NCBI GenBank assembly: GCA_000996205.1
Contig: LBYO01000005.1
Span: 1,728 to 65,727 of the forward strand
Length of the DNA stretch: 64,000 nucleotides
Source of the DNA: Parcubacteria group bacterium GW2011_GWA1_40_21
Lineage (GTDB): Bacteria; Patescibacteriota; Minisyncoccia; Phycocordibacterales; GWA1-40-21
Direction: 5' to 3'
Shown here: positions 1-64,000 of the stretch, piece by piece
How the letters are laid out: every line of letters begins with the position of its first letter
Position numbering within the stretch: the first letter of the stretch is position 1
The notes under the pieces: model-generated
What the model was told of the DNA's origin: nothing
Seen by the model: only the letters and a program-made list of their open reading frames with translations
The model's database searches: none
Position numbers and translations under genes: made by a program

Positions 1-85
1 AATAATTCCATAGACCCGATGAAATTTATGGATCTGTTTAAATAATCTTGGAATATAGTGTAAACTATGTTTAATCAAAAAATTT

Positions 86-493
86 ATGCCTTACAAAATA
101 AATGAACACATTGCCGATATAAGAATTGCGGCGCGCGGGCGAAATCTGGAGCAGCTTTTTACCGACGCTTTTCTGGGAATGATGTATATATTGAAGCCGG
201 TGCAGAAGTTTTTGCCGGAAAAAATAGAGCGGGAAATATCTCTTGAAGCCATAGACACTACGGCACTTTTAGTGGATTTTCTTAATGAGACATTGTCTCT
301 CGCGAACGCGAATAAAGAATTTTACACGCATGTGATTTTTTACAAAATCCAGCCGACCAGCTTAAGAGCAAAACTTTTCGGAGTTTCCACCGAATCATTT
401 CACAGAGACATCAAAGATGTGACCTACCACGAAGCGGAGGTTAAGCAGACGGAAGACGGAGCGTGGGAGACGGTGATTGTATTTCCGAGATGA
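86..493 (+). CDS. Archease (putative chaperone/activator of RNA-modifying enzymes)
   Basis: N-terminal EHIADIRIAARG...LEQLF matches the archease H-T/I-ADI motif and fold length (~135 aa). Confidence 0.7.
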   Translation: MPYKINEHIADIRIAARGRNLEQLFTDAFLGMMYILKPVQKFLPEKIEREISLEAIDTTALLVDFLNETLSLANANKEFYTHVIFYKIQPTSLRAKLFGVSTESFHRDIKDVTYHEAEVKQTEDGAWETVIVFPR

Positions 494-545
494 CTTATTG
501 CCGATGATATTGCTTATATTTTTTAATTCAGTAAACTTATTTAAT

Positions 546-713
546 ATGAAGACAAACAAAGGCAAGTTTCAAATCTCAAAAGCAGAACATTTCGGGTGCG
601 CTCCGCGCCTCAAAGGTGTCGTCAAAAATCTGGGCATAAAACCGACGAGAAAGATGAAGAGAAAAGGCGAGGTTCATATGAGAGTTTCGGATATCAAGAA
701 GAAGTTAAAATAA
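546..713 (+). CDS. small basic hypothetical protein
   Basis: ORF 477..713, likely start MKTNKGKF; lysine/arginine rich; no recognisable family. Confidence 0.25.
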   Translation: MKTNKGKFQISKAEHFGCAPRLKGVVKNLGIKPTRKMKRKGEVHMRVSDIKKKLK

Positions 714-716
714 TTT

Positions 717-888
717 ATGAACATAAGAATAATTTTAACTTTGATGGGTCTCGCGACAGGCTGGTTTTTGTTTGAAGAAATAATTATAGGCGCCGTTGCG
801 TTCATTATATTCGGCGTTATCGTCTGGTTTGGTTACAAAAGAAAAAAGAGGAATTCAAAAGCGAAATTAAAAAGCCCAATCGGCTAAT
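717..888 (+). CDS. small hydrophobic membrane protein (57 aa)
   Basis: own translation MNIRIILTLMGLATGWFLFEEIIIGAVAFIIFGVIVWFGYKRKKRNSKAKLKSPIG; two predicted TM segments; not in ORF track (below 60 aa). Confidence 0.3.
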
Positions 889-1002
889 TATCTCATTTGG
901 TTTTTACCCACCCCTTAAGCATTGACTATATTAAATATTTCCATTACTTTTATTTCAGACTTTGTAAAAATATAAATAAAATCTTTAGAAAGGAGAAAGA
1001 GA

Positions 1003-1548
1003 TTGGCTAAAATAACTATTTTTGGACTCGCGGGGACAGGCACGACTTCGGTTGGGAAAATGTTGGCAAGCAATTTAGGTCACACTTTTTTGTCTAGCGG
1101 GAATTTGTTTAGAGAAAAATCGGTTAAACTTGGAATTGAAGTTTCCAAGCTTGAAAAAATCTGCTTAACACATTCAAAATATGATCTTGAGCTGGACAAA
1201 TATATAGAAAAGTTTGGCAAAGAAAAAAATAACTTTGTCGTGGAAAGCCGTCTAGCTTATCACTTCATTCCAGATTCAATAAAGATAAAGTTTGTCTGCG
1301 ATTATGCCACCAGGATTCAGAGAGTGGCCAGAAGGCAGAATATACCCACTTCGGTCGTTTCTGAAGAAACAAATTTCAGGGAGCAGGCCGCGAAGAGAAG
1401 ATACCGTAAACTTTACGGCGTCAAAAAATTGGCGCCAGATAAGCAGTTTCATTTAATCATTGACACATCGCGCAGATCCGCGGAAGAAACCGCGGCAATT
1501 ATTGTCTCAAAATTTAACCTGTTTAAACTCAAAGGAGGCAGACAGTGA
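1003..1548 (+). CDS. cmk: archaeal-type cytidylate (CMP) kinase, P-loop
   Basis: TTG start with upstream GGAG; Walker A GLAGTGTTSVGK; overall collinear with archaeal CMP kinases (FRE..., ESRLA, KRRY..Y motifs). Confidence 0.7.
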   Translation: MAKITIFGLAGTGTTSVGKMLASNLGHTFLSSGNLFREKSVKLGIEVSKLEKICLTHSKYDLELDKYIEKFGKEKNNFVVESRLAYHFIPDSIKIKFVCDYATRIQRVARRQNIPTSVVSEETNFREQAAKRRYRKLYGVKKLAPDKQFHLIIDTSRRSAEETAAIIVSKFNLFKLKGGRQ

Positions 1549-1877
1549 AAGTGATAATAGATAAAAATGGCGATGTTGTTTACCGGCAAGGATTAAAGAC
1601 TCTGATAGTCAACATGAATACGAAAGTTGATTATGAAATCTTTAAAGCGGCGGCGAGTTTTTCTCAGACGATTCATTATTTCCTTTCTTCAAGGGGGATT
1701 ATGAATTGCGCGACTATCACGCTGTTCGCGGCGACGCTGGCCTTTTTTTCTTGCGTTTTCGTCCGTGAATTGAAGACATATCTGATCACAATTGCCAAAG
1801 TTTCAGGCTCCGTTGCGGGAATATTCATAGCCTTGCTCATATATCGTTCTCGTCTCTGGAAATGGAAGATTCTTTAA
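1545..1877 (+). CDS. hypothetical membrane protein
   Basis: GTG/ATG-start ORF overlapping the cmk stop; hydrophobic C-terminal half. Confidence 0.35.
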   Translation: MKVIIDKNGDVVYRQGLKTLIVNMNTKVDYEIFKAAASFSQTIHYFLSSRGIMNCATITLFAATLAFFSCVFVRELKTYLITIAKVSGSVAGIFIALLIYRSRLWKWKIL

Positions 1878-1911
1878 AAAGATATTCCGATTATTTTAAG
1901 ACCCCGCTCTT

Positions 1912-1940
1912 TCTCGACAAAAGAACGGGGTTTTTCACTT
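1912..1940 (+). terminator. rho-independent terminator
   Basis: ccccgctctt...aagaacgggg stem followed by ttttt. Confidence 0.6.
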
Positions 1941-2063
1941 CCTCTCAATGAACGGGTATCATTATATGCTTTGTATTACGAAACTTGATAATGCCGTTGA
2001 CTTAATTATATAATGTGATATACATAAGAAACAAATTGATTATTATTTATTAATCGCACAAAA

Positions 2064-3095
2064 ATGCCTATAATTAAATTCAAGCCAAAACAAGCGTCAA
2101 AGAAGCTTCTGTCGGCTCTTTCCGACAGGTCAAAAGAAGTTATGGAAAGCCGGTACGGATTGGGAAAGAACGACGAAAGGATGACGCTTGAAGCGATAGG
2201 ACAGTATTATGGAATTACGAGGGAGCGGGTTCGCCAAATAGAAAACCATTCAATCGCCGCGATAAGAAAATCCAAATATTACACTGAAGAAAATTCCGCC
2301 TTTGACGAACTGGAATCACTCATCCGCTCTTTGGGGGGAATTATTGTGGAACAGGACCTTCTTGACCATATTTCCAAAGATACGACTATTCAGAACCATA
2401 TCAATTTTCTTTTGGTGATCGGGCACCCTTTCAAGAAAATCAAAGAAGATGAAGATTTTAAGCACAGGTGGTATGTGAACGAAGAGCTTTCAGAGAAGGT
2501 TCACGGATCGCTTAAAAAAGTCTATGAAAATCTGAAAGACGAAGATTTGATATCGGAAACGGAAATGATCAAAGCGTTTATGGAACACATCAAAGACTTG
2601 GCGGAAAATTTAAAAAATGAAGAGATGGTAAGGAGATGGCTCTCAATTTCCAAGCGAGTAGGCAAGAATCCTTTGGGTGAATGGGGAAAGACTGCTTCTC
2701 CCAACATCAGTGCGAAAGGGATGCGCGATTACGCCTTCTTGGTAATAAGAAAACACGGCTCGCCAATTCATTTTAAAGAAGTCGCCAGAATAATCAGCGA
2801 AGTTTTCAAGAAAAAAGCCCATATCGCCACTTGCCACAACGAACTGATTAAAGACCCTAGGTTCGTGCTTGTCGGAAGAGGTCTTTACGCTCTTTCGGAA
2901 TGGGGATATATGAGCGGCGTGGTTAAAGATGTGATAAGAAAAATTTTGGAAAAACACGGTCCTTTGAGCAAAGAAGAAATAATAGATAAGGTAATGAAAG
3001 AAAGGTATGTAAAAGAAAATACCATCACGGTCAATCTCCAAAATCCGAAATATTTCAAGAAAAACAAAGAAGGGAAATATACAGTTGCGAAATAG
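2064..3095 (+). CDS. sigma-70 region-4 HTH protein with C-terminal HARE-HTH-like winged helix
   Basis: LSDRSKEVMESRYGL...TLEAIGQYYGITRERVRQIENHSIAAIRK is a textbook sigma-70 region 4; C-terminus ...FVLVGRGLYALSEWG resembles HARE-HTH. Confidence 0.5.
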   Translation: MPIIKFKPKQASKKLLSALSDRSKEVMESRYGLGKNDERMTLEAIGQYYGITRERVRQIENHSIAAIRKSKYYTEENSAFDELESLIRSLGGIIVEQDLLDHISKDTTIQNHINFLLVIGHPFKKIKEDEDFKHRWYVNEELSEKVHGSLKKVYENLKDEDLISETEMIKAFMEHIKDLAENLKNEEMVRRWLSISKRVGKNPLGEWGKTASPNISAKGMRDYAFLVIRKHGSPIHFKEVARIISEVFKKKAHIATCHNELIKDPRFVLVGRGLYALSEWGYMSGVVKDVIRKILEKHGPLSKEEIIDKVMKERYVKENTITVNLQNPKYFKKNKEGKYTVAK

Positions 3096-3099
3096 ACCG

Positions 3100-3250
3100 A
3101 ATTAGGTTCTAGTGATTAGGTTTTAGGGACTAGGTCGGGAGCAGATTCCAGTTTTTAGTGAATAGTGGTTAGGTTTTGGAATTAGACATTAGAAATTAAT
3201 ACAAACTTCTATTCTCTATAACCTAAAACCTAGCCACTAAAACCTCCCGT
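3100..3250. repeat. cluster of short direct/inverted 'aggtttt(a)gg' / 'cctaaaacct' repeats
   Basis: ttaggttttaggg, ttaggttttgg, acctaaaacctag, actaaaacctcc within 150 bp downstream of the sigma-like gene. Confidence 0.4.
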
Positions 3251-3322
3251 TAAAGATTGATAGTTCACGTTTGCGGTGGTATTATTATCGCATAATTTTA
3301 GAACCGCCTTACGCATTTATTT

Positions 3323-4564
3323 ATGCTAAATAATTTCTTGTCATTCATTTCTAATAATCTGCCGGATTTGGAAAGAATAGTTTTGGATACTTTAATCTCG
3401 TATTCGCCGATATGGCTTCCAATACTGCTTATAATTATCGGTTGGAAATTATGGGTGAGGTATATTAGAGCGCTTTTTTGGAGCAAGCAGAAGCGAATAC
3501 TTTTGGAAATCAAGTTGCCGAAAGAGATTACCAAATCGCCACTCGCAATGGAAACATTTCTAATAGGATTGCATCAGACCGGCCGCGAAGGGACATGGTA
3601 TGCCAAATTCTGGGAAGGGAAGACGAGGCCGTGGTTTTCTTTGGAAATGGTTTCCACAGAAGGAGTCGTGCGATTTTTCATCTGGACTGAAGCGTCTTTT
3701 AAAAACATAATTGAAGCGCAACTTTACGCTCAATATCCGACGGTGGAAATTTACGAAGCGCCGGATTATACCGAAGGAGTATTTTTTGACAAAGATAAAA
3801 TAGGGCTTATGGGCACAAACTTTGAATTCAGTAAATCTAGCGCTTACCCAATAAAAACTTATGTTGATTATGGGTTGGATAAAGCAGACACGAAGGAGGA
3901 ATACAAGACTGACCCGATTACGCCGATAATTGAATTTTTGGGTTCAATGGGGAAAGGCGAACAAGCTTGGATTCAAATCTTGATAAGAGCCCATAAGAAA
4001 GAGCAGATTAAGAAAGGGACATGGTTTGAAAAGGCAGATACTTGGCAGGACGAAGCCAAAGAGGAGATTGAGAAAATCAGGAAAGAAGCTACTCCAGAAA
4101 CTGAATCTGACTACCCCGCCTTTCCTAATCCGACCAAAGGTCAGATTGAGAAGATTGCCGCCATTGAAAAAAATGTTTCCAAGCTCGGATTTGATTGCGG
4201 CATTCGTATTATTTATCTTGCCGAGAAAAATAAATTTAATAAGGGTATGAGTGCCGCTATGACTGGCATTACCAGACAGTTTCATTCCAATAATTTAAAC
4301 AGTTTTAAATCCTACGGAATAACATTTTTTGATTATCCGTGGCAGGATTACAAAAGTATAAGGGTTAACAAGAAAAAAAAGAAAATGCTCAATGCTTACA
4401 AATTACGCTCCTATTTTTATCCGCCCTATCAGAAAAAATGGTTTGTGATAAATACGGAAGGGCTCGCTTCAATTTTCCACTTGCCCGGAAGTGTCGCGCA
4501 GACACCATCATTCGCGAGAATTGTTTCCAAGAAAGCCGAACCTCCGTCAAATTTGCCTATTTAG
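3323..4564 (+). CDS. hypothetical membrane-anchored protein
   Basis: N-terminal TM helix (PIWLPILLIIIGWKLWV) then large soluble domain; no confident family assignment. Confidence 0.4.
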   Translation: MLNNFLSFISNNLPDLERIVLDTLISYSPIWLPILLIIIGWKLWVRYIRALFWSKQKRILLEIKLPKEITKSPLAMETFLIGLHQTGREGTWYAKFWEGKTRPWFSLEMVSTEGVVRFFIWTEASFKNIIEAQLYAQYPTVEIYEAPDYTEGVFFDKDKIGLMGTNFEFSKSSAYPIKTYVDYGLDKADTKEEYKTDPITPIIEFLGSMGKGEQAWIQILIRAHKKEQIKKGTWFEKADTWQDEAKEEIEKIRKEATPETESDYPAFPNPTKGQIEKIAAIEKNVSKLGFDCGIRIIYLAEKNKFNKGMSAAMTGITRQFHSNNLNSFKSYGITFFDYPWQDYKSIRVNKKKKKMLNAYKLRSYFYPPYQKKWFVINTEGLASIFHLPGSVAQTPSFARIVSKKAEPPSNLPI

Positions 4565-4599
4565 TTTATGACATATCTCTAGTTGTCACTTCCTGATTT

Positions 4600-4665
4600 T
4601 TATGTCATTCCCGCGCATGCGGGAATCCAGAACCTCGGTGGTTTAGACCGGATCCCTACCTTTGT
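4600..4665. repeat. 'gtcattccc-N8-gggaatccag' palindromic repeat element (copy A)
   Basis: gtcattcccgcgcatgcgggaatccag; the same terminal motif recurs at 21321, 26805 and 37505. Confidence 0.6.
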
Positions 4666-4688
4666 AAGTCCTATAATTTTATTTATCA

Positions 4689-5687
4689 ATGTTTTACATA
4701 TTACATAAAGTGGCGGAAAAATTGTCATTCAAACCGAGCAAAAAGGTTTTGACTATTGCCGCCGCGACATTTTTTTTGGCGGCAGGATTTTTTTATTATT
4801 TTTTTGCAAGTCCTCCGGCTGACTTTCCCGTAAATTCTATATATTCAATTCCAGAAAAAAGCAATCTTTCAGAAATAGCGAATGAGGCTGAAAAAAATCA
4901 TATAATAAAATCAGCGCTGGCGTTAAAAGTTTTGACTATCTTATTTTCAGGAAATAAAGGTGTAATCTCCGGAGACTATGTCTTGGACAGGAAGGAGAAT
5001 GTGTTTGAAATTGCTCAAAGATTCACTGATGGAGATTTTAGGCTGTCAGCCGTAAAGATTACAGTTCCTGAAGGTTTTAGTGTTTATGATATAGCCGAAT
5101 TGTTATCCAAGAAAGATGATTTGCGGAATTTTAATAAAGAAGATTTTATCAGTCTCGCGAAAGACAAAGAAGGATATTTGTATCCCGACACATATTTTTT
5201 CCTGCCCAATATTAAAGCCAAGCAGATAATAGAAATTATGATGGATAATTTTAGAGACAAAGTTGAATTGATTCAGAAAGACGCCAAGAAATTCAATAAA
5301 ACCTTTCAAGAAGTCTTGATAATGGCTTCCATTCTTGAGAAAGAAGTCAGGACTGCGGAAGACAGGAGGATTGTCGCTGGAATTCTTTGGAAGAGGATAA
5401 AGATAGGAATGCCTCTTCAAGTTGACGCTGTTTTTCCTTACATAACGCAGAAAAAAGACAGAGCGATAGCTAAAGATGATTTAAAAATAAATTCACCCTA
5501 CAACACATATCTCAACAAAGGCTTGCCGCCCGGGCCGATTTCCAACCCAAGCTTGGACGCGATTGAGTCGGCCATTAATCCGAAAGAAACTAAATATCTT
5601 TTTTATATTTCAGATAAAAAGGGAATTACGCACTTCGCAAGCACGCTTGAGGAACACAATAAGAACATTGCGAGATATTTGAGATGA
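4689..5687 (+). CDS. mltG: endolytic murein transglycosylase MltG (YceG family)
   Basis: N-terminal TM, then YceG-like core; C-terminal GLPPGPISNPS...LFYIS...HFASTLEEHNKN matches MltG. Confidence 0.85.
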   Translation: MFYILHKVAEKLSFKPSKKVLTIAAATFFLAAGFFYYFFASPPADFPVNSIYSIPEKSNLSEIANEAEKNHIIKSALALKVLTILFSGNKGVISGDYVLDRKENVFEIAQRFTDGDFRLSAVKITVPEGFSVYDIAELLSKKDDLRNFNKEDFISLAKDKEGYLYPDTYFFLPNIKAKQIIEIMMDNFRDKVELIQKDAKKFNKTFQEVLIMASILEKEVRTAEDRRIVAGILWKRIKIGMPLQVDAVFPYITQKKDRAIAKDDLKINSPYNTYLNKGLPPGPISNPSLDAIESAINPKETKYLFYISDKKGITHFASTLEEHNKNIARYLR

Positions 5688-5710
5688 TGTTTTCACTTTT
5701 GTGAGCAAGT

Positions 5711-5743
5711 AAAAAAGCTGGAGGTTTAAATTCCAGCTTTTTA
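5711..5743. terminator. bidirectional rho-independent terminator between convergent genes
   Basis: aaaaaagctggaggtttaaattccagcttttt; A-run and T-run flank an agctgga/tccagct stem. Confidence 0.6.
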
Positions 5744-5765
5744 AAATCCATAAAATAATAAAAAC

Positions 5766-6215
5766 TTATTTTGGTTTTACGTCAATAAATTCATATTTAA
5801 TTAGACGGGATTCTTTCAATTTGTAACTGTTATACTTATTTTTATATACCTCCCTGTAAGTTACAATAACTTCTTGTCCCTCTTTAAGCCCTTCCCATAA
5901 TTGCTTGATTTTTGGGGATTTAAATATAAACTCCCCGTGTTCACACTTAAGGATTATCGCATAAACATTTGGCACATCAACATTCACGGGAACGAAGCAC
6001 GTGCTCATCTCGCCGTTGTCAGTTGAAGGATTAATAATGCTTGGTTTTCCGTGCATTGGCGTTATTGATAGTAGATATAAGACTTTCGCATTCTCCGTCA
6101 ACAATAAAGAGCGTTCCTCTTGATATGTTTTTTTGCGGATACATCTCATACCCCCACACACGGACAGCACCATAATCCCAGCTACAATTAAAAGTAAAAA
6201 TTGCTTTACTTTCAT
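5766..6215 (-). CDS. hypothetical secreted protein/lipoprotein
   Basis: signal-peptide-like N-terminus ending LSVCGG (lipobox-like); no family. Confidence 0.4.
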   Translation of the reverse strand: MKVKQFLLLIVAGIMVLSVCGGMRCIRKKTYQEERSLLLTENAKVLYLLSITPMHGKPSIINPSTDNGEMSTCFVPVNVDVPNVYAIILKCEHGEFIFKSPKIKQLWEGLKEGQEVIVTYREVYKNKYNSYKLKESRLIKYEFIDVKPK

Positions 6216-6279
6216 TATTACGCTCCTTCTCTTGATTAAGTTTTCCCTTGATAAAGTACACTATTATTAAGTTAATCTA

Positions 6280-6385
6280 CTTTGAATTACGAAACCCTTG
6301 TTTTCCGTCTTTGCGAGTCGGTACTCCGGCGTGGCAATCCAGAGCTTATCGCGCGTAATCATAGATTGCCACGCTTCTCATAATT
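6280..6385. repeat. MITE family A copy (truncated; left 'ctttgaattacgaaac' end only)
   Basis: about 100 bp nearly identical to the left halves of the copies at 32919 and 48045. Confidence 0.7.
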
Positions 6386-6428
6386 GACTATCATTGTCAA
6401 TGAATATAAATTGTGTTAGATTTTTTTA

Positions 6429-7607
6429 ATGAAAAAGATTGGGACAAACAACACAATGAATAAGTTAAAGAAAAAAGCTAAAGTCTTCGTGGCGATGTCG
6501 GGCGGGGTGGATAGCTCGCTTTCGGCGGCTTTGCTTAAAGAAGAAGGCTACGATGTGACTGGAGTATTCATAAAGGTTTGGCAGCCGGATTTTGTGGAAT
6601 GCGTTTGGAAGGAAGATAGGCTGGATGCGATGAGGGTGTGCGCGAAGTTGGGGATTAAATTCTTGACTCTTGATTTGGAGAAGGAATACAAAAGGGATGT
6701 GGTGGATTATATGGTAAGCGAATACAGGGAAGGACGGACGCCGAATCCGGATGTGAATTGCAACAAGTATGTGAAGTTTGGAGCCTTTTTTGATTTTGCG
6801 ATGAAAAACGGAGCAGACTATGTCGCGACGGGACACTATGCCCGCCTTCGGCGGGAATTTCCAATTTCTAAATCCCAATTTCCAAACAAATCAGAAATTC
6901 TAAATTCAAAAATACAAACTATTTATAAATTGCTCGAAGCAAGCGATTCAAACAAAGACCAGTCGTATTTTCTGTGGAATTTGACGCAGGAACATTTGAA
7001 GAGAACTCTCTTTCCCATCGGAGATATGCAAAAAACGGAGGTCAGGAAAATGGCGCGAAAATTCAACCTGCCTGTTTCAGAAAAAAAGGACAGCCAAGGA
7101 CTTTGCTTTATCGGCAAGGTGGATATGAAAGATTTTTTAAAACATTATCTGCCACCAAAGAAAGGAAATGTTTTGAATGAAAAAGGGGAAGTAATCGGCT
7201 GGCACGAAGGAGCCTATTTCTACACGATTGGCCAAAGGCATGGATTTATAATCACGAAAAAGTCGCCGGAGGATAAGCCTTATTACATAATTTCAAAAGA
7301 CATACCGTCAAACACAATCACGGTTTCTCACAGTCCTGCCACGCAAGGAATTTCATCGTCAAAAAAAATCACGATAAGCGGATCAAATTGGATAGCCGGC
7401 GAGCTTCCTGATTTAAATAAAAAATATAAAGCCAGAATTCGCTATCGCGAGCCACTTAAATCTTGCCGAATTGAAATGGTGAAAGAAGGTAATTCAAGAT
7501 TTTTGATTATCTTTGACTCTTCTCAAGCCGCCGTTTCCAGAGGACAATCGCTAGTCATTTACGACGGCGAGCATTGTATTGGCGGAGGGGTTATAGACAA
7601 TTTTTAG
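6429..7607 (+). CDS. mnmA: tRNA-specific 2-thiouridylase MnmA
   Basis: PP-loop AMSGGVDSS, VATGHYAR, LCFIGK motifs; low-complexity insert after the catalytic core. Confidence 0.9.
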   Translation: MKKIGTNNTMNKLKKKAKVFVAMSGGVDSSLSAALLKEEGYDVTGVFIKVWQPDFVECVWKEDRLDAMRVCAKLGIKFLTLDLEKEYKRDVVDYMVSEYREGRTPNPDVNCNKYVKFGAFFDFAMKNGADYVATGHYARLRREFPISKSQFPNKSEILNSKIQTIYKLLEASDSNKDQSYFLWNLTQEHLKRTLFPIGDMQKTEVRKMARKFNLPVSEKKDSQGLCFIGKVDMKDFLKHYLPPKKGNVLNEKGEVIGWHEGAYFYTIGQRHGFIITKKSPEDKPYYIISKDIPSNTITVSHSPATQGISSSKKITISGSNWIAGELPDLNKKYKARIRYREPLKSCRIEMVKEGNSRFLIIFDSSQAAVSRGQSLVIYDGEHCIGGGVIDNF

Positions 7608-7682
7608 CAAAGGTGTATCATTATGGACATTATAAACGCAATCGTTTAATATTATTAGCAATTATCAACATAATTAAAATTT

Positions 7683-8168
7683 ATGGAAAACAACAACAAG
7701 AAATCCACAGCGATCATCATAGCGATAATCGTGATAATTCTTATCGGAGCAGGTTTTTATTTTTCTTATAAGAAAAGCGGAGTTCAGACAGGAACTACAG
7801 AGGATCAAATTCCTTTGAAAAACGGGTCAAGCTCAAGCTACGAGATTACAGCCATTAATGCAAGACATCAATACAAGAACGGCAAGCACATATACGCGGG
7901 AGTGATTGACCTTCCTACTCCTTGCCATTCCGTCAGTGTTGTGGCGACCCCTTCGGGAACAAACAAATATACGCTTCAATTTACAACAAAGACAACCGAT
8001 GAAGTCTGCGCTCAAGTGATTACCCCGAGACCTTTCAGAGTTGAGTTCGCGGCTCCAAAGAATATTACTGTTGATGCCACTTTGAACGGCAAGCCCATTA
8101 CTCTCAATGTTCTTGAAGTAAAAGAGGGAGAAGATATTGACAAAGTTAAGTTTAACGACAAAGGCTAA
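7683..8168 (+). CDS. membrane-anchored hypothetical protein
   Basis: single N-terminal TM (AIIIAIIVIILIGAGFYF) then Thr/Ser-rich extracytoplasmic domain. Confidence 0.4.
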   Translation: MENNNKKSTAIIIAIIVIILIGAGFYFSYKKSGVQTGTTEDQIPLKNGSSSSYEITAINARHQYKNGKHIYAGVIDLPTPCHSVSVVATPSGTNKYTLQFTTKTTDEVCAQVITPRPFRVEFAAPKNITVDATLNGKPITLNVLEVKEGEDIDKVKFNDKG

Positions 8169-8184
8169 ATCTTAAGCCGTTCCT

Positions 8185-9018
8185 ATGCCTAAGAAGGATG
8201 CTTTAATAATCAAGTCTACCGGAGAGAAGGAACTGTTTGACGTCAGAAAATTGGAAGCGTCCCTCGCGAGAGCGGGAGCATCTGAAAGCAGTGTAAGTCT
8301 GATAGCGGAACACATACTTAAAGAAGTGAGAGATGGCATGAGTACGGGAGAAATCTACACTCATGCCTTTTCTCTTTTGCGCCGATACGAAAAACCGGCG
8401 GCTCTTAAATATTCGGTGAGAAGAGCGGTGATGGAATTGGGACCCTCAGGTTTTCCATTTGAAAAATTTATCGCCGATCTTTTCAAGGCCAGAGGGTTTA
8501 AAGCGGAGACCAATCTTTTGGCGAGAGGGAAGTGCGTGGAACACGAAATTGATGTGATGGCTTGGAACGATGTGAAATTGATCATAGCCGAGGCCAAATT
8601 CCACAACGATAACGGCCTTAAATCCGATCTCAAGGTGGCGCTTTATGTCAAAGCGCGCTTTGACGATTTAAAAGAGACTCTTTTCAGCCCGGATGGCAAT
8701 AAAAGAAAATTTGACGAAGCCTATCTCATAACAAACACCAAATTCACTTCTCACGCGATTGATTACGCCAAATGCAGCGGGCTCGCTCTCATTGGTTGGA
8801 ATTATCCGAACACCGGCAATCTTCACAATATGATTGAAGATTTTAATCTTCATCCGATTACCGCCCTGACTGCTCTTAGCGGTTCCGAGAAACGAGATCT
8901 GCTCTCGCAAGGAATCGTGCTTAGCAAACAAATTTCCGACAGAAACATTCTGAAAGGCGTCGGCATAAAAGATGCCAGAATTGACGCGATTCTTCAGGAA
9001 ATAAAAGAACTTTTTTAA
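8185..9018 (+). CDS. ATP-cone domain fused to Mrr-like restriction-endonuclease-fold domain
   Basis: N-terminal ATP-cone pattern (IIKSTGEKELFDVRKLEASL...); central FEKFIADLFKARGFKAE...HEIDVMAW...AEAKFH resembles the PD-(D/E)XK Mrr catalytic core. Confidence 0.6.
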   Translation: MPKKDALIIKSTGEKELFDVRKLEASLARAGASESSVSLIAEHILKEVRDGMSTGEIYTHAFSLLRRYEKPAALKYSVRRAVMELGPSGFPFEKFIADLFKARGFKAETNLLARGKCVEHEIDVMAWNDVKLIIAEAKFHNDNGLKSDLKVALYVKARFDDLKETLFSPDGNKRKFDEAYLITNTKFTSHAIDYAKCSGLALIGWNYPNTGNLHNMIEDFNLHPITALTALSGSEKRDLLSQGIVLSKQISDRNILKGVGIKDARIDAILQEIKELF

Positions 9019-9040
9019 TCTTTCATTTTCGAAAAATTTT

Positions 9041-9078
9041 CAACATCCGATGTCCAAATATTTGGACATCGGATGTTG
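9041..9078. repeat. REP-like palindrome dimer flanking the RAYT gene
   Basis: caacatccgatgtccaaatatttggacatcggatgttg is a perfect 38-bp self-complementary sequence. Confidence 0.8.
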
Positions 9079-9107
9079 AAAAATAAGTCATCGTAAAATG
9101 TAAATTC

Positions 9108-9809
9108 TTATTCAAGGGTGAAACCGTTGAAATCACTGGAGCTGAAATTTTTTAGTTCTTGATAAACCGAATTTTTATAACCTGATTCTCCGCCGAAATA
9201 ATCAAGAAAAAAATCTCTTTGAGTAACCGACGGAAAATTCTTTTTGCCCAGATAATCAAGATGACTGCTCCATCGGTATGATTCAAGAAATTTGATAGCG
9301 GAGTTGAGATTTTTAATACTTCGCTCTCTCCACTCCGGTGCATGAAGATCAAGAGGGTTAAAATGGATGTAGTATGGCATAAAAAGAAAATGACGATCTT
9401 CCGTGATTTGTATTGACTTGTATTTTCCTTGAAACAGAGCTCCGACGCGTTCATATTTTTCATTGAAATATTTTGAGTAGCCCATATTGAGTTTCTTCAT
9501 AAATAAAGAAACGCCTTTTTCATTTATCGGAGAAATTAATAGGTGATAATGATTCGGCATCATGCTAAAAGCATGAATTTTCACTAAGCATTTTCTAGGT
9601 CTTGGTGATTTTGTTTTCTCAATCTTTGGACATTCGATGTCCAAAGATTGATTGTAAGATTGGCAAAAACGGTAATTATTCGCATAAACATTATTTTCAT
9701 CATTGAATTCAAATAAATCGTGAACAAAGCGAAAATGATCTTCTTCATCTTGAAAGATTGTCCTTTTGTCAACGCCCCTGTTGAGTATGTGATATAGTCC
9801 TAATTCCAT
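9108..9809 (-). mobile_element. REP-associated tyrosine transposase (RAYT) / IS200-like HuH Y1 transposase
   Basis: HuH motif MPNHYHLLIS and a Y1-transposase-like C-terminus; flanked on both sides by 'ttggacatcggatgtccaa' palindromes. Confidence 0.75.
9624..9646. repeat. REP-like palindrome copy inside the RAYT coding sequence
   Basis: ctttggacattcgatgtccaaag; in frame it encodes SLDIECPKIE. Confidence 0.6.
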
Positions 9810-9829
9810 TTAATAAAAACATTATAATA

Positions 9830-9852
9830 CTTTGGACATCCGATGTCCAAAT
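9830..9852. repeat. REP-like palindrome upstream of RAYT
   Basis: tttggacatccgatgtccaaat. Confidence 0.8.
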
Positions 9853-9891
9853 ATTTTGTTTAAAAAGATAATTTTGTGATAACATTGTGGA

Positions 9892-10698
9892 ATGTCGCAA
9901 TATTACAATTCAAAGAGGACCAGAAATCTATTCAGTCCGGAATCACAAGAGCCGTTCAAATTGAGTCGTTCAAAGATTGACCTTTTTATTGAGTGTCCGA
10001 GATGTTTTTATCTGGACCGGCGGCTTGGGGTGGGAAGGCCTCCCGGCTTTCCTTTCACTTTAAACAGCGCGGTGGACTTTTTGCTAAAGAAAGAATTTGA
10101 CATTCACAGAAAACATAAAACTACCCATCCTTTAATGGAAAAATACGGAATAGATGCTGTCCCAATCCAGCATCATGATATGGAAATGTGGAGAGATAAT
10201 TTTGTCGGCATTCAACATCTTCATAAGCCGAGTAATTTTATAATTACTGGCGCGATTGACGATCTTTGGGTGAATAAAAAAGGCGAAGTTATTATCGTTG
10301 ATTACAAAGCGACGAGCAAAGACGAAGAGGTTAATCTTGATGCCGAGTGGCAAGACGGTTATAAGCGGCAGATGGAAGTCTATCAATGGCTTTTCAAGCA
10401 AAACGGATTCACGGTTTCTCCGACGGGATATTTCGTTTACGCCAACGGGCGAAAAGACAAAGAAGCCTTTGATGGAAAACTTGAATTTGAAGTGAGTATA
10501 ATAGCTTATAAAGGGAAAACTGATTGGGTGGAAGGCGTGCTTATTGACGCCCAAAAAACCTTGACCGGCGATTCAATTCCTAAAATAGGAGAGAGGTGTG
10601 ATTATTGCCCTTATCGCAACTCGGCGGGGGAGGCGCTCGCAAAAATAGTAAAAGGAGCAAAAGCGAATTTGAAAACCGAGCCGACATTGTTTAGTTGA
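9892..10698 (+). CDS. PD-(D/E)XK nuclease, Cas4-like, with Cys-rich Fe-S signature (solitary, no CRISPR)
   Basis: N-terminal CPRC, catalytic-core-like D...IVDYK, C-terminal GERCDYCPYRNSAGE cysteines as in Cas4/DUF83. Confidence 0.6.
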   Translation: MSQYYNSKRTRNLFSPESQEPFKLSRSKIDLFIECPRCFYLDRRLGVGRPPGFPFTLNSAVDFLLKKEFDIHRKHKTTHPLMEKYGIDAVPIQHHDMEMWRDNFVGIQHLHKPSNFIITGAIDDLWVNKKGEVIIVDYKATSKDEEVNLDAEWQDGYKRQMEVYQWLFKQNGFTVSPTGYFVYANGRKDKEAFDGKLEFEVSIIAYKGKTDWVEGVLIDAQKTLTGDSIPKIGERCDYCPYRNSAGEALAKIVKGAKANLKTEPTLFS

Positions 10699-11325
10699 TT
10701 GAATTTTATGAATGAGAATAACGAAATTCTGATTTCACATTTGAAAGAAAAAGAATTATTGAATTCTAAAGAATTAGAAAGCGCTTTTCGGATAATTGAC
10801 CGCGCTGATTTTGTGACGGAAGATCACAAAGTAGAAGCTTATGAAGATTATCCTCTTCTCATCGGCTTCGGACAGACGATTTCCCAGCCGACAACGGTGG
10901 CTTTTATGCTTGAGCTTTTGGATTTGGAGAAAGGAGACAAAGCGCTTGATGTTGGTTCCGGTTCCGGATGGACGACCGCCTTAATCGCTGAAATAGTGAA
11001 GCCTCAAGGCAAGGTTTGGGGAGTGGAAATCATACCAGAACTGGTTGAGTTTGGCAGGAAAAATTTGGCAAAACATAAATTGCCGAATGCAGAAATTATT
11101 CAAGCTGGAAAACAGATGGGACTCTCGGAACACGCGCCCTATGATAAAATTCTGGTTTCCGCCGAGGCGGAAGACTTGCCTGATGAGTTGATTAGCCAGC
11201 TCAAAGAAGGCGGCATCATGGTCATACCCATAAGAAATACATTATACAAACTTGAAAAACTTGCAGGAAGCAAGATAAAAGAAACCGCTTTCCCCGGATT
11301 TGTTTTTGTTCCGCTGGTCGGGTAA
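10699..11325 (+). CDS. pcm: protein-L-isoaspartate O-methyltransferase
   Basis: GQTISQP, SAM-binding LDVGSGSGW, overall PCMT length. Confidence 0.85.
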   Translation: MNFMNENNEILISHLKEKELLNSKELESAFRIIDRADFVTEDHKVEAYEDYPLLIGFGQTISQPTTVAFMLELLDLEKGDKALDVGSGSGWTTALIAEIVKPQGKVWGVEIIPELVEFGRKNLAKHKLPNAEIIQAGKQMGLSEHAPYDKILVSAEAEDLPDELISQLKEGGIMVIPIRNTLYKLEKLAGSKIKETAFPGFVFVPLVG

Positions 11326-11383
11326 TATTTATAAAATTCTAAGTGCGAACTAAAAAGCTAACAGCTTATAGATTTTAAAAAAC

Positions 11384-11713
11384 ATGACATTTGAAGAATA
11401 TCAAAAAGAATCAAGAAAAACGGCTTTGTATCCGAACAAAGATAATAATTTCATTTATCCCGTCTTGGGGCTCTGCGGCGAGTCGGGAGAAATAGCCGAG
11501 AAAATCAAGAAAGTGATTCGCGATGAAGCGGGTGTTGTGAGCGAACAGAAAAAAGAAGAAATTAAGAAAGAGCTGGGCGATGTGCTTTGGTATATAAGCC
11601 AAATTGCGACAGAGTTGGGTCTTTCTCTTGACGCCGTGGTCAAGCTGAACATAGAAAAACTGCGATCTCGTCTGGAAAGAAACAAAATTTTCGGAAGTGG
11701 CGACAACCGATAA
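11384..11713 (+). CDS. MazG-like nucleotide pyrophosphohydrolase
   Basis: EE...K...ELGDVLWYISQIA...LGLSLD matches the MazG/NTP-PPase all-alpha fold. Confidence 0.8.
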   Translation: MTFEEYQKESRKTALYPNKDNNFIYPVLGLCGESGEIAEKIKKVIRDEAGVVSEQKKEEIKKELGDVLWYISQIATELGLSLDAVVKLNIEKLRSRLERNKIFGSGDNR

Positions 11714-11755
11714 CTTGCTTTTTGGAGCGGATATTAGAATTTATATCCCTAATAC

Positions 11756-11794
11756 GAAAGGCCTTAATTAGCTCCGTGTTAATTAAGGCCTTTT
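11756..11794. terminator. bidirectional rho-independent terminator
   Basis: ggccttaatta / taattaaggcc 11-bp stem followed by ttttt. Confidence 0.7.
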
Positions 11795-11801
11795 TACTTA
11801 C

Positions 11802-12341
11802 TTACGGGCGACTCATCAGGGATGATTTATGAACCTTTCTTAGAGCAAGGTCTCCCAGAAAATCAAAGAGTTTTTCTATTTTATCAAGCGATGTCTTATC
11901 CGGCTGTTTTCCTTGCGCCATCGTTTCAAAGCAGGTGATGAAACTTTTGACTTCCTTAATATATTCTTCATCATTTTTAGAGAAAGGTAAACCAGATTTA
12001 ATCCAACCCTCAACAAACATTTTCCCGTTTGTTAGATTTTTTATACAAGCGCCAAGAAGAACTTTTTCGCCTTTCCTTACTTTTTTTTCTGCTTCTAAAA
12101 CAGATTCCAAAAAAACTATAACTGATTTTTTAATATATAATATATCTTCATCAGTTGAGTGGCCTTTTTTGAATTCTGTGATTAAAGATCCAACTTCGTT
12201 GGATAAATTTCCAACAGGATACCATTCCTGCCTATCTGACTCAGATAATATATCCATATAATCTCTCTTATAAAATTGTTCTAAAAAATAAAGATTCTTT
12301 CTATTAAAAAGATAACACAAGGATATAAATTTGCAAAACAT
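11802..12341 (-). CDS. hypothetical protein
   Basis: ORF only; likely start at the internal MDIL; no family. Confidence 0.35.
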   Translation of the reverse strand: MFCKFISLCYLFNRKNLYFLEQFYKRDYMDILSESDRQEWYPVGNLSNEVGSLITEFKKGHSTDEDILYIKKSVIVFLESVLEAEKKVRKGEKVLLGACIKNLTNGKMFVEGWIKSGLPFSKNDEEYIKEVKSFITCFETMAQGKQPDKTSLDKIEKLFDFLGDLALRKVHKSSLMSRP

Positions 12342-12470
12342 TGTGTGAGCATATCTTCTTTTTTATTGTTGGAGCGAGCATTCTGTTTTTAAAAGCCTTG
12401 CGCAGGAAATTATCCAGCACTTATTTTAGATTTTCAAAATAAGTGCTGGTTTGATTGACGAGCAGAGAAA

Positions 12471-12533
12471 TCCCTCCTCAGTTTTAATCTTAGAAATTTC
12501 TATTTTCCAAAACTGGGGAGGGATATTCGTGCT
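12471..12533. repeat. hairpin element family C ('tccctcctcagtttta...aaaactggggaggga')
   Basis: about 60-bp near-perfect inverted repeat; homologous copies at 21546 (inside rnpB) and 48147 (nested in a MITE). Confidence 0.7.
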
Positions 12534-12630
12534 TTTAAAAATAGAATGCGAGCGTGTTTAGTGTCGGCGGAGCTGATATCATAACTAAAAAAGAAACCCT
12601 GATGCCCCGCACTCTGGCGCGGGGATTTCT

Positions 12631-14418
12631 TTATCTTCTCCCCGCTTTTGATCTGTCGGTTTTTGTAAGGAGTTTTTTTCGCAGTCTTACGCTTTTAGGA
12701 GTAATTTCCAGATAATCGTCGTCCGTCATTATTTCCAAACCTCGTTCTATATCAACTTCAAGGGCGGGCACAAGCCTTATGGCTTCGTCGGAGCCGGAGG
12801 CTCGCATATTGGTCAGCTGTTTTCCTTTCGTTGGATTGACATCAAGGTCATCGCCTTTTGTCACATTTCCAATTACCATTCCTTCATAGACTTCAACTCC
12901 CGGGGCTATGTATAAGACCCCGCGTTCTTGCAGATTCCAAAGCGCGAAAGCCAGAGCTTTGCCGGGCATCATTGAAACCATTGAACCGTATTCTTGTTTT
13001 TTAATCTCACCGGCGTATTTTTTAAATCCGATGACTCGGCTGCATAATATGCCTTCACCTCTAGTGTCAATTATAAACTGTCCGCGGTACCCCAGAAGTC
13101 CTCTCGTCGGAATTTCAAACAGCAAGCGGACATTGCCGTCTTTCTGCTTCATATCCGTCATTATTCCTCTTCGCTTGTTTATTTTTTCAATGACAGTTCC
13201 CGATACTTCTTCCGGAACATCAATAGTCAGTTCTTCAAATGGCTCCACTTTCTCGCCATCAATTTCTTTAATGATTACTTGCGGTTGCGACACTTGAAGC
13301 TCGTATCCTTCGCGCCGCATATTCTCAAGGAGTATGGCAATATGAAGCTCGCCTCGGCCATAAACCTTAAGCGTATCGCCTGAATCAAAATCCACTTTTA
13401 GTCCCACATTTATCTCCACTTCCTTTTCAAGGCGTTCTCTGATTTGCCGTCCTGTGACAAATTTGCCTTCCTTTCCGGCGAAAGGGGAGTCATTGACCAG
13501 AAAATTGACAGATATCGTCGGCTCATCTATTTTTATTTCGGCTAACGGCTCCTGATTCTCATTTTGCATAATAGTTTCCCCTATATATATGTCGGTCAAG
13601 CCGGCGAGCATAACAATGTCTCCGCTTTCGGCCTCGGCGACTTCTTTTCTCTGCAATCCTTCAAAGGTGAAAAGTTTGGTGATTTTACCCTGTCTTGTTT
13701 CTCCATTAGGCTTTTTTACAAATACAGAACCCCCCGATTTGATTATTCCTTCGTAAACTCTGGCGATAGCCAATCTGCCAAGGAAATTATCATATCCCAA
13801 ATTAAATGGCTGGGCGCGGAAGGGAAGGTCAGTCCCTTTTGAAGCTGGAGGTACTTTTTCAACTATCATATCTAGAAGAGGAGTCAGATCTTTTGATTCA
13901 TCAGTCAAACTGCGCTTGGCAATTCCTTGTCTTCCGATGGCGTAAATCACAGGGAAATTCAATTGCTCGTCATTCGCGCCGAGCTCCATAAACAATTCAA
14001 GCACAAGATCGTGAACTTCAGCCGGTCTTGCTGCTGATTTGTCAATTTTGTTTATTATAACAATAGGTTTCAAACCTAGCTCCAAAGATTTTTTGAGCAC
14101 GAATCTTGTCTGGGGCATCGGACCTTCCTGCGCGTCAACGACAAGAAGCACAGTGTCAATTGAGCGAAGCACTCGCTCCACTTCCGAGCCGAAATCGGCG
14201 TGTCCGGGCGTGTCTACGATGTTGATTTTCCCGCCTTTATAATAGATAGAAGTGTTTTTGGCATAAATAGTGATGCCGCGCTCTTTTTCCAGCGCGTTTG
14301 AATCCATACTGAATCCCTCAGCAAGACTCCCCCCGCCGTTCTGCTTCATCAGAGCGTCAGTAAGCGTCGTTTTCCCATGATCCACATGGGCGATAATGGC
14401 TATATTTCTAATTTCCAT
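12631..14418 (-). CDS. typA: translational GTPase TypA/BipA
   Basis: [33 protein letters not shown]-motifs, ~595 aa. Confidence 0.92.
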
Positions 14419-14533
14419 AATATTTTGAATAAGTCCGCATTGTAATAGAAAAATTTAATTTTGTCAAAATTTCGTTAGTTATAAAGTCCATCAAGTTTAT
14501 AAAGTTATAAAGCAAGAGATGATGAAAACCACA

Positions 14534-14567
14534 TTTTGGACATCGGATGTCCAAAATGTCCAAAATA
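14534..14567. repeat. REP-like palindrome copy in the typA-pyrH intergenic region
   Basis: tttggacatcggatgtccaaaatgtccaaaat. Confidence 0.7.
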
Positions 14568-14775
14568 ATCTTGATTGCCTGCTCATCTTTACTTTATAAA
14601 CTTGCTTGCCCTGCTGTAGCTTCTAGCGAAGGTTGAGATAACTATTAAGAACTTTACGAACTCATTTCGGTTGCAACGGACGATTCCGTATGCTACTAAT
14701 TTAAATAGTTCGTTCTCTTATTTAAGAGATTACTGAGTATCTTTGACATTTTTTAATAGAGAAAGGTGGTAGATT

Positions 14776-15504
14776 ATGGGCGAGATCAATGTCGGAAGGG
14801 TCAATTGGACGGTAATATCACTTGGCGGTTCGCTGATTGTTCCGAATGAAATAAACACAAATTTTATTTATCAGTTTAAGGAAGTTACTGTGAAGCAAAT
14901 GAATCTGGGCAAGCGGTTTATTATTGTTTGCGGGGGAGGTCGGGTTGCCAGGGATTATCAGAATGCGTATAAAATAATTGCTCCTGTTGCGGACAGTAAT
15001 ATTCTTGACTGGGTAGGGATAAACGCCACCAAACTGAACGCTCAATTCATGGTGGGTGTTTTTGGAGATTTAGCGGACCAAAGAATCATAGATAATCCGA
15101 ACAAAAAAATTAAGACGAAAAATCCGGTTGTTTTTGCCGGCGGATGGAAACCTGGATGGAGTACTGATTATGTCGCTATTCTTTTTGCCAATAATATCGG
15201 CGCGCAAAGAATAATAAACTTGACCAATGTGGACGGTGTCTATGATGTTGGCGAAGACGGTGAGAGAAAAGAATTACTTCACTGTATTACATGGGATCAT
15301 TATATGGCGATGATTCCTAAAAAGTGGACACCCGGGCTCTCTGCGCCATTTGACCCCATAGCTTCAAAAGAGGCGCAGAGAAAAGGCATTGAGGTCGCGG
15401 TGATCGGACAGAATTTAAGAAACTTTGAGCTCTGTCTTGATGGCGAGCGTTTTAAGGGAACGATAATTGTAGGAAATTCCCCCAATTTGTATCCGTATGT
15501 TTAG
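14776..15504 (+). CDS. pyrH: UMP kinase, archaeal type
   Basis: ISLGGSLIVP, IVCGGGRVARDY, TDYVAILFA...INLTNVDGVYD align to archaeal uridylate kinases. Confidence 0.8.
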   Translation: MGEINVGRVNWTVISLGGSLIVPNEINTNFIYQFKEVTVKQMNLGKRFIIVCGGGRVARDYQNAYKIIAPVADSNILDWVGINATKLNAQFMVGVFGDLADQRIIDNPNKKIKTKNPVVFAGGWKPGWSTDYVAILFANNIGAQRIINLTNVDGVYDVGEDGERKELLHCITWDHYMAMIPKKWTPGLSAPFDPIASKEAQRKGIEVAVIGQNLRNFELCLDGERFKGTIIVGNSPNLYPYV

Positions 15505-15580
15505 AATTTCAAAAAGAGAAGGTTGCGCAGGACAGAAGACACATTTTTATATGAATAAAGGTCAGTGAGTGAAAGAAATT

Positions 15581-15666
15581 AAAAAAGGGCAGGCGAACTG
15601 TTAAAATCGCCTGTCCTAATTTTTTTGGCATTAAATCTGTGGGTATCAGATACCCACAGATTTTTT
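15581..15666. terminator. two tandem terminator hairpins between convergent pyrH and pdaD
   Basis: gggcaggcg...cgcctgtcc + ttttttt, then perfect palindrome tctgtgggtatcagatacccacaga + tttttt. Confidence 0.65.
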
Positions 15667-16231
15667 AATGCGCGTTCGGCTGTTCTCCTTCCAAGACGAA
15701 TACTGCTGAAGCAAGAACAGTTGTCCACAAGCCCTCTTTGTGTCCTTGAGCGGTTTGGGTGATGTTGGAAGTGGTGATGAATTTACCGCTGGCTTTGTAT
15801 TGCTTTTCCCTCTCGTCCCAATCTTTATTGGAGTCAAACTCTATACCCAGAGTTGACGCCAGCATTGTCGCCGCCAGGTCTTCGGCGTAATCGCCGGCTC
15901 TTTCCTCGGTATCGCCGAAAGAGTGATGTTCGCTCAAATATCCGTACTGGTTGCTGTCTTTTGGAATTGCCAATCCCACGGACGCGGCGATAAGCCTGTT
16001 CGGCTCATTAGTCGCGTTTCTGCTCATTACGCAGAATCTTATTGATCCCGCCTTCATATATTTGACCCCTTCTTCCTTGGATATTCTTTTAGCTCCGGGA
16101 GGAAAAATACTTGAAACCGTCACTAAATTTTGAGTTTCTATTCCAGCGTCACGGAGCGCCAACTCAAAAGATTGGAGGTAGTCTTTATGCCGACCTACTC
16201 CTTTCGTGAAAAAAACTTTTTGAGGAACCAT
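15665..16231 (-). CDS. pdaD: pyruvoyl-dependent arginine decarboxylase (archaeal PdaD type)
   Basis: VTVSSIFPP self-cleavage Ser-Ser site and [10 protein letters not shown] region match PvlArgDC. Confidence 0.7.
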
Positions 16232-16427
16232 ATGTGATGAAATTTCTAAATCCTAATTTCTAAAAATCGGAAATTATTTTAGAATAAATATTATTTTAAT
16301 AAATTTTAGATTGACCTCGCGGTCTCACTGCGGAAATAATATCAACGATTGTTTTAAAATGCAAAATTATCAGCTTGCGTTGAGTATCAAATTTTTGGGA
16401 TAATAGAAAAGATATATTCTTCTTCTT

Positions 16428-17720
16428 ATGTCGTTGAAACAAGTTAATTCAAAAATTTCCGCGCGCATGTTAAAAAAAAAGAGATTTTTATTTTTCCCTT
16501 TAGAAATAGGACTGGCTCATATCACCAGGTCCATTGCGATTGCGGAAAAAATGATAACGGACGGACACGATGCTTATGTCGTGGTGCCGGGTAAAAAAAT
16601 AGAGCTTTTTAAAGATACCATCGTCACCTTAATTCCCACAGAAATATATGACAATTCAGAAGATTCACATCCCTTGCATAAATTTAGAGATGTTGAGTAT
16701 CTCTATCATATTTCTAAAAAAGAACAGGAAATCATCGAGAAAATTGCGCCGGATTGTGTTGTTGTGGACTATCGATTATCCGCGCTTATTGCCTGTATGA
16801 TGTGCGGCAAAAAAACGGTTTTTATTTCCGACGGAGGCTGGGGTCCCCATGACTTCGCGATGCCTAATCCGGGAATAGAAAAAACAATTTTTAGAACTTT
16901 TGGCTTTGCTGCAGACTTCCTTTTTAAATACTTGAAGGGCAAGTTTATAAAATCATTATTTATTGCGGCAAAAAAAAGAGGTTTCATCGGTTATAAAAAA
17001 GATATTATTCATTCTATTTTGTATATCGCTCCGGAATTTACAAATTATTTGCCGGCTAAAAAATCTTTACCCAAAATTGAATGCGTCGGCCCGATTTTTT
17101 GGAGCGGGTTTGAGCGTTTTGGCGATCAAAGCGTCAAAAACCTAAAACCTGACGGAAAAACGGTATATCTGACATTCGGCGGGACCGGTTTTGACGGTGA
17201 AAAGTTAATTTCTCTTAGTGACGCCATAGCAAAAAAGGGTTACCGTGTTTTAGTGTCATCAAGTATAATCGCGGATGTAAAAAATTTTCCGAAGCACGAT
17301 AAATTATTGCCTTTCAAATTTGTTGACGGGAAGAAAGCTTCCGAAATAGCCGATCTCATAGTTTGCCACGGAGGGTACGGCACAATGATGCAAGCAATGC
17401 TAGCCGGCAAACCGGTAGTGGCAATCCCGTATAATTTCAGTCAACTTATCCACTCTTTAAGATTTCAAGAGCTGGGGCTGGGCAAGTGCGTGTCAAAAAA
17501 AAGCATACGGAATATTGTTTATTTGATTGCCAATATGTGGGAAAGGTTTGAGAGAAATGCAAGAAAAGTTCAAACTCAAGATATTTTAAATGACATAGAA
17601 GAAGTTATGCAAAATTATGAAAAATACAAAAAAAGAATTGAAAAATTTATTGCTAATGATAAATACTGCAATGGAAGTTCCGCGGCGGCGGATTTAATTT
17701 ACGATTTTTTGTCAAAATAG
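16428..17720 (+). CDS. GT1-family glycosyltransferase (MGT/UDP-glycosyltransferase-like)
   Basis: C-terminal VCHGGYGTMMQAMLAGKPVVAIP matches the GT-B nucleotide-sugar binding motif. Confidence 0.65.
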   Translation: MSLKQVNSKISARMLKKKRFLFFPLEIGLAHITRSIAIAEKMITDGHDAYVVVPGKKIELFKDTIVTLIPTEIYDNSEDSHPLHKFRDVEYLYHISKKEQEIIEKIAPDCVVVDYRLSALIACMMCGKKTVFISDGGWGPHDFAMPNPGIEKTIFRTFGFAADFLFKYLKGKFIKSLFIAAKKRGFIGYKKDIIHSILYIAPEFTNYLPAKKSLPKIECVGPIFWSGFERFGDQSVKNLKPDGKTVYLTFGGTGFDGEKLISLSDAIAKKGYRVLVSSSIIADVKNFPKHDKLLPFKFVDGKKASEIADLIVCHGGYGTMMQAMLAGKPVVAIPYNFSQLIHSLRFQELGLGKCVSKKSIRNIVYLIANMWERFERNARKVQTQDILNDIEEVMQNYEKYKKRIEKFIANDKYCNGSSAAADLIYDFLSK

Positions 17721-17771
17721 CCGCTATTAAATTTTTAATCTTGTGATAACATATAAAAATCATAAAAAATA

Positions 17772-18290
17772 TTGAAACCCGAAATGAATTTTTTGAAATT
17801 TTCATTCCTACTCATTTTTATTTCTCTATTAGTTGGTCTTACGCCGACTTTTTTTAAGTTTGCGTTTAACTTGGACAGTATTCAGCCAGCCGAGGCGGTC
17901 TCTTTTAAGACGACAAAAGATACTGGTAAAATTAAATCAATAATTGTCGGAAAGTCTAAAATACCTGTTTATTTGGCGGACACTGAAGAGAAAAGAATAA
18001 AAGGGCTGGGAGGACGGACATCAATTCCTCGCAATTACGGTATGTTTTTTATCTTTGACTATGTCGACTATCAAAATATTTGGATGAAAGATATGCTTTT
18101 CCCGATAGACATAATCTGGATTGATGGAAACAGCAAAATCGTGCACATAGAAAAAAATGTTTCGCCCGATACTTATCCGAAAATTTTCACCGCGCCCGTT
18201 AAAGCGCGCTATGTTTTGGAATTGAACGCCGGAATGTCCGAACTCTATGATTTAAAGATAGGCAAAAAAATTATTTTCGGGTCAAAGTAA
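17772..18290 (+). CDS. DUF192 (COG1430) protein with signal/TM anchor
   Basis: GLGGR...GMFFIF...WMKDMLFPIDIIWID...VLELNAG matches the DUF192 consensus. Confidence 0.75.
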   Translation: MKPEMNFLKFSFLLIFISLLVGLTPTFFKFAFNLDSIQPAEAVSFKTTKDTGKIKSIIVGKSKIPVYLADTEEKRIKGLGGRTSIPRNYGMFFIFDYVDYQNIWMKDMLFPIDIIWIDGNSKIVHIEKNVSPDTYPKIFTAPVKARYVLELNAGMSELYDLKIGKKIIFGSK

Positions 18291-18532
18291 TCTTTTCCAC
18301 AGCTTTATTTCATTTTTTAACAAATTCTAGAACAATATTTGTCCTTTAATTTTTTTTCTTAAAAAAAGTCTTTGCTTCCATTATTTTACAACGGATTTTT
18401 TCATAGAGACTTTACATAAGATATTTTTTAAGCTCAAGTGATACTTTTTACTTGTTTTACACTTCTTTTGTTCTTCTCTTTAAGGTAAAATTAATTGAAA
18501 TATTTTTTATTAGCTGATATTTTTTTAAAATT

Positions 18533-20815
18533 ATGGTCAAAGATTCAAAGAGTGGCGGCAAAGGAACAAGTTTTATTGAAAAGGTGCAAAAAAGAGATGG
18601 TTCAATCGCGCCTTTTGATCTAGGAAGAGTAACGAATGCGATCAATAAGGCTATGATTTCCGTTGGAGAAGGGTCGGAAGAAGAAGCGAAGCTCGTCGCC
18701 AACAAAGTCTTGGCCGATTTGGTGAGAATTGTCAAAAAATTCAAAAATTTCGTGCCGACCGTGGAGGGAATACAAGATACGGTGGAAAAGGAGCTCATAT
18801 TGAGCGAGTATGTGAAGACCGCCAAATCATATATTCTTTATCGCGACAAGAGATCAAAGCTTAGAGAGAAAGGAGTTCAAGTTCCGGAAAAAGTTCGCCA
18901 CCTGACGGAACAAAGCAAAAAGTATTTCAAGAGTCCTTTGGGTGAATTTGTTTATTACAGATCTTATTCAAGGTGGATTGATGAGGAGGGAAGACGCGAA
19001 ACATGGATTGAAACCGTTGACAGGTATATGAGTTTTATGAAAGAAAATCTCGGCAAGCTGGTGAAAGATTCTGAATATAAAGAAGTCCGCGAAGCAATTT
19101 TAAACCAAGAAGCGATGCCGTCAATGAGACTGCTTCAATTCGCCGGACCCGCCTCCAGAAAGACCAATGTGTGCGCTTACAATTGCTCTTTCATCGCCCC
19201 GTCAACATTCCAAGACTTCGCCGAGATTATGTATATTTCAATGTGCGGAACTGGTGTCGGTTTTTCCGTGGAAAGCCAAAATATTCAGGCTCTGCCGCAG
19301 ATCAAAACGCAAACAGGAAAGAAACTTCCGACTCATATAATCGCTGACACGAAAGAAGGCTGGGCTGACGCTCTCTATCTGGGAATAAAGACTTGGTATG
19401 AGGGCAACGACATAGAGTTTGATTATTCAGGGTTGCGTCCAGCGGGAGCGAGGCTTAAAACTATGGGAGGGAGGTCTTCCGGTCAGGAACCTCTCAAAAG
19501 ATTGCTTGATTTTTCGCGAATGAAGATACTCAAGAGGCAGGGCAGGCGGCTTACCAACTTGGACGCCCACGATATTATTTGCTGTATCGGAGATTGCGTT
19601 GTTTCCGGCGGCGTTCGCCGAAGCGCGCTTATCTCCCTCTCCGACCTTGATGACGAGGCGATGCGCGATTCCAAGAAGGGGCAGTTTTATTTGACTGAAC
19701 CGCAGAGAAGCATTGCCAACAATTCCGCCGTGTATCTTCAAAAGCCGACAAACGCCGAATTTCTGGACGAATGGGTCGCTCTTATGAAAAGCGGAGCGGG
19801 AGAAAGAGGAATATTCAACAGAGGAGGACTGGCGAAAACATTGCCGGAAAGAAGGTTGAAAGTTCTCAATGGCCAAATAGGCGATTTGGGCACGAATCCT
19901 TGCGGAGAAATCATACTTCAGTCAAAGCAATTTTGTAATTTATCTGAAATTGTCGCCAGAGCGGATGATGACGAGAAATCGCTTTTAAGAAAAATCAGAA
20001 TTGCGGCAATTTTGGGGACTTATCAATCCACTCTCACCAAATTCGGCTACTTGTCAAAAACTTGGGAAGAAAATTGCAAAAAAGAAAGACTGCTTGGGGT
20101 GTCCATAACCGGACAATGGGATTGTCCGGCAGTTAGAGATGCTAAAATTCTTCAGAAGCTTAAAAAAGAAGCTATCCGCGTCAATGAATTATACGCCAAA
20201 AGATTCAAAATCAATTCTTCAACCTGCATTACTTGCGTCAAACCTTCCGGCACATTGTCGCAGATGGTGGACTGCGCTTCCGGAATGCATACCAGACACT
20301 CGCAGTACTACATAAGAAGAGTGAGAATTTCGGCGACTGATTCTTTGTTTAAAATGCTTCGTGATCAAGGCGTTCCCTATCATCCGGAAGTGGGACAATC
20401 AAGAGATAACGCCAATACTTACATTTTTGAATTTCCGGTAAAATCACCAGAAGGATCACTTTTCAGAGATGACTTGACGGCACTGGAACAGCTTGAACAT
20501 TGGAAGCTCGTCAAAGAAAATTATACCGAACACAATCCGTCAATTACCATATCGGTGGGAGAAGAGGAATGGATTGATGTGGCCAATTGGCTCTACAGAA
20601 ATTGGGACATCATCGGCGGGCTGTCTTTCTTGCCGAGAGCCGACCATGTTTACCAAATGGCGCCTTACGAAGAAATTGATGAAAAGACCTACAACGAGGC
20701 TGTGAAAAGATTTGCTCACATTGATTTTTCCAAAATCGTCACATACGAAAAAGTTGATGAAACGGAAGTGAAGAAGGAGCTAGCCTGCGTTGCCGGAGTC
20801 TGTGAGATTGTTTAA
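18533..20815 (+). CDS. nrdJ: class II (adenosylcobalamin-dependent) ribonucleotide reductase with N-terminal ATP-cone
   Basis: ATP-cone at the N-terminus; active-site NPCGEI and CNLSEI motifs. Confidence 0.85.
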   Translation: MVKDSKSGGKGTSFIEKVQKRDGSIAPFDLGRVTNAINKAMISVGEGSEEEAKLVANKVLADLVRIVKKFKNFVPTVEGIQDTVEKELILSEYVKTAKSYILYRDKRSKLREKGVQVPEKVRHLTEQSKKYFKSPLGEFVYYRSYSRWIDEEGRRETWIETVDRYMSFMKENLGKLVKDSEYKEVREAILNQEAMPSMRLLQFAGPASRKTNVCAYNCSFIAPSTFQDFAEIMYISMCGTGVGFSVESQNIQALPQIKTQTGKKLPTHIIADTKEGWADALYLGIKTWYEGNDIEFDYSGLRPAGARLKTMGGRSSGQEPLKRLLDFSRMKILKRQGRRLTNLDAHDIICCIGDCVVSGGVRRSALISLSDLDDEAMRDSKKGQFYLTEPQRSIANNSAVYLQKPTNAEFLDEWVALMKSGAGERGIFNRGGLAKTLPERRLKVLNGQIGDLGTNPCGEIILQSKQFCNLSEIVARADDDEKSLLRKIRIAAILGTYQSTLTKFGYLSKTWEENCKKERLLGVSITGQWDCPAVRDAKILQKLKKEAIRVNELYAKRFKINSSTCITCVKPSGTLSQMVDCASGMHTRHSQYYIRRVRISATDSLFKMLRDQGVPYHPEVGQSRDNANTYIFEFPVKSPEGSLFRDDLTALEQLEHWKLVKENYTEHNPSITISVGEEEWIDVANWLYRNWDIIGGLSFLPRADHVYQMAPYEEIDEKTYNEAVKRFAHIDFSKIVTYEKVDETEVKKELACVAGVCEIV

Positions 20816-20916
20816 GACCTTTCTGCTTGAATGGCGTTTCATTTTTTCTTGCATATTTTTTTTAAAAAGGTTAGTCTTATTAGAAGTTCTTTATTTATTT
20901 TCTTTATTTTTTCAGC

Positions 20917-21108
20917 ATGGAAAGGAGAGGGAATATGTTAAAATCAGAGGTTGAATTGAGAAAGATTAAAGAAGCCAAAGAAGATGGGCGCGTGGATGCT
21001 GAAGGAAATTTTTTGATTGTAAACGAGAGAGGGATTCCGCATAATTGCAAGCCAACTTTCCTGATGAAAATCTTAGCGGCGCTCGATAAGTTTATGTATA
21101 GACAATGA
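20917..21108 (+). CDS. small hypothetical protein
   Basis: ORF only. Confidence 0.3.
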   Translation: MERRGNMLKSEVELRKIKEAKEDGRVDAEGNFLIVNERGIPHNCKPTFLMKILAALDKFMYRQ

Positions 21109-21124
21109 AATAAGTAAAGGTCTC

Positions 21125-21161
21125 ATGAATCCGTCAAAATTTTGACGGATTCATTTTTTAT
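21125..21161 (+). terminator. rho-independent terminator
   Basis: perfect palindrome atgaatccgtcaaaa/ttttgacggattcat followed by tttttt. Confidence 0.75.
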
Positions 21162-21190
21162 TAAAACACAGTAAAACAACGGAAAATAAA

Positions 21191-21246
21191 AATGTGTATC
21201 TTAATTCTGCTATCGCTGAATTAAGATACACATTTATTTTTTTTAT
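21191..21246 (+). terminator. second long hairpin followed by a T-run
   Basis: aatgtgtatcttaattc...gaattaagatacacatt followed by tattttttttattt. Confidence 0.55.
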
Positions 21247-21320
21247 TTAGTCTTTACTAGGACACCGCGCAGACGAAGAGTATTTTGCTCACACCTCCCC
21301 CATATTTCTTTCATTCCGTC

Positions 21321-21416
21321 TGTCATCCCTCGTATCAAGTACGAGGGCAGGCTCCCGCGAATGCGGGGATCCAGTTTCAGTCACTAATGGGGCGAATTTT
21401 TTCAAGGGAATGACAG
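21321..21416. repeat. 'gtcatccc...ggggatccag...gggaatgaca' repeat element (copy B)
   Basis: terminal inverted repeat tctgtcatccct / aagggaatgacaga enclosing ctcccgcgaatgcggggatccag. Confidence 0.6.
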
Positions 21417-21481
21417 AAGGAAGCGTGAGTGGGCGCAACGAAGACATTTGCGACCTTTTTGCTTTTATTGTATATTATTTC

Positions 21482-21918
21482 CGTCTTTGCGCCGGATAGC
21501 CACTGAGTTCCGACTTGCTCGGAGCTTAGAGGAAAGTCCGAACACTCTCCCTCCCCAGTTTTAGGCTCTCGAAATTTCTATAGTCTAAAACTGGGGAGGG
21601 AAACAGGGTAGCGGGTAACGCCCGTCTGGAGCAATCCAAGAGGTGCGAACAGAGACGCCAAACATCGAAAGATGTTTGGGCGCTTCCGAAAGGAGGCGTA
21701 GTCCAGCTCCAGTTTTGAGAGATTGATTTTTCGATAATTCAAAACTGGGGCTGGGGTGCAACGGCAAAATCCTTACCCGGGTGCAAGGCCGTGTCTCCCG
21801 ATGTAATGTCGGGGGAAGTGCCGCTTGAGTCCAGCGGTAACGCTGGACCTAGATAAATGGCTATACAATTTCGCACAATGCGGAGTAGACAGAATTCGGC
21901 TTATAGGCGCAAAGGCAT
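21482..21918 (+). ncRNA. rnpB: RNase P RNA (bacterial type)
   Basis: conserved GAGGAAAGUCCG (P4 5' strand), GGGUAACGCC, ACAGAAuuCGGCUUA (P4 3' strand); 5' ctttgcgcc pairs with 3' ggcgcaaag (P1). Confidence 0.8.
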
Positions 21919-21920
21919 TA

Positions 21921-21960
21921 AATCAAAACCGTTCCATACAAGTGGAGCGGTTTTGATTTT
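21921..21960 (+). terminator. rho-independent terminator after rnpB
   Basis: aatcaaaaccg...cggttttgatttt. Confidence 0.65.
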
Positions 21961-22127
21961 CCTGTTTGAATGAGGGTTTGAATTGCCGAAAAAGACGAGA
22001 TAGCCAAAATCTCCAAGAAAACCAACCCCTCCCAACCCCCCCCTTTATCAGGGGGAGTTCAGTTTTCCCCCTGACAAGGGGGATTAAGGGGGTTTGAATT
22101 TATTTTACCCTTTTCCAACTGTCAAAT

Positions 22128-22155
22128 TTGATAATGCGATTGCATTTGATATAAT
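22128..22155 (+). promoter_or_regulatory. sigma-70-like promoter TTGATA-N16-TATAAT
   Basis: near-consensus hexamers about 50 bp upstream of the 22206 ORF. Confidence 0.5.
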
Positions 22156-22205
22156 ATTAACTAATAGCTAATAATTTATTACAAAGTTATTTTATAAAAA
22201 ATAAT

Positions 22206-24668
22206 ATGGAAGAAAACAAAATAGAAATAAAAATCGGCAATCCGTCCAATCAAGAAACAAAGCCTCTGAAAAAATATTATCGTTCTGAAAAAATTTCTTA
22301 CATTTCTTTGCTCGTAAGCGCTTTTTTGCTGCCATTATTTTTTATACCGTCTCAATTCACCTTACTTGAATTGAGCAAAGTTTTGATAATGGTTTTAGGT
22401 GTCCTGATTTCTTTGGTTTTTTGGAGTCTGTCTGGAATCAAAGAAGGGAAATTTGAATTTTCCTCAACCGCCCTCTTTCCAAGCGCTTTCTTTATAATCC
22501 TCATTTATTTTTTGTCGGCGATGTTTTCCGGAAGCAAGATGAATTCGCTCTTTGGGCAGGGTTTTGAGTTGGGAACTTTCGGTCTGGTTTTTATCGGGTT
22601 CGCCCTTATGTTTATGGTTTCGTCTGTTTTTAAAACAAGAGACAGAATATTTTATTCTTACATATGTTTGATAATTTCATCCCTTATCGTATTTTTATTT
22701 CAAACGGCTAGACTTTTATCAGGCGCTGATTTTCTGTCCTTGGGAGTTTTCAAAGACATTACTTCCAATATGATAGGCAAATGGAACGATCTTGGTATTT
22801 ATTTCGGCCTCGTCGCCCTTCTTTCGGTTGTCACGATTGAGCTTACCAAATTCAGCAAGATGATGAGGTTTTTTCTGTATTTTATTTCCATAGCCTCGCT
22901 ATTTTTCATAGCTTTGATCAATTTTAAGGTCGTTTGGTTTACAATCGGCTTCTTCGCTCTCATTTTCTTTATTTACTCCATTTCCTTAAAAATGAGAGGT
23001 GAAACGACCAAGTCCGAGAATTCGTCGGGAGGTTCCAAAAGGACGCCTTATTTTGTTCTCTTCTTTCTCATAATATCAACGCTATTCATTATTGACGGGT
23101 TTAGAAGCAAACATATTATCGGCGACTCAATGGCTGATTATTTCAAGGTCTCCCATATTGAAGTCAGACCGTCTTTCCGTGGGACTTCGGAAATTTTGAA
23201 AGGAAGTTTCAAGAAAAATCCAGTTTTGGGTTCAGGGCCTAACAAGTTTTTAAATGACTGGCTTCTGTTTAAATCAGACGGAATCAACAATACGATTTTT
23301 TGGAATTTTGACTTTAGTTACGGAGTCGGCATCATCCCGACTTTTATAACCACGACCGGAATATTGGGTATGATTTCCTGGATTATTTTCTTCGGATTAT
23401 TTCTTTATATCGGGTTTAAGAATATTTTTATCAAAGTCGGAAATTCATTTTCACGCTATCTGATAGTTTCCTCATTTTTAGCTAGCCTTTATTTGTGGAT
23501 AGTCAATGTGTTTTATGTTCCGAGCGCCGTCATATTTTTTCTGACCTTCTTTTTCACGGGGCTTTTTATCAGCGTTCTTGCGAGCGAGAATTTAATACCC
23601 TTGAAGAGGCTTGCTTTCTTAAGCAATTCGCGCCGAAATTTCATCTTCGTGTCCATTTTGGCGATTATAATCATATCTTCAATCACTGGAAGTTATGTTT
23701 ATTTTCAAAAATTCTTTTCCAATATTTATTTTCAAAAGTCTCTGAATTCTCTGAACGGCTCCGGCAATCTTGATGATGCCGAAAGATACGCGGTAAAGGC
23801 GGCTTCTTTTTCAAAGAGCGATTCTTATTACAGATTGTTATCCGATATTTCTCTTGCCCGATTAAATTCTTTGTCTTCGCGGAAAGATCTCACAAAAGAA
23901 GCTCTGAACAACCAGTTTCAATCAATATTTCAAAATATGATTAAAAGTTCAAAAGCGGCCATTGATTACGACGGCTTGAATTATCAAAATTATCTCACCG
24001 CCGGGCGGGTATATGAGTCGATTGTGCCAATGGAGGGAGCCTACAAAATAGCTTACGAAAATTATAATAAAGCTTTGAGTTTGAATCCGAAAAGTCCGCT
24101 TATCAATTTAACGCTTGCCAGACTTGAAACTTCCAACAAAAACAACATCAAAGCGAAAGAATACGCAATAAAATCTCTTCAATTGAAAAATAATTATACG
24201 GACGCGGTGTTTCTTCTGGCTCAGATTGAAATAGCGGAGGGCAATATAAAAGAAGCGATTAAACTCGTTGAAGCGGGTTCAATTCTGGCCTCCGATAATC
24301 CCGTCGCGTATTTCCAATTGGGCGTTCTTAAATACAGCGACAAAGAAAAAAATTATAAAGGAGCGGCAGAAGCTTTTGAAAAAGCTGTGGCCATTAGTCC
24401 TTCCTATTCCAACGCGCGCTACTTTCTCGGTCTAAGTTATTACAATTTGGGAAAAACAATTGATGCGATAAGGCAATTTGAATCGGTTCAATCGCTCAAT
24501 CCCGACAACAAAGAGGTTGAGTTTATTTTAAAGAATTTGAGAGATGGAAGAGCGCCGTTCGCGAACGCCGCGCCGCCGATTGACGATAAGCCTGAAAAAA
24601 GAAAAAATTTGCCGGTGAAGGAAGATGGGCTGAAAGAAACAAAGAAGAAAGAGGCAAAACAGAGATAA
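22206..24668 (+). CDS. large polytopic membrane protein (O-antigen ligase/Wzy-like) with C-terminal TPR repeats
   Basis: more than 10 predicted TM helices over ~470 aa, then TPR-like repeats (AYENYNKALSLNP, ARYFLGLSYYNLGK). Confidence 0.5.
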   Translation: MEENKIEIKIGNPSNQETKPLKKYYRSEKISYISLLVSAFLLPLFFIPSQFTLLELSKVLIMVLGVLISLVFWSLSGIKEGKFEFSSTALFPSAFFIILIYFLSAMFSGSKMNSLFGQGFELGTFGLVFIGFALMFMVSSVFKTRDRIFYSYICLIISSLIVFLFQTARLLSGADFLSLGVFKDITSNMIGKWNDLGIYFGLVALLSVVTIELTKFSKMMRFFLYFISIASLFFIALINFKVVWFTIGFFALIFFIYSISLKMRGETTKSENSSGGSKRTPYFVLFFLIISTLFIIDGFRSKHIIGDSMADYFKVSHIEVRPSFRGTSEILKGSFKKNPVLGSGPNKFLNDWLLFKSDGINNTIFWNFDFSYGVGIIPTFITTTGILGMISWIIFFGLFLYIGFKNIFIKVGNSFSRYLIVSSFLASLYLWIVNVFYVPSAVIFFLTFFFTGLFISVLASENLIPLKRLAFLSNSRRNFIFVSILAIIIISSITGSYVYFQKFFSNIYFQKSLNSLNGSGNLDDAERYAVKAASFSKSDSYYRLLSDISLARLNSLSSRKDLTKEALNNQFQSIFQNMIKSSKAAIDYDGLNYQNYLTAGRVYESIVPMEGAYKIAYENYNKALSLNPKSPLINLTLARLETSNKNNIKAKEYAIKSLQLKNNYTDAVFLLAQIEIAEGNIKEAIKLVEAGSILASDNPVAYFQLGVLKYSDKEKNYKGAAEAFEKAVAISPSYSNARYFLGLSYYNLGKTIDAIRQFESVQSLNPDNKEVEFILKNLRDGRAPFANAAPPIDDKPEKRKNLPVKEDGLKETKKKEAKQR

Positions 24669-24886
24669 CCGTGAATTATGAAACTTGTCGAGGCGCGCTG
24701 TTTTCGGGAGGTTTTGAGTCCGGTGCCAGTTTTGATCTATGGAAAATTGCACAAACAAAACTGGTGCTGGACGAAAACTTCAGGATTTTTTAAGCTTCAA
24801 AAAATATGGACATTAAAAACAGCGCGCCGAGTAAGAGTTTCGTGATTTACAAATAGATAATCAGATAATCAATTTTTCTCGCGAAG

Positions 24887-26566
24887 ATGGTAAAAACTGT
24901 ATTAAAAATTTTTCACAGGGAGATAAGCGGACTTCATGAGGCCGCTTATCTTTTGGCGTTTTTCGCGATTATGTCCCAGATTTTGGGATTAATCAGGGAC
25001 AGGCTTCTCGCGTACTCTTTCGGCGCGAGTAGTACCCTTGATATTTATTACGCGGCATTTCGGATACCTGATTTTATATTTGTCACCGTGGCTTCCATCG
25101 TTTCAATTTCCGTTCTCGTTCCATTCCTCATTGAAAAATTGGATCAAGGCGCAGTTCTCGGCAAGAAATTCATTGATAACATATTTTCTTTCTTTTTCAT
25201 TTTGATATTCGGGGTCAGTCTTTTGGCTTATTTTTTAATGCCATATCTTGTCCCGCTTATTTTTTCCGGTCTAAACGAAACGGATAAGATGTCGGAGCTT
25301 ATAACAATCGCTCGCATTTTGCTTTTGTCGCCAGTATTTTTGGGACTTTCAAATTTCTTCGCGAGCATCACTCAAGTCTATCGCCGATTTTTAATATACG
25401 GTTTAAGCCCGCTTTTTTATAATATTGGAATTATAATCGGAATTTTGTTTTTTTATCCGATATTCGGCCTGAAAGGCCTTGTTTTCGGAGTGATTCTGGG
25501 AGCCATTTTTCATTTTTCCATACAGATACCTTTTGTCCGGAAGCAAGGTCTTATTCCCAGATTTTCATTTTCTATTGATTACGCTGAAATAAGAAGAGTC
25601 GTATTTTTATCTGTCCCAAGAACGATTACTCTCGGCATACACCAAATAGGACTGATTTTTTTGATTTCTATCGCTTCCAGAATGACCGAAGGATCAATTT
25701 CCGTGTTTAATTTTTCTTTGAATTTACAGTCCGTGCCCCTTTCAATAATAGGGGTCAGTTATTCAATCGCGGCTTTTCCCACTTTATCGCGGCTTTTTTC
25801 GTCAGGACAAAGAGATAATTTCTTGCGGCAGATTATTGTTTCATCAAGACATATTATATTTTGGTCAATTCCCGTGAGCGTTTTGTTTATAGTCCTCCGC
25901 GCTCAAATAGTGAGAACTATTTTAGGTGCGGGCAAATTCAGCTGGGAAGATACCAGACTCACGGCCGCCGCGCTCGCTCTGTTTACCATATCAATAGTCG
26001 CTCAAAGTATGGTGCTCTTGTTTGTAAGAGGTTATTACGCGATGGGCAATACGAAAAAACCTCTCTTTACGGGCTTGTTTTCCGGCGCGATGATAATTTT
26101 ATTTTCCTTTATTCTCATCGCAATATTCAACAATTTTCCAATGTTCCGATATTTTATTGAGTCTCTGCTTAGGGTGGACGATATTTCAGGAACGGCGGTC
26201 TTGATGCTCCCGCTCGGATACTCCCTCGCTCTTGTCGCCAATTGCGTTCTTCTTGGAATTTATTTTCACAGAGATTTTCCCGATTTTTTCAAAGCAATCG
26301 CCAAGACATTATTCCAGAGTTTCAGCGCCTCAATCATTATGGGCTTTGCCGCTTATTTAAGCCTTAATATTTTTGATAACATCTTTAATCTCAATACGCT
26401 CATCGGCATATTTTCTCAAGGTTTGTTTTCCGGATTAGTCGGCATATTCGCGCTTATCTTGACTCTAAAACTTTTGAAGAGCAGAGAAGCGGATGAAATA
26501 TGGAAAACTATGCATAAGAAAATTTGGAAAGCCAAGCCTATCTCTCCGGATGTGCAGGAGTTGTGA
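24887..26566 (+). CDS. murJ: lipid II flippase MurJ (MviN)
   Basis: LLAYSFGASSTLDIYYAAFRIPDF N-terminal signature; 14-TM architecture. Confidence 0.85.
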   Translation: MVKTVLKIFHREISGLHEAAYLLAFFAIMSQILGLIRDRLLAYSFGASSTLDIYYAAFRIPDFIFVTVASIVSISVLVPFLIEKLDQGAVLGKKFIDNIFSFFFILIFGVSLLAYFLMPYLVPLIFSGLNETDKMSELITIARILLLSPVFLGLSNFFASITQVYRRFLIYGLSPLFYNIGIIIGILFFYPIFGLKGLVFGVILGAIFHFSIQIPFVRKQGLIPRFSFSIDYAEIRRVVFLSVPRTITLGIHQIGLIFLISIASRMTEGSISVFNFSLNLQSVPLSIIGVSYSIAAFPTLSRLFSSGQRDNFLRQIIVSSRHIIFWSIPVSVLFIVLRAQIVRTILGAGKFSWEDTRLTAAALALFTISIVAQSMVLLFVRGYYAMGNTKKPLFTGLFSGAMIILFSFILIAIFNNFPMFRYFIESLLRVDDISGTAVLMLPLGYSLALVANCVLLGIYFHRDFPDFFKAIAKTLFQSFSASIIMGFAAYLSLNIFDNIFNLNTLIGIFSQGLFSGLVGIFALILTLKLLKSREADEIWKTMHKKIWKAKPISPDVQEL

Positions 26567-26583
26567 TGATTGTAAATTGATAC

Positions 26584-26688
26584 CTTGAATTACGAAATGC
26601 AAAAATTTAGGTCTGGTTGAGCAAAAACATTTAGAAGACAAAGAGGTTTTGCGACCCGAGGACCTAAATTTTTGCATTTCGTAATTCA
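26584..26688. repeat. MITE family B copy ('ttgaattacgaaatgcaaaaattt' TIR)
   Basis: about 24-bp terminal inverted repeats; second copy at 27494. Confidence 0.75.
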
Positions 26689-26804
26689 CAGATTGATAAT
26701 AAAAAAATGGGTCAAGCATAGACACTTGACCCATTTTGCCGCAAAATCCTTTGTAGAAAAAAGGGTATCTGCTCACGACTCTTTTATGCCCCTTGTGTTT
26801 TTTA

Positions 26805-26902
26805 TGTCATTCCCATGAAAGCTTGTCCTCGCCGCGATCGGGGATGGGAATCCAGATTCAATCAATGAGGACCTAGATTCCCGTCTTTACGGGAATGACA
26901 GA
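26805..26902. repeat. 'gtcattccc...gggaatccag...gggaatgaca' repeat element (copy C)
   Basis: atgtcattccc ... ggggatgggaatccag ... cgggaatgacagat. Confidence 0.6.
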
Positions 26903-27059
26903 TGGAGGCGTGAATAGATACTGTACAAGTACTTGCTTTTATTTGAATACGGAGTATAATATTTAAATCGGGAGATGTTCTCAAGGGTTTAAGTTTTTCT
27001 TAGCCATATGGGAAGGGGTCGCTCTATCGATGATTTATAAGAATAAATTAAGTTAGCAT

Positions 27060-27392
27060 ATGGCAAAGAAATTGTATGTCGGAAATTTGTCTTACGGAAT
27101 GACTGATGACGGCTTGAAAGACGCTTTCTCGAAAGTGGGAGCGGTTGATTCAGCCAACATCATTACGGACAAAATGACCGGCAGATCCAGAGGTTTTGGT
27201 TTCGTCTCTATGCCGAACGATGATGAAGCGCTTAAAGCGATTGATTCAATGAACGGTTTGGATCTTGACGGACGAAAGCTTACTGTAAACGAAGCGAAGC
27301 CTATGGCAGAGAGACCTCCAAGAAGGGGAGGCTTTGACAGGGGTGGTAGCGACAGAGGTGGTAATAGAGGCGGAGACAGAATGGGCTACTAA
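27060..27392 (+). CDS. RRM-type RNA-binding protein with Gly/Arg-rich tail
   Basis: RNP2 LYVGNL and RNP1 RGFGFV motifs; C-terminal RGG repeats. Confidence 0.88.
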   Translation: MAKKLYVGNLSYGMTDDGLKDAFSKVGAVDSANIITDKMTGRSRGFGFVSMPNDDEALKAIDSMNGLDLDGRKLTVNEAKPMAERPPRRGGFDRGGSDRGGNRGGDRMGY

Positions 27393-27420
27393 AAATAGTT
27401 TGTTCTCATAATCGCCTCAA

Positions 27421-27456
27421 ACAAAAACCCGACCTAACGGTCGGGTTTTTGTTTGG
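27421..27456 (+). terminator. rho-independent terminator
   Basis: aaaacccgacc taac ggtcgggtttt followed by tgtttgg. Confidence 0.75.
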
Positions 27457-27493
27457 CTGATTGATAATAATTGTATTTTCAGAGTATAATGAA

Positions 27494-27604
27494 CCCCGAA
27501 TTACGAAATGCAAAAATTCAGGTCCTCGGGTTATAAAAGCTATTTGTTTTTTTAAATGTTTTTGCTCAATAGACCTATAAATTTTTGCATTTCGTAATTC
27601 GGGG
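27494..27604. repeat. MITE family B copy 2
   Basis: ccccgaattacgaaatgcaaaaatt...aatttttgcatttcgtaattcgggg. Confidence 0.75.
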
Positions 27605-27655
27605 TAATAAAGTTATAAGTTTTTAATTTTTTTATACAATTTACGCAACATCACA

Positions 27656-29458
27656 ATGCTTTCATCTGAAGAAATACGAACGAGATTTTTAAAATTTTTT
27701 GAAAAAAAGGGGCATAAGATAATCCCTTCGGCATCGCTTGTGCCGGAAAATGATCCTTCTGTTTTGTTTACAACGGCCGGAATGCATCCTCTTGTGCCGT
27801 ATATTCTCGGGCAGACTCATCCATTGGGGAAGATGCTCGCCAATTCGCAGAAATCTTTGAGGACGGTGGATATTGACGAAGTTGGCGACAATACCCACGC
27901 GACTTTTTTTGAAATGCTTGGAAACTGGTCTTTGGGCGACTATTTCAAAGAAGATGCTATCAAATGGAGTTATGAATTTTTAACTTCCAAGGAAGAAGGA
28001 CTCGGTCTCAATCCTTCGCGTTTGTATGTGACGGTTTTTGAAGGAGATGAGAAGGCGTCAAGGGACGATGAGTCTTTCAAAATTTGGAAAAGTCTGGGAA
28101 TGCCAGAGGATAAAATATATTTTATGAGCGCGAAATCCAACTGGTGGAGCGCCGGCGACAGCGGACCATCAGGTCCGGACACGGAAATGTTTTATGATAT
28201 AACGGATAAAGGTCTCAATATCAAGACAAAAGAAGAATTTTTTAAGGCCGACGAAAAACAGCAGGTGGTGGAGATTTGGAATGATGTCTTTATGGAATAT
28301 GAAATGAAAGATGGCAAAGTGATAGGCAAATTGAAAAATAAAAATGTTGATACTGGGTCTGGTCTTGAAAGAGTGGCTATGGTGGTTCAGAAAAAAAACA
28401 ATATATTTGAGACGGATTTACTAGCGCCTTTAATTGAAAAAGTTGAAGATTTAAGCAATGTTGATTCGGCTAAATTATCTGACAAAGAGGCTTTGAGAGC
28501 GAAGAGAATTGTTGCTGATCACATCAGAGCTTCAGTTTTTATAATTGCCGATGGGGTAATGCCGTCAAACACCGACCGAGGTTATGTTTTAAGAAGGCTT
28601 TTAAGAAGAGCGGTAAGATATTCCGACATTTTGAAAATAAAAGAAGGAGGGATCAATGATATTGCCAATGCTGTTATTCAAAAATATGAAAAAATTTACA
28701 GAAATGTTGCTGATAATTCTAGTGTGATTATTAAGGAGATTGAAAAAGAGGAAAAAAAATTTCGCGGGAGTCTGGCGCGTGGATTAAAGGTTTTTGAAAA
28801 TTATGTAAGCGCGGATTTTCAACTATCTGGACAATCTGCTTTTGAATTGGTTACAACATACGGCTTTCCGCGCGAGCTCATAGAAGAAATCGCCAAAGAA
28901 CGAAAAATTGAGGTGGACTGGTTCGCGTTTGAAGCTGAAATGAAGAAACATTATGATCTTTCGCGCGCAGGTTCGGAGCAAAAATTCAAAGGAGGTTTGG
29001 CCGACATGGGCGAGGAGTCAATCAAATATCACACTGCGACGCATCTTTTGCATGCGGCTTTGCGCGATGTTTTGGGCGATCATGTCTTGCAAAAGGGAAG
29101 CAACATAACAGCCGAACGGCTTCGTTTTGACTTCTCGCACGACGGCAAAATGTCCGAGGAAGAAAAAAAGAAAGTTGAAGATATCGTGAATCAAAAAATA
29201 AAAGAATCGCTCCCGATAAGTTTCAAAGAGATGAATATAGGCGAAGCTAAGACAGCCGGAGCGCTCGGCGTCTTTGGCGAGAAATACGGCGAAGTGGTGA
29301 AAGTATATAAAATCGGAGATGAAGAGCGGGGAATTTTCAGTATGGAGCTTTGCGGCGGACCTCATACCGAAAATACCGGCAAGCTGGGACACTTCAAAAT
29401 AATCAAAGAAGAAGCGGTCTCGGCCGGCGTAAGAAGAATCAAGGCGGTCTTGGAGTAA
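27656..29458 (+). CDS. alaS: alanyl-tRNA synthetase, short form (catalytic + editing domains; no C-Ala domain)
   Basis: N-terminal FLKFFEKKGH..PSASLVP..DPSVLFTTAGM; editing HTATHLLHAAL ... CGGPH. Confidence 0.85.
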   Translation: MLSSEEIRTRFLKFFEKKGHKIIPSASLVPENDPSVLFTTAGMHPLVPYILGQTHPLGKMLANSQKSLRTVDIDEVGDNTHATFFEMLGNWSLGDYFKEDAIKWSYEFLTSKEEGLGLNPSRLYVTVFEGDEKASRDDESFKIWKSLGMPEDKIYFMSAKSNWWSAGDSGPSGPDTEMFYDITDKGLNIKTKEEFFKADEKQQVVEIWNDVFMEYEMKDGKVIGKLKNKNVDTGSGLERVAMVVQKKNNIFETDLLAPLIEKVEDLSNVDSAKLSDKEALRAKRIVADHIRASVFIIADGVMPSNTDRGYVLRRLLRRAVRYSDILKIKEGGINDIANAVIQKYEKIYRNVADNSSVIIKEIEKEEKKFRGSLARGLKVFENYVSADFQLSGQSAFELVTTYGFPRELIEEIAKERKIEVDWFAFEAEMKKHYDLSRAGSEQKFKGGLADMGEESIKYHTATHLLHAALRDVLGDHVLQKGSNITAERLRFDFSHDGKMSEEEKKKVEDIVNQKIKESLPISFKEMNIGEAKTAGALGVFGEKYGEVVKVYKIGDEERGIFSMELCGGPHTENTGKLGHFKIIKEEAVSAGVRRIKAVLE

Positions 29459-29586
29459 TTTTCAAAATTAAGCTTTCCAATGAGTTCCCTTGGATTACTC
29501 TCTCTAAAATTTACAAAAAAATGCTACCAGAGATCCGAAGATCTTCTGGTAGCATATTAAATATAAATGAGAGATGTCTATTTAAT

Positions 29587-29988
29587 TTAAACGCAACACT
29601 TGTCGTTTTCTCTGCAAAGATATTTTGCCAAAACAAAACCGGGTTTTTCTTTCCATTGAGGCCATAACACCTCAATTTTTCCAAATTTTATATTAAAGTT
29701 TTGCGGTCTCGATCTAAATAATGCAATCAAGAATGCAATCAACGCATCCTTTTTTATGAGAGTTTCTATATCGGGATACTTATTGTATCTTGTCGCGATG
29801 TGAAGTTTATCACCGGAAGATTCCAGATAATAAAAACAATTACCCATCATATACGCTTCGCCCTGCAGGTAAACATTTTTATGAGCCGTAGCGGTATTTT
29901 CAAGTGTTTCTTTTAGTCGGTCCATATCTACGCCTCGATCTTTTAAAATAAGTGAAAAAATACTCACATTAAGAGTGTTAAGTTTCAA
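29587..29988 (-). CDS. hypothetical protein
   Basis: ORF only. Confidence 0.3.
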   Translation of the reverse strand: MKLNTLNVSIFSLILKDRGVDMDRLKETLENTATAHKNVYLQGEAYMMGNCFYYLESSGDKLHIATRYNKYPDIETLIKKDALIAFLIALFRSRPQNFNIKFGKIEVLWPQWKEKPGFVLAKYLCRENDKCCV

Positions 29989-30310
29989 TGCCTTTCTCCT
30001 TAAAATTAAAAAATTAAAAGTGAAAAATCTTAATCCTACCGGTATGATAAATGCGCTTATGGATTAATAACCACCTCCTTTTTGAAAGAACTATTTCCTT
30101 AATATTAAAGAAAGTATTATATTAATCCTCGTAAAAATTTTGTCAAATTCTGCTATAAGGTTTTAGTTTATAGTTGTTAGTTTATGGTCTTAATAAAAGA
30201 AATTTTCAATTTCTAATTCGCAATCTTCATTAAACCTATAAACTAGCACCTAACCACAATAACCTTCTTATAATTGTTGAGTTGACTGTCCTTGTGTTAT
30301 AATTTCATAT

Positions 30311-31507
30311 ATGTCGCTATTTTCATTTTTCAATAAGAAAAGCGAAGAAGTTTCCGCTGTCTTTCACATAGGGAGCGGGAGCGTGGATGCGCATCTCGTC
30401 AGATTTTCTAAAGTATCAAAACCGGAAATAATTTACGCGACAAAAGCCCCCATATCATTTCAGAAGAATATTGATTTGGAAAGATATTTCAAGCTTATGG
30501 TCAAAGCGTTTGATTCCGCACTTCAGGACATTCAGAAGCGCGGGCTGCTCCATTTGAATTTCACCGGTTTGAGAAATCACAGGATAAGCAATGCTTTCTA
30601 TGTATTATGTTCGCCGTGGTGCGTATCGCAGACTAAAATAATAAAAATAAAAAAAGATAAGCCTTTTGAAATAACCGTCGATTTGATTGAAGGCGTAATA
30701 AATGAACAAGAGAGGAAGTTTTTATCGGATGATTCGGTTAAAGGCTCAAAGATAATTGAAAAGAAAATAATTGACGCGAAATTAAACGGCTATAGAACGG
30801 CGGAAATCTTCGGCAAAAAAGCTAAAGATGCTGAGCTTGCTTTTTTTATGACTTCAGCACCGGAATATGTGCTGAAAGAATTGAATTATGTTGCGCGCAA
30901 GTATTTCAATTTTCACATCTCGGATTTCCATTCATTCGCTATCTCTGCTTTTTCTGCAATCCGGGAAATATATTCCGACAAAGAAAATTTCATATTTATT
31001 GATACTCACGGGGAATTAACGGACTTGTCAATAATAAAAGACAATATTTTCGCGGAGAGCGTTTCTTTTCCGGTGGGGGAAAATTTTTTTGTGCGGCAGA
31101 CGTCTAAAGACCTCCTCCTTTCAGGCGATGAATCCTGCTCTCTCATAAATTTGCATATTAACGGCAAATGCGACAGCGTGACCTCGCAAAAAGTTCAAGC
31201 GACTATGGATAAATCGCTTAAAATTTGGTTGGAAAAATTCCATTCTGTTTTGACTTCTCTTTCACTCAATATGTATGTTCCAAGAACAATTTTTATTATG
31301 ACAGATAATGAGTTTAGCGAATTTCTGGCTAAAAAATTAAAAGAAGAAAAGTTCAGCCAGTTTTCAATGACAGAAGAATCTTTTAATGTTATAGTATTAA
31401 ATAATAAAAGCCTCTGCGAATACTGCCTGTCAGACAAGGAGATTGAGAAAGAACCATTCGCGGAACTGGAATGTGTATTCTTGAACAAGATATTTAACAC
31501 AAAATAA
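30311..31507 (+). CDS. actin-like ATPase fold protein (PilM/FtsA-like)
   Basis: N-terminal phosphate-1-like VFHIGSGSVDAHLV and later IDTHGELTDLSII resemble PilM/FtsA ATPase motifs. Confidence 0.4.
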   Translation: MSLFSFFNKKSEEVSAVFHIGSGSVDAHLVRFSKVSKPEIIYATKAPISFQKNIDLERYFKLMVKAFDSALQDIQKRGLLHLNFTGLRNHRISNAFYVLCSPWCVSQTKIIKIKKDKPFEITVDLIEGVINEQERKFLSDDSVKGSKIIEKKIIDAKLNGYRTAEIFGKKAKDAELAFFMTSAPEYVLKELNYVARKYFNFHISDFHSFAISAFSAIREIYSDKENFIFIDTHGELTDLSIIKDNIFAESVSFPVGENFFVRQTSKDLLLSGDESCSLINLHINGKCDSVTSQKVQATMDKSLKIWLEKFHSVLTSLSLNMYVPRTIFIMTDNEFSEFLAKKLKEEKFSQFSMTEESFNVIVLNNKSLCEYCLSDKEIEKEPFAELECVFLNKIFNTK

Positions 31508-31508
31508 A

Positions 31509-32852
31509 ATGGCAAAAAACATCATACAAGACGTAGTGGTAAACAACAGAAGATCCATTAGGCAAGTATCCATTGAAAGAAGAAGGCGTCCGACGCAGAG
31601 CAAGGCGAGGAAAATGGAAGCGAATGAGTTTGAAGAAAAAAAGAAAGCGGAGCCGGCGAGTCAGGAAACGCAGAAGGAAATAAAAAAAAGAAATGCTCCA
31701 AAGATGATAATTTGGACAATAGCATTGTTATCCATAATTTTTTTGCTGTTTTCAGTAACATCTTTCTTTTCAACGGCGACAGTGACCGTAATTCCCAAGA
31801 CTGCCCGCATTGCGTTCAACGACACTTACATAGCCAAAAAGAATGCTCTTCCCGGCGAACTCCGATACGAGGTGATGACTCTGCAGAAAAAAATGTCAAA
31901 ACAGCTTGAAGCGACGGAAACGGAAAATCTTAAGATTAAGGCGAGCGGGAAAATCGTGGTATACAATAATTTCAGCGAGGCGACTCAAAGGCTTATCATA
32001 AACACCAGATTTGAATCCGAAGAAGGTCTGATTTATAAAATACCCAAATCAATCATTGTGCCCGGCATCAAGCTGGTTGGAGGCAAGAAGGTTCCGGGAA
32101 GCGTTGAAACACTCATCTTCGCGGATGAGCCCGGTGAAAAATACAATATGAAAGTTTCAGATCTCAAGGGAGATTTTAAAATCGCGGGTTTCAGGGGCGG
32201 CAAAAAATACAACTTTTTCTACGCGCGACTCAAGACTGACATAGCGGGAGGTTCAAGCGGTTTGGTTAAAAAAGTGCCGGCGAAAATATTGGACGAAGCC
32301 AGAAAAGAATTAAGGGCCGATATCAAATCCGAACTTCTTAAAGAAGCTTATGCCATCAAACCCCAATCTTCCGTCCTTCTTGCTGACGCTTATTATTATT
32401 CAGATTACGCTTCTTTGCCTGACAAGTTTCTGGGCGCTGATAAAATTGAAATCAATGAAAATGCCGCTTTCCACGGAATAATTTTTGACGAAGCCGAATT
32501 AAACTCTTATGTGGTAAAAAATAAACTTCCTGATTATGACGGCGTGCCTGTCAATTTGGTTTTAGATGACAATACCGGCGTCAGCTTGTCCGACAATTCC
32601 AGCGCGAAACCCCCTTGGGAAGGCGATTCGTTGAGTCTTTCTTTGAAAGGCGGAGCGGATGTCATTTGGACTTATGACGAGGCTCTCTTGCAGAAAAGTC
32701 TCGCCGGTCAGCGAAAGAGCGATTTAAATCGCATCATATCGTCTTTTCTCGGAATCGCGGAAGTGCGCGCTCAAGTAAGGCCTTATTGGAAAAGATCTTT
32801 TCCAAGCAAGCCGGAAAAAATAAAAATTGAAAATTTCAGCGTCAAAAAATAA
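31509..32852 (+). CDS. membrane-anchored hypothetical protein (possible partner of upstream PilM-like gene)
   Basis: basic N-terminus, single TM (IIWTIALLSIIFLLFSV), large extracytoplasmic domain; start overlaps the upstream stop. Confidence 0.4.
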   Translation: MAKNIIQDVVVNNRRSIRQVSIERRRRPTQSKARKMEANEFEEKKKAEPASQETQKEIKKRNAPKMIIWTIALLSIIFLLFSVTSFFSTATVTVIPKTARIAFNDTYIAKKNALPGELRYEVMTLQKKMSKQLEATETENLKIKASGKIVVYNNFSEATQRLIINTRFESEEGLIYKIPKSIIVPGIKLVGGKKVPGSVETLIFADEPGEKYNMKVSDLKGDFKIAGFRGGKKYNFFYARLKTDIAGGSSGLVKKVPAKILDEARKELRADIKSELLKEAYAIKPQSSVLLADAYYYSDYASLPDKFLGADKIEINENAAFHGIIFDEAELNSYVVKNKLPDYDGVPVNLVLDDNTGVSLSDNSSAKPPWEGDSLSLSLKGGADVIWTYDEALLQKSLAGQRKSDLNRIISSFLGIAEVRAQVRPYWKRSFPSKPEKIKIENFSVKK

Positions 32853-32918
32853 TTTTATCACCGCGACTTTTCGTTCCGTTCTTTATTTCTGTCTCTGCTT
32901 TATAAACTTTATGAACTT

Positions 32919-33061
32919 CTTTGAATTACGAAACCCTCATTTTCCGTCTTTGCGAGCCGGTACTCCGGCGTGGCAATCCAGAGTTTACCGCGCGTAATAA
33001 TGGATTGCTTCGCTTCGCTCGCAAAGACAATGCGGTAATGTGATAGTTTCGTAATTCAAAG
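32919..33061. repeat. MITE family A, complete copy (~143 bp)
   Basis: TIRs ctttgaattacgaaac / gtttcgtaattcaaag; internal ttgcgagc...gctcgcaaag inverted repeat. Confidence 0.8.
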
Positions 33062-33140
33062 TGAACTTGATAACTTTCAACTTATTTGCTTGACTAATCA
33101 TATGGCAATTTGCTAACATAGTGTTTGCTGTTTTAAAGTA

Positions 33141-33365
33141 ATGGAAAATAAAAAAGCAAAGGAAAAAGTGGCCACGGGCGGGATAGTGGTAGAGGCTTTT
33201 CCCAATACCTTGTTTAAAGTGAAGCTTGATGGCGGCGGAAGCGAGATACTTGCTTATCTTTCGGGAAAGATGAGGATGAACAGGATAAGGGTTTTAATAG
33301 GAGACAAAGTCGTAGTTGAACTTGATGAATATGGTGGTAAGGGAAGAATCGTTAAAAGAAACTAG
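33141..33365 (+). CDS. infA: translation initiation factor IF-1
   Basis: S1-like OB fold: GIVVEAFPNTLFKVKLDGG...ISGKMRMNRIRVLIGDKV. Confidence 0.9.
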   Translation: MENKKAKEKVATGGIVVEAFPNTLFKVKLDGGGSEILAYLSGKMRMNRIRVLIGDKVVVELDEYGGKGRIVKRN

Positions 33366-33494
33366 CCGGTATTAGGTTTTAGGCGGTTAGACCGTAGAGA
33401 AGAAATTAATTTTTTGAATTTACAACCTATCCGCCTGTCATCGCAAGCATGAGTCTGCTCAGGCGTTGCGGGCGCGGCAACCTACAATAAAAAC

Positions 33495-33611
33495 ATGAAA
33501 GTAAAATCATCAGTAAAAAAGATATGTTCCAAATGCAAGACGGTGCGCAGAAAAGGCTATGTCTATGTAATATGTAGCGCTAACCCGAGACATAAGCAGA
33601 GACAGGGTTAA
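33495..33611 (+). CDS. rpmJ: 50S ribosomal protein L36
   Basis: own translation [38 protein letters not shown] (zinc-ribbon C..C...C..H); not in ORF track (38 aa). Confidence 0.85.
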
Positions 33612-33641
33612 TTTATTTTAAAAAATCAAACTTACATAAAT

Positions 33642-34022
33642 ATGAGAATTGCCGGCATAACGATACCTGAAAACAAAAGACTGGAAGTAGGTCTTACTTC
33701 GGTTTATGGCATAGCCAGATCCAGAGCCCACGAAATATTGGATAAATCAAAAGTCGCGTACAGCAAGAAACCGAACCAATTAACTCCCGAAGAAGAAAAC
33801 GAGATCAGAAAAATCGTGGAAGCTTACAAAATAGAAGGAGATTTGAAAAGAGAAGTTTCTTCAAATATAAAGCGGCTTAAAGACATAAAATCTTATCGCG
33901 GGACAAGACATATGAAAAGATTGCCGTCACGCGGACAAAGGACGAAGACCAATTCAAGAACTTTGCGCGGCAACGTGAGAAAGACCGCTGGTACCGGCAG
34001 AAGGAAAGAAGAAAAGAAATAA
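33642..34022 (+). CDS. rpsM: 30S ribosomal protein S13
   Basis: MRIAGITIPENKRLEVGLTSVYGI...YRGTRH. Confidence 0.95.
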   Translation: MRIAGITIPENKRLEVGLTSVYGIARSRAHEILDKSKVAYSKKPNQLTPEEENEIRKIVEAYKIEGDLKREVSSNIKRLKDIKSYRGTRHMKRLPSRGQRTKTNSRTLRGNVRKTAGTGRRKEEKK

Positions 34023-34036
34023 TCATTTAAAAATTT

Positions 34037-34471
34037 ATGGGTAAAAAAAGAATAGTAAAAAAAGAAGAAGGAGAAGTTTCGTCCGGCGCGAAAAGCCAGG
34101 CCGAACCGAAGTCCGGCAAGAAAAAGCTGGAAACGGGAATTCTTTATGTTCAGTCCACTTACAACAACACAAAAATCCTTCTCACCGACCCGAAAGGCAA
34201 CGCTTTGGCTTGGTCATCGAGTGGTTCTCTTGGGTTCAAAGGGGCGAAAAAAGGCACGCCGTTCGCGGCCGCCAAAATAGGAGAACTCATCGGAGAAAAG
34301 GCGAACGATATGGGAATTAAGGCGGTGGAAGTGGTTATAAAAGGCGTCGGATCAGGAAGAGAATCGTCTGTGCGAGGTTTTTTATCAAAGGGCATAGACC
34401 TTATCGGAGTCAAGGATGTGACTCCCGTTCCGCATAACGGCCCTAAGCCTAAAAAACCGAGAAGGGTGTAA
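34037..34471 (+). CDS. rpsK: 30S ribosomal protein S11
   Basis: GILYVQSTYNNTKILLTDPKGNALAWSSSG...GSGRESSVR. Confidence 0.95.
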   Translation: MGKKRIVKKEEGEVSSGAKSQAEPKSGKKKLETGILYVQSTYNNTKILLTDPKGNALAWSSSGSLGFKGAKKGTPFAAAKIGELIGEKANDMGIKAVEVVIKGVGSGRESSVRGFLSKGIDLIGVKDVTPVPHNGPKPKKPRRV

Positions 34472-34514
34472 ATTTTTAGTTTGATTTTTCAATAATTTTT
34501 TAATATTTATAAAT

Positions 34515-35123
34515 ATGTTAATTGGACCAAGATACAAAAAAGCAAAGAAGTTAGGAGCGCATATCTTTGATAAGACCCAAACCGCGAAATTCGCGTTGCG
34601 TCAGGCGAGAAAAAAAGGCTCGGACAAGAGAGGCAGGCCCAAAAGCGATTTTGGCCTTCAGCTTCTTGAGAAACAGAAAGCGCGTTTTACTTACGGAGTA
34701 AACGAAAGGCAATTTTCAAAATACGTAAAAGGTATAATAAATAAAAAAGGAGGCAATTCGCCGGATTCTCTCGTTGGGATTCTTGAATCAAGATTGGACA
34801 ATGTCGTCTATCGCCTCGGTCTCGCTGGTTCGCGGCAAGCCGCGAGGCAAATGGTTTCTCACGGCCATATTACCGTTAACGGAAGAAGGAACAACATACC
34901 TTCTTATAATGCCACTATGGGGGATAAAATCGGTGTGAGCCAGAGAAGCCTGAAAAGCAAGCTTTTCGCGGATCTAGAGAAGAAAATCAAGGAGCATAAT
35001 TATCCTTCCTGGCTCAAATATGACGCTGGAAGCAAGTCTTATGACATTCAAGGAATGCCAAAACTCGCGAACACTGAAATAATGTTCAATGTTGCTTCAG
35101 TTCTGCAATTTTACAGCCGATAA
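34515..35123 (+). CDS. rpsD: 30S ribosomal protein S4
   Basis: RLDNVVYRLGLAGSRQAARQMVSHGHITVNGRR S4 domain. Confidence 0.95.
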   Translation: MLIGPRYKKAKKLGAHIFDKTQTAKFALRQARKKGSDKRGRPKSDFGLQLLEKQKARFTYGVNERQFSKYVKGIINKKGGNSPDSLVGILESRLDNVVYRLGLAGSRQAARQMVSHGHITVNGRRNNIPSYNATMGDKIGVSQRSLKSKLFADLEKKIKEHNYPSWLKYDAGSKSYDIQGMPKLANTEIMFNVASVLQFYSR

Positions 35124-35202
35124 GAACAGACTTGCATAAATCGCAAAAATAATACATAATTGATTTTTATTATTTGATTAAAAATAACCAGAAGAAACAT
35201 AT

Positions 35203-36162
35203 ATGATCGACAATAATATAATTTTGCCTTCAAAGCCGAAAATAATCCAAGAAAAAGATTCAAGCGGGGTATACGAGATTGACGGATTTTATCCCGGTTA
35301 CGGTCATACTTTGGGTAATTCTCTCAGAAGAATCATATTGTTGTCTTTGCCTGGGGCGGCAATAACCTCGGTAAAGATTAAAGGTGTCAGTCATGAATTT
35401 TCCTCAATAGACGGAGTCAAAGAAGATGTCATAAATATTCTTCTTAATTTGAAAAACATAAGAGTGAAAATGCTTACGGACGAGCCTCAAATTCTCAATC
35501 TTAAAGTCAAAGGAGTGAAGAATGTCAAAGCCGGCGACATAGACGCTCCTGGACAAGTTGAAATATTGAATAAGGATTTGCACATAGCGAGCATTACCGA
35601 CAAAAATACGGAGCTCTCAATTGAAATGCGAGTGGAAAGAGGACTCGGCTATGTTCCCAAAGAAATTCTCCAGAAAGACAGAGTTGAAATAGGCGCGATT
35701 GCTCTTGACGCTTCGTTTACTCCCATCAGAAGAGTGAATTACGAAGTTGAAAATATGAGAGTCGGAGACAGGACGGATTTTAATCGCTTGAGAATCTTCA
35801 TAGAAACCGACGGCACTATTTCTCCAAAGGAAGCTTTGGAAATTTCCATTCAAATTATGATTAAACAGCTTAAAGCTATCATCGGCTTTGAAGAGCCGGA
35901 AGAGCCGAAGGAAGAAGAAACGCGGCCAACGAAAGAGACGGAGGAAAGCAAGGAAATGGATGTGGAATTTCTAAAAACAAGAATAGAATCAGTTGATCTT
36001 TCCGCAAGAACCGCCAAAGCTCTTTCCAACGCCAACATAAGAACTGTCGGCGGACTGGCCAGAAAGAAAGAAAAAGACCTTTTGGAAATTGAAGGTCTTG
36101 GAGCGAAAGGAATTCAAGAAATAAAAAAAGCTTTGTCCAATTTCGGCATCACGCTGAAATAA
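35203..36162 (+). CDS. rpoA: DNA-directed RNA polymerase subunit alpha
   Basis: [23 protein letters not shown] N-terminal domain and C-terminal alpha-CTD. Confidence 0.95.
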   Translation: [319 protein letters not shown]

Positions 36163-36223
36163 GCGCAAAATAAGATATTTTAAGACGCATTTCAGATAAA
36201 ATTGAAAGATATAAATTTGCAAT

Positions 36224-36571
36224 ATGAAACACCACAAATCAATGAGAACATTGGGAAGAGAAAGAAACCAGAGAAGAGCGCTTCTCAAGTCTCTTGCCGC
36301 CTCTTTGATTGAGAGCAAAAAGATAAAAACGACTTTGGCGAGAGCCAGAGAGCTTCGCCCGGTTATGGACAAATTCGTTACTATTTCAAAAAAGGGAAAT
36401 GTGAACGCGCTCCGAATTCTTTCCGCCAAAGTGGGAAAAGATAACGCGAAAAAACTCGCGGGTGAGATAGCGGCGTCCTACAAAGACAGGAAAGGCGGCT
36501 ATACCAGAATAATAAAATTAAATCCGAGGAAAAGCGACGGCGCTTTAATGGCTCAGATTGAGTTTGTATAA
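36224..36571 (+). CDS. rplQ: 50S ribosomal protein L17
   Basis: RKLGRERNQRRALLKSLAASLIE. Confidence 0.9.
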   Translation: MKHHKSMRTLGRERNQRRALLKSLAASLIESKKIKTTLARARELRPVMDKFVTISKKGNVNALRILSAKVGKDNAKKLAGEIAASYKDRKGGYTRIIKLNPRKSDGALMAQIEFV

Positions 36572-36611
36572 TATTTTTCGGATAATAATTTTTAGTATCA
36601 ATATCAATAAT

Positions 36612-36962
36612 ATGAATAAAATAATAGAAATAGACGCAAAAGGAAAGAAACTGGGCAGGGTGGCTAGCGAGGTGGCTGTATTTCTGATGGGCAAGAATTT
36701 GACAAACCAACAAAGAAACGCCATTCCCGAAATTTCCGTCAAAATCACCAACGCTTCCAAGCTGCAGATTGATTCCAAAAAGAAAAAGGAAAAAGATTAC
36801 GCCTCTTTTTCGGGTTATCCGGGCGGACTCAAGAAAGAAAGTATGGAAAAATTGATTGGCAGAAAGGGATTCAGGGAAGTTTTAAAATTGGCGATATACG
36901 GAATGTTGCCTTCCAATAAATTAAGAGCGAAGATGTTGAACAACTTAACGATAACAGAATAA
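36612..36962 (+). CDS. rplM: 50S ribosomal protein L13
   Basis: start placed at MNKIIEIDAKGKKLGRVASEVA (the ORF-track start at 36558 is probably too far upstream). Confidence 0.85.
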   Translation: MNKIIEIDAKGKKLGRVASEVAVFLMGKNLTNQQRNAIPEISVKITNASKLQIDSKKKKEKDYASFSGYPGGLKKESMEKLIGRKGFREVLKLAIYGMLPSNKLRAKMLNNLTITE

Positions 36963-36963
36963 T

Positions 36964-37410
36964 ATGGTGGCCACTAAAAACGAAGAAAATAAAATAGCAA
37001 AAGATTCAAAAATGGAAAACAAAACCTACATAGAAGCCGTTGGTAGGAGAAAAACCGCCACCGCCAGAGTCAGAATCACAGAAAGCGCAAAAAATGCTTT
37101 TATTGTCAACGACAAAAGCTTGGAAGATTATTTCAAGGTGAAAGAGCTGTCCGAAATTGCGAGCGAAGCTCTGACCAAATCCAAAACGCCGACGCATTTC
37201 AGCGTTTCCGCGAAGATAAAAGGAGGGGGGGTAAGTTCTCAAGCGGAAGCGTTAAGGTTGGGAATCGCAAGAGCGCTTATAATATACGACAAAGAACTAA
37301 GGAAGAAGATAAAAGGTCTAGGATTTCTGAAACGAGATCCAAGGGCGAAAGAGAGAAGAAAATTTGGTTTGAAAAAAGCCAGAAAAGCTCCGCAATGGTC
37401 CAAGCGATAG
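36964..37410 (+). CDS. rpsI: 30S ribosomal protein S9
   Basis: GRRKTATARV ... GGGVSSQAEALRLGIARAL ... C-terminal KKARKAPQWSKR; true start may be the internal Met at 37012. Confidence 0.9.
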   Translation: MVATKNEENKIAKDSKMENKTYIEAVGRRKTATARVRITESAKNAFIVNDKSLEDYFKVKELSEIASEALTKSKTPTHFSVSAKIKGGGVSSQAEALRLGIARALIIYDKELRKKIKGLGFLKRDPRAKERRKFGLKKARKAPQWSKR

Positions 37411-37504
37411 TATTTTTATCCATTAAAGAATTATTGCGATTTTTAGATAGAGTATTTTGCGTATTTTCAACATCTGTAATTGTTGCTTAAAGTGCGTTGG
37501 CTTA

Positions 37505-37570
37505 CATTCCCTCTGCCATTCCCGCCCCGTCGTCTTCATGGAGGGCAGTCTCCTGCGGGAATCCAGTTTG
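37505..37570. repeat. 'cattccc...gggaatccag' repeat element (copy D)
   Basis: tacattccctctgccattcccgcc...ctcctgcgggaatccagtttg. Confidence 0.5.
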
Positions 37571-37657
37571 AAATACCGAATATAATAATTTGACAAGACA
37601 GAAAATACCTGTTAATTTATTTATATAATAAAATATTAATTTTTTCTAAATAGTTTT

Positions 37658-38269
37658 ATGAATGACGACAATAAAAATATAAATAATGAAAATGAGGAAG
37701 GCGGTGAGACTGCGGAACAAGAAGAAATAGTATCTGAAGAAGATGAAAACACTCCGCGTCTTTTATCCAAATTGCGCGAAAAAGTTAAAAAACTGGAAAC
37801 GGAAAAACAAGAGAATTTAAACGGCTGGCAGAGAGAACGGGCTGATTTCGTGAATTTCAGAAAAAGAAGCGAGGAAGAAAAGAGGGAGTTGGTTAAATTT
37901 GCCAACGAAGCGCTAATAGGCGATATAATTCCAGTCTTGGAAAGCTTTGAAATGGCTTTTTCCAACAGGAAAGCTTGGGAATCATTGCCGGAAGAGTGGA
38001 GAAAAGGGGTGGAATATATATATAACCAACTTTTAAGCGCGCTCAAAAACAAAGGGCTGGAAGAATTAAATCCGCCCAAAGGGGAAAAATTTGATCCGAA
38101 TTTCCATACCGCCGAATCGTTTGCCTCAACGCTTGACAAGGAAGAAGATGGTGTCATAATGCGAGTAGTAAAAAAGGGTTATCGCCTGAATGGGAGGGTG
38201 ATAAATCCGTCGATAGTGGTTGTTGCCGAACACAAGGGAGAAAACAGCGAAAATGCGGGAGGTAAATAG
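37658..38269 (+). CDS. grpE: nucleotide exchange factor GrpE
   Basis: acidic N-terminus, coiled-coil, RK..E.E.....FA...L...ILPVLD-like core. Confidence 0.9.
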   Translation: MNDDNKNINNENEEGGETAEQEEIVSEEDENTPRLLSKLREKVKKLETEKQENLNGWQRERADFVNFRKRSEEEKRELVKFANEALIGDIIPVLESFEMAFSNRKAWESLPEEWRKGVEYIYNQLLSALKNKGLEELNPPKGEKFDPNFHTAESFASTLDKEEDGVIMRVVKKGYRLNGRVINPSIVVVAEHKGENSENAGGK

Positions 38270-38375
38270 CAATCAGCGAATTTAATAATTAAAAATTTAA
38301 CGGATCGGGGTTGCGGATTTTATTTAAAAGAATAAAATCAAAGTTTAACAAATCAAATTTAATTTTTTAAAAAAT

Positions 38376-40286
38376 ATGTCAAAAATAATTGGAATTGATC
38401 TTGGAACAACAAACTCAGCGGTGGCGATAATGGAAGGAGGCGAGCCGAAAATAATAGAGAACATTGAAGGGGCTAGAACTACGCCTTCTATCGTGGCTGT
38501 CTCTAAAACAGGAGAAAGGCTTGTTGGACTTTTGGCTAAACGACAGGCTGTAACGAATCCGAAAAATACTATTTTCGGCATAAAGCGATTCATAGGACAC
38601 ACATTTGACGACCCGGCTGTGCAGAAAGACAGAGCCGCCGTGCCTTACGATGTTCACAAGTCTGAGAATGGCGGGGTGGAGGTAAAAATGGGGGACAAGA
38701 ATAACAGACCGGAAGAAATCTCGGCGATGATTCTCCAGAAAATTAAAAGCGATGTTGAGGCGAAGCTCGGCGAGAAAATCACGGAGGCGATTATCACTGT
38801 TCCGGCGTATTTCAACGACTCTCAACGGCAAGCGACCAAAGATGCCGGAAAGATTGCCGGACTGGATGTCAAAAGAATAATAAACGAACCGACAGCCGCC
38901 GCTCTCGCTTACGGATTCAATAAAAAGAAAAATGAAAAGATTGTCGTTTTTGACTTCGGCGGGGGGACTTTTGACATCTCTGTCTTGGAGGTAGGCGATG
39001 ATGTGGTGGAAGTGAAGTCAACGGACGGCGACAGTCATTTGGGCGGAAAAGACATTGACCAGAAAATAATCAATTGGCTTGCTGATGAATTCAAAAAAGA
39101 AAACGGCATAGATTTGAGAAAAGACACTTTGGCGCTTCAAAGACTGGACGAATCGGCGGAAAAAGCCAAGATAGAGCTTTCTACCGCGCTTGAATCGGAA
39201 ATAAACATACCGTTCATAACTTCAGATGCCACAGGCCCTAAGCATTTGCTTGTTAAGATGAATAGGGCGAAACTTGAATCATTGACGCAGGAATTCATTG
39301 ACCGAGCGATGGAGATTGCAAAGCGCGCCATGTCCGCCTCTCCTTTCAAAATCAATGAAATCCACGAGGTAATTCTTGTCGGCGGACAGACTAGAATGCC
39401 GGCGATAGTCAAAGCCGTTAAAGATTATTTCGGCAAGGAGCCTAACAAGACCATCAACCCCGATGAAGTCGTGGCACTCGGCGCGGCTATCCAAGGAGGG
39501 ATTATCAAGGGGGATGTGAAAGACATTCTTTTGCTTGATGTCATTCCTCTTTCTCTCGGAATTGAGACTATGGGCGGAATCGCCACTAAGCTGATTGAAA
39601 AAAACACAACTATACCGACTTCAAGGTCTCAAATTTTCTCAACCGCCGCTGACAACCAGACTTCGGTTGAAATCAATATTGTCCAAGGCGAAAGATCAAT
39701 GGCTAAAGACAACAAAAACCTCGGCAGATTTATTCTTGACGGTATTCCGCCTTCTCCTCGCGGCATGCCGCAAGTTGAAGTTGTTTTTGATGTGGATGCC
39801 AATGGAATACTCAATGTGAAAGCTAAAGAAAAAACGAGCGGCAAAGAACAGTCCATAAGAATTGAGGCGCGATCCGGATTGTCCAAAGAAGATATTGAAA
39901 AAATGACTAAAGACGCCGAAACGCACAGCGATGAAGATAAGAAGAAAAGAGAGGAAATTGATGTGAAGAATACCGCCGAGCAGATGGTCTACACGGCGGA
40001 GAAATCCCTTAAGGATAACAAAGAAAAATTGCCAGCCGATTTGGTAAAGGAAATTGAAGATAAAATCGCTGAAATCAATAAAGCTAAAAATGAAACATCA
40101 ATTGATAATCTGAAAAAAGCGACTGAAGAATTGTCATCTTCAATGCAAAAAATAGGGGAAACGATGGCGAAAAATCAACAGCAAGGCCAGCAAGCTGGCG
40201 GCACTCAAGGGGAAAATAAAACGGAGGGCGAAACAAAGGACGCGGAATTCAGAGAGGGAGGCGAAGAAGAACAGCCGAAGTCGTAA
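38376..40286 (+). CDS. dnaK: molecular chaperone DnaK (Hsp70)
   Basis: [32 protein letters not shown]. Confidence 0.97.
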
Positions 40287-40372
40287 AAGATTTTTGTTTA
40301 TCTTGAAAATTCGTTTGGCGGCAACTGGTATGGTATTGTGTTGCGAATTTTTTGCATTATAATAAAACCACT

Positions 40373-41443
40373 ATGAAAAAAGATTACTATGAAATTTTAG
40401 GAGTGGATAAAGGCGCGAACAGCGAAGAAATTAAAAAAGCTTTTCGCAAACTGGCGCACAAATACCATCCTGACAAAGGAGGCGGTGATTCTACTAAATT
40501 TAAAGAAGCGAGCGAAGCTTACAGTATTTTGTCTGATGAAAAGAAAAGGGCCGAATATGACACTTACGGAAAAAGTGGGAATAACAGTGGCGGGTACCAA
40601 GGCGGACAAGGCGCCGGAGGCTTCGGCGATTTTGATTTCTCCGGTTTTGCCGGACAGGCGGAGCAGGGAGGTTTTCAGGATTTTGACCTCGGAGATATTT
40701 TCGGCGATCTTTTTGGCGGAGGCAGGAAAGAAAGAGTGAAGAGAGGCAGGGATATCTCAATTGACTTAGCTATTTTATTTTCTGAATCAATCTTCGGCGC
40801 GGAGAGAAAAATCCTTATAACAAAAACTTCAGTTTGCAGCGAATGTAAAGGAAGCGGAGCGAAAGTCGGCTCGGATACAGTCACTTGCGATATTTGCAAC
40901 GGCAAAGGCAGAATTCACGAAACCAAACGGTCAATCTTCGGAACATTCAGCACCCAAAAAGAGTGCGCGAATTGCCATGGCACAGGCAAAATCCCTCGCG
41001 AGAAATGCCATAAATGCCGAGGCGCCGGTGTTCTGAGAAGTGAAGATGAAATCGTTGTTAAGATTCCGTCAGGGGTTGATAACGGAGAGATGGTCCGGCT
41101 TGGCGGAGCGGGAGAAGCGGTGCGGGGTGGTACGGCGGGCGACCTCTACATAAAGCTTCATGTAGAGAAACACCCTATTTTTAGAAAAGAAGGAAGCAAT
41201 CTTTTGATGGATCTCAATGTCAAGCTGACAGAAGCCATCTTGGGAAGCGAGGTTAAAATAAAAACTCTTGACGGTGACCTTATTGTGAAAATTCCGGAAG
41301 GTGTATCTCACGGCGAAGTATTGAGAATCCGTAGCAAAGGCGTACCGACAGGAAGACACAGCCGAGGCGACATTATGATAAAAATAAATATCCAAATTCC
41401 GACAAAGCTTTCAAAAACGGCAAAAAAAATAGTGGAGGAGTAG
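40373..41443 (+). CDS. dnaJ: molecular chaperone DnaJ
   Basis: J-domain YYEILGV...HPDK, G/F-rich linker, four CxxCxGxG zinc-finger repeats; start taken at MKKDYY. Confidence 0.93.
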
Positions 41444-41544
41444 TGGAGGAGTTGAAGAAGGAGGGAGTGTAACCCGCCTTCGCTGGAAAATTTTGAAAGC
41501 CTCCGCCGACACCAAGGCTTTTGCGGGCAAGTCGGCGAGACGAA

Positions 41545-41587
41545 GAAAACCGTGAAAATGAGCACTTTTTAAGCAGTTTTTCACGGT
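41545..41587 (+). terminator. terminator-like hairpin after dnaJ
   Basis: gaaaaccgtgaaaa ... ttttcacggtt. Confidence 0.4.
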
Positions 41588-41591
41588 TATG

Positions 41592-41619
41592 TTGACAAAA
41601 CAGTGAAAATTACTATACT
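41592..41619 (+). promoter_or_regulatory. sigma-70-like promoter TTGACA-N16-TATACT about 8 nt before the Fic start codon (probably leaderless mRNA)
   Basis: consensus -35, near-consensus -10; the ATG at 41628 lies ~8 nt after the -10 with no Shine-Dalgarno. Confidence 0.5.
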
Positions 41620-41627
41620 TAAAATAT

Positions 41628-42518
41628 ATGGCAAAGACACTCGCGGCATTCAACAAAATTAATACATTAAGGGAAAGATACTATAAAGCATCTACCGGCA
41701 AGGATGCTCTTATTAAGCTCATTAGCGAAGCGGAAGTTGCCGAACAGGTATACAACTCAAATGCTATTGAAAATAGCACGCTTACTCTCGAAGAGACCGA
41801 AAAAATACTTCTCCAAATTGACTTGGATAGGTTTATTAGCGAGCGGGAAATATTTGAAGCGAAGAATTTAGCGCGCGTAACATCGTATATAGATAAACGA
41901 GCAAAAGAACAAGAACTGAACCTTGATGTAATTTTATCACTTCATAAAATGCTTATTTCAAGTATTCGTGATGATATTGCCGGTAGATTTAGAAAGACCG
42001 GGGAATATGTGCGGGTTGGAAGTCATATTGCTCCAAAATCGGAAGAAGTAATACCGCGACTGGAGAAAATTCTTGCGGAGTATAACGCAAGCAGTCACGA
42101 AAACATTATAAAACGTATTGCTAAACTGCATCTTGCATTTGAGCACACACATCCTTTCTGTGACGGAAATGGCCGTATTGGGCGCGCACTGAATAATTAT
42201 TTACTTATACGAGATGGATATGTGCCAATAAATATAAAATTCATTGATAGAGAAAAGTATTACGACGCATTTAAGGAATTTGATGAGAAAGACAAAACTG
42301 AAATTATGGAAGAGATTGTCGCAAAGTCGCTTACAAATAGTTATCACAAAAGATTAGCGTATTTAGAAGGCAAGAAAATCATGACACTTGTCGATTATGC
42401 GAAAGAAAATAAGTTATCACATTCTAATTTGATAAATAAGGCGACACGCCAAACCATTGAAGCCTTCCTGGAAAAAAATGTTTGGAAAATTGGCATCGAC
42501 AATCACAAAGAAAAATAA
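41628..42518 (+). CDS. Fic/Doc (Fido) family protein
   Basis: canonical Fic motif HPFCDGNGRIGR. Confidence 0.9.
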   Translation: MAKTLAAFNKINTLRERYYKASTGKDALIKLISEAEVAEQVYNSNAIENSTLTLEETEKILLQIDLDRFISEREIFEAKNLARVTSYIDKRAKEQELNLDVILSLHKMLISSIRDDIAGRFRKTGEYVRVGSHIAPKSEEVIPRLEKILAEYNASSHENIIKRIAKLHLAFEHTHPFCDGNGRIGRALNNYLLIRDGYVPINIKFIDREKYYDAFKEFDEKDKTEIMEEIVAKSLTNSYHKRLAYLEGKKIMTLVDYAKENKLSHSNLINKATRQTIEAFLEKNVWKIGIDNHKEK

Positions 42519-42520
42519 TT

Positions 42521-43660
42521 ATGGCAAACAGTAATCTTACAAACGCAAAAAGAGCAAAGAATGACGAGTTTTATACTCAGTTCGGCGATATTCAAAAAGA
42601 GATTGAAGCGTATTTGGAATACAACCCCAATGTATTTCGTGGCAAGGTTGTGTATTGCAATTGCGACGATCCGTTTGAGAGTAATTTTTTTCGCTATTTT
42701 GTGCTCAATTTCAACAAACTTGGATTGAAACAGCTTATCACCACGAGCTATAAGCCCTCGCCTGTCGCCAACACGCAACTGGGATTGTTTGGCGATGATA
42801 AAACTCTCACAAAATCAAAAAGCCTGCCTGCCGGTAGGCAGGGCCGTCCTAAGGTAAACGCCAACAAATTTATTGTGAGCGATGTGCGCGACATAGACGG
42901 CGACGGCGAGTTCAACTTAAGGGATGTCGCCAAGCAGTTAAGGGCAAACAAACACAACGAATGGACGCCACTTGAAGGCGACGGCGACTTCCGTAGCGAT
43001 GAATGTATAAATTTGCTAAAACAATTCGACATCGTCGTAACAAATCCGCCGTTCAGTCTATTCCGCGAATATGTTAAGCAACTTTTTGATAATAACAAGA
43101 AGTTTGTGATTATCGGTAATATGAACGCTATTACTTATAAAGAAATATTTCCCTTGATAAAGGAAAATAAAATGTGGCTTGGTAATGGCTTTCACGCTGG
43201 CAATGCTTATTTTTCCACCCCTCTAGCTAAAGAATACGGGGAGGGAGTTTATATGCCAGAAACCGGTTTAGTAAAATTTAGAAATATTTGTTGGTTTACT
43301 AACTTAGACCATGGGCGCCGTCATCAACCATTACCGCTTATGACAATGAAAGAAAATTTGAAATACAGCAAACACAAAGAAATTAAGGGCAAAAAGTCGT
43401 ATGATAAATATGACAATTACGATGCCATAGAAGTTTCATTTACTGATGCAATTCCAAGTGATTATGATGGTGTAATGGGCGTGCCGATTAGTTTTTTGGA
43501 TAAATACAATCCTGATCAGTTTGAGATTATTGGAATGGCAGAAGATAACGGCAAGGGTTTTTCGGGTGGAATTTGGGACGGCAAAAATCCGCATTGTGTC
43601 ATAAATGGAGAGAATAAATTTAAGAGAATTTTTATTAAGCATAAGAAAGTTGGGGAATAA
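42521..43660 (+). CDS. N6-adenine DNA methyltransferase, M.EcoRI-like
   Basis: N-terminal KNDEFYTQFGDIQKEIEAYL and VVYCNCDDPFESNFFRYF recall the M.EcoRI N-terminus; catalytic FDIVVTNPPFS (NPPF). Confidence 0.6.
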   Translation: MANSNLTNAKRAKNDEFYTQFGDIQKEIEAYLEYNPNVFRGKVVYCNCDDPFESNFFRYFVLNFNKLGLKQLITTSYKPSPVANTQLGLFGDDKTLTKSKSLPAGRQGRPKVNANKFIVSDVRDIDGDGEFNLRDVAKQLRANKHNEWTPLEGDGDFRSDECINLLKQFDIVVTNPPFSLFREYVKQLFDNNKKFVIIGNMNAITYKEIFPLIKENKMWLGNGFHAGNAYFSTPLAKEYGEGVYMPETGLVKFRNICWFTNLDHGRRHQPLPLMTMKENLKYSKHKEIKGKKSYDKYDNYDAIEVSFTDAIPSDYDGVMGVPISFLDKYNPDQFEIIGMAEDNGKGFSGGIWDGKNPHCVINGENKFKRIFIKHKKVGE

Positions 43661-43670
43661 AAATGAATTT

Positions 43671-44390
43671 ATGCAAAAAGAAATTAAAAAATATATTAAA
43701 TATATTGAAAAAAACTTATTATATATAAGTTTAATAATTTTATTTATCCTACTTTTTTCATATGTATTTTCTAGTTGTTTTAGATTTGTTCTATATTTCT
43801 TAAATATTGAACCCAATTTTCTAGTTGTTTTTATTACTGCGATTACTTTAATATTTTCGGCTATAGAGAATAAAAAAGAAAGAAAATATAATTTTAATTT
43901 AAATTTAAAAAACTCAGTAGAAGAAAAAGCAGCTATTGTTATAGGAAAATTATTTATAATGATGAATGATTCTCAAAATTATTTACAGACAATAAAGGAT
44001 ATAAAAAATGCAATAGAAAAAAATAAAAAGTTTGTTGATATGAATAATGTTTTATCCTTAGATCTTCTTAAAAAAGACAGAGAACTTGTTGGATCATATA
44101 TAGTAATTTATTTTTCTCAGTATATTCAAAATGATTGGAATTTAATGGTGGATAAAATTAATAAAATTGGAACAAATTGTTCAATGGCAATGACTAATTA
44201 TAACGAAAATTATAATCTTATTAATACGGCTGGTTTTGAAAATGAAACATTGTCTAATATAGATAATACGATAAAAGAATCAGAAATTTTAAATGAAGAG
44301 ATTTATGAATTAACAGAAAAAATGAAAAATACATTATTATCTATTATTGTAGAAAATAATAATAAAATGAAAGAAAAATATATAAATTAA
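43671..44390 (+). CDS. hypothetical membrane protein encoded by an extremely AT-rich segment
   Basis: ORF 43605..44390 trimmed to its second Met; two TM helices, then a Lys/Asn/Ile-rich domain; local GC far below the window average. Confidence 0.35.
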   Translation: MQKEIKKYIKYIEKNLLYISLIILFILLFSYVFSSCFRFVLYFLNIEPNFLVVFITAITLIFSAIENKKERKYNFNLNLKNSVEEKAAIVIGKLFIMMNDSQNYLQTIKDIKNAIEKNKKFVDMNNVLSLDLLKKDRELVGSYIVIYFSQYIQNDWNLMVDKINKIGTNCSMAMTNYNENYNLINTAGFENETLSNIDNTIKESEILNEEIYELTEKMKNTLLSIIVENNNKMKEKYIN

Positions 44391-44396
44391 AATAGT

Positions 44397-45401
44397 ATGA
44401 CAAATATCAATAATTCCGGTGAGATAATTATTTATGAAGGCGCGGATGGGGCGACTAGGATTGAGGTGCGTGTTGAGGGTGAGACCGTTTGGCTTACTAT
44501 TGATCAAATATCGAAACTTTTCAATAAGAGCCGTTCTACGGTTAACGAGCATATTTTGAATATTTATGCCGAAAAAGAGCTAAATGAAGCTGAGTCTGTG
44601 AGAAAAATCGGAAATTCCGATTTTTCTACCAAACCGACCAATTTTTATAATTTGGATGTTATTATTTCCGTCGGTTATCGCGTGAAATCCATACAGGGCA
44701 CAAAGTTCCGTCAATGGGCGACTGCCAGAATCAGTGAATACCTTATTCAAGGATTCACTATGAATGATGAATTTTTGAAAAACAATGGTGGCGGCTTATA
44801 TTGGAAGAAACTCTTGTCTCGCATTCGTGATATTCGATCTAGCGAAAAGATGTTGTATCGGCAAGTTTTAGATCTCTATGCCACAAGCGCGGATTATAAT
44901 CCAAAATCTTTACATTCAATTAAGTTTTTCAAAATTGTGCAAAACAAATTGCACTATGCTGCGCATAAAGAAACGGCAGCAGAAGTTATTTACAATCGCG
45001 CTAATAGCGATAAAGAATTTATGGGTTTGACGGTTTTTGAGGGAGATTTACCTGTGTTAGAAGAAGTGAGAATTGCTAAAAATTATTTGTCCGCGCGAGA
45101 GCTAGAAAAATTAAACAGGCTTGTCTCGGCATATTTTGAGTTGGCAGAATTGCGCGCTATGGATCAGCAAATAATGCATATGGCAGATCATATTGCATCT
45201 TTAGATAAATTACTTTTTGATTACGGCGAAGGAGTTTTAACTGACGCTGGAAAAGTAACACATAAAAAAGCCATAGAAAAAGCAGAAAATGAGTATAAAA
45301 AATTTCAAGCTAAAACACTCTCTCCTGTTGAAAAATCATATTTGGAAAATATTAAGTTATTAGAGAAAAAAGTAGAGAAAAAAATAAAAGATAAAAATTA
45401 A
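44397..45401 (+). CDS. RhuM-family (virulence protein RhuM / Fic-DOC-associated) protein
   Basis: [16 protein letters not shown]...[22 protein letters not shown]...[23 protein letters not shown] matches the RhuM family. Confidence 0.8.
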
Positions 45402-45415
45402 TTAAAAATAAAATT

Positions 45416-46585
45416 ATGAAAACAATTTTAAAAACCGGCATCACTGTCAAAGATATTTGTGAAGGGTTCGTCTATAACGAACTGGAGGGCAAGGGGCTAT
45501 TTGGTTTGTCTGGCAAGCTCACCATTCAGCCGGAGTATCAGCGCAACTATATCTATGCCTCCGACGGCGGGAAAAGAGAGATGGCTGTTATTGAATCAAT
45601 ACTCAAAGGTTACCCAATAGGCTTGATCTATTTTAATAAGGTTTCTGAAAACAATCTGGAGGTCTTGGACGGGCAACAACGGATCACCAGTGTTGGACGT
45701 TTTGTGACTGACAAATTTGCTATCAAAGACGAAAACGGCATGGAGCAATATTTTGGCGGTATAGCAAAAGACAAGCAAGTCAAGATTTTGGAAACGAAAC
45801 TGCTCATTTATGAATGCGAAGGCACAGAAAGCCAGATAAAAGAGTGGTTTAGGACTATCAATATAGCTGGAGTTCCGCTCGTCCCACAGGAATTGTTAAA
45901 TGCGATCTATTCCGGACCATTTGTTACTCTAGGTAAAGAGGAGTTCAGCAACAGCCAAAATGCCAATATTCAAAAATGGAGCGCGTACATAAAGGGCAGC
46001 GCAAACCGACAGGCATTTTTTGAGAGAGCTTTAGACTGGGCGAGTAAGGGAGATATTGATGATTACATGAGTCTTCATCGCAACGACAAAAATATCAATG
46101 AGTTAAAAAATTATTTCAACAGTGTGATTGATTGGATCTCTAGTGTATTTACCGGTGTAGAAAGCGAGATGTGCGGACTTGAGTGGGGACGACTGTATGC
46201 GGAGTATCACAAGAAAGCTTATGATCCTGCTAAAGTGTCAGATGAGGTTAGTAAACTGTATGGCGATCCATATATCAAAAACCGCAAAGGTATCTTTGAA
46301 TTTATTCTAGGTGGTTCTGTTGATACAAGATTACTTGAGGTTAGATTTTTTGATGAAGCAACTAAAAAAGCGGTTTATACAACACAAACCGCTAAAGCAG
46401 AGAAAAAAGGTGAATCAAACTGTCCGCATTGTGCCATTGGACATGATGCCAACAAAGAAAAAATTTGGAGTCTAGGCGAAATGGATGCCGACCATGTAAC
46501 GGCTTGGAGCAAGGGCGGCACAACCTCGGCTAAAAATTGTGAGATGTTGTGCAAGACGCACAACCGAGCAAAAGGAAATCGGTAA
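45416..46585 (+). CDS. GmrSD-like type IV restriction enzyme (DUF262 ParB-like NTPase/nickase domain + C-terminal HNH nuclease)
   Basis: DUF262 signature DGQQR; C-terminal CPHC...DADHV...N..LC..HN HNH motif. Confidence 0.75.
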
Positions 46586-46610
46586 TAGAAAAAATAATCG
46601 TGGAAAATCT

Positions 46611-46991
46611 ATGAAATTGAATAAAAAACAGAGGGATATGCTGTGGGGAGATAGCGGACCATATTCTCAAGCGAATTTAATACGTCAGGTCCGCATTCTT
46701 GACGACAGGATAAGCCGGATATTCTTGGTGGTGGAAGTTGATATAAATCCCACGACTTTTGAAATGGTGCAAAAATTCAGGGATAATGACAAGTTTAAAA
46801 ATAACATTATTATCCAACAGTTATTGGATACCGCTGAATATCGCGGTCCTTCGTTCGGCTATGTTTCCGTGGCTTTTGAAAGGGAATATAAAGACGAGAT
46901 GGTGATGTGGAGCGCCGAAGCCGCGTTAAAATATTCGCAGGAGAATATAATTAAAATGCATAAGTTTGTTATGAATAAAATTCTTCAATAG
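46611..46991 (+). CDS. hypothetical protein
   Basis: ORF 46539..46991 trimmed to MKLNKKQRDM; no family. Confidence 0.35.
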   Translation: MKLNKKQRDMLWGDSGPYSQANLIRQVRILDDRISRIFLVVEVDINPTTFEMVQKFRDNDKFKNNIIIQQLLDTAEYRGPSFGYVSVAFEREYKDEMVMWSAEAALKYSQENIIKMHKFVMNKILQ

Positions 46992-47007
46992 ATAAGTTCA
47001 AGAAAAA

Positions 47008-47391
47008 ATGAAAACAATTTTAGTGGATGCGATAAATACTTTCGTGATTAAAGGCGAGGGGATATTTGAAGATATGCGTGATTTGCTTGAGAAGTATCCC
47101 AACAAGAAAATAATTCTTACCAATGCCGACGATGAACAAATGCAGAAGAATGGTTTGGATAAAATGCCCTATGAAATTTTTACTCTTAAGCATAATCCGG
47201 AAAAAACTGATAAAGAGTATTATGAAAAAATGCTGGAGCATTTTGGTTTAAACAAAGATGATGTTTTGTATTTTGAACATAACGAAGATGCCGTAAAAAG
47301 CGCCCAGTTTGTCGGCATAAAGACATATCATTACGACAAAGACAAAAAAGATTTAAATGAGTTGAAGAAATTTCTGGCTGATAATCTTTAA
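47008..47391 (+). CDS. short HAD-like hydrolase domain protein (possibly a fragment)
   Basis: C-terminal VLYFEHNEDAVKSAQFVGIKTYHYD resembles HAD motif III/IV; too short for a full HAD enzyme. Confidence 0.35.
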   Translation: MKTILVDAINTFVIKGEGIFEDMRDLLEKYPNKKIILTNADDEQMQKNGLDKMPYEIFTLKHNPEKTDKEYYEKMLEHFGLNKDDVLYFEHNEDAVKSAQFVGIKTYHYDKDKKDLNELKKFLADNL

Positions 47392-47629
47392 AATTTTGGA
47401 AAAGTTGATAAGTGGCCAGAAGAGATTAGTTGTGTATTTAAACATATCTCTAATTCGCGCGAATGGGCGAATAGTTGTATTTTAACCGCACGCCTATTTT
47501 GGCGAGATAATTGAAAAATAAATGGTGAACTTTGCTTTGACTAAATATTGCCGATGTACTAGTCTTTGTAAAGAATTTGTAATAATTTTTTCATTATAAT
47601 TGTCAACAATTTTAAGAAGGAGGTGAAAA

Positions 47630-47980
47630 ATGCCTAAAAAACTAACTAGGTTGACTAGAAGCAATTGGTGGTCTGAGCTTGGTAATTCAGGATTGTCCGA
47701 TGATCTTATCACATTACTTCGTTCAATCGTTTCTGATTATTTAAACGGGGCGATGGGCGTGAGGGCTCCAGATGCAAATTTTATAACAAACGAATTGCTG
47801 AAGAATCACCTAATGGAAGGTTTTATGGTAGATAATTGTTTTTTTGATGTTGTTGTGTTTGCACCCAAATCTAATAAGGGTAAAAGTAAAGTTAAGGGTG
47901 GAATGCGCCGCCATCGGAGCTTCTATAAGATCGTAGAAAGACACCCAGGGTACAATACGCTGACATTAAAGGATCTCTGA
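47630..47980 (+). CDS. hypothetical protein with strong Shine-Dalgarno
   Basis: aaggaggtg 8 nt upstream of the ATG; basic C-terminus. Confidence 0.4.
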   Translation: MPKKLTRLTRSNWWSELGNSGLSDDLITLLRSIVSDYLNGAMGVRAPDANFITNELLKNHLMEGFMVDNCFFDVVVFAPKSNKGKSKVKGGMRRHRSFYKIVERHPGYNTLTLKDL

Positions 47981-47994
47981 TCATGAAAGGATAA

Positions 47995-48038
47995 ATGCCG
48001 CACCAATTGAATTGAATATTGGTGCGGCATTTCTTATT
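47995..48038 (+). terminator. rho-independent terminator
   Basis: 13-bp perfect stem atgccgcaccaat/attggtgcggcat, followed by ttcttatt. Confidence 0.7.
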
Positions 48039-48044
48039 CAGTCA

Positions 48045-48245
48045 CTTTGAATTACGAAACCTTCGTTTTCCGTCATTGCGAGCCGGTACTCCGGCGTGGC
48101 AATCCAGAGTTTACCGCGCGCAATAATGGATTGCTTCGCTCCGCTCGCCCCTCCCCAGTTTTAAGTTTTGGAAATATCCAGAATCTAAAACTGGGGAGGG
48201 GCTCGCAAAGACAATGCGGCAATATGATAGTTTCGTAATTCAAAG
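48045..48245. repeat. MITE family A copy carrying a nested family-C hairpin insertion (48147..48200)
   Basis: same TIRs and internal sequence as 32919..33061, but interrupted at ...ccgctcgc|cccctccccagtttt...aaaactggggaggg|gctcgcaaag with duplicated gctcgc. Confidence 0.8.
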
Positions 48246-48353
48246 TCAGTCATTAAAATTTGATAACTGATTGCATCATGTTTAATATTAAAAACAAAAG
48301 CCACCCTTTAAAGATGGCTTTATAGGCACGGTAATTTTCTTCTTTCAAGAAGA

Positions 48354-48887
48354 TTAGGGAGAATAATAGGAAATATTATTTTCAATATTTCCTATTTTCT
48401 GATCAATAAACTCACGAGTGGCTTCATCCATTGAAAATAATGAGATGTGTTTGTATATAACCAAAGATTTCTCATAATTTCCAGTCTCATAATAGATATT
48501 GCCCAACAAGACGAGGAATCTAATGTAATTTACGGAATTCATATCTCGTATAGCCGACTGCAAACCTGAGAAAGCCATTTTTTCAGCAGTGAAAAATAAT
48601 TTAATTTCGTAAAAACAGTAAGTTAAATTTAAATGCGCCTCATCAGAATGCCACGAATGCAACGATTTGATATAACAAATTATGGCATTTTCATAATCAT
48701 GCTTGTTCTGCAAGATTTGTCCCATTTTAAATTCTTTTTCCGCTGTTAAAAATATACCCAAAGCCTCTTCGGTTGCGGATTTTATCGGATTGAATTTCGG
48801 AACTATGGCAAAAAGATTATGAGGAATAATAAGAAAAATCAAAACTATAAAAATAAGCCCACAAACAAAACTTTTTAAGTTTTTCAC
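48354..48887 (-). CDS. secreted TPR-like repeat protein
   Basis: signal peptide; repeats YENAIICYIKSLH / GNYEKSLVIYKH. Confidence 0.4.
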   Translation of the reverse strand: MKNLKSFVCGLIFIVLIFLIIPHNLFAIVPKFNPIKSATEEALGIFLTAEKEFKMGQILQNKHDYENAIICYIKSLHSWHSDEAHLNLTYCFYEIKLFFTAEKMAFSGLQSAIRDMNSVNYIRFLVLLGNIYYETGNYEKSLVIYKHISLFSMDEATREFIDQKIGNIENNISYYSP

Positions 48888-49063
48888 GGTCTCTATCCTT
48901 TATTAAAATGTCAAAAGATCTAAAATTTATTATTTGATGATAGGATATTTAATGCAAAATATCAATAGAGCGACCCAGATTCAAGTTCGCAGAGCAGGAA
49001 TTTCTCCCTCGCCTCTAAATTTTTTCAGTCAAAAAATTTAGGACTGGGCACAGGCTCGTAAAA

Positions 49064-49293
49064 TTTTCTGCTGAAAATTTTATACTCCGCCCTTCGAATC
49101 CTGCCCGTCCCGATGTTCATCGGGACTCTGGGCGGACAATTCCGCTTCGCTGCATTGTCCGCCCAGCAGTAATTTCTCGCCTACAGCGCGTGATTTTCTT
49201 GTTTCGCCGACTCAACATAGAAAATCCTTCGAATCCTGACGAGAGCCAAGCAGTTGGCTCTCTCTGAGCGGACAATTCCGCTTCGCTGCATTG
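49064..49293. repeat. tRNA-Lys-associated modular repeat region (two tandem units)
   Basis: two copies of gcggacaattccgcttcgctgcattgtccgcccagcag (38 bp; includes the tRNA 3' acceptor strand), two ccttcgaatcctg T-arm-like fragments, and a ttttctgctgaaaa hairpin. Confidence 0.7.
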
Positions 49294-49366
49294 TCCGCCC
49301 AGCAGGATTCGAACCTGCGACCAATCGCTTAAGAGGCGACTGCTCTACCAACTGAGCTATAGGCGG
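49294..49366 (-). tRNA. tRNA-Lys (anticodon CTT)
   Basis: manual fold of the minus strand: acceptor ccgccta/tgggcgg, D-arm gctcagttggtagagc, anticodon loop ctCTTaa, T-arm gcaggttcgaatcctgc; no encoded CCA. Confidence 0.8.
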
Positions 49367-49605
49367 ATTTTTATAAAAATAGGACTTGCGCATTTGGATG
49401 CAGTTCGAGGCGCGAGCTCGGCTTGCGACCAAGCTGTATTATTATACTGCGCGGGAGCAAACGAGCGAAGCAACGAAGAAATGCGCCGAACGCACAAGTC
49501 CTACAAAAATCTAGCAAATTTAGGACATAGTGGCAAATTTAAAACCCCACCTTTAAAACCCCACCGCTTTGAGTTTGCGATGGGGCTTTGTTCTTAAAAT
49601 ACGAT

Positions 49606-49959
49606 TTAAAAATTTAAGATCTCCTTAATTTTTTGCACGAATTTGAATTTGTCTGTCTTGTAATCGCATCCAGCAGACATTAATATGTCATTGAAATCTT
49701 CCACATTAGAGATAGCGATCATTGGGCGATCAGTGAAAGAATTTCTCATTTTTCGCGCTAGTTCCATTGTATTCGGTTCGTTACCGGGAACACAAGCGTC
49801 AACCGCAACCGCGCTTAAATCAGGATTATCATTAAAAGCCCTTTCCGCTTCTTCTAGAGAAAAAGCCTGAATTATATTAATGGGGTATTTATTTAACAAC
49901 TCCTTCCATTCTTCTTGTCTATCTGCGCTATCTTCTATTATTAAGATCTTTTTCCTCAT
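49606..49959 (-). CDS. single-domain response regulator (CheY-like receiver)
   Basis: KILIIEDS, phospho-acceptor region AVAVDACVPG, conserved K near the C-terminus. Confidence 0.65.
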   Translation of the reverse strand: MRKKILIIEDSADRQEEWKELLNKYPINIIQAFSLEEAERAFNDNPDLSAVAVDACVPGNEPNTMELARKMRNSFTDRPMIAISNVEDFNDILMSAGCDYKTDKFKFVQKIKEILNF

Positions 49960-49990
49960 AAAATCTCTCCTTCCGAATGAAAATTAAAGA

Positions 49991-50230
49991 TTAAACTTTT
50001 TTTTGAATTACCACATCTCCAGATTTTAATTTTTTGAATTGCAAGTTAAGTTTAATTTTTCCGTCTTGAGAAAGGGTGTTTCTGTTGTGTTGATGTTTAT
50101 CGAAATCCGGCTCATAAAATCCTTCAGATCCTCCTGTTTGGTCCAATAACCTTCCTACTTTTAATATTTTTTCGCAAATTAACATTTTAAGACCTCCCTT
50201 AGTAAATTTATATGGAAATGTAAAAAACAA
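49991..50230 (-). CDS. small hypothetical protein
   Basis: ORF only. Confidence 0.25.
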   Translation of the reverse strand: MFFTFPYKFTKGGLKMLICEKILKVGRLLDQTGGSEGFYEPDFDKHQHNRNTLSQDGKIKLNLQFKKLKSGDVVIQKKV

Positions 50231-50300
50231 ATTTTCTATTTAATTTATAGCATAAAATAATTTCTTTGCATATCCAAAAAATAAAAAGCAGAAAATTAGA

Positions 50301-50436
50301 TGGTGCCTGAGGTGGGAATCGGTCACAACTCTTTTACTGGAGCAAAAGGTCGCGACCCCGCCTCGCGCCGTCGCGCTCCGGCCTTCGATTCCCACTGACC
50401 AAATAAAAAACCTCATCAGAAATGAGATCTTTTATT
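50301..50436. repeat. tRNA-Leu-associated modular element (terminator, inverted T-arm copy, GC-rich core, hairpin, direct copy of the tRNA 3' 21 nt with CCA)
   Basis: read on the minus strand: ggtcagtgggaatcgaagg (inverted T-arm) + cggagcgcgacggcgcgaggcggggtcgcg + cttttgctccagtaaaag + gtgac + cgattcccacctcaggcacca. Confidence 0.75.
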
Positions 50437-50523
50437 TGGTGCCTGAGGTGGGAATCGAACCCACACGAGCTTTCGCCCATAACATTTTAAGTGTTACGTG
50501 TATACCAGTTTCACCACTCAGGC
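50437..50523 (-). tRNA. tRNA-Leu (anticodon TAA), class II with long variable arm, CCA encoded
   Basis: minus-strand fold: anticodon stem-loop taaca-cTTAAaa-tgtta, long variable arm gggcgaaagctcgtg, T-arm gggttcgattccc, terminal cacca. Confidence 0.8.
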
Positions 50524-51012
50524 TTTGTTTTTTAACATATTTCTTCCCCTATGTGTCGGTTTTAAACTATGGCAATTCGGACATAATATTCTTAAATTTT
50601 CCAATCTATTATCATGCCTATCGCCGTTTATGTGATCAAGTTCTAATGGAAGATACCCTTCTTTGTTTCTTGTGGACCAACCGCATTCTTCACAAAATTG
50701 TTTTTTTAAATTTTCACTAAATAATCTTTTTTTGAGCTTAAAACTTTGATAAGAAGAATCTTTCTTAAGAATAAACTCTAGAGGAGTAATTGGTTTGCCT
50801 ATGCCCCTCAAGCCCTTGTTCCAAGCTTTTCCTTTGAAATGAGAAATATTAAATTTATATTCTTTAATATATTTTTTAATTTGCTCATAATTTCCACCCG
50901 CCGCTACTAATCCTATCTTTTTTAAGACTTGTCTATAACTGGTTGAATCTTTAACAGCGACTTTTAATTGAGATATTTCCCACGATCTTTTCCTTCTGTT
51001 AATTTTCATCAA
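50518..51012 (-). CDS. stand-alone HNH endonuclease
   Basis: CEECGW ... LELDHINGDRHDNRLENLRILCPNCHS classic HNH/zinc-finger motif. Confidence 0.8.
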   Translation of the reverse strand: MMKINRRKRSWEISQLKVAVKDSTSYRQVLKKIGLVAAGGNYEQIKKYIKEYKFNISHFKGKAWNKGLRGIGKPITPLEFILKKDSSYQSFKLKKRLFSENLKKQFCEECGWSTRNKEGYLPLELDHINGDRHDNRLENLRILCPNCHSLKPTHRGRNMLKNKA

Positions 51013-51079
51013 TAAATGATATCAAATGGTAAACGGAAATCAACTCATTATAGTAAAAGCGTATTCCATTTAGATTAGA

Positions 51080-51150
51080 GGCCGCGGTCGGAATTGAACC
51101 GGCGCATAGGAGTTTTGCAGACTCCTGCCTTACCACTTGGCTACGCGGCC
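51080..51150 (-). tRNA. tRNA-Cys (anticodon GCA)
   Basis: minus-strand fold: ggccgcg acceptor, anticodon stem-loop ggagt-ctGCAaa-actcc, T-arm ccggttcaattccgg. Confidence 0.8.
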
Positions 51151-51250
51151 TTGAATTTTCAAAAAGCTGTATTCTTCTGGAATCTGGATTCTCGCCGGAG
51201 TTTACCCTCGTGAAGACGGGGGCGGAAATGACAGAAAATTTCAGATCAAT

Positions 51251-51574
51251 TTAATTATTTTCTAGAATTGCGTCAATTTTCTGTCGGTGTTTCTCGCCGG
51301 CGTCTATTTCAAAATCAAAAAATGGAATTCTTCCGGCTCTGATGTTTTTCTTGGCGAAATCCCTGAATTCAGCCCTCTTGCGCTTGGCGAAATCCAAAGC
51401 GGCTTTTTCCTTATCACTCGGATAGACCGTAAAAAATATAGTAGCATATTTTCCGTCTTTTGAAATCCGCACATCTGTCACAGTCACCATTGATACTCTG
51501 TTTGATTCAATGTTCAGAAATTTAGCCGCAACTTCTCTGATCATATCTTTAAGTTTTACGTCTCTATTTTTCAT
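51251..51574 (-). CDS. rbfA: ribosome-binding factor A
   Basis: RVSMVTVTDVRISKD..YATIFFTV matches the RbfA KH-like fold; start trimmed to MKNRDV so as not to overlap infB. Confidence 0.75.
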   Translation of the reverse strand: MKNRDVKLKDMIREVAAKFLNIESNRVSMVTVTDVRISKDGKYATIFFTVYPSDKEKAALDFAKRKRAEFRDFAKKNIRAGRIPFFDFEIDAGEKHRQKIDAILENN

Positions 51575-51575
51575 C

Positions 51576-53090
51576 TCACTTTTCCACAATTTTATAAGAC
51601 TCAATCTTGTCTCCCGGCGCTATCTCAATCGTCGCTTGGATCTGGCAACCAAATTCCATTCCTTCTTTAATTTCCGACACTTTCTTTTTTTGATGCTGTA
51701 ATTCTTTTATTTTGCCTCTTCCAACTTCTTGCTCTCTTCTCAGGATTTTAGCATCCTCGCCCAAGGAAATTAGTCCGGACTCAACTTTTCCTCCGACCAC
51801 ATATTTGTCTTTCGCTTTACTGAAGACGCGAATTATTTTCGCCACTCCAGATGTCTCTTCGGTCTCAAACTTCGGCGTGCTTTCGCGGGCTTTCGTTTCA
51901 ATCCATTCCGACAATTTGTAGATGACATCAAAGACTTTTATCTCCACGCCAAGCCTCTCGGCATAGCTTCGGGCTTTGGAATCAATAGCGGTATCAAATC
52001 CTAAAATTACTGTGCCTTCTTTGGCGTTCGCGGTTTTAACATCGTTCTCGGAAATGCCACCGATGCCGGAATGCACGATTTTTATTTTCACTCTGTCATT
52101 TTTTATTTTTCCTATCTCATGTTCTATAGCTTCAATTGATCCCATCGTCTCGGCTTTTAAAATAATATAGATAGAGAAAATATTTTCGTTTTCTTTATCA
52201 TTCGGGACTTTTTTCTTTGCGGGAATATTTTCTCTAAAAGTGGCGAGATGGCTTTCGGCCTCTTTTTTTGTTTCAAATGATTTGAACATTAAACCAACAG
52301 CAGGCAAGTCGCTAAAACCGACCACTTTAATCGGGCTTGAAAAACTAGCTTCCTTTATCTTCTTTCCGGTGAAATCTTCAATCAGTCTGGTGGAAGCGAT
52401 GCTTCCGCCGCTAGCGACAAACATTCCCGTCTTTAGTGTCCCGTCTTTTATTATGAGGGTGCCGGAAATCCCTTGGTGGCTGTCCAGATTAGCTTCAATG
52501 ACTACTCCCTCCGCGTTTTTATTCGTGTCGCCTTTCAGTTCTCCTATTTCGGCGACCAGAAGCATCATATCCAAAAGTTCCGATACTCCTTCGCCTGTTT
52601 TGGCGGAAATCGGAACCCATGGCACCGCGCCTCCGTATCCTTCAATATAAATTTCATTTTCCGCCAAATTTTGTTTCGTCTTTTCAACATCGGCTCCGGG
52701 CTTGTCTATTTTGTTTATCGCCACTATGTAGGGAATACCGCTGTCCTTTATGCACTTGAGAGCTTCAATGGTTTGCTTTTTAACGCCGTCTTCGGCGGAC
52801 ACGACAAGGACGGCTATATCAGCGACATCAACTCCGCGCTCTCTAATCGCGCAAAAAGCTTCATGTCCGGGCGTATCCAAAAAGGTTATTTTGTTCTCTT
52901 TGCCGGCTTTGCTTTTGTGAACAACTTCGTAGGCGGAGATTCTTTGAGTTATCCCGCCAGCCTCCTTTTCGGCGACCGTCGTCTTTCTAATGTAGTCAAG
53001 CAGGGTAGATTTTCCATGGTCAATATGCCCCATTATGCAAATAACGGGAGGACGCTCTATGATATTCGGTTGTTTATTGTCCGTTTTCAT
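51576..53090 (-). CDS. infB: translation initiation factor IF-2, short form (G domain to C-terminus, no N-terminal extension)
   Basis: RPPVICIMGHIDHGKSTLLD, DTPGHEAF, NKIDK; 504 aa. Confidence 0.9.
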   Translation of the reverse strand: MKTDNKQPNIIERPPVICIMGHIDHGKSTLLDYIRKTTVAEKEAGGITQRISAYEVVHKSKAGKENKITFLDTPGHEAFCAIRERGVDVADIAVLVVSAEDGVKKQTIEALKCIKDSGIPYIVAINKIDKPGADVEKTKQNLAENEIYIEGYGGAVPWVPISAKTGEGVSELLDMMLLVAEIGELKGDTNKNAEGVVIEANLDSHQGISGTLIIKDGTLKTGMFVASGGSIASTRLIEDFTGKKIKEASFSSPIKVVGFSDLPAVGLMFKSFETKKEAESHLATFRENIPAKKKVPNDKENENIFSIYIILKAETMGSIEAIEHEIGKIKNDRVKIKIVHSGIGGISENDVKTANAKEGTVILGFDTAIDSKARSYAERLGVEIKVFDVIYKLSEWIETKARESTPKFETEETSGVAKIIRVFSKAKDKYVVGGKVESGLISLGEDAKILRREQEVGRGKIKELQHQKKKVSEIKEGMEFGCQIQATIEIAPGDKIESYKIVEK

Positions 53091-53186
53091 TTTTTAGCTT
53101 GTTAGGCAATAGGAAGATGTCGGAAGATTTTAGGTTTTTCAGAGAATTTTCCTACAACCTACCACCTTGCCTGCTATTCGCGCTTT

Positions 53187-53654
53187 TTACGCCTGCGCCG
53201 AGTCTTTAGCTTTGTTTAGAGATTCCTTTTCCTCTTTCGTCATCTCGTATTCCGACGACAATTTTTTTATCGGCTTGGCGAAGACGCTGACACGATCCCT
53301 TGAATACAGACTTGAGATTACAACACCGTCGCCTTCTTCGTTTACAAAAGCCGTGGAGAAACTTTGATCGCCTCCCGAACCGTCTCCTTTAAAAGGGTTG
53401 AAGCGGATCGTTTCCACCCCTGTGACGCTTTTCCTGATTCTCCTTTCCACGCTTTCAAGATATTTTTCCGAAGCGTCTCTGTATTTCGTAATCGCTGACA
53501 ATTCTTTCCTTATCTCGGAAATAGTACTGTCCAGCGATTGATTTTTCCCGCCAAGAAGTCGGCGCAATTTAATTTCAAACCTGATAAGCCACAGAATGGC
53601 TAACACAAGCAATGCAGATAAGGCGTATAAAATATATATTTCAGGGATCATCAT
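53187..53654 (-). CDS. DUF4446-like membrane-anchored protein
   Basis: N-terminal TM, coiled region, then RFNPFKGDGSGGDQSF...GDGVVISSLYSRDRVSVFAKPI. Confidence 0.45.
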   Translation of the reverse strand: MMIPEIYILYALSALLVLAILWLIRFEIKLRRLLGGKNQSLDSTISEIRKELSAITKYRDASEKYLESVERRIRKSVTGVETIRFNPFKGDGSGGDQSFSTAFVNEEGDGVVISSLYSRDRVSVFAKPIKKLSSEYEMTKEEKESLNKAKDSAQA

Positions 53655-53960
53655 ATAACAAAGAATTCTACATTGTTTTTAGATATTACGCAATCGCAAT
53701 TAAGTTCATCAAGTCCTTAAAGTCATAAAGTCTATAAAGTTAGAGAAGAGAAAAGAAGTTGTCTTTTTTTCGACGAAGAAAAAGAAAAGGGGGGACGATA
53801 AATCCTGTTGCTTTTCGGTTTTATTTGTTATACTTTATTTGAATTTAATTCATTTCATTCCGGCGATGTCAAAATAAAAATACGGATGGTATATGTCGGA
53901 GTTTAATTTTGACAGAACTATGGATGAAAACACAGTTTATAAATTTAATAAATATTTTTT

Positions 53961-54119
53961 ATGAGATACGCATGGGTAAGTTTTGCAATTGTCGTCTTAT
54001 GGATATCGTCCACTATAATTATAGTGTCGGACAAATTAGTTAATCCAAATAATTTTTATATATTTATCGTGCTGACTACCGTGGTTGTTTCCTATATAGG
54101 TTTTAAGTCAGCCTCTTAA
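53961..54119 (+). CDS. small two-TM membrane protein (52 aa), paralogue of 55722..55886
   Basis: own translation MRYAWVSFAIVVLWISSTIIIVSDKLVNPNNFYIFIVLTTVVVSYIGFKSAS. Confidence 0.35.
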   Translation: MRYAWVSFAIVVLWISSTIIIVSDKLVNPNNFYIFIVLTTVVVSYIGFKSAS

Positions 54120-54145
54120 TTAGGTTAAATCATGCCTTTTTTAAA

Positions 54146-55705
54146 ATGACTCTATTTTTAGAAAGACTGTTTTATATTTTGAAGATAGCCATTAGGGCTT
54201 TGTCTAAGCCTGATTTAACTAAACCCCAACGTTTGAAATTGTTTTTTGAAGAGTCGGGAGGAGCTTTTATAAAACTTGGTCAAATATTGGCGCTGCGTCG
54301 AGACTTTCTGCCTGCGGAATATACCCTTGAGCTTCTTAAGCTGTTGAATGATATGCCTGCCGTGCCTTTTTCCGAAGTGAATAAAATTTTTACTGAAGAC
54401 ATCGGCGAGCCCGTAGAAAAGTTTTTCGCGTCATTTGACAGTGAGCCTATAGGCTCGGCTTCAGTGGCACAGGTCTATAAAGCCGTTCTTAAAAATGGCG
54501 AGGAAGTAGCGGTGAAGATCCTGCGTCCCGGCACTGAAAAAGTTTTCAAGGTTGATTTTTTAATCATATCTTTTTTCGCTTCGGCAATTGACTTGCTGAA
54601 TTTGACTTCTTTTCTGAGCGTTAGAGAAGTTGCAACTGATTTTATAAGATGGACAAAAAGAGAACTTGACTTCAGACATGAATCTAACAATGCCGTTGCC
54701 TTTTTAAAATATAGCAAAGGCGCGCCGGGAACGATAATACCTAAACAACACCAAGAATACACCTCGTCTAGAGTTTTGATTCAAGAGCTTATTTTAGGCG
54801 GGGTTTCAGTTTTGGATATAATTTTAGGCAAGTACAGCCGAGAACAGCTTATTGAAAAGAGAATTAATCCCGATAAGATGGCGCTGTATCTGATAAAAGA
54901 TGCTATGAGACAATATTTCATTGACGGATTTTTCCATGCCGACGCGCATCCGGCTAATTTGGCTTTTCTTCCGGGCGATGAAAATTCTCCTGAAGGAAAG
55001 ATTGCTTATTTTGATTTCGGCATAGTGGGGGAAGCAGAAAAAGAAAGCAGAATGACGCTCTTGAAATTTGTTTATGCTGTCTCGGCTAAAGACATTGAAC
55101 TAATAGCGAAATATTTGCTTGAATACGGTCGAAAAAATTTCAAAAAAGAGCTTCTTTATTCTTTTGAAGTTGAACCGGTAAAACAAAAAATCGTTAATGA
55201 TATTATTGGAATAATAGAGAAAGACATAGTTTCTCATTTTAAAACAGAGGTCCAAGAAATCATGGGGTCGTGGTTTGTCGACGAAAAAGACATCCAAGCA
55301 GATCTGAAAAAAAGATCTTCCGCTTTAGTTTTCATGAATTTAGTCAGAAAAGCTGAAAAATACGGAGTTCATTTTCCGTTGGATATAATTCTGTTTTTTA
55401 GGGGACTAGTCATTATTGACATGGTGGCTTTGCAAATATCTCCCCAGTTTGACATAATCAAAGCAATGGAATCTTTCTTTGAAAAGCATTCTATTGAAGA
55501 AATTGAAATAAAGGTAAGAAGTCAGGCCAATTGGAAAGAAATAGACAAAAAAATAATATCTCTCAACGATGACTGGGAATCGTCTGGAGAACGACTGATA
55601 ATGCAGAAAGAAAAGGTTGCAATAATGAGAGAGAGAATACTAGAAATAGTTTTTTATTACGCAGAGAGGCATCCTGAAATAAAGAATTTAATTAAACAAT
55701 TATAA
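54146..55705 (+). CDS. ABC1/UbiB-family atypical kinase
   Basis: LGQILALRRDFLP, SASVAQVYKA...VAVKILRPG, HADAHPANL, DFG motifs. Confidence 0.85.
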   Translation: MTLFLERLFYILKIAIRALSKPDLTKPQRLKLFFEESGGAFIKLGQILALRRDFLPAEYTLELLKLLNDMPAVPFSEVNKIFTEDIGEPVEKFFASFDSEPIGSASVAQVYKAVLKNGEEVAVKILRPGTEKVFKVDFLIISFFASAIDLLNLTSFLSVREVATDFIRWTKRELDFRHESNNAVAFLKYSKGAPGTIIPKQHQEYTSSRVLIQELILGGVSVLDIILGKYSREQLIEKRINPDKMALYLIKDAMRQYFIDGFFHADAHPANLAFLPGDENSPEGKIAYFDFGIVGEAEKESRMTLLKFVYAVSAKDIELIAKYLLEYGRKNFKKELLYSFEVEPVKQKIVNDIIGIIEKDIVSHFKTEVQEIMGSWFVDEKDIQADLKKRSSALVFMNLVRKAEKYGVHFPLDIILFFRGLVIIDMVALQISPQFDIIKAMESFFEKHSIEEIEIKVRSQANWKEIDKKIISLNDDWESSGERLIMQKEKVAIMRERILEIVFYYAERHPEIKNLIKQL

Positions 55706-55721
55706 TTTAACATATAAAAAT

Positions 55722-55886
55722 ATGAAATATCCTTGGGTGGGAATAACTTTGGGAACGATGTGGTTTGGTTCTGCTTATATAATAATAAGCAATTCAAAGA
55801 TTGATTCATCGACGGCTCTTTTTACGGCTATAATAGGCACAATTGTCGTAGCTTTTATCGGATTCCGCGCACCGAAGATAAAGTAA
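55722..55886 (+). CDS. small two-TM membrane protein (54 aa), paralogue of 53961..54119
   Basis: own translation MKYPWVGITLGTMWFGSAYIIISNSKIDSSTALFTAIIGTIVVAFIGFRAPKIK. Confidence 0.35.
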   Translation: MKYPWVGITLGTMWFGSAYIIISNSKIDSSTALFTAIIGTIVVAFIGFRAPKIK

Positions 55887-55997
55887 TCAAAAAAATTAAG
55901 TTAAAAAATGGGTCAAGTGTTTTCCCTTCTTTGATTTTTGACACAGAATGTCTAAAATAAATTGTCTTTTTGAGGACTTAACCGTTAGAATAATAAG

Positions 55998-57293
55998 ATG
56001 AGGAAAATTTACCCTAACACCTTGTCTGGGACGCCCCGTGTCCTTGGCTCAAAGTCGCTTCTTTCTCCCTTGCCCTTACGCAGAAAGCTTTTATCTAGAG
56101 GACAGGGTGTGAGGGTTTACTTAGACAATGCTTCAACGACGCCGATAAACAGGGAAGTCAAAAGGGTGATGGATAAATATATGACGGATGAATTTGGCAA
56201 TCCTAATTCAATTCATAAGATGGGTGTGGCGGCGAAAAATGCGGTTGATAACGCGCGCAAGAGCGTCGCCCTGTCTTTCAATTCTCATCCGGATGAAGTG
56301 ATTTTTAATTCCGGCGGGACGGAAGGAAACAATGCGGCGATTTTCGGCGTGTTCAATCATCTGAGAAAAAACGGCGTGAAGTATTCCGATATGCGCGCTA
56401 TTACCACCAACATTGAGCATAGCTCCGTCTTGGAATGTTTTAAGGAGCTTGAGAATAGAGGGGTGGCGGTTGATTACGCGCTGGTGGGTGAAAATGGAAT
56501 TGTTGACCCGATTACGATAAAAAAATTGCTCAAACCTGAAACCGTCTTAGTTTCAATAATGTATGCCAACAACGAAATCGGAACAATTCAACCGATAAAA
56601 GAAATCGCCAAAGCCATCCGAACTTTCAAAAAAAACCTATCACCCCGCCTCATCGGCGGGCAAGCTACAACCTTTCCCTTCTTTCACACCGATGCTTGCC
56701 AAGCTCCGCTTTTTCTAAATCTCAATGTTCAAGAGTTGGGAGTTGATTTTATGACGATTGATGGACAGAAAATTTACGGACCAAAAGGCGCCGGCGCGCT
56801 ATTCATAAAAAGAGGAGTGGAGATAGAGCCGATAATTTTCGGTGGCGGACAAGAAAAAGGATTAAGGTCGGGAACGGAAAATGTTCCGCTTATAGCGGGA
56901 TTAGCCAAAGCGATTGAAATCGCGAACAAGAACAGAATCAAGAACAGCGAACAAATTTCTAAAATTAGAGATTACGGCATAAAAAAGATAGAAGAAAAAA
57001 TTCCGCGGGCGGTATTGAACGGCGATAGGATTAAAAGATTGCCGAATAATATAAATACCTCTATTCCCGGAATTGATCCTGAATTCATGGTGCTTCAACT
57101 GGATGAAAAGGGAATCGTCTGTTCAACAAAAAGCGCCTGTCTAAAAGATGAATCCGCCTCTTATGTGATATCGGCGCTTGGAAAAGATGGAAAATATTCG
57201 CAATCATCGCTTAGATTTTCTCTTGGATTGGACACGGCGAAAAAAGATATGGACTATCTTGTGAAAATTCTAATTAAGTCCGTCAAGTTATAA
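55998..57293 (+). CDS. iscS: cysteine desulfurase (IscS/NifS class V aminotransferase)
   Basis: YLDNASTTP, SGGTEGNN, PLP-lysine region FMTIDGQKIYGPKGAGALF, active-site Cys loop STKSAC. Confidence 0.85.
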   Translation: MRKIYPNTLSGTPRVLGSKSLLSPLPLRRKLLSRGQGVRVYLDNASTTPINREVKRVMDKYMTDEFGNPNSIHKMGVAAKNAVDNARKSVALSFNSHPDEVIFNSGGTEGNNAAIFGVFNHLRKNGVKYSDMRAITTNIEHSSVLECFKELENRGVAVDYALVGENGIVDPITIKKLLKPETVLVSIMYANNEIGTIQPIKEIAKAIRTFKKNLSPRLIGGQATTFPFFHTDACQAPLFLNLNVQELGVDFMTIDGQKIYGPKGAGALFIKRGVEIEPIIFGGGQEKGLRSGTENVPLIAGLAKAIEIANKNRIKNSEQISKIRDYGIKKIEEKIPRAVLNGDRIKRLPNNINTSIPGIDPEFMVLQLDEKGIVCSTKSACLKDESASYVISALGKDGKYSQSSLRFSLGLDTAKKDMDYLVKILIKSVKL

Positions 57294-57379
57294 AGTTTGC
57301 AAAGTTCATAAAATGAAGATGAGAAATAATTAAGAATAAGTTCGTTTTCAACTTTACAGACTTTATAACTTTCAACTTT

Positions 57380-58471
57380 ATGACTGGCGCGCTACGCGCC
57401 TCGCTTGCCTTGTCTGTCGATTTGATTTATTATTTAGCAAATATGGAAAATCTCACCAAGCATCAGCTTATTCTCGTCGCTCTTCTCATAAGTTTCGTCA
57501 CATCAATCGCGACAGGTATCGTGACAGTGTCGCTTATGGATCAAGCGCCGAAAGCCGTTATCCAGACTATAAATAGGGTTGTGGAGAGGACGGTTGAACG
57601 AGTCGTGACCGAACCACCAAAGAAAGGAAGCGCTGTGGTTAAAGAAACTATCGTTGTTAAAGAAGAAGATAAGATAATAGAAGCGATTGAAAAGAACGCG
57701 AAAAGCATGGTTAGAATTTACAAAACAGATTCGTCTTCAAGCGCGGAAAATCCTCTTAAATCATTTGTCGGTTTGGGTATAATAATTTCAAAAGAAGGCG
57801 GCATAGCGACTGACGGCGCGATAATCGCGCCGTCAAGCTCGTATTCCGTGGTGCTAAATGACGCTAAAGAGTATGATGTCAAGACGCTACCATTAGAAGT
57901 AAAGAGCGCTATTGAGTTTTTAAAAATAGTTCCAAAAGTTGGAGAAGATTTGTCTTTAACTCCTGTGGTTTTGGCTAATTCCGACACTCTCAAGCTTGGG
58001 CAGACAGTCATATCTTTGGGAGGCAAATTGAGGAATAGCGTTTCTATCGGAGTCATTACGAGCTTCATAGAATCAAGCGATTCAAATTTTGAAAATACAA
58101 CAACGGCTGAAAGCATCGGATTATCATCACAGAATGAATCAACAACAACAACGATGCTGGCTACCGCAGATACCGGGAACCTCGCCGCAATCGTCAATGA
58201 ATCTGTTAAAGAAAATTCTCCTTTGGCCAAAGATTCCAAAGGCTTGCAGGCTAGCGCGGAAAAATCAATGATTCTGATTGAAACTAATATTATTCCGAAC
58301 GACAACACAACCGGCAATCCTTTCATAAATCTTTCAAGCGAAGTGGTGGGAATAAGAGTGAAATCGCCAAACGGCGCTCGGACAATATCATTCGTGCCGA
58401 TAAACGAAGTGAAGAAAAATTTCTCCGAATTGGAGGCATTGAGTAATTCATCAAAACAAAATGCCAATTAA
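57380..58471 (+). CDS. membrane-anchored trypsin-like (S1C/HtrA-like) domain protein, apparently catalytically inactive
   Basis: fold-level similarity to HtrA (GLGIIIS..GIATDGAII; GQTVISLGGKLRNSVSIGVITS; NTTGNPFINLSSEVVGI), but His (TNAHV) and Ser (GNSGGP) positions are replaced. Confidence 0.45.
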   Translation: MTGALRASLALSVDLIYYLANMENLTKHQLILVALLISFVTSIATGIVTVSLMDQAPKAVIQTINRVVERTVERVVTEPPKKGSAVVKETIVVKEEDKIIEAIEKNAKSMVRIYKTDSSSSAENPLKSFVGLGIIISKEGGIATDGAIIAPSSSYSVVLNDAKEYDVKTLPLEVKSAIEFLKIVPKVGEDLSLTPVVLANSDTLKLGQTVISLGGKLRNSVSIGVITSFIESSDSNFENTTTAESIGLSSQNESTTTTMLATADTGNLAAIVNESVKENSPLAKDSKGLQASAEKSMILIETNIIPNDNTTGNPFINLSSEVVGIRVKSPNGARTISFVPINEVKKNFSELEALSNSSKQNAN

Positions 58472-58617
58472 ATTTTACACTTTGAATTATGAAAAATTAT
58501 TCTGATTTCCTAAAAACCTACAACCTAACACCTACCACCCACAACCTGTTCGGCAGTTTGACAAGCCTTAAAAAGTCGGTATAATGCGAATATATTGAAT
58601 AATATTTAGAAAAATTT

Positions 58618-61314
58618 ATGCCTCCATTTACTCAATTCACAACAAAAGCAAAAGAAGCCGTGAGAAAAGCTCACGAGCTTGCCATTGAGCGGGGACAAAA
58701 TCATGTGAACCCGCTTCATCTTCTCTCGGCGCTAATCTTACAGGAAGAAAGTATGGTGTCTTCAATATTAGACAAGCTGGAAGTGGACATCATTCTTCTC
58801 ACGGACTCTCTGCTTGAAGCGATTGAGACAAATGAAACATCAAATACGATTTCTCCTTCTTATCAGCTTTACCTTACTCCTGAATTGGCCCAGACTATTG
58901 AAGGTGCCGGCAAAGTTGCCGCATCTCTTAAAGATGATTTTATTTCAACCGAGCATCTTTTCATCGCTCTTTTTGACGCGGCTCAAACGGCCCGTGAAAT
59001 ACTTAGCCGATTTAAAATTGACAAGGCTGGCGTAATGAGAGTTCTTGAAGAGCTCAAGACTAGCAAGGTGACGGATGTTCATCTTCCCAAGAAAAACAAA
59101 TCCATATCAAGATACACCAGAAGCCTGACGAAGCTAGCCCAAGAAAACAAGCTTGACCCAGTCATCGGGCGCGATGATGAGATTTCAAGAATAATCCAAA
59201 TTCTTTCCAGAAGAACAAAAAACAATCCTATCTTAATTGGAGAGGCCGGAGTGGGCAAGACCGCGATCGTGGAAGGATTGGCGATAAGAATGGCTTTGGG
59301 CGATGTGCCGGAATCTCTCAAGGAGAAAGAGCTCGTGTCGCTTGATCTCGGTGCGCTTGTGGCTGGCACGAAATACCGAGGCGAATTTGAAGAGAGATTA
59401 AAAAACATAATCAAAGAAATTGAGCGGGCGGAGGGAAAGATTATCGTGTTCATAGACGAAATACACACAATCGTCGGCGCCGGTTCTGCCGAAGGTTCGC
59501 TTGACGCTTCCAATATGCTGAAGCCCGCTCTTTCTCGCGGAGAATTCCGATCTATCGGAGCAACGACGCTTAAAGAATATCAAAAACATATTGAAAAAGA
59601 CCCGGCGCTCACGAGAAGATTCCAGCCTGTGTATGTGAACGAGCCTTTGCTTGAAGACGCGGTGGCTATCTTGCGCGGACTAAAAGAGAAATACGAGCTG
59701 TATCACGGGGTGAGGATTACCGATGACGCTATTTTGGCCGCCGTCAACCTAAGCAGCAGATACATCACCGACAGATTCTTGCCGGACAAAGCTATAGACC
59801 TCATAGACGAATCGGCCTCGGCTCTTAAGATTTCACTGGAAAATATGCCGCCGATTCTTGAAGAGACTCGAAGAAAAGTTATGCGGCTTGAAATTGAAAG
59901 AGAAGCGCTTCGAAAGGAAATTGAAATTGGAAGCAAAAAATCGATTAAAGCCAGAATCAAAAAAATTGAGAAAGACATAGCCGATTTGAAAGAGAAAACT
60001 TCGGAAATAGAGCTTAAGTGGAAAAATGAAAAAAATATTCTTTCCGACATAAAATCAATCAAGAAACAGCTTGAATCCCTGAGAATGGATGCGGAAGGGG
60101 CGGAGGCGCGGGCGGATCTTTCTAAAGCGGCCGAGATAAGATACGGCAAAATACCCCAGCTAGAGAAAGATTTGGAAATGAAACTAAAGAGGCTGAAAAC
60201 TCTGCAAAGCACGAGAAGAATTCTTAAAGAGGAAATAACTGAAGCCGATATCGCGTCAGTCGTTTCTCGCTGGACAGGGATACCGACTGCCAGAATGTTG
60301 GAAGAAGAAGCTGAAAAGCTGAACAGAATGGAAGAAACGCTCAAAAAAAGAATAATCGGTCAAGATGAAGCGGTCAAAAAAATCGCCGATACGATAAAAA
60401 GATCTCGGGCGGGAATCGCTGATCCGAACAGGCCTATCGGCTCATTTATATTTTTGGGTCCGACTGGAGTGGGGAAGACCGAACTCACAAAAGCTCTGGC
60501 TGGATTCGTATTTGACGACGAAAAATCGCTTATTCGCGTGGATATGTCGGAATTTATGGAAAAGCATTCGGTGTCCAAGCTTATCGGCGCTCCGCCCGGA
60601 TATGTCGGACACGAAGAGGGCGGAACTTTCACCGAGATGATTCGGCACAGGCCATATTCCATTATTCTTTTTGACGAGATTGAAAAAGCTCATCCGGAGG
60701 TGTTTAATATATTGTTGCAGATTTTGGACAACGGAAGATTGACTGATGCCAAAGGAAGATTGGTGAATTTTAAAAACGCTGTGATTATTATGACTTCCAA
60801 TATTGGAGCTCAATACATAGACAAAATGGAACAAATTGGATTCAAGGATGTTTCTGTTACCGGCGACGATAATTATCTGAATGTAAAAAACAAAGTCCTC
60901 GCGAGCCTCAAGGATTATTTCAGGCCGGAATTTCTAAACCGGCTTGACGATATAATTGTCTTTGATATTTTGAGTCAGGACGCGATAAAAGAGATTGTAA
61001 AAATCCAAGTTGATATTGTTAAAGAAAGGCTATCGGCAAAAGAAATCAAAATGGAAGTTTCGCCGGAAGCGCTTTCCTATTTGGCGAAAGAAGGGTATAA
61101 TCCGCACTACGGCGCGAGACCGCTTAAGCGTCTGATTCAAAATAAGATATTAACCCAAATTGCGTCTTCTATGATATCTAAAAACCTCTCCAAGGGTGAT
61201 GCGGTATTCGTAAATTTGAAAGGAGAAGAATTTGATTTTGAAATCAAGAAAGGCAAAAAGGGAAGATTGCTTTCGGATTTGAGCAGGGTGAGTAGAAAGG
61301 AAAGCGTCGTTTAG
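58618..61314 (+). CDS. clpB: AAA+ disaggregase ClpB
   Basis: two Walker A boxes GEAGVGKT and GPTGVGKT, middle coiled-coil domain, Clp N-domain. Confidence 0.92.
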
Positions 61315-61350
61315 TTTATAAAAACTTGGTAATCGGAGTACCAAGTGTAA

Positions 61351-61434
61351 TGCGTAGGTGGCAGAGCGGTCAATTGCATCAGACTGTAAATCTGACGCCC
61401 TATGGGCTACGGGGGTTCAAATCCCTCCCTACGC
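61351..61434 (+). tRNA. tRNA-Tyr (anticodon GTA), long variable arm, no encoded CCA
   Basis: acceptor gcgtagg/cctacgc, anticodon stem-loop cagac-tGTAaa-tctg (G-U closing), variable arm cgccctatgggctac, T-arm gggggttcaaatccctcc. Confidence 0.8.
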
Positions 61435-61724
61435 ACAGCGAGTCTTCGAGTTGGGCAGGAAGAAGCGCGGGGCGCTTCTGTGAGGGATTTGAAGCCCGAT
61501 TGAGCCGAGCTTGGAGTGTCTTCACGAACAAGCGAGCCAATCGGGGTACTGAACGAGTAGCGTTCAAATCCCTCCCTACGCACTAAGAAAAAATGCCAGA
61601 TTCTTTATCTGGTATTTTTTGTTAGTCGCGGAGGGATTTGAAGGTCGGAGCGCGACGGCGCGAGACGGGGTCGCGGGATTTTTCAGCAGAAAAATACCCG
61701 TGACCAAATCCCTCCCTACGCACC
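61435..61724 (+). repeat. tRNA-Tyr-associated modular elements: two tandem units, each = inverted T-arm copy ... direct copy of tRNA-Tyr 3' end; unit 2 has the GC-rich core shared with the tRNA-Leu element
   Basis: gagggatttgaag (61491, 61631), ttcaaatccctccctacgca direct copies at 61564 and 61704 (the latter followed by cca), core cggagcgcgacggcgcgagacggggtcgcg 61645..61674, hairpin ttttcagcagaaaa. Confidence 0.75.
61587..61620 (+). terminator. rho-independent terminator inside the tRNA-Tyr element array
   Basis: gccagat tcttt atctggt followed by attttttg. Confidence 0.6.
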
Positions 61725-61824
61725 ACTTCGCTTTGTTTTCACAAAGCTACTCGGTGCAAGCACAAAATTGAGTCCCCGAAATTTCGGGCGTAAAAAAACA
61801 TTCCTGATGGAATGTTAAGTTTAA

Positions 61825-61915
61825 TATGGCAGGCAAATGGTAGAGAGTTGATTAGGAGAAAAACCCTCGTTTCTTGAATCCGTTTTGGCGTATCGGTAAA
61901 CCATCTGCCTGCCAT
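61825..61915. repeat. 18-bp inverted repeat pair flanking a 55-nt spacer
   Basis: atatggcaggcaaatggt ... accatctgcctgccatat (one mismatch). Confidence 0.5.
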
Positions 61916-62060
61916 ATTATATAACTATATCGAACATTATTCTGTTTTTATTATATTGGTATGCGGCAATAAGTCAAAAACAATAGGCTTTAAACGACAT
62001 GCTAGTTGAATTGATTGAGTAGTGTTTTCTTTTTATCTTTTTTTGCTATTATGCTTTTGT

Positions 62061-64000
62061 ATGAATATGAAACATAAAGCAAAAATTTTTCATTTTGTCG
62101 GATATGAATTTGATGTAAATGCCAGAAAAATATTTTTCAAATATCGCATAGAATTTTATAATCAACATTCTTTAAATTTTACCGAAACGATTATTTTTCC
62201 GAATCACCCAAAAAAATTAAAAGAAGAATCAATCCAAAAAATTCTTGAATCTTTGCTTATTGTTTTGGGTATTAGTTATTACAAATTATATTGCCCTCCG
62301 CGAGTGACAATGCCTTTCAGGCTTTCACGAGAACAAGCGGATTTCTGGAATACCGTTTATAGAAAAGGACTTGGAGAATTTTTATACAGGAACAAACTTG
62401 ACCCAAAGCGATTGGCAAAATTTTCATACTCCAACATTAAAATTTATCCGGATAGAATTAAAACTCAAGACCGCGCCCTTTTGGGAATTGGCGGGGGCAA
62501 AGATTCAATTGTGGCCGCAGAATTATTGAAAGATTTTGACATAGTTTCTTTCTTGGTTGAGACGCAAAAGCAAGATCTAATTTCTGACAGTGTTATTGAT
62601 AAAATCGGCAGACCGTCTTTGAAAATAAGAAGGGTGCTTGATCTTAAAATATTTGAAAAACACGATGGGGCGTATAACGGACATATTCCAATCTCGGCAA
62701 TTTTTGCGTTTTTGGGACTTCTCACGGCAGCTATTTATGAATACAAATATGTGATTGTCGCAAATGAACACAGCAGTAATTTTGGCAACTTGCAGTATAA
62801 AGGAGAAATCATAAATCATCAGTGGAGCAAGTCTGTTGAGTTTGAGTCGCTGTTTCAAGAATATACAAGGAAATTCATTACGCCGGACATAGTCTATTTT
62901 TCGCTACTTAGGCAGTTTTATGAAATCAGAATCGCGCGGATGTTCGTCGAACATAAAAAATACTTTCCGCTGTTTGCCAGTTGCAACAGAAACTTCAGAG
63001 TTTTCAAAGACCGTCCCGGCTCTCTGTGGTGCGGCGAGTGTCCAAAATGCGCCTTTGCTTTTTTGATGTTGGCCTCGTTTGTTGGCAAAAAAGAAGTCAT
63101 TGGCATATTTAAGAAAAATCTTTTTGCGGATAAATTACTTCTTCCCCTTTTCCAAGATTTGCTCGGGTTTGGAAAACTTAAGCCGTTTGATTGCGTTGGG
63201 ACATTTGAAGAATCGCAAACAGCCCTTTTTCTCGCTTCAAAAAAATTCAAAAATGAAATTATAATAAAAACTTTTTTACCAAAAATAAGGAATCCTGAAA
63301 AACTTATAGAACGGGTTTTTAAAACATATCCGGCACCGACAGTTCCGACACCTTTTCGTTTTCTCGGCATTAAGAATGTTTGTATTTTGGGTTACGGCAA
63401 AGAAGGCAAAATCACGGAAAAATATATCAAGAAAAACCATCCAAATTTAAAAATAGGCATTCTTGATCAAACCACGGATAAGAAATATCTTGAACGGCAG
63501 AAAAACTACGATTTGGCGATTAAAACACCCGGAATCGCCAAAGAAAAAGTTAAAATTCCCTATACTACCGCCACAAATATTTTCTTTTCTCAAAATAAAA
63601 ATTTCATTATAGGGGTCACCGGGAGCAAGGGAAAAAGCACGACAGCAAGCCTTATCTATGAAATTATTAAAGCTTCTGGTAAAAAAGTTCGTCTGATTGG
63701 CAACATTGGAAATCCGATGCTGGAAGTTCTTTTTACGAAAATTGATCCTAATGAGATTTTTGTCGCGGAGCTTTCCAGTTATATGCTGGACGACATAGAA
63801 TATTCTCCCAATATCGCTTTGCTTTTAAATCTTTTTCCTGACCATATGGATTATCACGGCGGAGTTGAAAATTATTACAAAGCCAAGAAAAACTTTTTTA
63901 AATTTCAGAAACAAGGAGATTTGGCCGTCAAACCGCCTTTTGATGAAAAAATTCCGCTTCAAAAAAGTGAAATTCCTTTGATTGGCGCTCACAACATTAA
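62061..64000 (+). CDS. murD: fusion protein (partial, runs off the window): N-terminal PP-loop ATPase domain (MurL-like?) + C-terminal UDP-N-acetylmuramoyl-L-alanine--glutamate ligase MurD
   Basis: own translation finds no stop from 62061 to the window end; PP-loop GIGGGKDS and CGECPKC in the N-terminal part; MurD motifs ILGYGKEG, GVTGSKGKSTTASL, GNIGNPMLE, ELSSYML, DHMDYHGG..NYY.AK in the C-terminal part; absent from the ORF track because no stop in window. Confidence 0.7.
   Translation, partial: MNMKHKAKIFHFVGYEFDVNARKIFFKYRIEFYNQHSLNFTETIIFPNHPKKLKEESIQKILESLLIVLGISYYKLYCPPRVTMPFRLSREQADFWNTVYRKGLGEFLYRNKLDPKRLAKFSYSNIKIYPDRIKTQDRALLGIGGGKDSIVAAELLKDFDIVSFLVETQKQDLISDSVIDKIGRPSLKIRRVLDLKIFEKHDGAYNGHIPISAIFAFLGLLTAAIYEYKYVIVANEHSSNFGNLQYKGEIINHQWSKSVEFESLFQEYTRKFITPDIVYFSLLRQFYEIRIARMFVEHKKYFPLFASCNRNFRVFKDRPGSLWCGECPKCAFAFLMLASFVGKKEVIGIFKKNLFADKLLLPLFQDLLGFGKLKPFDCVGTFEESQTALFLASKKFKNEIIIKTFLPKIRNPEKLIERVFKTYPAPTVPTPFRFLGIKNVCILGYGKEGKITEKYIKKNHPNLKIGILDQTTDKKYLERQKNYDLAIKTPGIAKEKVKIPYTTATNIFFSQNKNFIIGVTGSKGKSTTASLIYEIIKASGKKVRLIGNIGNPMLEVLFTKIDPNEIFVAELSSYMLDDIEYSPNIALLLNLFPDHMDYHGGVENYYKAKKNFFKFQKQGDLAVKPPFDEKIPLQKSEIPLIGAHNI

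Follow-up and report, generated by a model that had tools for sequence, protein, structure and literature searches.

A 64,000-nucleotide stretch of a Parcubacteria genome (the window) contains at 48045-48245 a small repeat which carries a palindrome, and the same six nucleotides, GCTCGC, stand on both sides of that palindrome. This locus raises the question of whether the palindrome is mobile in its own right and, if it is, whether it enters DNA in the manner of a transposon which duplicates its target site. The first-pass annotation had taken it for a hairpin of one family (family C) inserted into a MITE of another (family A), with GCTCGC as a putative 6-bp target-site duplication (TSD). The features at the locus and the family-A copy used for comparison are as follows; none is assigned to a strand.

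48045..48245, family-A MITE with the hairpin; 16-bp TIRs CTTTGAATTACGAAAC and GTTTCGTAATTCAAAG; 95% identical to 32919-33061
48038..48044, left 7-bp TSD of the MITE, TCAGTCA; single in the empty orthologous site of locus L143 (TGACTGA, other strand)
48246..48252, right 7-bp TSD of the MITE, TCAGTCA; from the sequence read, the alignment and the empty site in L143
48149..48200, nested copy of the family-C hairpin, 52 nt; 74.7 bits, E 1e-18 with covariance model R1; missing from five other family-A copies
48143..48148, GCTCGC, left copy; two in the filled copy against one in the C-free copies, from alignments
48201..48206, GCTCGC, right copy; its 6 nt open the 3' arm of the internal stem of the MITE, GCTCGCAAAGAC
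32919..33061, intact family-A MITE without the hairpin; TSD TGAACTT at 32912-32918 and 33062-33068

Family A is a bona fide MITE. Every complete copy has its own 7-bp TSD, namely TCAGTCA at 48045, TGAACTT at 32919, TCAATAA in L113 and TAATTTC in L087 (L-prefixed labels denote the genome and metagenome loci compared with the window). At the orthologous loci L143 and L145, with the flanking TPR gene, the entire MITE is missing and the target is single (TGACTGA in L143); protein identity at L143 is 88%. These two loci prove the 7-bp TSD of the MITE and not the order in which hairpin and MITE arrived, and they were set aside as sites for dating the hairpin. Another locus, L024, has the left flank in common and no hairpin, and it was not used as an empty site because it is a recombinant or a chimera: its right flank differs, a TSD to match is missing, and its MITE continues in the second half as another copy. 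This locus (ENA ERZ27254726 k141_405462) reads through the left flank and about the first 60 nt of the 48045 MITE, then through another A copy into a different right flank; either MITE copies of a related strain have recombined, or the contig is an assembly chimera. MITEs with the common TIR (C/T)TGAATTAYGAAA(C/T), differing interiors and 7-bp TSDs (ATTGATA at 26583) form a superfamily with members in the window at 6280-6377, 24670-24851, 26583-26691, 27494-27604, 32919-33061 and 48045-48245; no transposase matching this superfamily was found in the window.

By Pfam the window is an ordinary chromosomal segment (ribosomal proteins, RpoA, DnaK/DnaJ/GrpE, IF-2, ClpB, AlaRS, RNR) with restriction-modification and defence genes as well and a GC content of 39%. 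A protein of 116 aa, encoded at 47630-47977, is present on Rifle groundwater metagenome contigs, and the adjoining 177-aa TPR protein is identical to UT90_C0005G0052 (NCBI) from Parcubacteria group bacterium GW2011_GWA1_40_21.

Alignment by MAFFT of 48030-48260 with 32905-33075 gave one gap of 58 columns, and an identical gap was obtained against four further C-free family-A copies (L113:3299, L024, L087:9105 and the partial L113:4688). The copy at 6280 is truncated, stops short of the insertion point and was uninformative. The 58 nt which the MITE at 48045-48245 has in excess of the five other copies consist of the 52-nt hairpin and an additional GCTCGC, and the duplication is real because the C-free copies carry GCTCGC only once. 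The nested insertion is therefore borne out, and so is the duplicated GCTCGC; the two MITE copies read as the annotation had written them. The filled site is no assembly artefact: nine of the Rifle contigs, which come from different JGI and ENA assemblies, are equal to the window at 380 of 380 positions downstream of the gene for the 116-aa protein, the whole filled element included.

When the MITE is folded, an internal 12-bp stem is formed (GTCTTTGCGAGC/GCTCGCAAAGAC). GCTCGC opens the 3' arm of this stem, and the hairpin therefore lies in its loop (GTCATTGCGAGC...GCTCGCAAAGAC), at the loop-stem junction. It had been considered that GCTCGC might simply be part of the internal repeat of the MITE; it does belong to the 3' stem arm, but this alone leaves its second copy unexplained. 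The full palindrome of the nested copy covers 56 nt (48147-48202): GC is self-complementary, and the two GCTCGC copies therefore pair with each other at their GC ends. The span first given for the insert, 48147-48200, thus encloses a real hairpin in asymmetric limits. Among the matches listed, the nearest interiors to that of the nested copy are those of L133:967 and L118, with 22-23 of 24 positions equal, and in both of them GCTCG follows the hairpin. This would be compatible with a copying event guided by microhomology, although it is no proof of one.

The repeat to which the nested hairpin belongs is dispersed and non-coding, 52-56 nt long and almost perfectly palindromic. The family-C consensus is CCC[TC/AG]CCCCAGTTTTR-N6-8-GAAATTTC-N6-8-YAAAACTGGGG[GA/CT]GGG; 52 distinct copies align to the consensus nCCCCTCCCCAGTTTTAGnTTnTnGAAATTTCTAnAnnnTAAAACTGGGGAGGGGn, and its two arms, CCCTCCCCAGTTTTA and TAAAACTGGGGAGGG, form an inverted repeat. 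In the 52-copy alignment 90% of the cells are paired, and changes on both sides occur in 13 of 26 pairs. Covariation is notable in the outer stem (CT/AG vs AG/CT) and exceeds that of shuffled and slid controls. Outside the 11-nt arms the flanks keep complementarity over a median of 5 bp and up to 16 bp. A covariance model, R1, was built from this alignment. It found five copies in the window, at 48147-48202 (74.7 bits), 21547-21602 (70), 21701-21756 (58.6), 12470-12524 (55.5) and 24718-24772, of which the last and diverged one had not been among the four obtained by repeat grouping without a covariance model; further diverged copies were found by R1 in the collected loci. These scores place the nested insert in one family with the copies at 12471 and in rnpB, as had been proposed. 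The two copies of the window that lie neither in rnpB nor in family A are, again without strand:

12471..12522, intergenic family-C copy, central in another palindromic repeat; 55.5 bits; allele series L041, L112, L106, L127
24718..24772, fifth and diverged copy of family C, within a second MITE (~24670-24851); 35.3 bits, E 2e-7

Groundwater Parcubacteria/Paceibacteria genome and metagenome loci yielded at least 54 distinct copies whose flanks could be used. With one genome scanned per species, MAGs of Paceibacterota, Zambryskibacteria and other Patescibacteria were found to carry the hairpin; a metagenome scan found at least 116 loci, mostly from groundwater, and the hairpin pattern had 0 matches in viral contigs. 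Palindromes of a cyanobacterium and of Elusimicrobiota were set aside as unrelated, having only the 11-nt arms in common. No description of family C was found in the literature searched. A palindrome with C/G runs (ccctcccaaccccccccTTTATCAGGGGGAG...CCCCCTGACAAGGGGGATTAAGGGGG) at 22020-22095, downstream of rnpB, is a weak match to the family-C model (17.5 bits).

Two of the copies in the window lie in the gene for RNase P RNA, as the annotation had stated for the one at 21546:

21484..21919, + strand, RNase P RNA gene (rnpB), type A, host of two hairpin copies; RF00010 99.4 bits, E 7.8e-31
21549..21600, + strand, family-C hairpin between P5 and P7 (P5.1 position); 70 bits; placed by Rfam alignment
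21703..21754, + strand, family-C-like hairpin at the P14 position; 58.6 bits

The rnpB genes of the window, L113, L033 and L133 have near-identical cores and differ at four positions. At the P5.1 position the hairpin is present in the window, L113 and L033, and a 24-nt hairpin is present in L133; the relatives L133, L132 and L044 have a short hairpin alone there. At P14 the window has the family-C-like hairpin; the P14 hairpin of the remaining genes measures 22 nt and has a loop of four nucleotides (GCAA in L113 and L133, GAAA in L033). The distribution is the other way round at P16/17, where the window keeps a native 21-nt hairpin and family C is found in L113, L033 and L133. The P19 position lies between the 3' strands of P2 and P4; a 19-nt hairpin is found there in the window, family C in L033 and L133, and another long hairpin (CCAGCACCTATTTT...), with a relative at window 12414-12449, in L113. 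The boundaries are base-identical at all four positions and nothing is duplicated. In more distant rnpB genes the hairpin was found at the P13/14, P18 and P19 positions and, judged from the flanks alone, at P3 in L100.

With 99.4 bits against an Rfam gathering score of 100, the rnpB of the window is missed by default annotation, and the two inserted hairpins are probably responsible for most of this shortfall. Reports exist of CPR RNase P RNAs that are divergent, have extended helices, score below Rfam thresholds and needed 'extensive manual refolding' (PMC8172020), and family C probably explains part of the sub-threshold scores among CPR rnpB genes. It should be noted here that a second hairpin family, 'D' (CCAGCACYTATTTT...AAAATARGTGCTGG), at window 12414-12449 and L113:4276-4373, uses the same positions as family C. 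It forms P19 of rnpB in L113, and in the window it takes the first hairpin position of the E-type repeat, which is held by family C in L112 and by a 101-nt variant in L041.

The usual site of family C is the tip or centre of a pre-existing hairpin, be it an RNA helix, the centre of a MITE or a terminator-like palindrome. According to Rfam, hosts include 16S rRNA (L003, L009, L014, L057 and L093, where the hairpin is the apex of h44), 23S rRNA (L051) and a group I intron (L016). The hairpin is also found in the centres of palindromic repeats of B-type (GTCATTCCCCC..GGGGGAATCC), F-type (TIR GGACTTACACAATTGG) and E-type, and at the tips of terminator-like palindromes in L001, L050, L091 and L136. 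Assignment of the context in L043, L055 and L087 to 16S h44 proved to be wrong, and after deletion of the hairpin still no tRNA was found there. In two protein genes a hairpin-bearing MITE lies in frame and leaves the reading frame open: in uvrC (L101:207-1637, minus strand), between the GIY-YIG and UVR domains, and in an RNase H gene (L038:492-1415, plus strand), whose profile is split at 57/58. Residence in these genes is that of a passenger in larger MITEs. Family C is a small dispersed palindromic repeat, unusual in occupying helices of essential RNAs.

A MITE-like repeat of F-type (TIR GGACTTGYGCRTTCGG) without the hairpin lies at ~49375-49520, beside tRNA-Lys (49293-49366, minus strand). 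Copies of F-type were tried as a filled/empty pair, C-free ones (window ~49375-49520, L043 and L033) against the hairpin-bearing L133, L118 and L038, and were rejected; the comparison is not clean because the interiors of the C-free copies differ throughout. In the same region a 44-nt direct repeat (CTCTGRGCGGACAATTCCGCTTCGCTGCATTGTCCGCCCAGCAG), 98% identical, is present at 49126-49169 and 49262-49305, and the second of these runs into tRNA-Lys at its 3' end.

If the 6-bp duplication were a trait of the element, it should recur at other copies. Direct repeats abutting the element were scanned in the 54 distinct copies at offsets of 0-9 nt from the arms. A 6-nt repeat was found at the nested copy only (1/54) and 5-nt repeats at three copies, at other offsets; 50 of the 54 have no flanking direct repeat of at least 4 nt. 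Four copies with repeats of at least 5 nt stand against 0.6 +/- 0.8 expected from shuffled flank pairs. Filled and empty sites were also compared. One comparison shows a duplication and six others do not (four rnpB positions, the MITE at 24670-24851 and L039); in these six the hairpin stands in place of a short native hairpin or of 7-12 nt. C-free homologues of the MITE at 24670-24851, in L034 and L087, have CGCGGCGGCGCG at the place of the hairpin with no duplication, and in the L039 repeat the unfilled copy (5104) has GTCTCCA where the filled copy (7188) has the hairpin. A fixed 5-6 bp TSD is thus not supported as a trait of family C, and the first-pass expectation of further 5-6 bp flanking duplications came down to the three 5-nt repeats; the refuting case named in that annotation thus largely holds.

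Family C has clearly been dispersed at the DNA level, as it occupies many unrelated sites and is present or absent between near-identical rnpB genes. The nested copy had been offered as direct evidence of mobility; dispersal and nesting hold, and on a broader basis than that single site, whereas the mechanism of copying is something we infer. The strands were compared as well. In RNA genes the sense strand folds better in most copies, but the bias of G.T versus A.C mismatches is weak there (28/34, p 0.15) and nil outside RNA genes (72/103, p 0.9). Moreover, L130 has the hairpin interior in the opposite orientation to that found in L133, L118 and L038, which carry the same MITE. In the absence of a mismatch strand bias, and with an interior that can be turned round, family C therefore acts as a DNA palindrome outside RNA genes.

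Taken together, family C is probably a small palindromic repeat that enters the loops or tips of hairpins, and not a classical MITE that makes a TSD. It would spread as DNA, with hairpin loops or tips as the places into which it is copied, and two routes can be proposed: copying between hairpins templated by repair or replication (template switching or gene conversion), which we slightly favour, and the action of a hairpin-specific enzyme such as a HUH/Y1-type transposase; cut-and-paste transposition with a fixed TSD would be a less likely route. The GCTCGC duplication would then have arisen incidentally, in a single event at a loop-stem junction. In RNA genes, copies may persist because a self-contained peripheral helix leaves the fold undisturbed. 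Against this proposal it has to be said that the one clean paralogous insertion, the nested copy, has a 6-bp duplication as expected of a staggered-cut transposase, and that flanking repeats of at least 5 nt are slightly above chance (4 vs 0.6 copies). The rnpB 'replacements' could be old insertions which selection remodelled and homologous recombination later exchanged between strains, and if so, they would say little about the primary insertion step.

No donor copy, enzyme, intermediate or partner gene for family C was found in the window and the collected loci. The window does have a single Y1/IS200-like gene (9108-9809, minus strand; PF01797, 37 bits) with the motifs NHYHLL and YIHFNP. Palindromes TTTGGACATCSGATGTCCAAA lie on both sides of it in a REP/RAYT-like arrangement, at 9033-9085, 9620-9650, 9826-9856 and 14530-14560. 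This transposase was rejected as the mobiliser of family C, its flanking palindromes (GGACATCSGATGTCC) being unrelated to the hairpin; tblastn found no further Y1 genes in the loci.

That the hairpin is after all a classical MITE, a tiny non-autonomous transposon whose arms are TIRs and which is moved in trans by a transposase making a staggered cut and hence a 6-bp TSD, would explain GCTCGC on both sides in the filled A copy and once in the C-free copies, the inverted-repeat arms and the 5-nt repeats at three other copies. We consider it quite unlikely, in view of the 50 copies without a flanking repeat of 4 nt or more and of the six filled/empty comparisons in which the duplication is missing. 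In addition, 815 kb of loci contained no longer element with family-C termini and a coding region and almost no unpaired arms, and the window encodes no DDE transposase. Loss of the hairpin in place of its gain is also conceivable: family A could originally have had the hairpin between two GCTCGC, and the other copies could have lost it by slippage. A palindrome enclosed by 6-bp direct repeats is a typical deletion substrate and exactly 58 nt would have been removed, but all five C-free copies, including the 81%-diverged L087, show the single GCTCGC (or ACCTCGC) state and, among the matches listed, the filled state occurs at the 48045-48245 locus only, which makes this order of events very improbable.

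Selection for a function in RNA has also to be weighed. The hairpin could be a structural or protein-binding element, or a stalk for RNase III, which is kept for its role in rnpB and rRNA, the other copies being incidental. Its sites at helix tips in rnpB, 16S, 23S and a group I intron, the better folding of the sense strand in most RNA-gene copies and the strong covariation of the stem all argue for this, yet every rnpB position lacks the hairpin in some sister gene, and the hairpin is also carried in frame by MITEs within uvrC and RNase H and sits in intergenic palindromes. With a strand bias that is weak in RNA genes and nil elsewhere, and an interior that can be flipped, such a module is very unlikely to be the explanation. 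A bolder proposal, which we regard as unlikely, is that families C and D (CCAGCACYTATTTT...) together make up a mobile RNA-helix cassette. A dedicated mechanism, at the level of DNA or RNA, would direct it to hairpin tips, and in this way peripheral helices of essential non-coding RNAs would repeatedly be installed, swapped and removed throughout Paceibacteria. If it were true, the RNAs affected would be RNase P RNA (P3, P5.1, P13/14, P16/17, P18, P19), 16S h44 and 23S rRNA, and 'expansion segments' would still be arising from the cassette, possibly with IVS-like processing.

Family C, read here as a palindromic repeat that enters hairpins, resembles several known systems in part. Like REP/REPIN-RAYT elements it is a short non-coding imperfect palindrome present in many copies, nearly all without target duplication, and able to form single-strand hairpins, and a Y1_Tnp gene is present in the window. 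However, its consensus begins CCCT or CCAG and has no GTAG/CGTC head, the Y1 gene at 9108-9809 is flanked by another palindrome, and family C is found within RNA and protein genes besides intergenic sites. With bacterial MITEs (family A, Correia, Nezha) it has in common that it is small, non-coding and dispersed, has inverted-repeat arms and takes part in mutual nesting; it differs in that there is no consistent TSD, that the whole element is one palindrome and that no matching autonomous IS was found in the window and 815 kb of loci. Family A, in contrast, has clean 7-bp TSDs at every copy checked. Family C thus has neither the regular TSD that defines a MITE nor the GTAG/CGTC head and cognate RAYT that define REP/RAYT elements.

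Rickettsia palindromic elements are about 100-150 bp long, restricted to Rickettsia and mostly described in protein genes. They too are palindromic repeats of a reduced-genome bacterium which are tolerated in genes, as the MITE-borne hairpin is in uvrC and RNase H, but they have no sequence relation to family C. The IVSs of 23S and 16S rRNA (Salmonella, Leptospira, Coxiella; PMC4990558 for Coxiella) are extended stem-loops which replace the tip of a helix, come and go between close relatives and have no TSD, as is the case with family C at the h44 apex in L093 and at the rnpB positions. IVSs are limited to rRNA helices, are often longer and in some cases have an ORF, whereas family C occurs also in rnpB, introns, MITEs and intergenic sites; excision by RNase III is known for IVSs. 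Mitochondrial GC clusters or double-hairpin elements such as yeast GC42 (PMC4478555) are likewise hairpins of 40-50 nt in compact genomes, and for them cut-and-paste was judged insufficient as the sole mechanism and 'merger and shuffling' of palindromes was invoked. They differ from family C in being organellar and in their unrelated sequence, and GC42 differs further in duplicating a defined target, AG.

Small palindromic repeats as such are known, but one that supplies interchangeable helices to CPR RNase P RNA and rRNA was not found described in the literature searched. The natural presence/absence pairs can be used for testing the growth of structured RNAs by helix insertion, and masking of family C should help the detection of ncRNAs in CPR genomes. 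As a minor observation on the surroundings of the nested copy, an EcoRI-type adenine methyltransferase, followed by an unassigned 261-aa ORF (possibly the cognate endonuclease), lies within 42482-44390 and 45416-46585, and together with nearby RhuM, GmrSD-HNH and Fic genes it appears to form a small defence island.

Follow-up and report, generated by a model that had tools for sequence, protein, structure and literature searches.

An array of structured repeat units behind tRNA-Lys in a Parcubacteria genome and its relatives across the Patescibacteria

The array behind tRNA-Lys

The stretch of DNA analysed here (the window) comprises 64,000 nucleotides of contig LBYO01000005.1 from Parcubacteria group bacterium GW2011_GWA1_40_21. 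A tRNA-Lys(CTT) gene lies on its minus strand at 49293-49366, recognized by ARAGORN and by the Rfam tRNA model (73.2 bits); the terminal CCA is not encoded. Directly 3' of this gene and on the same strand are found two units (48982-49292) that contain sense and antisense copies of the tRNA end. They share a 44-nt direct repeat, located at 49262-49305 and 49126-49169 (minus strand, one mismatch, spacing 136 nt), which reads CTGCTGGGCGGACAATGCAGCGAAGCGGAATTGTCCGC[C/T]CAGAG on the minus strand and whose first 13 nt (CTGCTGGGCGGAC) are the 3' end of tRNA-Lys. The original prediction had recognized both the duplication and its tRNA-derived start; its sizes, 38 bp for the segment and 140 bp for the spacing, are to be replaced by 44 nt and 136 nt.

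Each copy of the repeat forms a hairpin (hp1), in which the acceptor 3' strand followed by CAAT pairs with the downstream ATTGTCCGC[C/T]C. The stem GGGCGGACAAT/ATTGTCCGCCC, which had been predicted from the acceptor strand, recurs in the two copies (z = -6.3 and -5.0 when folded as DNA), and the 3' arm of hp1 is an antisense copy of the tRNA-Lys acceptor 3' strand; the anti-acceptor GTCCGC[C/T]CAG is also found in the units. An inverted T-arm fragment, CAGGATTCGAAGG, occurs at 49226-49238 and 49091-49103 and is the exact complement of the T-loop and 3' T-stem strand of tRNA-Lys. On the minus strand both units read CAGGATTCGAA, the exact complement of TTCGAATCCTG, followed by GG. A T-arm-like fragment had indeed been expected with each copy of the repeat, but a side hairpin, different in the two units, intervenes between it and hp1. 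Every unit includes, in split form, the antisense of the final ~24 nt of tRNA-Lys, and the arms of the units consist of TTCGAATCC... and its complement. After the GAAGG that follows the antisense arm, the bodies of unit 1 and unit 2 are unrelated. The sense copy that closes unit 1 is exact (CTGCTGGGCGGAC, 49157-49169), whereas the one closing unit 2 is a decayed third copy of the tRNA-Lys 3' end at 48985-49004, so that the whole feature extends over 48982-49305. The features are as follows.

49293-49305, minus strand: S1, first sense copy, the last 13 nt of tRNA-Lys (ARAGORN, Rfam)
49262-49305, minus strand: proximal 44-nt repeat, S1 plus hp1 (GGGCGGACAAT, loop GCAGCGAAGCGGA, ATTGTCCGCTC)
49241-49261, minus strand: unit 1 side hairpin GAGAGCC-AACTGCTT-GGCTCTC, between the anti-acceptor and anti-T-stem segments
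49226-49238, minus strand: unit 1 antisense T-arm CAGGATTCGAA with junction GG
49170-49225, minus strand: unit 1 body, an ATTTTCT...AGAAAAT hairpin, then GCGCTGTAGGCGAG-AAATTA
49126-49169, minus strand: distal 44-nt repeat, S2 (closing unit 1) plus unit 2 hp1
49107-49126, minus strand: unit 2 side hairpin GTCCCGATG-AA-CATCGGGAC
48982-49107, minus strand: unit 2 three-way junction (covariance model R2, full model)
49091-49104, minus strand: unit 2 antisense T-arm, then GAAGG-G-CGGAG
49059-49082, minus strand: unit 2 P2, an AT-rich hairpin carrying TTTTCAGCAGAAAA, then CGAG-C
49015-49041, minus strand: unit 2 P3-like hairpin, then GAGGCGAGGGAG, then the sense arm
48985-49004, minus strand: S3, the third and decayed tRNA-Lys 3'-end copy, GAAATTCCTGCTCTGCGAAC, then the native trailer TTGAATCTG...

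No terminator separates tRNA-Lys from the array, which should therefore be transcribed as the trailer of the tRNA. When the tRNA and its trailer are folded together, the trailer is predicted to pair with the 3' half of the tRNA (z = -9.1).

Variation between relatives

The 30-nt 3' half of tRNA-Lys was found in 59 metagenome contigs, which carry 53 different trailers, many of them empty. Counted per distinct tRNA-Lys locus, the antisense T-loop motif is missing from 33, present once in 11, twice in 2 and three times in 1; some of the loci without the motif carry cores of the family described below, with arms made from the acceptor end and the trailer.

A comparison of the locus in related genomes, which the original prediction had proposed, showed units that vary in presence and order next to a tRNA that keeps its neighbouring TPR gene (loci L060 and L074). 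L074, from a sister strain, matches the window throughout 1,364 nt (100% identity) except that exactly the 136-nt unit 1 is missing. The presence or absence of unit 1 could also come from a deletion between the 44-nt repeats instead of an insertion. L060 has the left and right flanks of the window and, between them, one canonical GC-core unit, with an intact sense arm (AATCCTGCTGGGCGGAC|TTGAAT) at the position of the decayed copy in the window. Two further loci, L066 and L068, have a common right flank and different arrays: a unit resembling unit 1 followed by one resembling unit 2 in L066, and a unit 2-like, a type B and a unit 1-like unit, in this order, in L068. Which tRNA-Gly is occupied also varies among related Saccharibacteria.

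No pair of empty and filled tRNA-Lys loci with identical flanks was found; only filled variants have the flank of the window. Among the 59 tRNA-Lys loci, no distal tRNA-Lys copy lies more than 350 nt away, except in the three-unit array of L068 itself, no large element bracketed by tRNA-Lys copies was seen, and no full-length autonomous relative of the cassettes was found at tRNA-Lys. No excised or circular form of a cassette was seen.

A family of cassettes behind stable-RNA genes

Related units lie behind two other tRNA genes of the window.

50300-50398, minus strand: canonical unit behind tRNA-Leu(TAA) (covariance model, 95-101 bits)
61628-61726, plus strand: canonical unit, tRNA-Tyr unit 2, whose P3 carries TTTTCAGCAGAAAA (covariance model, 107-109 bits)
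61479-61586, plus strand: tRNA-Tyr unit 1, with a second body type (stem, GTACTGAA and small hairpin) and the same antisense and sense arms

The order at the Leu and Tyr loci is tRNA, hairpin (often terminator-like), antisense T-arm, GAAGG, body and sense copy of the tRNA 3' end, and a GC core is common to the Leu unit and Tyr unit 2. The second body type of Tyr unit 1 also occurs at loci L030, L068, L080 and L082. The motif TTTTCAGCAGAAAA is found twice in the window against 0.24 matches expected, at 49064-49077 inside Lys unit 2 and at 61680-61693 in the Tyr unit, as had been predicted for the distal hairpin of the Lys array.

A core pattern, GAAGGNCGGAGCGCGACGGCGCGAG (25 nt with 24 specified bases), was taken from the Leu and Tyr units and searched for exact matches in species-representative genomes. 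It was found in 37 contigs, 32 of which bear a lineage name, in every case Patescibacteria; the other 5 are labelled 'bacterium'. The groups represented are Saccharibacteria, Paceibacteria, Parcubacteria, Kaiser-, Berkel-, Nomura-, Campbell-, Moranii- and Zambryskiibacteria, and Minisyncoccia. The same core gave no match in IMG/VR. Within 600 nt upstream and on the same strand, 30 of 39 exact-core units have a tmRNA or a tRNA, the latter representing many isoacceptors. Most of these 30 have an antisense arm that joins the core directly at the complement of T54 and a sense arm that restarts 39-40 nt past the motif, at about C56, often reaching the tRNA 3' end.

The general plan of a unit can be written as S (tRNA 3' end), Z (hairpin), A (antisense, ending at T54), GAAGG-N-CGGAG, P2, CGAG-N', P3 and S. 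The Z hairpin begins right after the tRNA end. Arm A is the antisense of the last ~12-24 nt of the tRNA, often split by a side hairpin at the boundary of acceptor and T-stem, and S is a sense copy from about C56 to the 3' end. The cassettes measure ~110-140 nt and are non-coding. Of 48 tRNAs in these loci without an exact core, 10 have a sense and 9 an antisense copy of their 3' end (at least 9 nt) downstream, compared with 1 and 0 upstream. A covariance model recovered 23 further divergent copies in the same loci, several per locus, in which P2 is swapped for other GC- or AT-rich hairpins and the junction and N:N' rule are retained.

The arms resemble their surroundings. At positions where the three copies disagree (29 units), the antisense arm sides with the tRNA in 37 cases and with the sense arm in 10, which implies that both arms track the neighbouring gene and not merely each other. 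Identical core and P3 variants, in turn, sit behind many different tRNAs. The L016 units are interleaved with 5S rRNA copies and have 5S-derived arms, and the one at L021, which follows a protein gene, has arms that copy the sequence around it. L017 departs from this rule: the tRNA that its arms match is not the adjacent one. Nested insertions inside cores were seen at L020, L023, L035 and L039. A terminator-like hairpin with a T-run lies between the tRNA and the unit at many loci, including those of the Leu unit and Tyr unit 2 in the window. All-against-all clustering of the ORFs around the 37 core loci revealed no recurring protein family, integrase, transposase or reverse transcriptase: the clusters consist of spurious ORFs reading through the unit and of syntenic housekeeping genes. 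Beside the Lys array, too, there is no integrase, transposase or reverse transcriptase.

A conserved three-way junction

The alignment of 27 units supports a three-way junction, in which P0 is formed by the antisense and sense arms, P1 and P2 by the GC core, and P3 is a 16-bp hairpin. Since A and S pair, the cassette closes upon itself. In this alignment 95.7% of cells are paired, compared with 35-46% when the partners are slid, 19 pairs changed on both sides, and none of 500 shuffles reaches the observed values. RNAalifold independently yields the same three-way junction. Between the N of GAAGG-N-CGGAG and the base that follows CGAG, covariation is perfect (CG 23, UA 2, AU 1, GC 1). In P3, which has a bulged A, the pair G46·U74 is invariant (27 of 27), and G·U exceeds A·C by about 40 to 1. 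This excess shows that the strand which folds, be it RNA or single-stranded DNA, is the tRNA-sense one. An invariant core, compensatory changes and a conserved wobble pair are equally expected of a functional RNA.

Several known motifs were compared with the junction by eye and rejected. The CUGAUGA/GAAA arrangement of a hammerhead is absent around it; the strands read AG and not the GA of a canonical K-turn, which also conflicts with the N:N' pair; a box C/D-type guide would require pairing beside the putative box, and none is present; and a role of the core as a T-arm mimic fails because the invariant GGGG is unable to pair with the variable T-stems. Kissing of the loops of the side hairpin (ACUGCU) and of P3 (AGCAG) was rejected too, since it is not consistent across units, L060 among them. 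Against Rfam 15, at gathering and at permissive thresholds, only the tRNAs pass, with weak hits to mir-961, YrlA and sX4 far below threshold.

The Lys units as family members

Both Lys units have an antisense tRNA copy that ends at T54 and is fused to GAAGG. The original prediction had grouped them into one element family with those of Tyr and Leu, and in line with this the covariance model ranks the three loci top in the window. Model R2, built from 58 copies of other genomes, has its three best matches in Tyr unit 2 (107 bits), the Leu unit (95 bits) and Lys unit 2 (20.3 bits, E=2.9e-4); the narrower model R1 gives Lys unit 2 13.6 bits (E=0.05), the E-values of both models coming from a shortened calibration. 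The R2 alignment of Lys unit 2 spans the full model, with the antisense T-arm at one end and the decayed sense arm at the other. Lys unit 1 matches neither R1 nor R2.

The array had also been described as having no GC core. This is half right: unit 2 keeps the junction of the core, GAAGG-G-CGGAG...CGAG-C, in which N:N' is G:C and obeys the pairing rule. Unit 1 has GAAGG alone, with no GAAGG-N-CGGAG...CGAG-N' junction. The canonical P3 (GGUCGCG...CGUGACC, with the invariant G·U and bulged A) is absent from both Lys units. In its place unit 2 has a GUGCCCAGUCC-hairpin-GAGGCGAGGGA arm, as does the tRNA-His unit of L024, whose sequence matches the 3' half of unit 2 block for block and has the same fold. 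The hp1 of unit 1 is common to unit 2, its side hairpin to the L060 unit and its body to L066/L068. The side hairpin is itself a conserved module of other tRNA-Lys trailers, with covarying ~7-bp stems and usually a AACTGCTT loop. Judged by their sequences, Lys unit 2 is a divergent member of the family and Lys unit 1 a mosaic relative, so called because its modules are shared with unit 2, L060 and L066/L068. Together, these results support a single architecture at the Leu, Tyr and Lys loci and a single element family across the Patescibacteria.

Alternative explanations

The original prediction had considered that the Lys repeats could be nested att remnants of island integration; in full, they would have been left by integrase-mediated entry of the Fic/EcoRI-methylase/RhuM/GmrSD island into tRNA-Lys. 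Direct repeats of the tRNA 3' end do adjoin a strain-variable accessory region, but they bracket just 92 nt, and the partial tRNA-Lys copy sought at the other boundary of the island (about 41.5 kb, the DnaJ side) is found neither there nor anywhere else in the window beyond the array. No integrase or tyrosine-recombinase domain was detected in the 40 window ORFs scanned. In strain contigs (groundwater population PRJNA268031 and others) homology is lost at window position ~47006, ~2 kb from the units, and the TPR gene and two small ORFs that lie in between stay attached to tRNA-Lys, the TPR gene doing so in L060 and L074. The units are not the junction of the Fic/methylase/RhuM/GmrSD segment, and the missing distal repeat together with the position of the boundary makes an origin from this large island very improbable; what survives is a weaker att idea, in that each small unit has the appearance of an insertion in which the tRNA 3' end was duplicated. 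Another explanation does without dedicated mobility: local tandem duplication of the tRNA trailer by unequal crossing-over or slippage, combined with template-switch fold-back, would have built the array, the likeness to other loci then being convergent. The near identity of the two 44-nt blocks, 136 nt apart, and the difference of exactly one period in L074 would fit, and S-Z-A palindromes on stable hairpins would be the expected product of fold-back template switching. However, the side hairpins of the two Lys units differ and their bodies are unrelated, each type of body is met again, differently ordered, in other genomes, an identical core is found in 37 contigs from distant lineages behind many different tRNAs, and the covariation shows selection on the fold. 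This explanation is largely refuted by the cross-genome recurrence of each module, and we regard it as improbable.

A more serious contender, though one we consider doubtful as a whole, is a cis-acting or trailer-derived functional RNA, transcribed with the stable RNA or just after it. The antisense arm would pair with the T-loop-to-3'-end segment of the tRNA or with the sense arm as a decoy, and the core would be protein-binding or catalytic, so that the unit would control tRNA 3' maturation, quality control or stability; alternatively, its output may be a small RNA with an acceptor-like helix end. The fold specific to the tRNA-sense strand with its invariant G·U and bulged A, a core invariant across phylum-level lineages, the Lys array without an intervening terminator, the predicted pairing of its trailer with the tRNA and an antisense arm that follows the tRNA rather than the sense arm all suit such an RNA. 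They have to be set against a patchy occupancy between close relatives and strains, units that stack, nest and decay, the terminator-like hairpins with T-runs that come before the unit at many loci (Leu and Tyr unit 2 among them), units with locally derived arms behind a protein gene and in a 5S rRNA nest, and the lack of a matching Rfam family. The same cassettes could also be moved as single-stranded DNA hairpins by a RAYT-like Y1 (HUH) transposase, as in REP/REPIN systems. The window does encode a 233-aa Y1_Tnp/RAYT-like ORF (9108-9809, minus strand), in which HUH and YIHFNP motifs are present. Genes of this kind are widespread in CPR: its homologues at E<=1e-10 number 3,890, with identities of ~57-66% among the top matches listed, and those of the listed matches that are named by source are from CPR lineages in all but three cases. 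The units are hairpin-rich and strand-specific, and GCGAAGC, a very stable DNA mini-hairpin, is frequent in the hp1 loops. The palindrome that flanks the gene, GGACATC[C/G]GATGTCC, is not the trailer core, however, and is absent from tRNA loci. In the window it (GGACATCSGATGTCC) occurs just at 9041, 9064, 9628 (one mismatch, inside the gene), 9834 and 14538; the RAYT-flanking palindrome is the same in L106 and different in L108. In addition, no RAYT homologue was found in 657 kb of locus sequence, which covers local patches only, and the ORF scores 35.7 with NCBIfam where the cut-off is 80. With its own REP being a different palindrome, this RAYT was rejected as the mobilizing enzyme and is kept as a candidate only; we consider movement by it unlikely.

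Comparison with known systems

Integrase att sites in tRNA and tmRNA genes, with a T-loop sublocation, are treated in PMC9897764 (citing Reiter 1989; Williams 2002). This was the only related paper found, and it deals with ordinary att-derived tRNA fragments. The likeness lies in the direct repeat of a tRNA segment from T-loop to 3' end, in the targeting of tmRNA, in a gene rebuilt from the incoming copy and in serial events that yield arrays with decaying outer copies. In contrast, the bracketed Patescibacteria unit is ~90-140 nt long with neither an integrase nor any gene, carries an antisense tRNA copy and a highly conserved structured core, and combines one core with arms matching many different tRNAs.

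Integron cassettes are discrete, are arrayed at a fixed site in variable number and order, and each end in an imperfect palindrome. The outer arms of this attC are inverse complements, and its conserved strand-specific fold implies a folded single-strand substrate. The Patescibacteria arrays likewise vary in content and order, and their units form a strand-specific folded palindrome of conserved structure. However, they come without IntI or attI (no tyrosine-recombinase domain in the scanned ORFs) and without ORFs, their arms copy the neighbouring stable-RNA gene and not RYYYAAC/GTTRRRY, and their interior is conserved in sequence, whereas attC is conserved in structure alone. The attP of CTX phage and of other Xer-exploiting elements contains two inverted copies of the chromosomal target, from a few tens to ~90 nt apart, which fold into a duplex mimicking the target. 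Its integrated form, target, inverted copy, spacer and direct copy, is that of our units; these differ in having no phage genome and in targeting a tRNA 3' end instead of dif.

REP/REPIN-RAYT, BOX, Correia and ERIC elements resemble the units in being short, non-coding, hairpin-forming, multicopy, modular and intergenic, and a RAYT-like gene with flanking REPs exists in the genome of the window. The REP that flanks this gene is nevertheless of another sequence than the trailer units, and these are tied to stable-RNA 3' ends and have target-derived arms, which REPs do not. Finally, 3'ETS-leuZ is a functional tRNA 3' trailer, non-coding and directly 3' of its tRNA. The units of the Lys locus share these last two properties and would be co-transcribed, but they hold antisense and sense tRNA copies, stack in arrays and vary between strains.

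Proposed insertion cassettes at stable-RNA 3' ends

The anatomy of the cassettes, their strand-specific conserved structure, their CPR distribution, the differences between relatives in presence, absence and order, and the decay of the outermost sense copy are direct observations. Duplication of the T-loop-to-3'-end segment, tmRNA targets, stacking with outer decay, gain, loss and re-ordering at strain level, and nesting are the classical signature of site-specific insertion at stable-RNA genes. On account of this signature, with integron attC and CTX attP as the closest analogies, we favour the reading that the units are non-autonomous insertion cassettes at stable-RNA 3' ends, served by a trans-acting enzyme, and give it an even chance of being correct. 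A cassette would enter by recombination inside the identity segment from T-loop to 3' end and would rebuild a functional tRNA end out of its own copy, so that the newest cassette would adjoin the tRNA and older ones would be displaced outward. By analogy with attC and the folded single-stranded attP of CTX phage, the recombination substrate may be the folded single strand, that is, the A/S stem with the conserved core, and the recombining enzyme would act in trans. Unequal or homologous exchange through the shared tRNA-derived blocks could then add, delete and shuffle cassettes and make mosaics such as unit 1, which would explain both the mosaics and the clean 136-nt polymorphism.

The insertion reading has no account of how both arms come to match each new target. 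A possible, if tentative, proposal is that of a gene-less, self-retargeting element specific to Patescibacteria, mobile or self-propagating, in which a conserved ~100-nt three-way-junction core would install itself behind stable-RNA genes and copy both arms from the local target. The arms might be acquired by fold-back or template-switch synthesis or by a guide-like pairing step, after which the element would serve either as a substrate for recombination, in folded single-stranded form, or as an RNA that is catalytic or recruits proteins.

Significance

Full-text literature searches, among them one for the core sequence, did not turn up this cassette family, and a family of this kind behind tRNA, tmRNA and 5S rRNA genes across the Patescibacteria (CPR) is apparently undescribed. 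Much of bacterial diversity belongs to this group, whose members have very small genomes and are beginning to be accessible to genetics; to our knowledge, few mobile elements or regulatory RNAs are recognized in them. The cassettes may also explain assembly breaks, since for many core matches the start of the retrieved stretch, which is not necessarily a contig end, is no more than a few hundred bases away.

If the cassettes are mobile, they would represent a new way to target and repair essential stable-RNA genes without carrying an enzyme, and would provide a ready-made strain marker. If they are instead functional RNAs, they would be a widespread and hitherto unknown player in CPR tRNA biology. 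Under either reading, antisense and sense arms that match their target pose a concrete and testable mechanistic question.

The tRNA-Lys gene and divergence between strains

The contigs of closely related strains part from the window at about 47006 and about 49539/49698, and the conserved block between these divergence points holds tRNA-Lys, a TPR gene and two small ORFs. In two of the compared loci, L002 and L005, a PEMT-family gene replaces the 150-aa ORF and GmrSD of the window. Two further features mark the upstream side of tRNA-Lys:

49380-49503, block of about 125 nt directly upstream of tRNA-Lys, bounded by the 18-nt inverted repeat TAGGACTTGCGCA...TGCGCAAGTCCTA
49538-49565, 14-nt tandem duplication (TTTAAAACCCCACC twice) inside a terminator-like hairpin

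The former, located between tRNA-Lys and a promoter-like site (49536-49508, minus strand), is found in all strain contigs, while the 14-nt sequence is present as a single copy in the strain contig L005 and as two in the window.

Variation among family units

The structured cassettes of this family carry antisense and sense arms, which copy the neighbouring tRNA 3' end on either side of a core. Several units at the compared loci lie outside tRNA contexts or have arms that do not fit their neighbour:

L016, 4090-4640, nest of units around 5S rRNA
L021, 7190-7310, unit immediately past the stop codon of a protein-coding gene
L017, 1017-1227, unit behind tRNA-Val(TAC)

In the nest, a unit with a sense arm copied from 5S sequence apparently splits one 5S copy, an intact 5S copy has ATCGAATCC / GGTTCGATTC on its flanks, and another unit is present on the opposite strand. 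The arms of the L021 unit are taken from local sequence (GATTGACGT ... ACGTCAATC, core, TTGACGT). Those of the L017 unit match one another and fit a different tRNA 3' end (…TTCCTGCCAGGGGCACCA), not that of the adjacent tRNA-Val(TAC).

Modules within units vary as well. In the first unit after tRNA-Lys, the side hairpin that splits the antisense copy reads AAGCAAGCAAACTGCTTTGCTTGC in L068 versus AAGCAAGCAAAGCAGTTTGCTTGC in L097; the stems are identical and the loop is inverted (CTGC to GCAG), which suggests loop inversion by template switching. A spacer module, ATGATYCGCRAGRA-hairpin-TTCGAGYG...ATCATT, recurs between tRNA and antisense arm at five loci; at four of them (L012, L038, L041 and L044) the antisense arm ends in ...GATGAGAAGG or ...GACGAGAAGG in place of ...TCGAAGG, an end that the fifth, L018, retains.

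Endonuclease and possible endonuclease genes beside tRNAs

50518-51012, minus strand, HNH-endonuclease ORF that separates tRNA-Cys from tRNA-Leu and runs up to the 5' edge of the latter

This ORF appears to be a free-standing HNH gene that inserted here, since tRNA-Cys and tRNA-Leu lie side by side at locus L019 with no gene between them. Elsewhere (L063, L100, L103 and L030), ORFs directly 3' of tRNA-Lys or tRNA-Arg begin with an HTH-like segment in translations read by hand. Because a LAGLIDADG-like motif (...AHMLFDGTIK) was likewise read in the L100 and L103 ORFs, these two candidates may represent homing-endonuclease genes that immediately follow a tRNA gene.

A RAYT-like gene and its palindromes

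9108-9809, minus strand, Y1 (HUH) transposase/RAYT-like ORF of 233 aa, motifs NHYHLL and YIHFNP
9038-9083 and 9832-9860, palindrome GGACATC[C/G]GATGTCC on both sides of the ORF
14538-14552, further copy of the palindrome

The ORF and its flanking palindromes form a classic RAYT/REP arrangement. A homologue with 65% identity in another Parcubacteria genome (L106) has the same palindrome on its flanks, and the homologue at L108 is bordered by a different one. With 3,890 homologues, the RAYT/REP arrangement is apparently widespread in CPR.

Follow-up and report, generated by a model that had tools for sequence, protein, structure and literature searches.

A structured repeat unit downstream of tRNA-Leu belongs to a tRNA-associated family in CPR/Patescibacteria

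Segments derived from tRNAs are found in tRNA-derived SINEs and in retroplasmids with tRNA-like 3' ends (CCA). Among bacteria, small interspersed structured repeats such as Correia/NEMIS, RUP, ERIC, BOX, REP/BIME and the Rickettsia palindromic elements (RPEs) have been reviewed (PMC2229807), and group I introns occur in the tRNAs of Patescibacteria (PMC13011429). Such introns, located in the anticodon loops of Patescibacteria tRNAs, were all that turned up in our literature search, in which no description of the element reported here was found.

The CPR/Patescibacteria represent a large share of bacterial diversity, with tiny genomes and almost no recognized mobile DNA or regulatory RNA. We analyzed a stretch of 64,000 nt from Parcubacteria group bacterium GW2011_GWA1_40_21 (contig LBYO01000005.1), here called the window. 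The original prediction had described a composite unit downstream of tRNA-Leu, consisting of a terminator, an inverted copy of the T arm, a conserved core, a hairpin and a direct copy of the tRNA 3' end. On the minus strand, we found every one of these parts in the order and at the coordinates claimed, far beyond chance expectation. The features of the locus are:

50437-50523, minus strand: tRNA-Leu(UAA) with encoded CCA (ARAGORN; Rfam tRNA, 59.8 bits)
50437-50457, minus strand: proximal repeat copy, the last 21 nt of tRNA-Leu (C56 to A76)
50301-50436, minus strand: the whole unit of 136 nt, a 115-nt insert plus one 21-nt repeat, missing in L154
50398-50436, minus strand: terminator-like A/T hairpin with T-run, aataaaaGATCTCATttctgATGAGgttttttatttggt (from the sequence; an extended stem in the read-through fold)
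50398-50410, minus strand: 3' half of this hairpin, antisense to ACCAAATAAAA (CCA end plus trailer)
50384-50395, minus strand: anti-T arm X', GTGGGAATCGAA, the predicted 5' strand of closing helix P1, formed with the distal copy
50360-50382, minus strand: P2 hairpin of the core (alignment to covariance model R1)
50351-50380, minus strand: 30-nt core, which recurs at 61646-61675
50321-50357, minus strand: P3, the long hairpin of the core, GGUCGCG.. / ..UGUGACC (R1, 81.0 bits)
50301-50321, minus strand: distal repeat copy (tRNA-Leu C56 to A76, with CCA), adjoining the native flank downstream

The direct copy of the tRNA-Leu 3' end, CGATTCCCACCTCAGGCACCA, is exact over all 21 nt including CCA, with 0 matches expected by chance. 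The inverted copy is equally exact: GTGGGAATCGAA is the reverse complement of the 12 nt TTCGATTCCCAC in the T-loop and T-stem of tRNA-Leu (tRNA positions 54-65), and matches the window twice, as compared to 0.01 expected matches. The last base of P3, at 50321, doubles as C56 of the distal copy. An AT hairpin of the unit reads CTTTTGC-tcca-GTAAAAG and is followed by gtgac. The stem of the terminator-like hairpin has fewer than three G-C pairs and was not reported by a simple terminator scan; for its equivalent at tRNA-Tyr the scan reported the minus strand only, opposite to tRNA-Tyr and its second unit. A role of the Leu-unit A/T hairpin as a terminator is plausible, but unproven. In the modeled fold, the anti-T arm and the 3' copy form a helix of 10-11 bp (P1) that closes a three-way junction.

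The same organization had been proposed for a unit downstream of tRNA-Tyr. The 30-nt core recurs only once in the window, with one mismatch and 0 matches expected by chance, and the distance from the core to the 3' copy is 29 nt in both the Leu unit and the second Tyr unit. Alignment of the two showed a mean column identity of 82% (a consensus-based statistic from MAFFT) across the entire unit, beyond the core. In the Tyr unit, the copy with CCA ends at 61725 rather than at 61724. The Leu and Tyr units first listed are accompanied by two related units at tRNA-Lys that had been overlooked. The additional features are:

61584-61725, plus strand: tRNA-Tyr unit 2, type A, of the same family as the Leu unit (R1, 93.6 bits; fold)
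61584-61623, plus strand: putative terminator of Tyr unit 2
61630-61642, plus strand: anti-T arm of Tyr unit 2, GGAGGGATTTGAA
61644-61666, plus strand: P2 of Tyr unit 2
61669-61705, plus strand: P3 of Tyr unit 2
61705-61725, plus strand: distal copy of Tyr unit 2, CAAATCCCTCCCTACGCACCA
61436-61583, plus strand: tRNA-Tyr unit 1, type B, with hairpin, anti-T arm GTGAGGGATTTGAAG and structured body
61562-61583, plus strand: T-arm/acceptor copy of Tyr unit 1
48986-49292, minus strand: units K1 and K2 downstream of tRNA-Lys(CUU) (49293-49366), from the sequence

Tyr unit 1 has the type-A architecture but a different body, with a stem CCCGATTG..CAATCGGG and a GTACTGA hairpin. Homologous type-B units were identified in L155-L160, and L041, L101 and L152 contain the type-B body motif in nested form. 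In both K1 and K2, a trailer hairpin pairing with the 3' strand of the acceptor is accompanied by an anti-T arm (..CAGGATTCGAAGG) and a variable body. Their copies of the tRNA 3' end are partial or decayed (49158-49169 and 48986-48998), and the Lys units match R1 only weakly (13.7 bits, 49056-49109). The corresponding tRNA-Lys site in L154 carries a single, different type-A unit.

The spread of the units is patchy, with mosaic arrays. The tRNA-Tyr gene is identical in all relatives of the ClpB/tRNA-Tyr panel, whereas the unit arrays differ. Excluding its distal copy, Tyr unit 2 (61584-61704) is 99.2% identical in L156 and 97.5% identical in L159, as compared to 89.7% and 84.2% for clpB, and is absent from L155, L157, L158 and L160, including closer relatives. 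In L156 and L159, the native trailer comes after distal copies that have decayed.

These comparisons bear on the hypothesis that the Leu unit is a local replication accident without function or mobility, arising from a tandem-inversion duplication or from template switching at the terminator hairpin. The order of the repeats is direct-inverted-direct (X at 50437-50457, X' at 50384-50395 and 50398-50410, X at 50301-50321), an order that snap-back template switching produces. However, the unit contains a foreign 63-nt core that is under structural selection and common to more than 100 other genomes, and the identical whole unit, terminator included, is found in other genomes at 97-99% identity. 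A purely local accident is contradicted as the full explanation and hardly credible, although template switching may be the source of the antisense arm.

Analysis of the fold confirmed that the conserved core of approximately 63 nt consists of two hairpins, P2 and P3. In P2, an outer stem of 3 bp is separated by an internal loop GGA/GA, with tandem G.A and one bulge, from an inner stem of 4 bp that is capped by a GACG tetraloop. Pair 7-27 of the outer stem is CG in 55 copies, UA in 13, AU in 3 and GC in one, and the inner stem covaries in the copies that were found without the identical 22-nt block of the core. We do not claim a K-turn for the internal loop, which has tandem G.A pairs but a bulge of 1 nt rather than 3 nt. 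P3 contains a bulged A and a conserved G.U pair (columns 35-63, in 58/73 copies), and 14 of its 16 pairs show compensatory changes on both sides. Over the entire core, 15/23 pairs have changed on both sides. The proportion of paired cells was 97.2%, as compared to 80% in shuffles and 33-50% in slid controls. The fold is under selection and, given the conserved G.U pairs, strand-specific, on the tRNA-sense strand. In the Leu and Tyr units, folding is also stronger for the sense strand (z of -4.3 and -6.0) than for the antisense strand (-1.8 and -4.5). The single core mismatch between these units, G to A, is matched by a change from C to T immediately 5' of the core, and is thus a compensatory base-pair change. 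The covariation across family copies supports the claim of a structured module rather than a random duplication.

Copies of the core were searched for in other genomes. The exact 22-mer is present at at least 119 loci; among those listed, 115 have a low or intermediate GC content, nearly all of these being CPR MAGs. Model R1 yielded 144 matches in 664 kb, 47 of them without the 22-mer. The 3' boundary obtained by automatic folding was unreliable, and hairpin-constrained extraction was used instead. The original prediction would have been refuted if no further copies existed and if the similarity to the Tyr unit ended at the core; with at least 115 CPR loci that carry the exact 22-mer, and with compensatory changes in both P2 and P3, neither is the case. 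The core is not in Rfam (Rfam 15), where a gathering-threshold scan of the window returned four tRNAs only, and E-value scans of 50200-50560 and 61300-61800 gave only chance matches far below threshold. We conclude that the element is previously undescribed, being absent from Rfam and from the literature searched, and that the family appears to be restricted to the CPR/Patescibacteria.

A second explanation assigns the element to the host. The P1-P2-P3 structure might be a cis-acting RNA domain in stable-RNA and some mRNA precursors, for example a platform for a processing, quality-control or stabilizing factor, with an anti-T arm that masks a redundant 3' end or switches between two tRNA 3' ends. 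Recombination at repeats would then produce the duplications and the differences between strains as by-products. We regard this explanation as unlikely on balance, yet a serious contender, and no expression data are available. It is supported by the extreme sequence conservation and covariation across CPR lineages and by the conserved loops (GACG, AGCA and the internal loop GGA/GA). Within 150 nt of a tRNA, 67/71 copies are on the strand of the tRNA, and copies are located in tRNA-operon spacers and downstream of 5S rRNA and tmRNA. The element has been kept at orthologous sites (uvrB-uvrA, rplK-rplA, tRNA-Gly and tRNA-Arg). The fold predicted for a read-through RNA of tRNA and unit combines very high stability with specificity (-105 kcal/mol, z -7.9). 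Furthermore, a class of copies has a 5' gene fragment before the element and the intact gene after it, as seen for tRNAs and uvrA. In this class the repeat begins only 4-9 nt upstream of the tRNA, from which we infer that the intact tRNA must be transcribed through the element. Other observations disagree with a host function. A terminator-like hairpin stands between the tRNA and the core in the Leu unit and Tyr unit 2, a close relative has no unit at tRNA-Leu and tRNA-Cys of the window has none either, type A and type B bodies are interchangeable at one and the same site, and many copies sit in decayed pseudo-tRNAs.

The relative without a unit at tRNA-Leu is the related strain L154 from the same sample. 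Here, tRNA-Leu (..GGCACCA) is joined directly to tctaattttctgc, with exactly 136 nt missing, and the order of the flank is identical to that after the distal copy in the window. Positions 561-581 of L154 align by blastn to both 50457-50437 and 50321-50301 of the window. Thus, the site is polymorphic for a discrete segment of 136 nt, cleanly present or absent, with the 21-nt repeat as its boundary. The empty site is also explicable by deletion between the 21-nt repeats, and the direction of gain is inferred and unproven. Together with the patchy spread of the near-identical Tyr unit, the empty site bears out the suggestion of mobility, or at least of discrete gain and loss, and the description as a structured, possibly functional or mobile module is supported.

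A direct repeat extending from the T-loop to the tRNA 3' end, next to an intact reconstituted tRNA, is also the classic signature of att sites. The locus could accordingly be the scar of an integrase island or prophage in tRNA-Leu, with attL and attR left after an internal deletion. However, the insert is only 115 nt long and contains no ORF, there is no integrase nearby, and an antisense arm has no place in att sites. The same core is found at tRNAs for 12 or more different amino acids, in each case with matching arms, and at uvrA, 5S rRNA and tmRNA, which are too many targets for one integrase. Tyr unit 2 and the Leu unit are joined in this list by copies adjacent to tRNAs for Lys, Val, Gly, Ala, Ser, Glu, Phe, Ile, Arg, Met and Thr. 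The att-scar hypothesis is contradicted by this multi-target distribution, and we give it almost no weight. The inverted arms are specific to the tRNA (GTGGGAATCG versus GGAGGGATTTG), and are missing from the GTGAG-hairpin and hairpin-abutting classes. 

Direct repeats of at least 12 nt between the flanks were identified for 52/136 copies, as compared to 2/136 in the control, and the downstream repeat begins exactly at tRNA C56 in 25 of these 52 copies. The flanking repeats vary in length from 12 to 68 nt and are pieces of the neighboring gene; there is no fixed short target duplication. In L097, the upstream uvrA fragment meets a stop inside the element and is followed by an intact uvrA, which rejects an in-frame insertion like that of the Rickettsia RPEs. 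A retro-copy origin, as CCA might suggest, is weakened by three findings: CCA is already gene-encoded at the empty Leu site of L154, the L154-Lys repeat extends 7 nt past the mature end, and many copies have no CCA.

Alternatively, the unit might be a T-loop intervening sequence that is removed from RNA, with the distal copy and its CCA as the true 3' exon. In the minimum free energy fold of the read-through RNA, the distal copy closes the acceptor and T stems and the whole unit lands in the T-loop. Class-2 copies (L058 and L149) are located exactly between the 5' strand of the T-stem and C56/G57 of a tRNA-like sequence, and in the Tyr array of the window the distal copy is the only one with CCA. 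We nevertheless consider removal from RNA very improbable. An intact tRNA and a terminator-like hairpin come before the unit, the putative 3' exon is decayed in both L058 and L149 and an intact paralogue follows, and CCA is missing from the ancestral Tyr end in relatives without the unit. No match to group I/II intron models or to known ribozyme families was obtained in the scanned unit regions.

The reading that we favor, in a judgment that could fall either way, is that the unit is a non-autonomous, multi-copy, non-coding cassette that recombines into the 3' end of tRNA genes and supplies a replacement end and a terminator. Read along the tRNA strand, the cassette would consist of a replacement for the last 21 nt (C56 to CCA), the terminator-like hairpin, the anti-T-loop/T-stem arm and the core of approximately 63 nt. 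It would have entered tRNA-Leu by recombination inside the shared 21-nt segment, which equals an insertion at T-loop position 55/56. The tRNA would be left intact with a terminator of its own, and its original 3' end and flank would be pushed downstream to appear as the direct copy; the distal 3' copy is best read as this displaced original end of the tRNA-Leu gene. Repeated events would stack units, with the newest beside the tRNA and decay of the older distal copies. The antisense arm is predicted to pair with the leftover copy, yielding the three-way junction, and in a read-through RNA could pair with the T arm of the tRNA instead. Gain rather than loss, the recombination route and conservation of the core via an unidentified trans-acting recognition factor are all inferences, and no enzyme has been identified.

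Several points speak against the cassette. No vector of its spread is visible: none of 2.9 million viral contigs (IMG/VR) contains the element or matches a degenerate P2/P3 pattern, and the element was not found in a plasmid search or in phage genomes. Matches to a 17-mer of the core in IMG/VR were mostly chance matches in high-GC contigs, the rest being an unrelated marine-virus hairpin with no tRNA nearby. The window itself is not of phage origin, as its genes are chromosomal (IF-2, ClpB, RbfA) and blastn against phage genomes matched tRNAs only. In addition, the 22-nt identity across CPR lineages and the retention at orthologous sites are no less compatible with an RNA of use to the host than with selfish DNA, a homology of 19-23 nt is short for RecA recombination, and P1 is imperfect in many copies (median of 6 contiguous pairs). 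Nor does the cassette hypothesis account for how tRNA-matched antisense arms newly arise.

The search for a mobilizing enzyme gave no candidate. Genes for a transposase, integrase or reverse transcriptase are missing from the surroundings of the element in the window, and no such gene is a recurrent neighbor of the copies at other loci. The ORFs beside the Leu unit have Pfam matches to HNH, RbfA, IF-2, weakly to a response regulator, and to others, with no recombinase. All-against-all clustering of ORFs from the 115 loci identified only housekeeping genes as recurrent neighbors, each at no more than 8 loci. The HNH gene upstream of tRNA-Leu was rejected as mobilizer: a homologue adjoins the element in only one of the 115 loci (L038, plus a weak partial match in L085), and the same gene is present in the empty-site strain L154, hence there is no link.

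The mobilizer could instead be encoded elsewhere in the genome, if the unit is a single-stranded DNA element of the REP/BIME or IS200/IS605-derived (PATE) type with hairpins recognized by an HUH/Y1 transposase. Strand-specific hairpins would agree with this, G.T wobbles being equally possible in ssDNA, and so would the BIME-like modular mosaic of short hairpin motifs and the multi-copy, intergenic, non-coding nature of the element. However, insertion of the IS200/IS605 type gives no target duplication, whereas duplications of 19-63 nt are the rule here. A Y1 transposase was identified neither in the window nor in the sampled loci, which do not cover whole genomes. Since the Leu unit and Tyr unit 2 are on opposite strands while GC skew has one sign across nearly the whole window, the orientation follows the tRNA and not replication. 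We find an ssDNA element improbable.

It is doubtful, but should be kept in mind, that the P1-P2-P3 structure is a CPR-specific agent at the RNA level, either a self-copying structured RNA acting on tRNA 3' ends and T-loops or an essential domain, unseen so far, for processing or quality control of tRNA precursors. In its self-copying form, the RNA may be catalytic or protein-guiding, move via an RNA or single-strand intermediate into stable-RNA genes and make its own tRNA-matched arms. If either form is true, the element would represent a new RNA family and a new mechanism rather than a variant of a MITE or att scar. Likewise, a core with catalytic activity or with a conserved binding factor would define a new RNA class. 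The element measures approximately 63 nt, shares an identical block of 22 nt across more than 100 species, is present several times per genome and is tied to tRNA, 5S rRNA and tmRNA genes. It accounts for tandem pseudo-3'-ends and for fragments of pseudo-tRNAs, both of which are sources of confusion when tRNAs are annotated in CPR MAGs, and is a marker for strain-level recombination. It also poses the mechanistic question of how a 115-nt cassette gains tRNA-matched arms and enters T-loop position 55/56.

Compared with known systems, the unit resembles tRNA-targeting integrative elements of the Campbell type, in which attP carries a tRNA 3' segment: the 3' part of the tRNA, starting at the T-loop, is duplicated, element sequence restores the gene, the displaced original end lies downstream and successive integrations can stack in tandem. 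Unlike these, the unit is 115 nt long without integrase or ORF, carries an antisense arm, combines one core with matched arms for many tRNAs, and is also associated with 5' gene fragments and the protein gene uvrA. Similarities to tRNA-derived SINEs and retroplasmid ends are limited to a short non-coding repeat with tRNA-derived sequence and, in some copies, CCA; the differences are that CCA is encoded at the empty Leu site, that the L154-Lys repeat reaches 7 nt beyond the mature end and that no reverse transcriptase is linked.

With non-canonical tRNA introns (archaeal BHB introns and group I introns, PMC13011429), the unit has in common a junction in a tRNA loop, an element complementary to the exon and, for group I, a CPR host. 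It differs in using the T-loop rather than the anticodon loop, in having no ribozyme core and no evidence of splicing, and in that an intact tRNA copy is always supplied while interrupted copies decay. Like the small interspersed repeats (PMC2229807), the units are shorter than 200 bp, non-coding, multi-copy and modular mosaics, with predicted transcripts that form stable stem-loops and with filled and empty sites between strains. They share with the RPEs an occurrence in small, symbiont-type genomes and in or beside stable-RNA genes. In contrast to those repeats, no terminal inverted repeats common to all copies were found and there is no short, fixed TA-type target duplication. Instead, the duplications are pieces of 19-63 nt from neighboring genes, the core is conserved across the superphylum and not merely within a genus, and the orientation is bound to tRNA genes. 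Finally, as in tandem inversion duplications and quasi-palindrome template switching, three copies of the tRNA 3' segment follow one another as direct, inverted and direct, and hairpins mark the junctions; unlike in these, one junction is an imported, covarying RNA-like domain, and the whole unit recurs in other genomes.

All parts that the original prediction placed 3' of tRNA-Leu are present, in the predicted order, on the minus strand at positions 50301–50436 (the Leu unit):

50437–50523, minus strand: tRNA-Leu(taa), which heads the parts
50401–50436, minus strand: A/T hairpin with a T-run, first part 3' of the tRNA
50384–50395, minus strand: anti-T arm GTGGGAATCGAA, exact reverse complement of the T-loop and T-stem 3' strand of tRNA-Leu
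50351–50380, minus strand: 30-nt GC core, after the anti-T arm
Between core and 21-nt copy, minus strand: hairpin CTTTTGC-tcca-GTAAAAG, then gtgac
50301–50321, minus strand: exact copy of the last 21 nt of tRNA-Leu including CCA, end of the unit

Dinucleotide-preserving shuffles put the number expected by chance at about zero for the core as well as for the 12-mer and the 21-mer. The A/T hairpin is a plausible terminator, which a simple terminator scan did not flag because the stem is A/T-rich. The claimed similarity to the second unit after tRNA-Tyr (Tyr unit 2; 61584–61725, plus strand) was borne out by an identical spacing of 29 nt between core and copy, and by 82% mean column identity in an alignment across the whole units.

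Folding predicted one and the same three-way junction for both units. The closing helix P1 is formed by the anti-T arm and the downstream T-arm copy (10–11 bp), and differs in sequence between the units because each fits the tRNA next to it. The short P2 hairpin carries a GGA/GA internal loop and is capped by a GACG tetraloop, the P3 hairpin is long, and the acceptor 3' strand with ACCA remains as a tail outside the junction. The sole difference between the cores, G to A, is offset by C to U across the outer P2 stem, and three P3 pairs also show compensatory differences. The folding z-scores were better for the tRNA-sense strand (-4.3 and -6.0) than for its complement (-1.8 and -4.5). In the predicted fold of a read-through RNA, the unit sits in the T-loop, with the acceptor and T stems completed by the distal copy, so that a role at the RNA level, or an origin resembling an intron, remains possible.

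The P2/P3 structure was scored in an ungapped 68-column alignment of 73 copies. In total, 97.2% of the P2/P3 cells were paired, as compared to 80% in column shuffles and 33–50% with slid partners. Changes on both sides were observed in 14 of the 16 P3 pairs, and the covariation score was 0.51 versus 0.18. The middle pair of outer P2 was C-G in 55 copies, U-A in 13, A-U in 3 and G-C in 1. A G.U pair at columns 35–63 was conserved (58/73), and additional G.U pairs were found only on the tRNA-sense strand. Since the search for copies had itself required the 22-mer GGNCGGAGCGCGACGGCGCGAG, inner P2 was tested on 47 extra copies without it, detected by a covariance model of the core (R1). Here, the stem covaries from CGC/GCG to GCA/UGC, CAC/GUG, GGC/GCC, GCU/AGC or UGU/ACA, and G-C to A-U also occurs, whereas neither the GACG loop nor the CGGAG/CGAG internal loop varies. 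We conclude that the P2/P3 fold is under selection and strand-specific. The strongest rival to a mobile cassette, namely a cis-acting RNA domain useful to the host, is compatible with mobility, and we consider it less likely than the cassette but a serious alternative. Apart from the Tyr and Leu copies (93.6 and 81.0 bits), the only R1 match in the window was a weak relative 3' of tRNA-Lys.

A scan for the predicted junction of tRNA-Leu and its flank identified an empty site in L154, a contig from the same sample with flanks 81–94% identical to the window. Its tRNA-Leu ends in ..GGCACCA, directly joined to tctaattttctgc. Because 21 nt at this junction align with both window repeats, 50301–50436 is exactly one indel unit, as originally delimited. 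An ORF for a 164-aa HNH endonuclease (50518–51012, minus strand) terminates within the first bases of tRNA-Leu. This gene was considered as a partner of the element and rejected; it is also found in the empty-site strain, a homologue adjoins the element at another database locus (L038), and no general link was found.

At the tRNA-Lys site, L154 has one unit with the P2/P3 core (type A), as compared to two different units in the window:

48986–49366, minus strand: tRNA-Lys(CUU), without encoded CCA, and two units

Both of these have an anti-T arm and a trailer hairpin (GGCGGACAAT..ATTGTCCGCC) that pairs with the 3' strand of the acceptor. Beyond the distal copy, which has decayed, lies the ancestral trailer cttgaatctg, also seen in L154.

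The tRNA-Tyr downstream of ClpB is identical in six relatives, but the arrays differ. Counted with its terminator, the type-A Tyr unit shows 99.2% identity in contig L156 and 97.5% in L159, where clpB is 89.7% and 84.2% identical; the unit is missing from L155, where clpB is 91.3% identical. The copy distal to the type-A unit in L156 and L159 is decayed and followed by the native tRNA trailer, as entry of the unit at the T-loop, with displacement of the old end downstream, would predict. A spliced T-loop intron is disfavoured since the upstream tRNA is intact and the exons are decayed.

The first Tyr unit (61436–61583, plus strand) has another body, type B, with a stem and a GTACTGA hairpin (loop motif GAGCCGAGC) in the same anti-T/T-copy architecture. 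This body is also found in L041, L101, L152 and L155–L160, and is nested within type-A elements in other genomes, and hence seems to form a module family of its own. Past the Tyr copy with CCA, at 61726–61775 (plus strand), a hairpin (cttcgctttgttttcacaaagc) precedes ..ggtgcaagcac|aaaattgag. In L155, the flank aaattgag comes after the tRNA-end copy, and this segment may thus be a fourth, decayed tRNA-Tyr end.

The window organism is a member of the Patescibacteria/CPR from the Rifle groundwater metagenomes, and the DNA is chromosomal (IF-2, ClpB, RbfA, aminotransferase). The IF-2 (51576–53090, minus strand) is only 504 aa long; its GTPase domain begins at residue 16, and the extended N-terminal part that is typical of bacterial IF-2 is absent. 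A defence or addiction-type cluster at 41628–46585 (plus strand) encodes Fic/DOC, an EcoRI-like adenine methyltransferase, a RhuM family protein and GmrSD-N fused to HNH.

The 22-mer was found at 119 or more genome loci, with 115 low- or mid-GC loci among those listed. With one exception (L073), the titles of these 115 carry CPR names (Paceibacterota/Parcubacteria groups, Saccharimonadales, Berkelbacteria, Levyibacteriota and others) or denote unclassified "bacterium" or "uncultured bacterium" MAGs. The remaining four, in high-GC genomes without the rest of the element, were dismissed as chance matches. The exception, labelled Ignavibacteria, is almost identical in element and 5' flank to a Levyibacteriota locus (L067) and probably represents CPR sequence assigned to the wrong bin. 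The imported, conserved core contradicts a pure replication accident. No Rfam family matched the element, which was absent from the viral contigs, plasmids and phage genomes searched, and literature searches found no description of it. Six marine viral contigs from IMG/VR (L002, L004, L010, L018, L019, L023) have a common hairpin with the 17-mer of the core, GAGCGCGACGGCGCGAG. This hairpin is enclosed between GGATCAGG and CCTGGTCC, with runs of caagc-type repeats after it and no tRNA nearby, and seems unrelated to the CPR element.

A tRNA was located within 150 nt of 71 out of 146 copies, and on the same strand in 67 of these 71 (53 copies downstream, 14 upstream). Further copies follow 5S rRNA, tmRNA or rplK, or lie between uvrB and uvrA. 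An att scar left by an integrase is contradicted by the large number of targets. No protein family was recurrent beside the copies. The 5' context is of three kinds: the anti-T arm seen in the window; a GGTGAG-hairpin-CGCAAGG module, which is conserved; or a local hairpin abutting P2, frequently including the ACCA end of the tRNA. In L049 (1062–1593), 5S rRNA is followed by two tandem cores (1228–1295, 1373–1440) and a 107-nt tRNA match (42.6 bits) that possibly includes an insertion. A Berkelbacteria locus (L099) has four cores in a single 8-kb stretch, three with 21-nt repeats ending exactly at the encoded CCA.

Direct repeats of at least 12 nt between the flanks were found in 52 of 136 copies, as compared to 2 of 136 in a mismatched-flank control. 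In 25 of the 52, the downstream repeat begins precisely at the final base of P3 (C56 of the tRNA) and extends 19–22 nt, to or just beyond the tRNA end. The other main class has a 5' gene fragment ending at GTGAG (tRNA positions 1–24 or 1–53, or the first ~13 uvrA codons) and an intact gene copy after the element, as in four uvrB–uvrA spacers (L071, L097, L100, L054) with a duplicate uvrA start before it. In L097, the fragment resembles the fragments from other species more closely than it does the uvrA that follows. The repeats of this class start only a few nt upstream of the tRNA, from which we infer that the intact tRNA must be transcribed through the element, and hence that the core is transcribed and not a terminator. 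An ssDNA element of the REP/IS200 type is disfavoured, since duplications are present and the orientation tracks the tRNA, not replication.

The best-supported reading is a non-autonomous cassette, ordered as replacement 3' end, terminator, antisense arm, P2 and P3, that would recombine with the tRNA gene within the shared 21 nt. Such a Campbell-type event would be equivalent to insertion at position 55/56, and snap-back template switching is one candidate for how the antisense arm may be fitted to each tRNA. Recombination of this cassette explains the intact tRNA, the left boundary fixed at C56 with a variable right boundary, the stacked arrays with decaying distal copies and the mirror-image class of 5' fragments. 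No enzyme was identified, and gain at the Leu site, rather than deletion between repeats, is inferred at most. The element is real and not ordinary: it is a new, widespread and structured repeat family with an unusual anatomy of integration at tRNA ends. We place this family among the small interspersed or integrative elements, with a substantial chance that it represents a new RNA class.

Follow-up and report, generated by a model that had tools for sequence, protein, structure and literature searches.

A 64-nt folded module at tRNA and other conserved gene ends: candidate mobile DNA cassettes in CPR genomes

Introduction

The attC sites of integrons are about 60–140 nt long and take up a structure on one strand, the folded bottom strand on which IntI acts, in which an inverted pair of cores (R''/R') surrounds a structured centre. 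Each site stands at the distal end of its cassette, cassettes form arrays at one entry site, and they may carry no cargo or as much as whole operons. The resulting order is entry site, cargo, inverted core, centre and core. The attP(+) of phage CTX is similarly built of two inverted, target-like sites about 60–90 nt apart whose hairpin mimics the double-stranded target. One strand exchange at dif suffices for CTX and other Xer-exploiting elements, and its product runs target, element, inverted copy, spacer and direct copy.

Other described elements are short or are tied to tRNA genes. REP/REPIN sequences with their RAYTs, and the PATEs of IS200/IS605, are multi-copy, strand-specific hairpins that lack terminal inverted repeats; they insert without target duplication, have a short preferred motif 5' of the left hairpin and are served by an enzyme in trans. 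tRNA-targeting islands restore the gene that they enter, leave a direct repeat that runs from the T-loop or acceptor to the tRNA 3' end, form tandem arrays and carry cargo. Williams is said to have distinguished, in 2002, classes of integrase sublocation for such islands, the T-loop and the acceptor 3' end reportedly being sublocations of crossover in tRNA genes. The 178-bp repeats of Escherichia coli tyrT (RtT RNA, RF00391) lie in tandem 3' of tRNA-Tyr, and each unit ends in a copy of the tRNA's 3'-terminal ~19 nt. To our knowledge these repeats share no core with other tRNAs and have no inverted arm. Two further systems bear on the subject: TIGR-Tas, with 8–12-nt repeats alternating with 9-nt spacers, box C/D, 36-nt units and Nop-domain Tas proteins (PMC12045711), and the tRNA introns that Patescibacteria carry at position 35/36 (PMC13011429).

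Here we analyze a 64,000-nucleotide stretch of Parcubacteria group bacterium GW2011_GWA1_40_21 (the window), in which tRNA genes are followed by units with arms matched to the adjacent tRNA. We put about even confidence in the view that this window contains one locus of a CPR-wide cassette family defined by a 64-nt single-strand fold, module M.

Results

Units 3' of tRNA genes in the window

Units of this kind generally run gene...X–S–Z'–M–X, where X is a conserved gene end (usually tRNA position 56 to the 3' end), S is a spacer and Z' is the first 10–20 nt of X, inverted. As originally predicted, an element follows three of the four tRNA genes in the window – tRNA-Tyr, tRNA-Leu and tRNA-Lys, the last with two degenerate units – and none follows tRNA-Cys (Table 1).

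Table 1. Features of the tRNA loci in the window
Feature	Position	Strand	Basis or remark
tRNA-Lys unit 2	48993..49157	-	contains vestigial direct repeat CCTGCT
Decayed long-form M of Lys unit 2, TTTTCAGCAGAAAA hairpin retained	49058-49107	-	
Z' of Lys unit 2, GCAGGATTCGAA	49093-49104	-	
tRNA-Lys unit 1	49158..49292	-	sequence and repeat comparison
Direct repeat of tRNA-Lys 3' end, Lys unit 1	49158-49169	-	
Z' of Lys unit 1, CAGGATTCGAA	49228-49238	-	
tRNA-Lys	49293-49366	-	
Direct repeat, tRNA-Leu positions 56-76 (CGATTCCCACCTCAGGCACCA)	50301..50321	-	direct-repeat family D1
Module M, Leu element	50322..50385	-	covariance model R1, 80.6 bits, E 3e-20
Z', Leu element (GTGGGAATCGAA), tRNA-Leu positions 54-65 inverted	50384..50395	-	inverted repeats I2, I3
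Leu spacer S, terminator-like hairpin and T-run, tRNA-Leu to element	50396..50436	-	inverted repeat I1, 19 nt
tRNA-Leu(TAA), CCA encoded	50437..50523	-	ARAGORN and Rfam
tRNA-Cys	51078-51150	-	no element
tRNA-Tyr(GTA), no CCA encoded	61352..61435	+	ARAGORN and Rfam
X of tRNA-Tyr, repeated target segment, last 20 nt	61416-61435	+	direct-repeat family D1
Spacer S1, Tyr unit 1 (starts CAGCGAG; contains hairpin GAAGAAGCGCGGGGCGCTTC)	61436..61481	+	sequence
Z'1, Tyr unit 1, tRNA positions 54-65 inverted (GAGGGATTTGAA)	61482..61493	+	inverted repeats I1, I4, 100% complementary
N-module, interior of Tyr unit 1, structured insert other than M	61494..61562	+	
Direct repeat 1, tRNA-Tyr 3' end (TTCAAATCCCTCCCTACGCA, without CCA)	61563..61582	+	
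Spacer S2, Tyr unit 2, terminator-like hairpin, A-run and T-run (AAAAAATGCCAGAT...ATCTGGTATTTTTT)	61583..61630	+	sequence; fold of S
Z'2, Tyr unit 2, T-loop and T-stem inverted (GGAGGGATTTGAA)	61630..61642	+	inverted repeats I2, I3, I5
Module M, Tyr unit 2, 64 nt, helices P2a/P2b and P3, GTGAC end	61641..61704	+	
Distal direct repeat, tRNA-Tyr positions 56-73 plus CCA	61705..61725	+	repeat comparison

The tandem units expected 3' of tRNA-Tyr, each with an inverted T-arm and a direct copy of the tRNA 3' end, are present to within a few bases of the positions first proposed. GTTCAAATCCCTCCCTACGCAC occurs in this array as three direct copies (at 61415, 61562 and 61702), and GAGGGATTTGAAG, a 12–13 nt perfect complement of the T-loop/T-stem, as two (61482 and 61631); the Z'2 arm has two potential pairing partners, the copies of X on its 5' and 3' sides. 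Unit 1 in its entirety has a fold z-score of -5.2, and homologues of its N-module lie 3' of related tRNA-Tyr genes (L153 and L158; L numbers denote survey loci). The module M of unit 2 matches covariance model R1 at 91.7 bits (E 3e-23).

Consistent with a core common to the Tyr and Leu elements, GGAGCGCGACGGCGCGAGRCGGGGTCGCG has two exact copies in the window, 61647–61675 (+) and 50351–50379 (-), and 0 matches in shuffles. The lone difference between the two cores, A versus G, is offset by U versus C just 5', preserving the base pair, and a common three-way junction is the fold of both core-bearing units (z-scores -6.2 and -5.2). In the Leu element the inverted arms (50384–50395) span 10–12 nt and the direct repeat of the tRNA 3' end is 26 nt long. 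A small hairpin common to the Tyr and Lys elements was likewise found (TTTTCAGCAGAAAA, at 61680 and 49064). Lys unit 1 contains an acceptor-end palindrome with a GCGAAGC loop, a small hairpin (GAGCCAACTGCTTGGCTC) and an interior without M; the decayed M of Lys unit 2 reaches only 13.7 bits with R1 (E 0.07).

We considered the HNH gene beside tRNA-Leu (50518–51012) as a homing endonuclease and rejected it: the gene is present where M is absent, and it is a conserved CPR gene in the fixed synteny infB-rbfA-tRNA-Cys-HNH-tRNA-Leu.

A 64-nt module with a strand-specific fold

The GC-rich core is a portion of module M, whose plan is nC-GGA-(hairpin)-GAG-nC-GGGGUCG-(hairpin with a bulged A)-GUGAC. 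Our first-pass core pattern demanded 22 exact bases, so conservation among first-pass matches is in part built in, and diverged copies came to light later with R1. Among the matches listed, 104 of the 112 exact-core copies are exactly 64 nt long. In the alignment of M, 98% of cells are paired, compared with 27–51% in slid controls, and double-change cells number 374, where shuffles give 91±8. Of 114 copies, 110 retain a G·U wobble, and the junction nucleotides are invariant. In 114/114 copies the given strand folds better than its complement, under RNA as well as DNA energy parameters. The fold of M is selected on one strand only.

As had been noted, we could match M to no described element class. 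Rfam 15 scans of window positions 48000–64000 and eight loci (cmscan, E up to 1), and of nine loci at the gathering threshold, gave no match for M, and we found no description of the family in the literature. What the scans did yield was tRNA, rRNA, tmRNA and a group I intron, plus chance-level microRNA and small-RNA matches on the repeat arms or elsewhere. We rejected box C/D, hammerhead, twister and HDV-like ribozymes on architecture and/or for lack of an Rfam match. A k-turn was also rejected, the bulge in the GGA/GA internal loop being 1 nt on our reading of the alignment, which is not canonical.

Distribution and genomic settings

An exact-core scan of one genome per species identified at least 119 loci, nearly all in Patescibacteria, and R1 gave 157 matches in 98 loci, frequently as arrays. 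Matches are often found at contig ends. Among the matches listed, 66 of 122 copies have a same-strand tRNA gene 20–100 nt upstream, representing at least 15 amino-acid types. Others lie 3' of tmRNA, 5S rRNA (some antisense) or rplL, or within another M, and in many copies an own 5' hairpin replaces the target-derived arms. The original prediction of a family with a shared core and target-matched arms stands, while its tRNA-specificity does not: a position 3' of a tRNA gene is borne out for those 66 copies and does not hold for all core matches. Because the family is spread across so many different tRNAs, its units are not the scar of one tRNA-specific integrase, as had been argued from the window.

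Several settings are informative. At rplL, M adjoins the stop codon, and in L099 and L111 it lies in the rplL 3' UTR, before the terminator. Intact copies run antisense to an rRNA operon in L086, L018 and L132, one unit in L093 is inserted within another M, and partial 5' tRNA copies beside the intact gene are interrupted by units in L036, L085, L108, L122 and L125. Two loci carry cargo: 1 kb, including two tRNA genes, separates tRNA-Arg(TCT) from M and a repeat of its 3' end in L024, and a CBASS operon lies directly 5' of M and a tRNA-Glu 3' end copy in L113.

The commonest neighbours of M are the housekeeping genes for IF-2, SmpB, ClpB, RecG and an aminotransferase. Across 118 loci with 784 ORFs, we detected no enrichment of recombinases or transposases and saw no reverse transcriptase; no integrase adjoined M at any of these loci. 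A search for phage-borne M with an 18-nt core gave seven viral-contig matches, all attributable to chance – they lie in GC-rich phage coding sequence and share no flanks.

Arms, spacers and insertion sites

Besides the segment from tRNA position 56, X can be an acceptor end plus trailer, a tmRNA or 5S rRNA end, or the last rplL codons. S ranges from a 3–15-nt loop through a terminator hairpin to about 1 kb of cargo. In both units of the window, and in 13 of 30 analysed units, the stretch from the tRNA to M contains a terminator hairpin with a T-run. Minimal units are 120–145 nt long and ORF-free.

With related copies counted as independent, 27 of 113 units, but 0 of 113 controls, have an exact direct repeat of at least 12 nt in the 400 nt upstream. 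Arm pairing of at least 6 bp occurred in 45/113 units versus 14/113 controls on the same count of related copies as independent. In L158 both arms have changed jointly (GAGAGATTTG/CAAATCTC) although the match between distal X and tRNA has been lost. The direct repeat extends past the mature 3' end into the trailer in L116 (28 nt), L035 and L053.

A second arrangement, the discrete P0+M unit, has hairpins at both ends and no duplication, and replaces 2–3 nt of the target. In 29 of 41 cases the hairpin foot has GG or AG on its 5' side (background 10.7%; related copies again counted as independent).

Presence/absence polymorphism

Consistent with insertion or deletion of whole units, in the strain variant L016 Tyr unit 1 is missing exactly between the repeats – spacer S1 together with the whole remainder – so that direct repeat 1 is the distal boundary of a polymorphic unit. 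This loss could equally be a homologous deletion across the 20-nt repeats. In two further strain variants (L138 and L140), content differs from one base past the tRNA-Lys repeat (49158–49169) onward. Comparison among 10 contigs in the strain comparison gave no allele without M at tRNA-Leu.

The comparison of related tRNA loci that had been suggested does reveal empty sites. The orthologous infB-rbfA-tRNA-Cys-HNH-tRNA-Leu loci L165–L167 are element-free, as are the related tRNA-Tyr loci L147, L155, L156 and L161; an empty site would be expected to read GGTTCGATTCCCACCTCAGGCACCATCTAA at tRNA-Leu and GGTTCAAATCCCTCCCTACGCACCACTTCG at tRNA-Tyr. The same tRNA-Tyr carries a T-loop-type unit in the window and acceptor-end-type units in L064 and L106. 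The units are insertion/deletion polymorphisms of a multi-copy family, and insertions may be nested or antisense.

The distal Tyr copy does end in CCA (61723–61725), where the tRNA-Tyr gene itself continues with CAG. This had been taken as a hint of RNA-mediated origin, a proposal that did not survive comparison: CCA is encoded by related, element-free tRNA-Tyr genes that share this 3' end (L147, L155, L156, L161 and L164), the middle Tyr copy is without it, and repeats elsewhere reach into the trailer. Ancestral, gene-encoded CCA explains the distal CCA better than a retro-copy. Since related element-free genes encode CCA, the distal repeat is probably the displaced ancestral 3' end of the gene.

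Comparison with described systems

M units resemble attC in each of the traits listed in the Introduction, from size and cargo to product order, and a one-strand structure stands at the distal end of arrayed cassettes in the window, L053, L089, L093 and L158. In attC, however, the cores are constant and the centre is variable, whereas in M units the centre is constant and the paired arms follow the target; repeats span 7–30 nt, compared with 7 in attC. The attC cores (RYYYAAC ... GTTRRRY) were not found, as M-unit arms copy the adjacent gene and vary by locus. M units also lack an IntI gene and an attI or Pc platform: no recombinase cluster was found beside M (784 ORFs, 118 loci), nor any IntI among the Pfam-scanned ORFs of the window. 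Unlike integron cassettes, M units have their entry site at a conserved gene end, of a tRNA or another gene, and rebuild it.

The likeness to CTX attP(+) extends to the inverted target-like pair and to the order of the product. M-unit arms, in contrast, are not dif-like, and the units use many target genes, are as small as about 120 nt and carry no phage genes.

P0+M units have two terminal hairpins, no terminal inverted repeats and no target duplication, and the GG/AG 5' of their left hairpin may be a counterpart of the short fixed motif 3' of which PATEs insert; M is short, multi-copy and strand-specific like REP sequences. M is nevertheless a three-helix module with invariant junctions rather than a simple palindrome, and duplicated gene ends occur alongside it. 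We identified no cognate TnpA for P0+M units. A RAYT-like Y1 transposase gene in the window (9108–9809) was rejected as M's enzyme: it is flanked by an unrelated palindrome, GGACATCGGATGTCC, which is absent from the 145 M-survey loci examined.

As in tRNA-targeting islands, a direct repeat of the 3' part of a tRNA bounds the M unit. No tyrosine integrase lies inside the element at the 118 loci, though, and one core serves many tRNAs plus non-tRNA genes; M units further differ in the inverted arm and structured module beside the distal repeat and in their small minimal size. The Tyr array is like the tyrT repeats in its tandem position and 3'-end copies, and Rfam scans at E up to 1 (window 48000–64000 and eight loci) gave no RtT match.

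TIGR-Tas was rejected, M being a 64-nt three-helix module with arms of 10–21 nt and no repeat/spacer periodicity. A group I intron remnant, which would have a P3–P9 catalytic core and interrupt a single functional gene copy, was rejected as well: no scanned unit carries an Intron_gpI match, and the units lie outside the intact gene.

Discussion

Our preferred explanation, which we would call an even call on present evidence, is that M units are a new family of non-autonomous mobile DNA cassettes acting via a folded single strand, like integron attC and CTX-phage attP. The M unit behaves like a small mobile cassette whose insertion does not destroy the host gene. In the mechanism that we propose, a circular single strand X–S–Z'–M would fold into a dumbbell whose X:Z' stem mimics the target, and a single strand exchange with the top strand of the target would follow within X, much as CTX attP(+) does at dif and integron attC at attI. 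Because such a cassette would bring its own copy of X, the host gene would stay intact with its old end displaced distally; repeated events would build arrays. A putative enzyme would act in trans, with tyrosine (Xer-like), HUH/Y1 and serine recombinases as candidates.

Some observations sit uneasily with mobile cassettes. No recombinase or transposase is enriched among the 784 ORFs of the 118 loci. Units within 5' partial tRNA copies do not fit a simple dumbbell product and would need a second mode, the discrete insertion of a self-contained P0+M replacing 2–3 nt of target. Finally, selfish DNA seldom stays as nearly invariant as M does over such deep divergences within CPR, and this conservation would also be compatible with a functional RNA or a site bound by a host protein.

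A more far-reaching version, which we think rather improbable, makes M the scaffold of a programmable, nucleic-acid-guided recombination special to CPR, with Z' and X as guides, one complementary to each target strand, read by a conserved enzyme encoded elsewhere. If this were true, cassettes from empty to defence operons would be inserted without an integrase while essential genes are rebuilt, and retargeting would take a change of arms alone.

Among the alternatives to mobile cassettes, we regard as unlikely, yet the strongest, that M is a functional structured RNA – a small RNA, processing or stability element, ribozyme or protein-binding RNA – transcribed with or after stable-RNA genes, its tRNA-derived arms forming a closing stem or acting as decoy or antisense on pre-tRNA. 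Functional RNAs typically show covariation, a conserved G·U wobble and invariant junction nucleotides, as M does, and the core is extremely conserved across CPR. The tRNA sense strand carries M in 66 of the 122 copies among the matches listed, the copies in L099 and L111 occupy the rplL 3' UTR ahead of its terminator, and the compensatory change in L158 keeps the arms paired. A function in RNA is nonetheless hard to reconcile with copies that vary in number and location among close relatives and are missing from orthologous loci, with the lack of an Rfam match, and with an arm/repeat logic that holds at non-tRNA genes too and takes in non-mature trailer. Intact copies lie antisense to rRNA operons, copies sit within other copies and within broken gene fragments such as those of tRNAs, and a terminator stands 5' of M in each window unit and in 13 of 30 units analysed; these settings argue for a logic at the DNA level. 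The decoy or antisense action on pre-tRNA raised in the original prediction is weakened.

A still less probable account does without any dedicated enzyme. Template switching at terminator hairpins ('palindrome growth') would create the inverted arm, and gene end, insert and duplicated end would spread through natural transformation and RecA, the conserved gene supplying both homology arms while M hitch-hikes. In its favour, related tRNA-Tyr genes show graded perfect palindromes in which the inverted tRNA end lengthens the terminator stem, by 8 nt in L150 and L164 (which have no M) and by 20 nt in L151 and L160. The targets – tRNA, tmRNA, 5S rRNA and rplL – are the genome's most conserved sequences, recombinases are not enriched nearby, and S is sometimes homologous to the native downstream flank (L116 and the window Leu element). 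The fixed 64-nt length and covarying fold of M are left unexplained, however, as are the GG/AG preference and discrete insertions that lack homology (the nested unit of L093, tRNA 5' fragments), and RecA could not use repeats as short as the 7 nt of the acceptor-end class.

It is very unlikely that the units are decayed attL...attR scars of tyrosine-integrase islands at tRNA genes, with M as an attP-arm or regulatory segment left over after internal deletion. Such scars would account for direct repeats that start at the T-loop or acceptor 3' end, for the cargo that separates the tRNA from M plus repeat in L024 or lies directly 5' of M plus repeat in L113, and for the ancestral CCA kept in the distal copy. 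Yet none of the 118 loci has an integrase beside it, one core occurs at at least 15 tRNA types and at non-tRNA genes, and minimal 120–145-nt units are polymorphic in themselves. Structural selection on M in every copy, on one strand only, and insertions that are nested or antisense to the rRNA operon tell against scars as well.

Hardly credible is a retro-origin, in which a reverse transcriptase copies the 3' arm from a CCA-tailed mature tRNA (for example, by template switching) before integration: distal copies with CCA stand near genes without it in the window Tyr array, L017 and L030, and the 18–21 nt arm length resembles retroviral primer-binding sites, but we reject it because repeats frequently carry trailer past the mature end (L116, L035 and L053) and related element-free tRNA-Tyr genes encode CCA, and it is further opposed by the CCA-less middle Tyr copy, by arms derived from 5S rRNA 5' ends, rplL coding sequence and tRNA 5' halves, and by the lack of a reverse transcriptase near any locus.

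CPR bacteria have tiny genomes in which mobile DNA is considered scarce. If M units are mobile cassettes, these bacteria would have a phylum-wide system for insertion at tRNA, tmRNA and rRNA gene ends without damage. A constant module with matched arms would then imply that base-pairing or structure mimicry, and not a site-specific protein, selects the target, a principle that would be of engineering interest. Mobile cassettes would also account for the recurrent assembly breaks beside tRNA genes in CPR genome bins and for odd tRNA trailers (CAAA instead of CCA). Were M instead a functional RNA, it would be among the most widespread undescribed structured RNAs in bacteria. Whichever reading holds, covariance model R1 provides a handle for a census of M and for experiments.

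Modular units behind tRNA genes

The window contains four tRNA genes (Lys, Leu, Cys and Tyr). The last ~20 nt of tRNA-Tyr occur in three direct copies, at 61416, 61563 and 61705, and GAGGGATTTGAAG – a perfect complement of the T-loop and 3′ T-stem – is found twice 3′ of the gene. tRNA-Leu has one unit with the same arrangement and tRNA-Lys has two, both degenerate. A GC-rich core occurs exactly twice in the 64 kb, against an expectation of zero, and TTTTCAGCAGAAAA also occurs twice. The core-bearing Tyr and Leu units adopt a common three-way-junction fold (z-scores of -6.2 and -5.2), and the sole difference between their cores (A/G) is offset by a U/C change that keeps the base pair. These repeats, inverted arms, duplicate cores and shared fold bear out the original prediction of modular tRNA-flanking elements with a common core.

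Both in the window and in the fetched locus L027, the acceptor end of tRNA-Lys pairs with its own trailer around a loop that contains GCGAAGC, a heptamer that forms an unusually stable DNA mini-hairpin. This 44-nt palindrome is duplicated whole. The arrays of the window and of five fetched loci (L157, L089, L101, L131 and L029) also share a small conserved hairpin, GAGCCAACTGCTTGGCTC / GCGAGCAAACTGCTTTGCTCGC. In L157 it splits a full 20-nt inverted tRNA-end copy right after ...AGG, and a different hairpin splits such a copy at the same point in L153.

Features of the window and of fetched loci (L-numbers)
Feature	Position	Strand	Details
RAYT-like IS200-type Y1 transposase	9108-9809	-	233 aa; HUH motif NHYHLL
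REP-like palindrome TTTGGACATCGGATGTCCAAA, flanking RAYT-like gene	9041-9078; 9834-9848		doublet downstream of gene
TTTGGACATCGGATGTCCAAA, further copies	9628-9642; 14538-14552		inside RAYT-like gene; 5 kb away
Cas4-like PD-(D/E)XK nuclease	9892-10698	+	adjoins RAYT-like gene
Defence/restriction-type cluster	41628-46585	+	Fic protein, EcoRI-like adenine methylase, RhuM-family protein, GmrSD-type endonuclease with HNH domain
tRNA-Lys acceptor/trailer palindrome	49126-49169; 49262-49305	-	
Small conserved hairpin	49244-49261	-	
tRNA-Lys gene	49293-49366	-	
tRNA-Leu gene	50437-50523	-	
HNH endonuclease	50518-51012	-	164 aa; stop codon within tRNA-Leu
tRNA-Cys gene	51078-51150	-	
tRNA-Tyr gene	61352-61435	+	
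N-module	61494-61562		
Inverted repeat, ~100 nt	61820-61921		ATATGGCAGGCAAATGGTA ... TACCATCTGCCTGCCATAT; upstream of MurL-like gene
L113 CBASS-type operon	213-3623		S24 peptidase, SAVED effector, SMODS cyclase
L088 group I intron	1220-1419		3′ end of 23S rRNA gene
L138 IS630-like segment	about 2930-4162		HTH and DDE_3 ORFs
L140 IS630-like segment	about 3300-3662		HTH and DDE_3 ORFs

A conserved, strand-specific fold

When one genome per species was scanned for exact matches to 22 core bases, at least 119 loci were recovered, nearly all from Patescibacteria. Core-bearing groups among the matches listed are Saccharibacteria, Paceibacteria and Nomura-, Kaiser-, Yonath-, Levy- and Sungiibacteria; one haloarchaeal match is due to chance. 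Many of the matches listed are at the end of a contig, which a multi-copy repeat would lead one to expect. The core belongs to a structured module, M, with the consensus rAG-nC-GGA-[GCGC GACG GCGC]-GAG-nC-GGGGUCG-[15-bp hairpin, bulged A, AGCA-type loop]-yGUGAC and a length of exactly 64 nt in 104 of 112 distinct copies.

Across 114 sequences, the proposed structure pairs 98% of cells (27-51% in slid controls) and contains 374 double-change cells, compared to 91±8 in shuffles; 110 of the 114 copies retain a G·U wobble. All 114 fold better on the given strand than on its complement, with RNA and DNA parameters alike, so the fold is under selection on one strand. Within the window, a covariance model of M recognised the two true copies and a decayed remnant in the second Lys unit, and nothing else; it gave 157 matches in 98 loci. 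Among these are diverged copies and a form of ~88 nt whose two hairpins have exchanged character. GGA...GAG, GGGGUCG and GUGAC are constant across forms. Nothing in Rfam matches M.

A structured insert type distinct from M, the N-module, is present in the first Tyr unit and in L153, L157 and L158 (CCCGATTG...CAATCGGG enclosing GCCGAGCTTGGAG...CAAGCGAGC, then GTACTGAAC). It sits at M’s position in tRNA-Tyr arrays of related genomes and is probably a sister family.

A single layout for all units

A same-strand tRNA lies upstream of M in 66 of the 122 exact-core copies listed, mostly at a distance of 20-100 nt, and these tRNAs represent at least 15 amino-acid types. Exact direct repeats (at least 12 nt of 3′ flank, within 400 nt upstream) accompany 27 of 113 units versus 0 of 113 controls, and arm pairing of at least 6 bp is found in 45 versus 14. 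In one class, the arms comprise acceptor end and trailer (…GCG|CACAAAC), with GTTTGTGCG as the inverted copy. Other units duplicate the 5S rRNA end (L086) or the last codons and stop codon of rplL (L099, L111), lie 3′ of tmRNA (L089) or, in many cases, have their own 5′ hairpin, P0 (e.g., TGAGAAGC-GAATACTTGGA-GCTTCGCA), which covaries too. The predicted target-matched arms hold for tRNAs of many types but are not restricted to them.

All units fit a single formula, gene...X - S - Z′ - M - X, in which X is the gene end, S a spacer or cargo, and Z′ an inverted copy of the start of X. If Z′ pairs with the upstream X, S becomes the loop of hairpin P0; if it pairs with the downstream X, M becomes the loop of stem P1. 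In a circular X-S-Z′-M, the two pairings would be one dumbbell stem. The arms of L158, from a sister species, changed in compensating fashion, showing that Z′:X pairing is maintained after insertion. Both window units have a terminator-like hairpin with a T-run between tRNA and M, as do 13 of 30 units analysed.

Cargo can take the place of S. L024 has 1 kb of it, tRNA-His and tRNA-Arg(TCG) included, with tRNA-Arg(TCT) on one side and, on the other, M and a repeat of the tRNA-Arg(TCT) 3′ end. In L113, two M units come directly after a CBASS-type operon, and behind the second is a copy of the tRNA-Glu 3′ end that includes CCA; tRNA-Glu itself is beyond the fetched stretch. The 23S rRNA gene of L088 has a group I intron, and M lies beside 5S rRNA there too.

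Insertion polymorphism

Comparison of syntenic tRNA loci, proposed with the original prediction, revealed empty tRNA-Leu and tRNA-Tyr sites elsewhere. Orthologous infB-rbfA-tRNA-Cys-HNH-tRNA-Leu(TAA) loci of three distant CPR genomes lack M and arms, and in L147, L155, L156 and L161 a related tRNA-Tyr gene with an identical 3′ end has only its own CCA and a terminator behind it. A 98% identical strain variant (L016) lacks the first Tyr unit exactly between the 20-nt repeats. Two further variants (L138, L140) diverge from the window (~49157) one base after the repeat of the first Lys unit, and an IS630-like segment replaces the second. The L158 array reads N1-M2-N3 versus N1-M2 in the window, and tRNA-Tyr carries a T-loop-type unit in the window versus acceptor-end-type units in L064 and L106.

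Intact M copies also lie antisense to rRNA operons, in a 23S-5S spacer (L086) and in interrupted second 5S copies (L018, L132), and a 97-nt P0+M unit is nested within another M (L093). In L036, L085, L108, L122 and L125, P0+M units break partial 5′ tRNA copies just upstream of the intact gene, each replacing 2-3 target nucleotides without duplication. In 29 of 41 cases, the dinucleotide just 5′ of the P0 foot is GG or AG (10.7% background). Polymorphism, empty sites, the GG/AG preference, matches at contig ends, terminators ahead of M, and antisense, nested, gene-fragment and cargo-bearing copies are evidence that M-units are mobile at the DNA level. A functional structured RNA would account for the covariation, conserved wobble, invariant junctions and sense orientation behind tRNAs, but is unlikely as an explanation: it leaves antisense, nested and gene-fragment copies, and terminators ahead of M, unaccounted for.

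Proposed mechanism and alternatives

CTX phage at dif and integron cassettes at attI are established cases of single strand exchange between a circular strand with a folded hairpin and a double-stranded target. One such exchange, in which the attachment site of a circular single strand would be a folded hairpin mimicking the target, is expected to yield the order target-X, S, inverted copy, structured spacer, X. Because unit order matches this product, we propose, with about even confidence, that M-units are structure-defined, non-autonomous mobile cassettes with a folded site. In this proposal, M would serve as the invariant part for recognition or folding, and X:Z′ as the stem matched to the target. 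The strand-specific fold, common formula, polymorphism, arrays, cargo and preservation of the host gene are observed in the sequences; a single-strand intermediate and exchange within X are inferred steps. Discrete P0+M insertions would need a second mode or secondary-site events.

By analogy, M-units may work most like integron attC and CTX attP(+), but attC has constant R′/R″ cores and IntI, and M-units have neither. Some features are common to REPIN/PATE hairpin elements and tRNA-targeting islands, though M-units lack the RAYT gene of REPIN/RAYT (none is flanked by M) and the integrase of the islands.

No recombinase enrichment was found near M across 118 loci. The window’s RAYT-like transposase was rejected as M’s enzyme: it has its own palindromes, which are unrelated to M and absent from 145 fetched loci. 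No CRISPR array was noticed near the neighboring Cas4-like gene. The HNH gene was likewise rejected as M-linked or homing, being a syntenic gene that occurs where M is absent. Homologues of its product number more than 6000, with 70-97% identity (mostly 70-79%) among the top 120, and the order infB-rbfA-tRNA-Cys-HNH-tRNA-Leu is fixed across distant CPR lineages; it is a conserved CPR gene of unassigned role rather than a homing endonuclease. The window also encodes a defence cluster, and the inverted repeat near tRNA-Tyr is conserved in L158, with only chance-level microRNA matches in Rfam on either strand.

Somewhat less probable than a functional RNA is an enzyme-free route, in which terminator palindromes grow by template switching and spread by transformation and homologous recombination, the conserved gene serving as both arms. 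Metagenome tRNA-Tyr loci have terminator stems lengthened by inverted tRNA 3′-end copies into graded perfect palindromes, from 8 nt (L150, L164; both without M) to 20 nt (L151/L160). These palindromes support the route and may represent units that are just beginning to form. M’s conserved fold and homology-free insertions are left unexplained by this route. Classical integrase scars are improbable, since no integrase lies beside M in the 118 loci and scars cannot explain one core for many targets.

The distal tRNA-Tyr copy ends in CCA and the gene lacks it, which had hinted at an RNA-mediated origin. This is better explained as the displaced end of an ancestral CCA-encoding gene: element-free related tRNA-Tyr genes encode CCA, the middle copy lacks it, direct repeats reach into the non-mature trailer (28 nt in L116; also L035, L053) and some arms derive from sequences other than RNA 3′ ends. 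Retro-origin from mature tRNA is thereby largely refuted.

A search of Rfam 15 and the full-text literature found no description of M, and M-units differ from both the TIGR-Tas system (PMC12045711) and Patescibacteria tRNA introns (PMC13011429). What is unusual in M-units is the combination of a constant core with target-tailored arms, and there is a minority chance that they represent a genuinely new guided recombination system or a new structured RNA.
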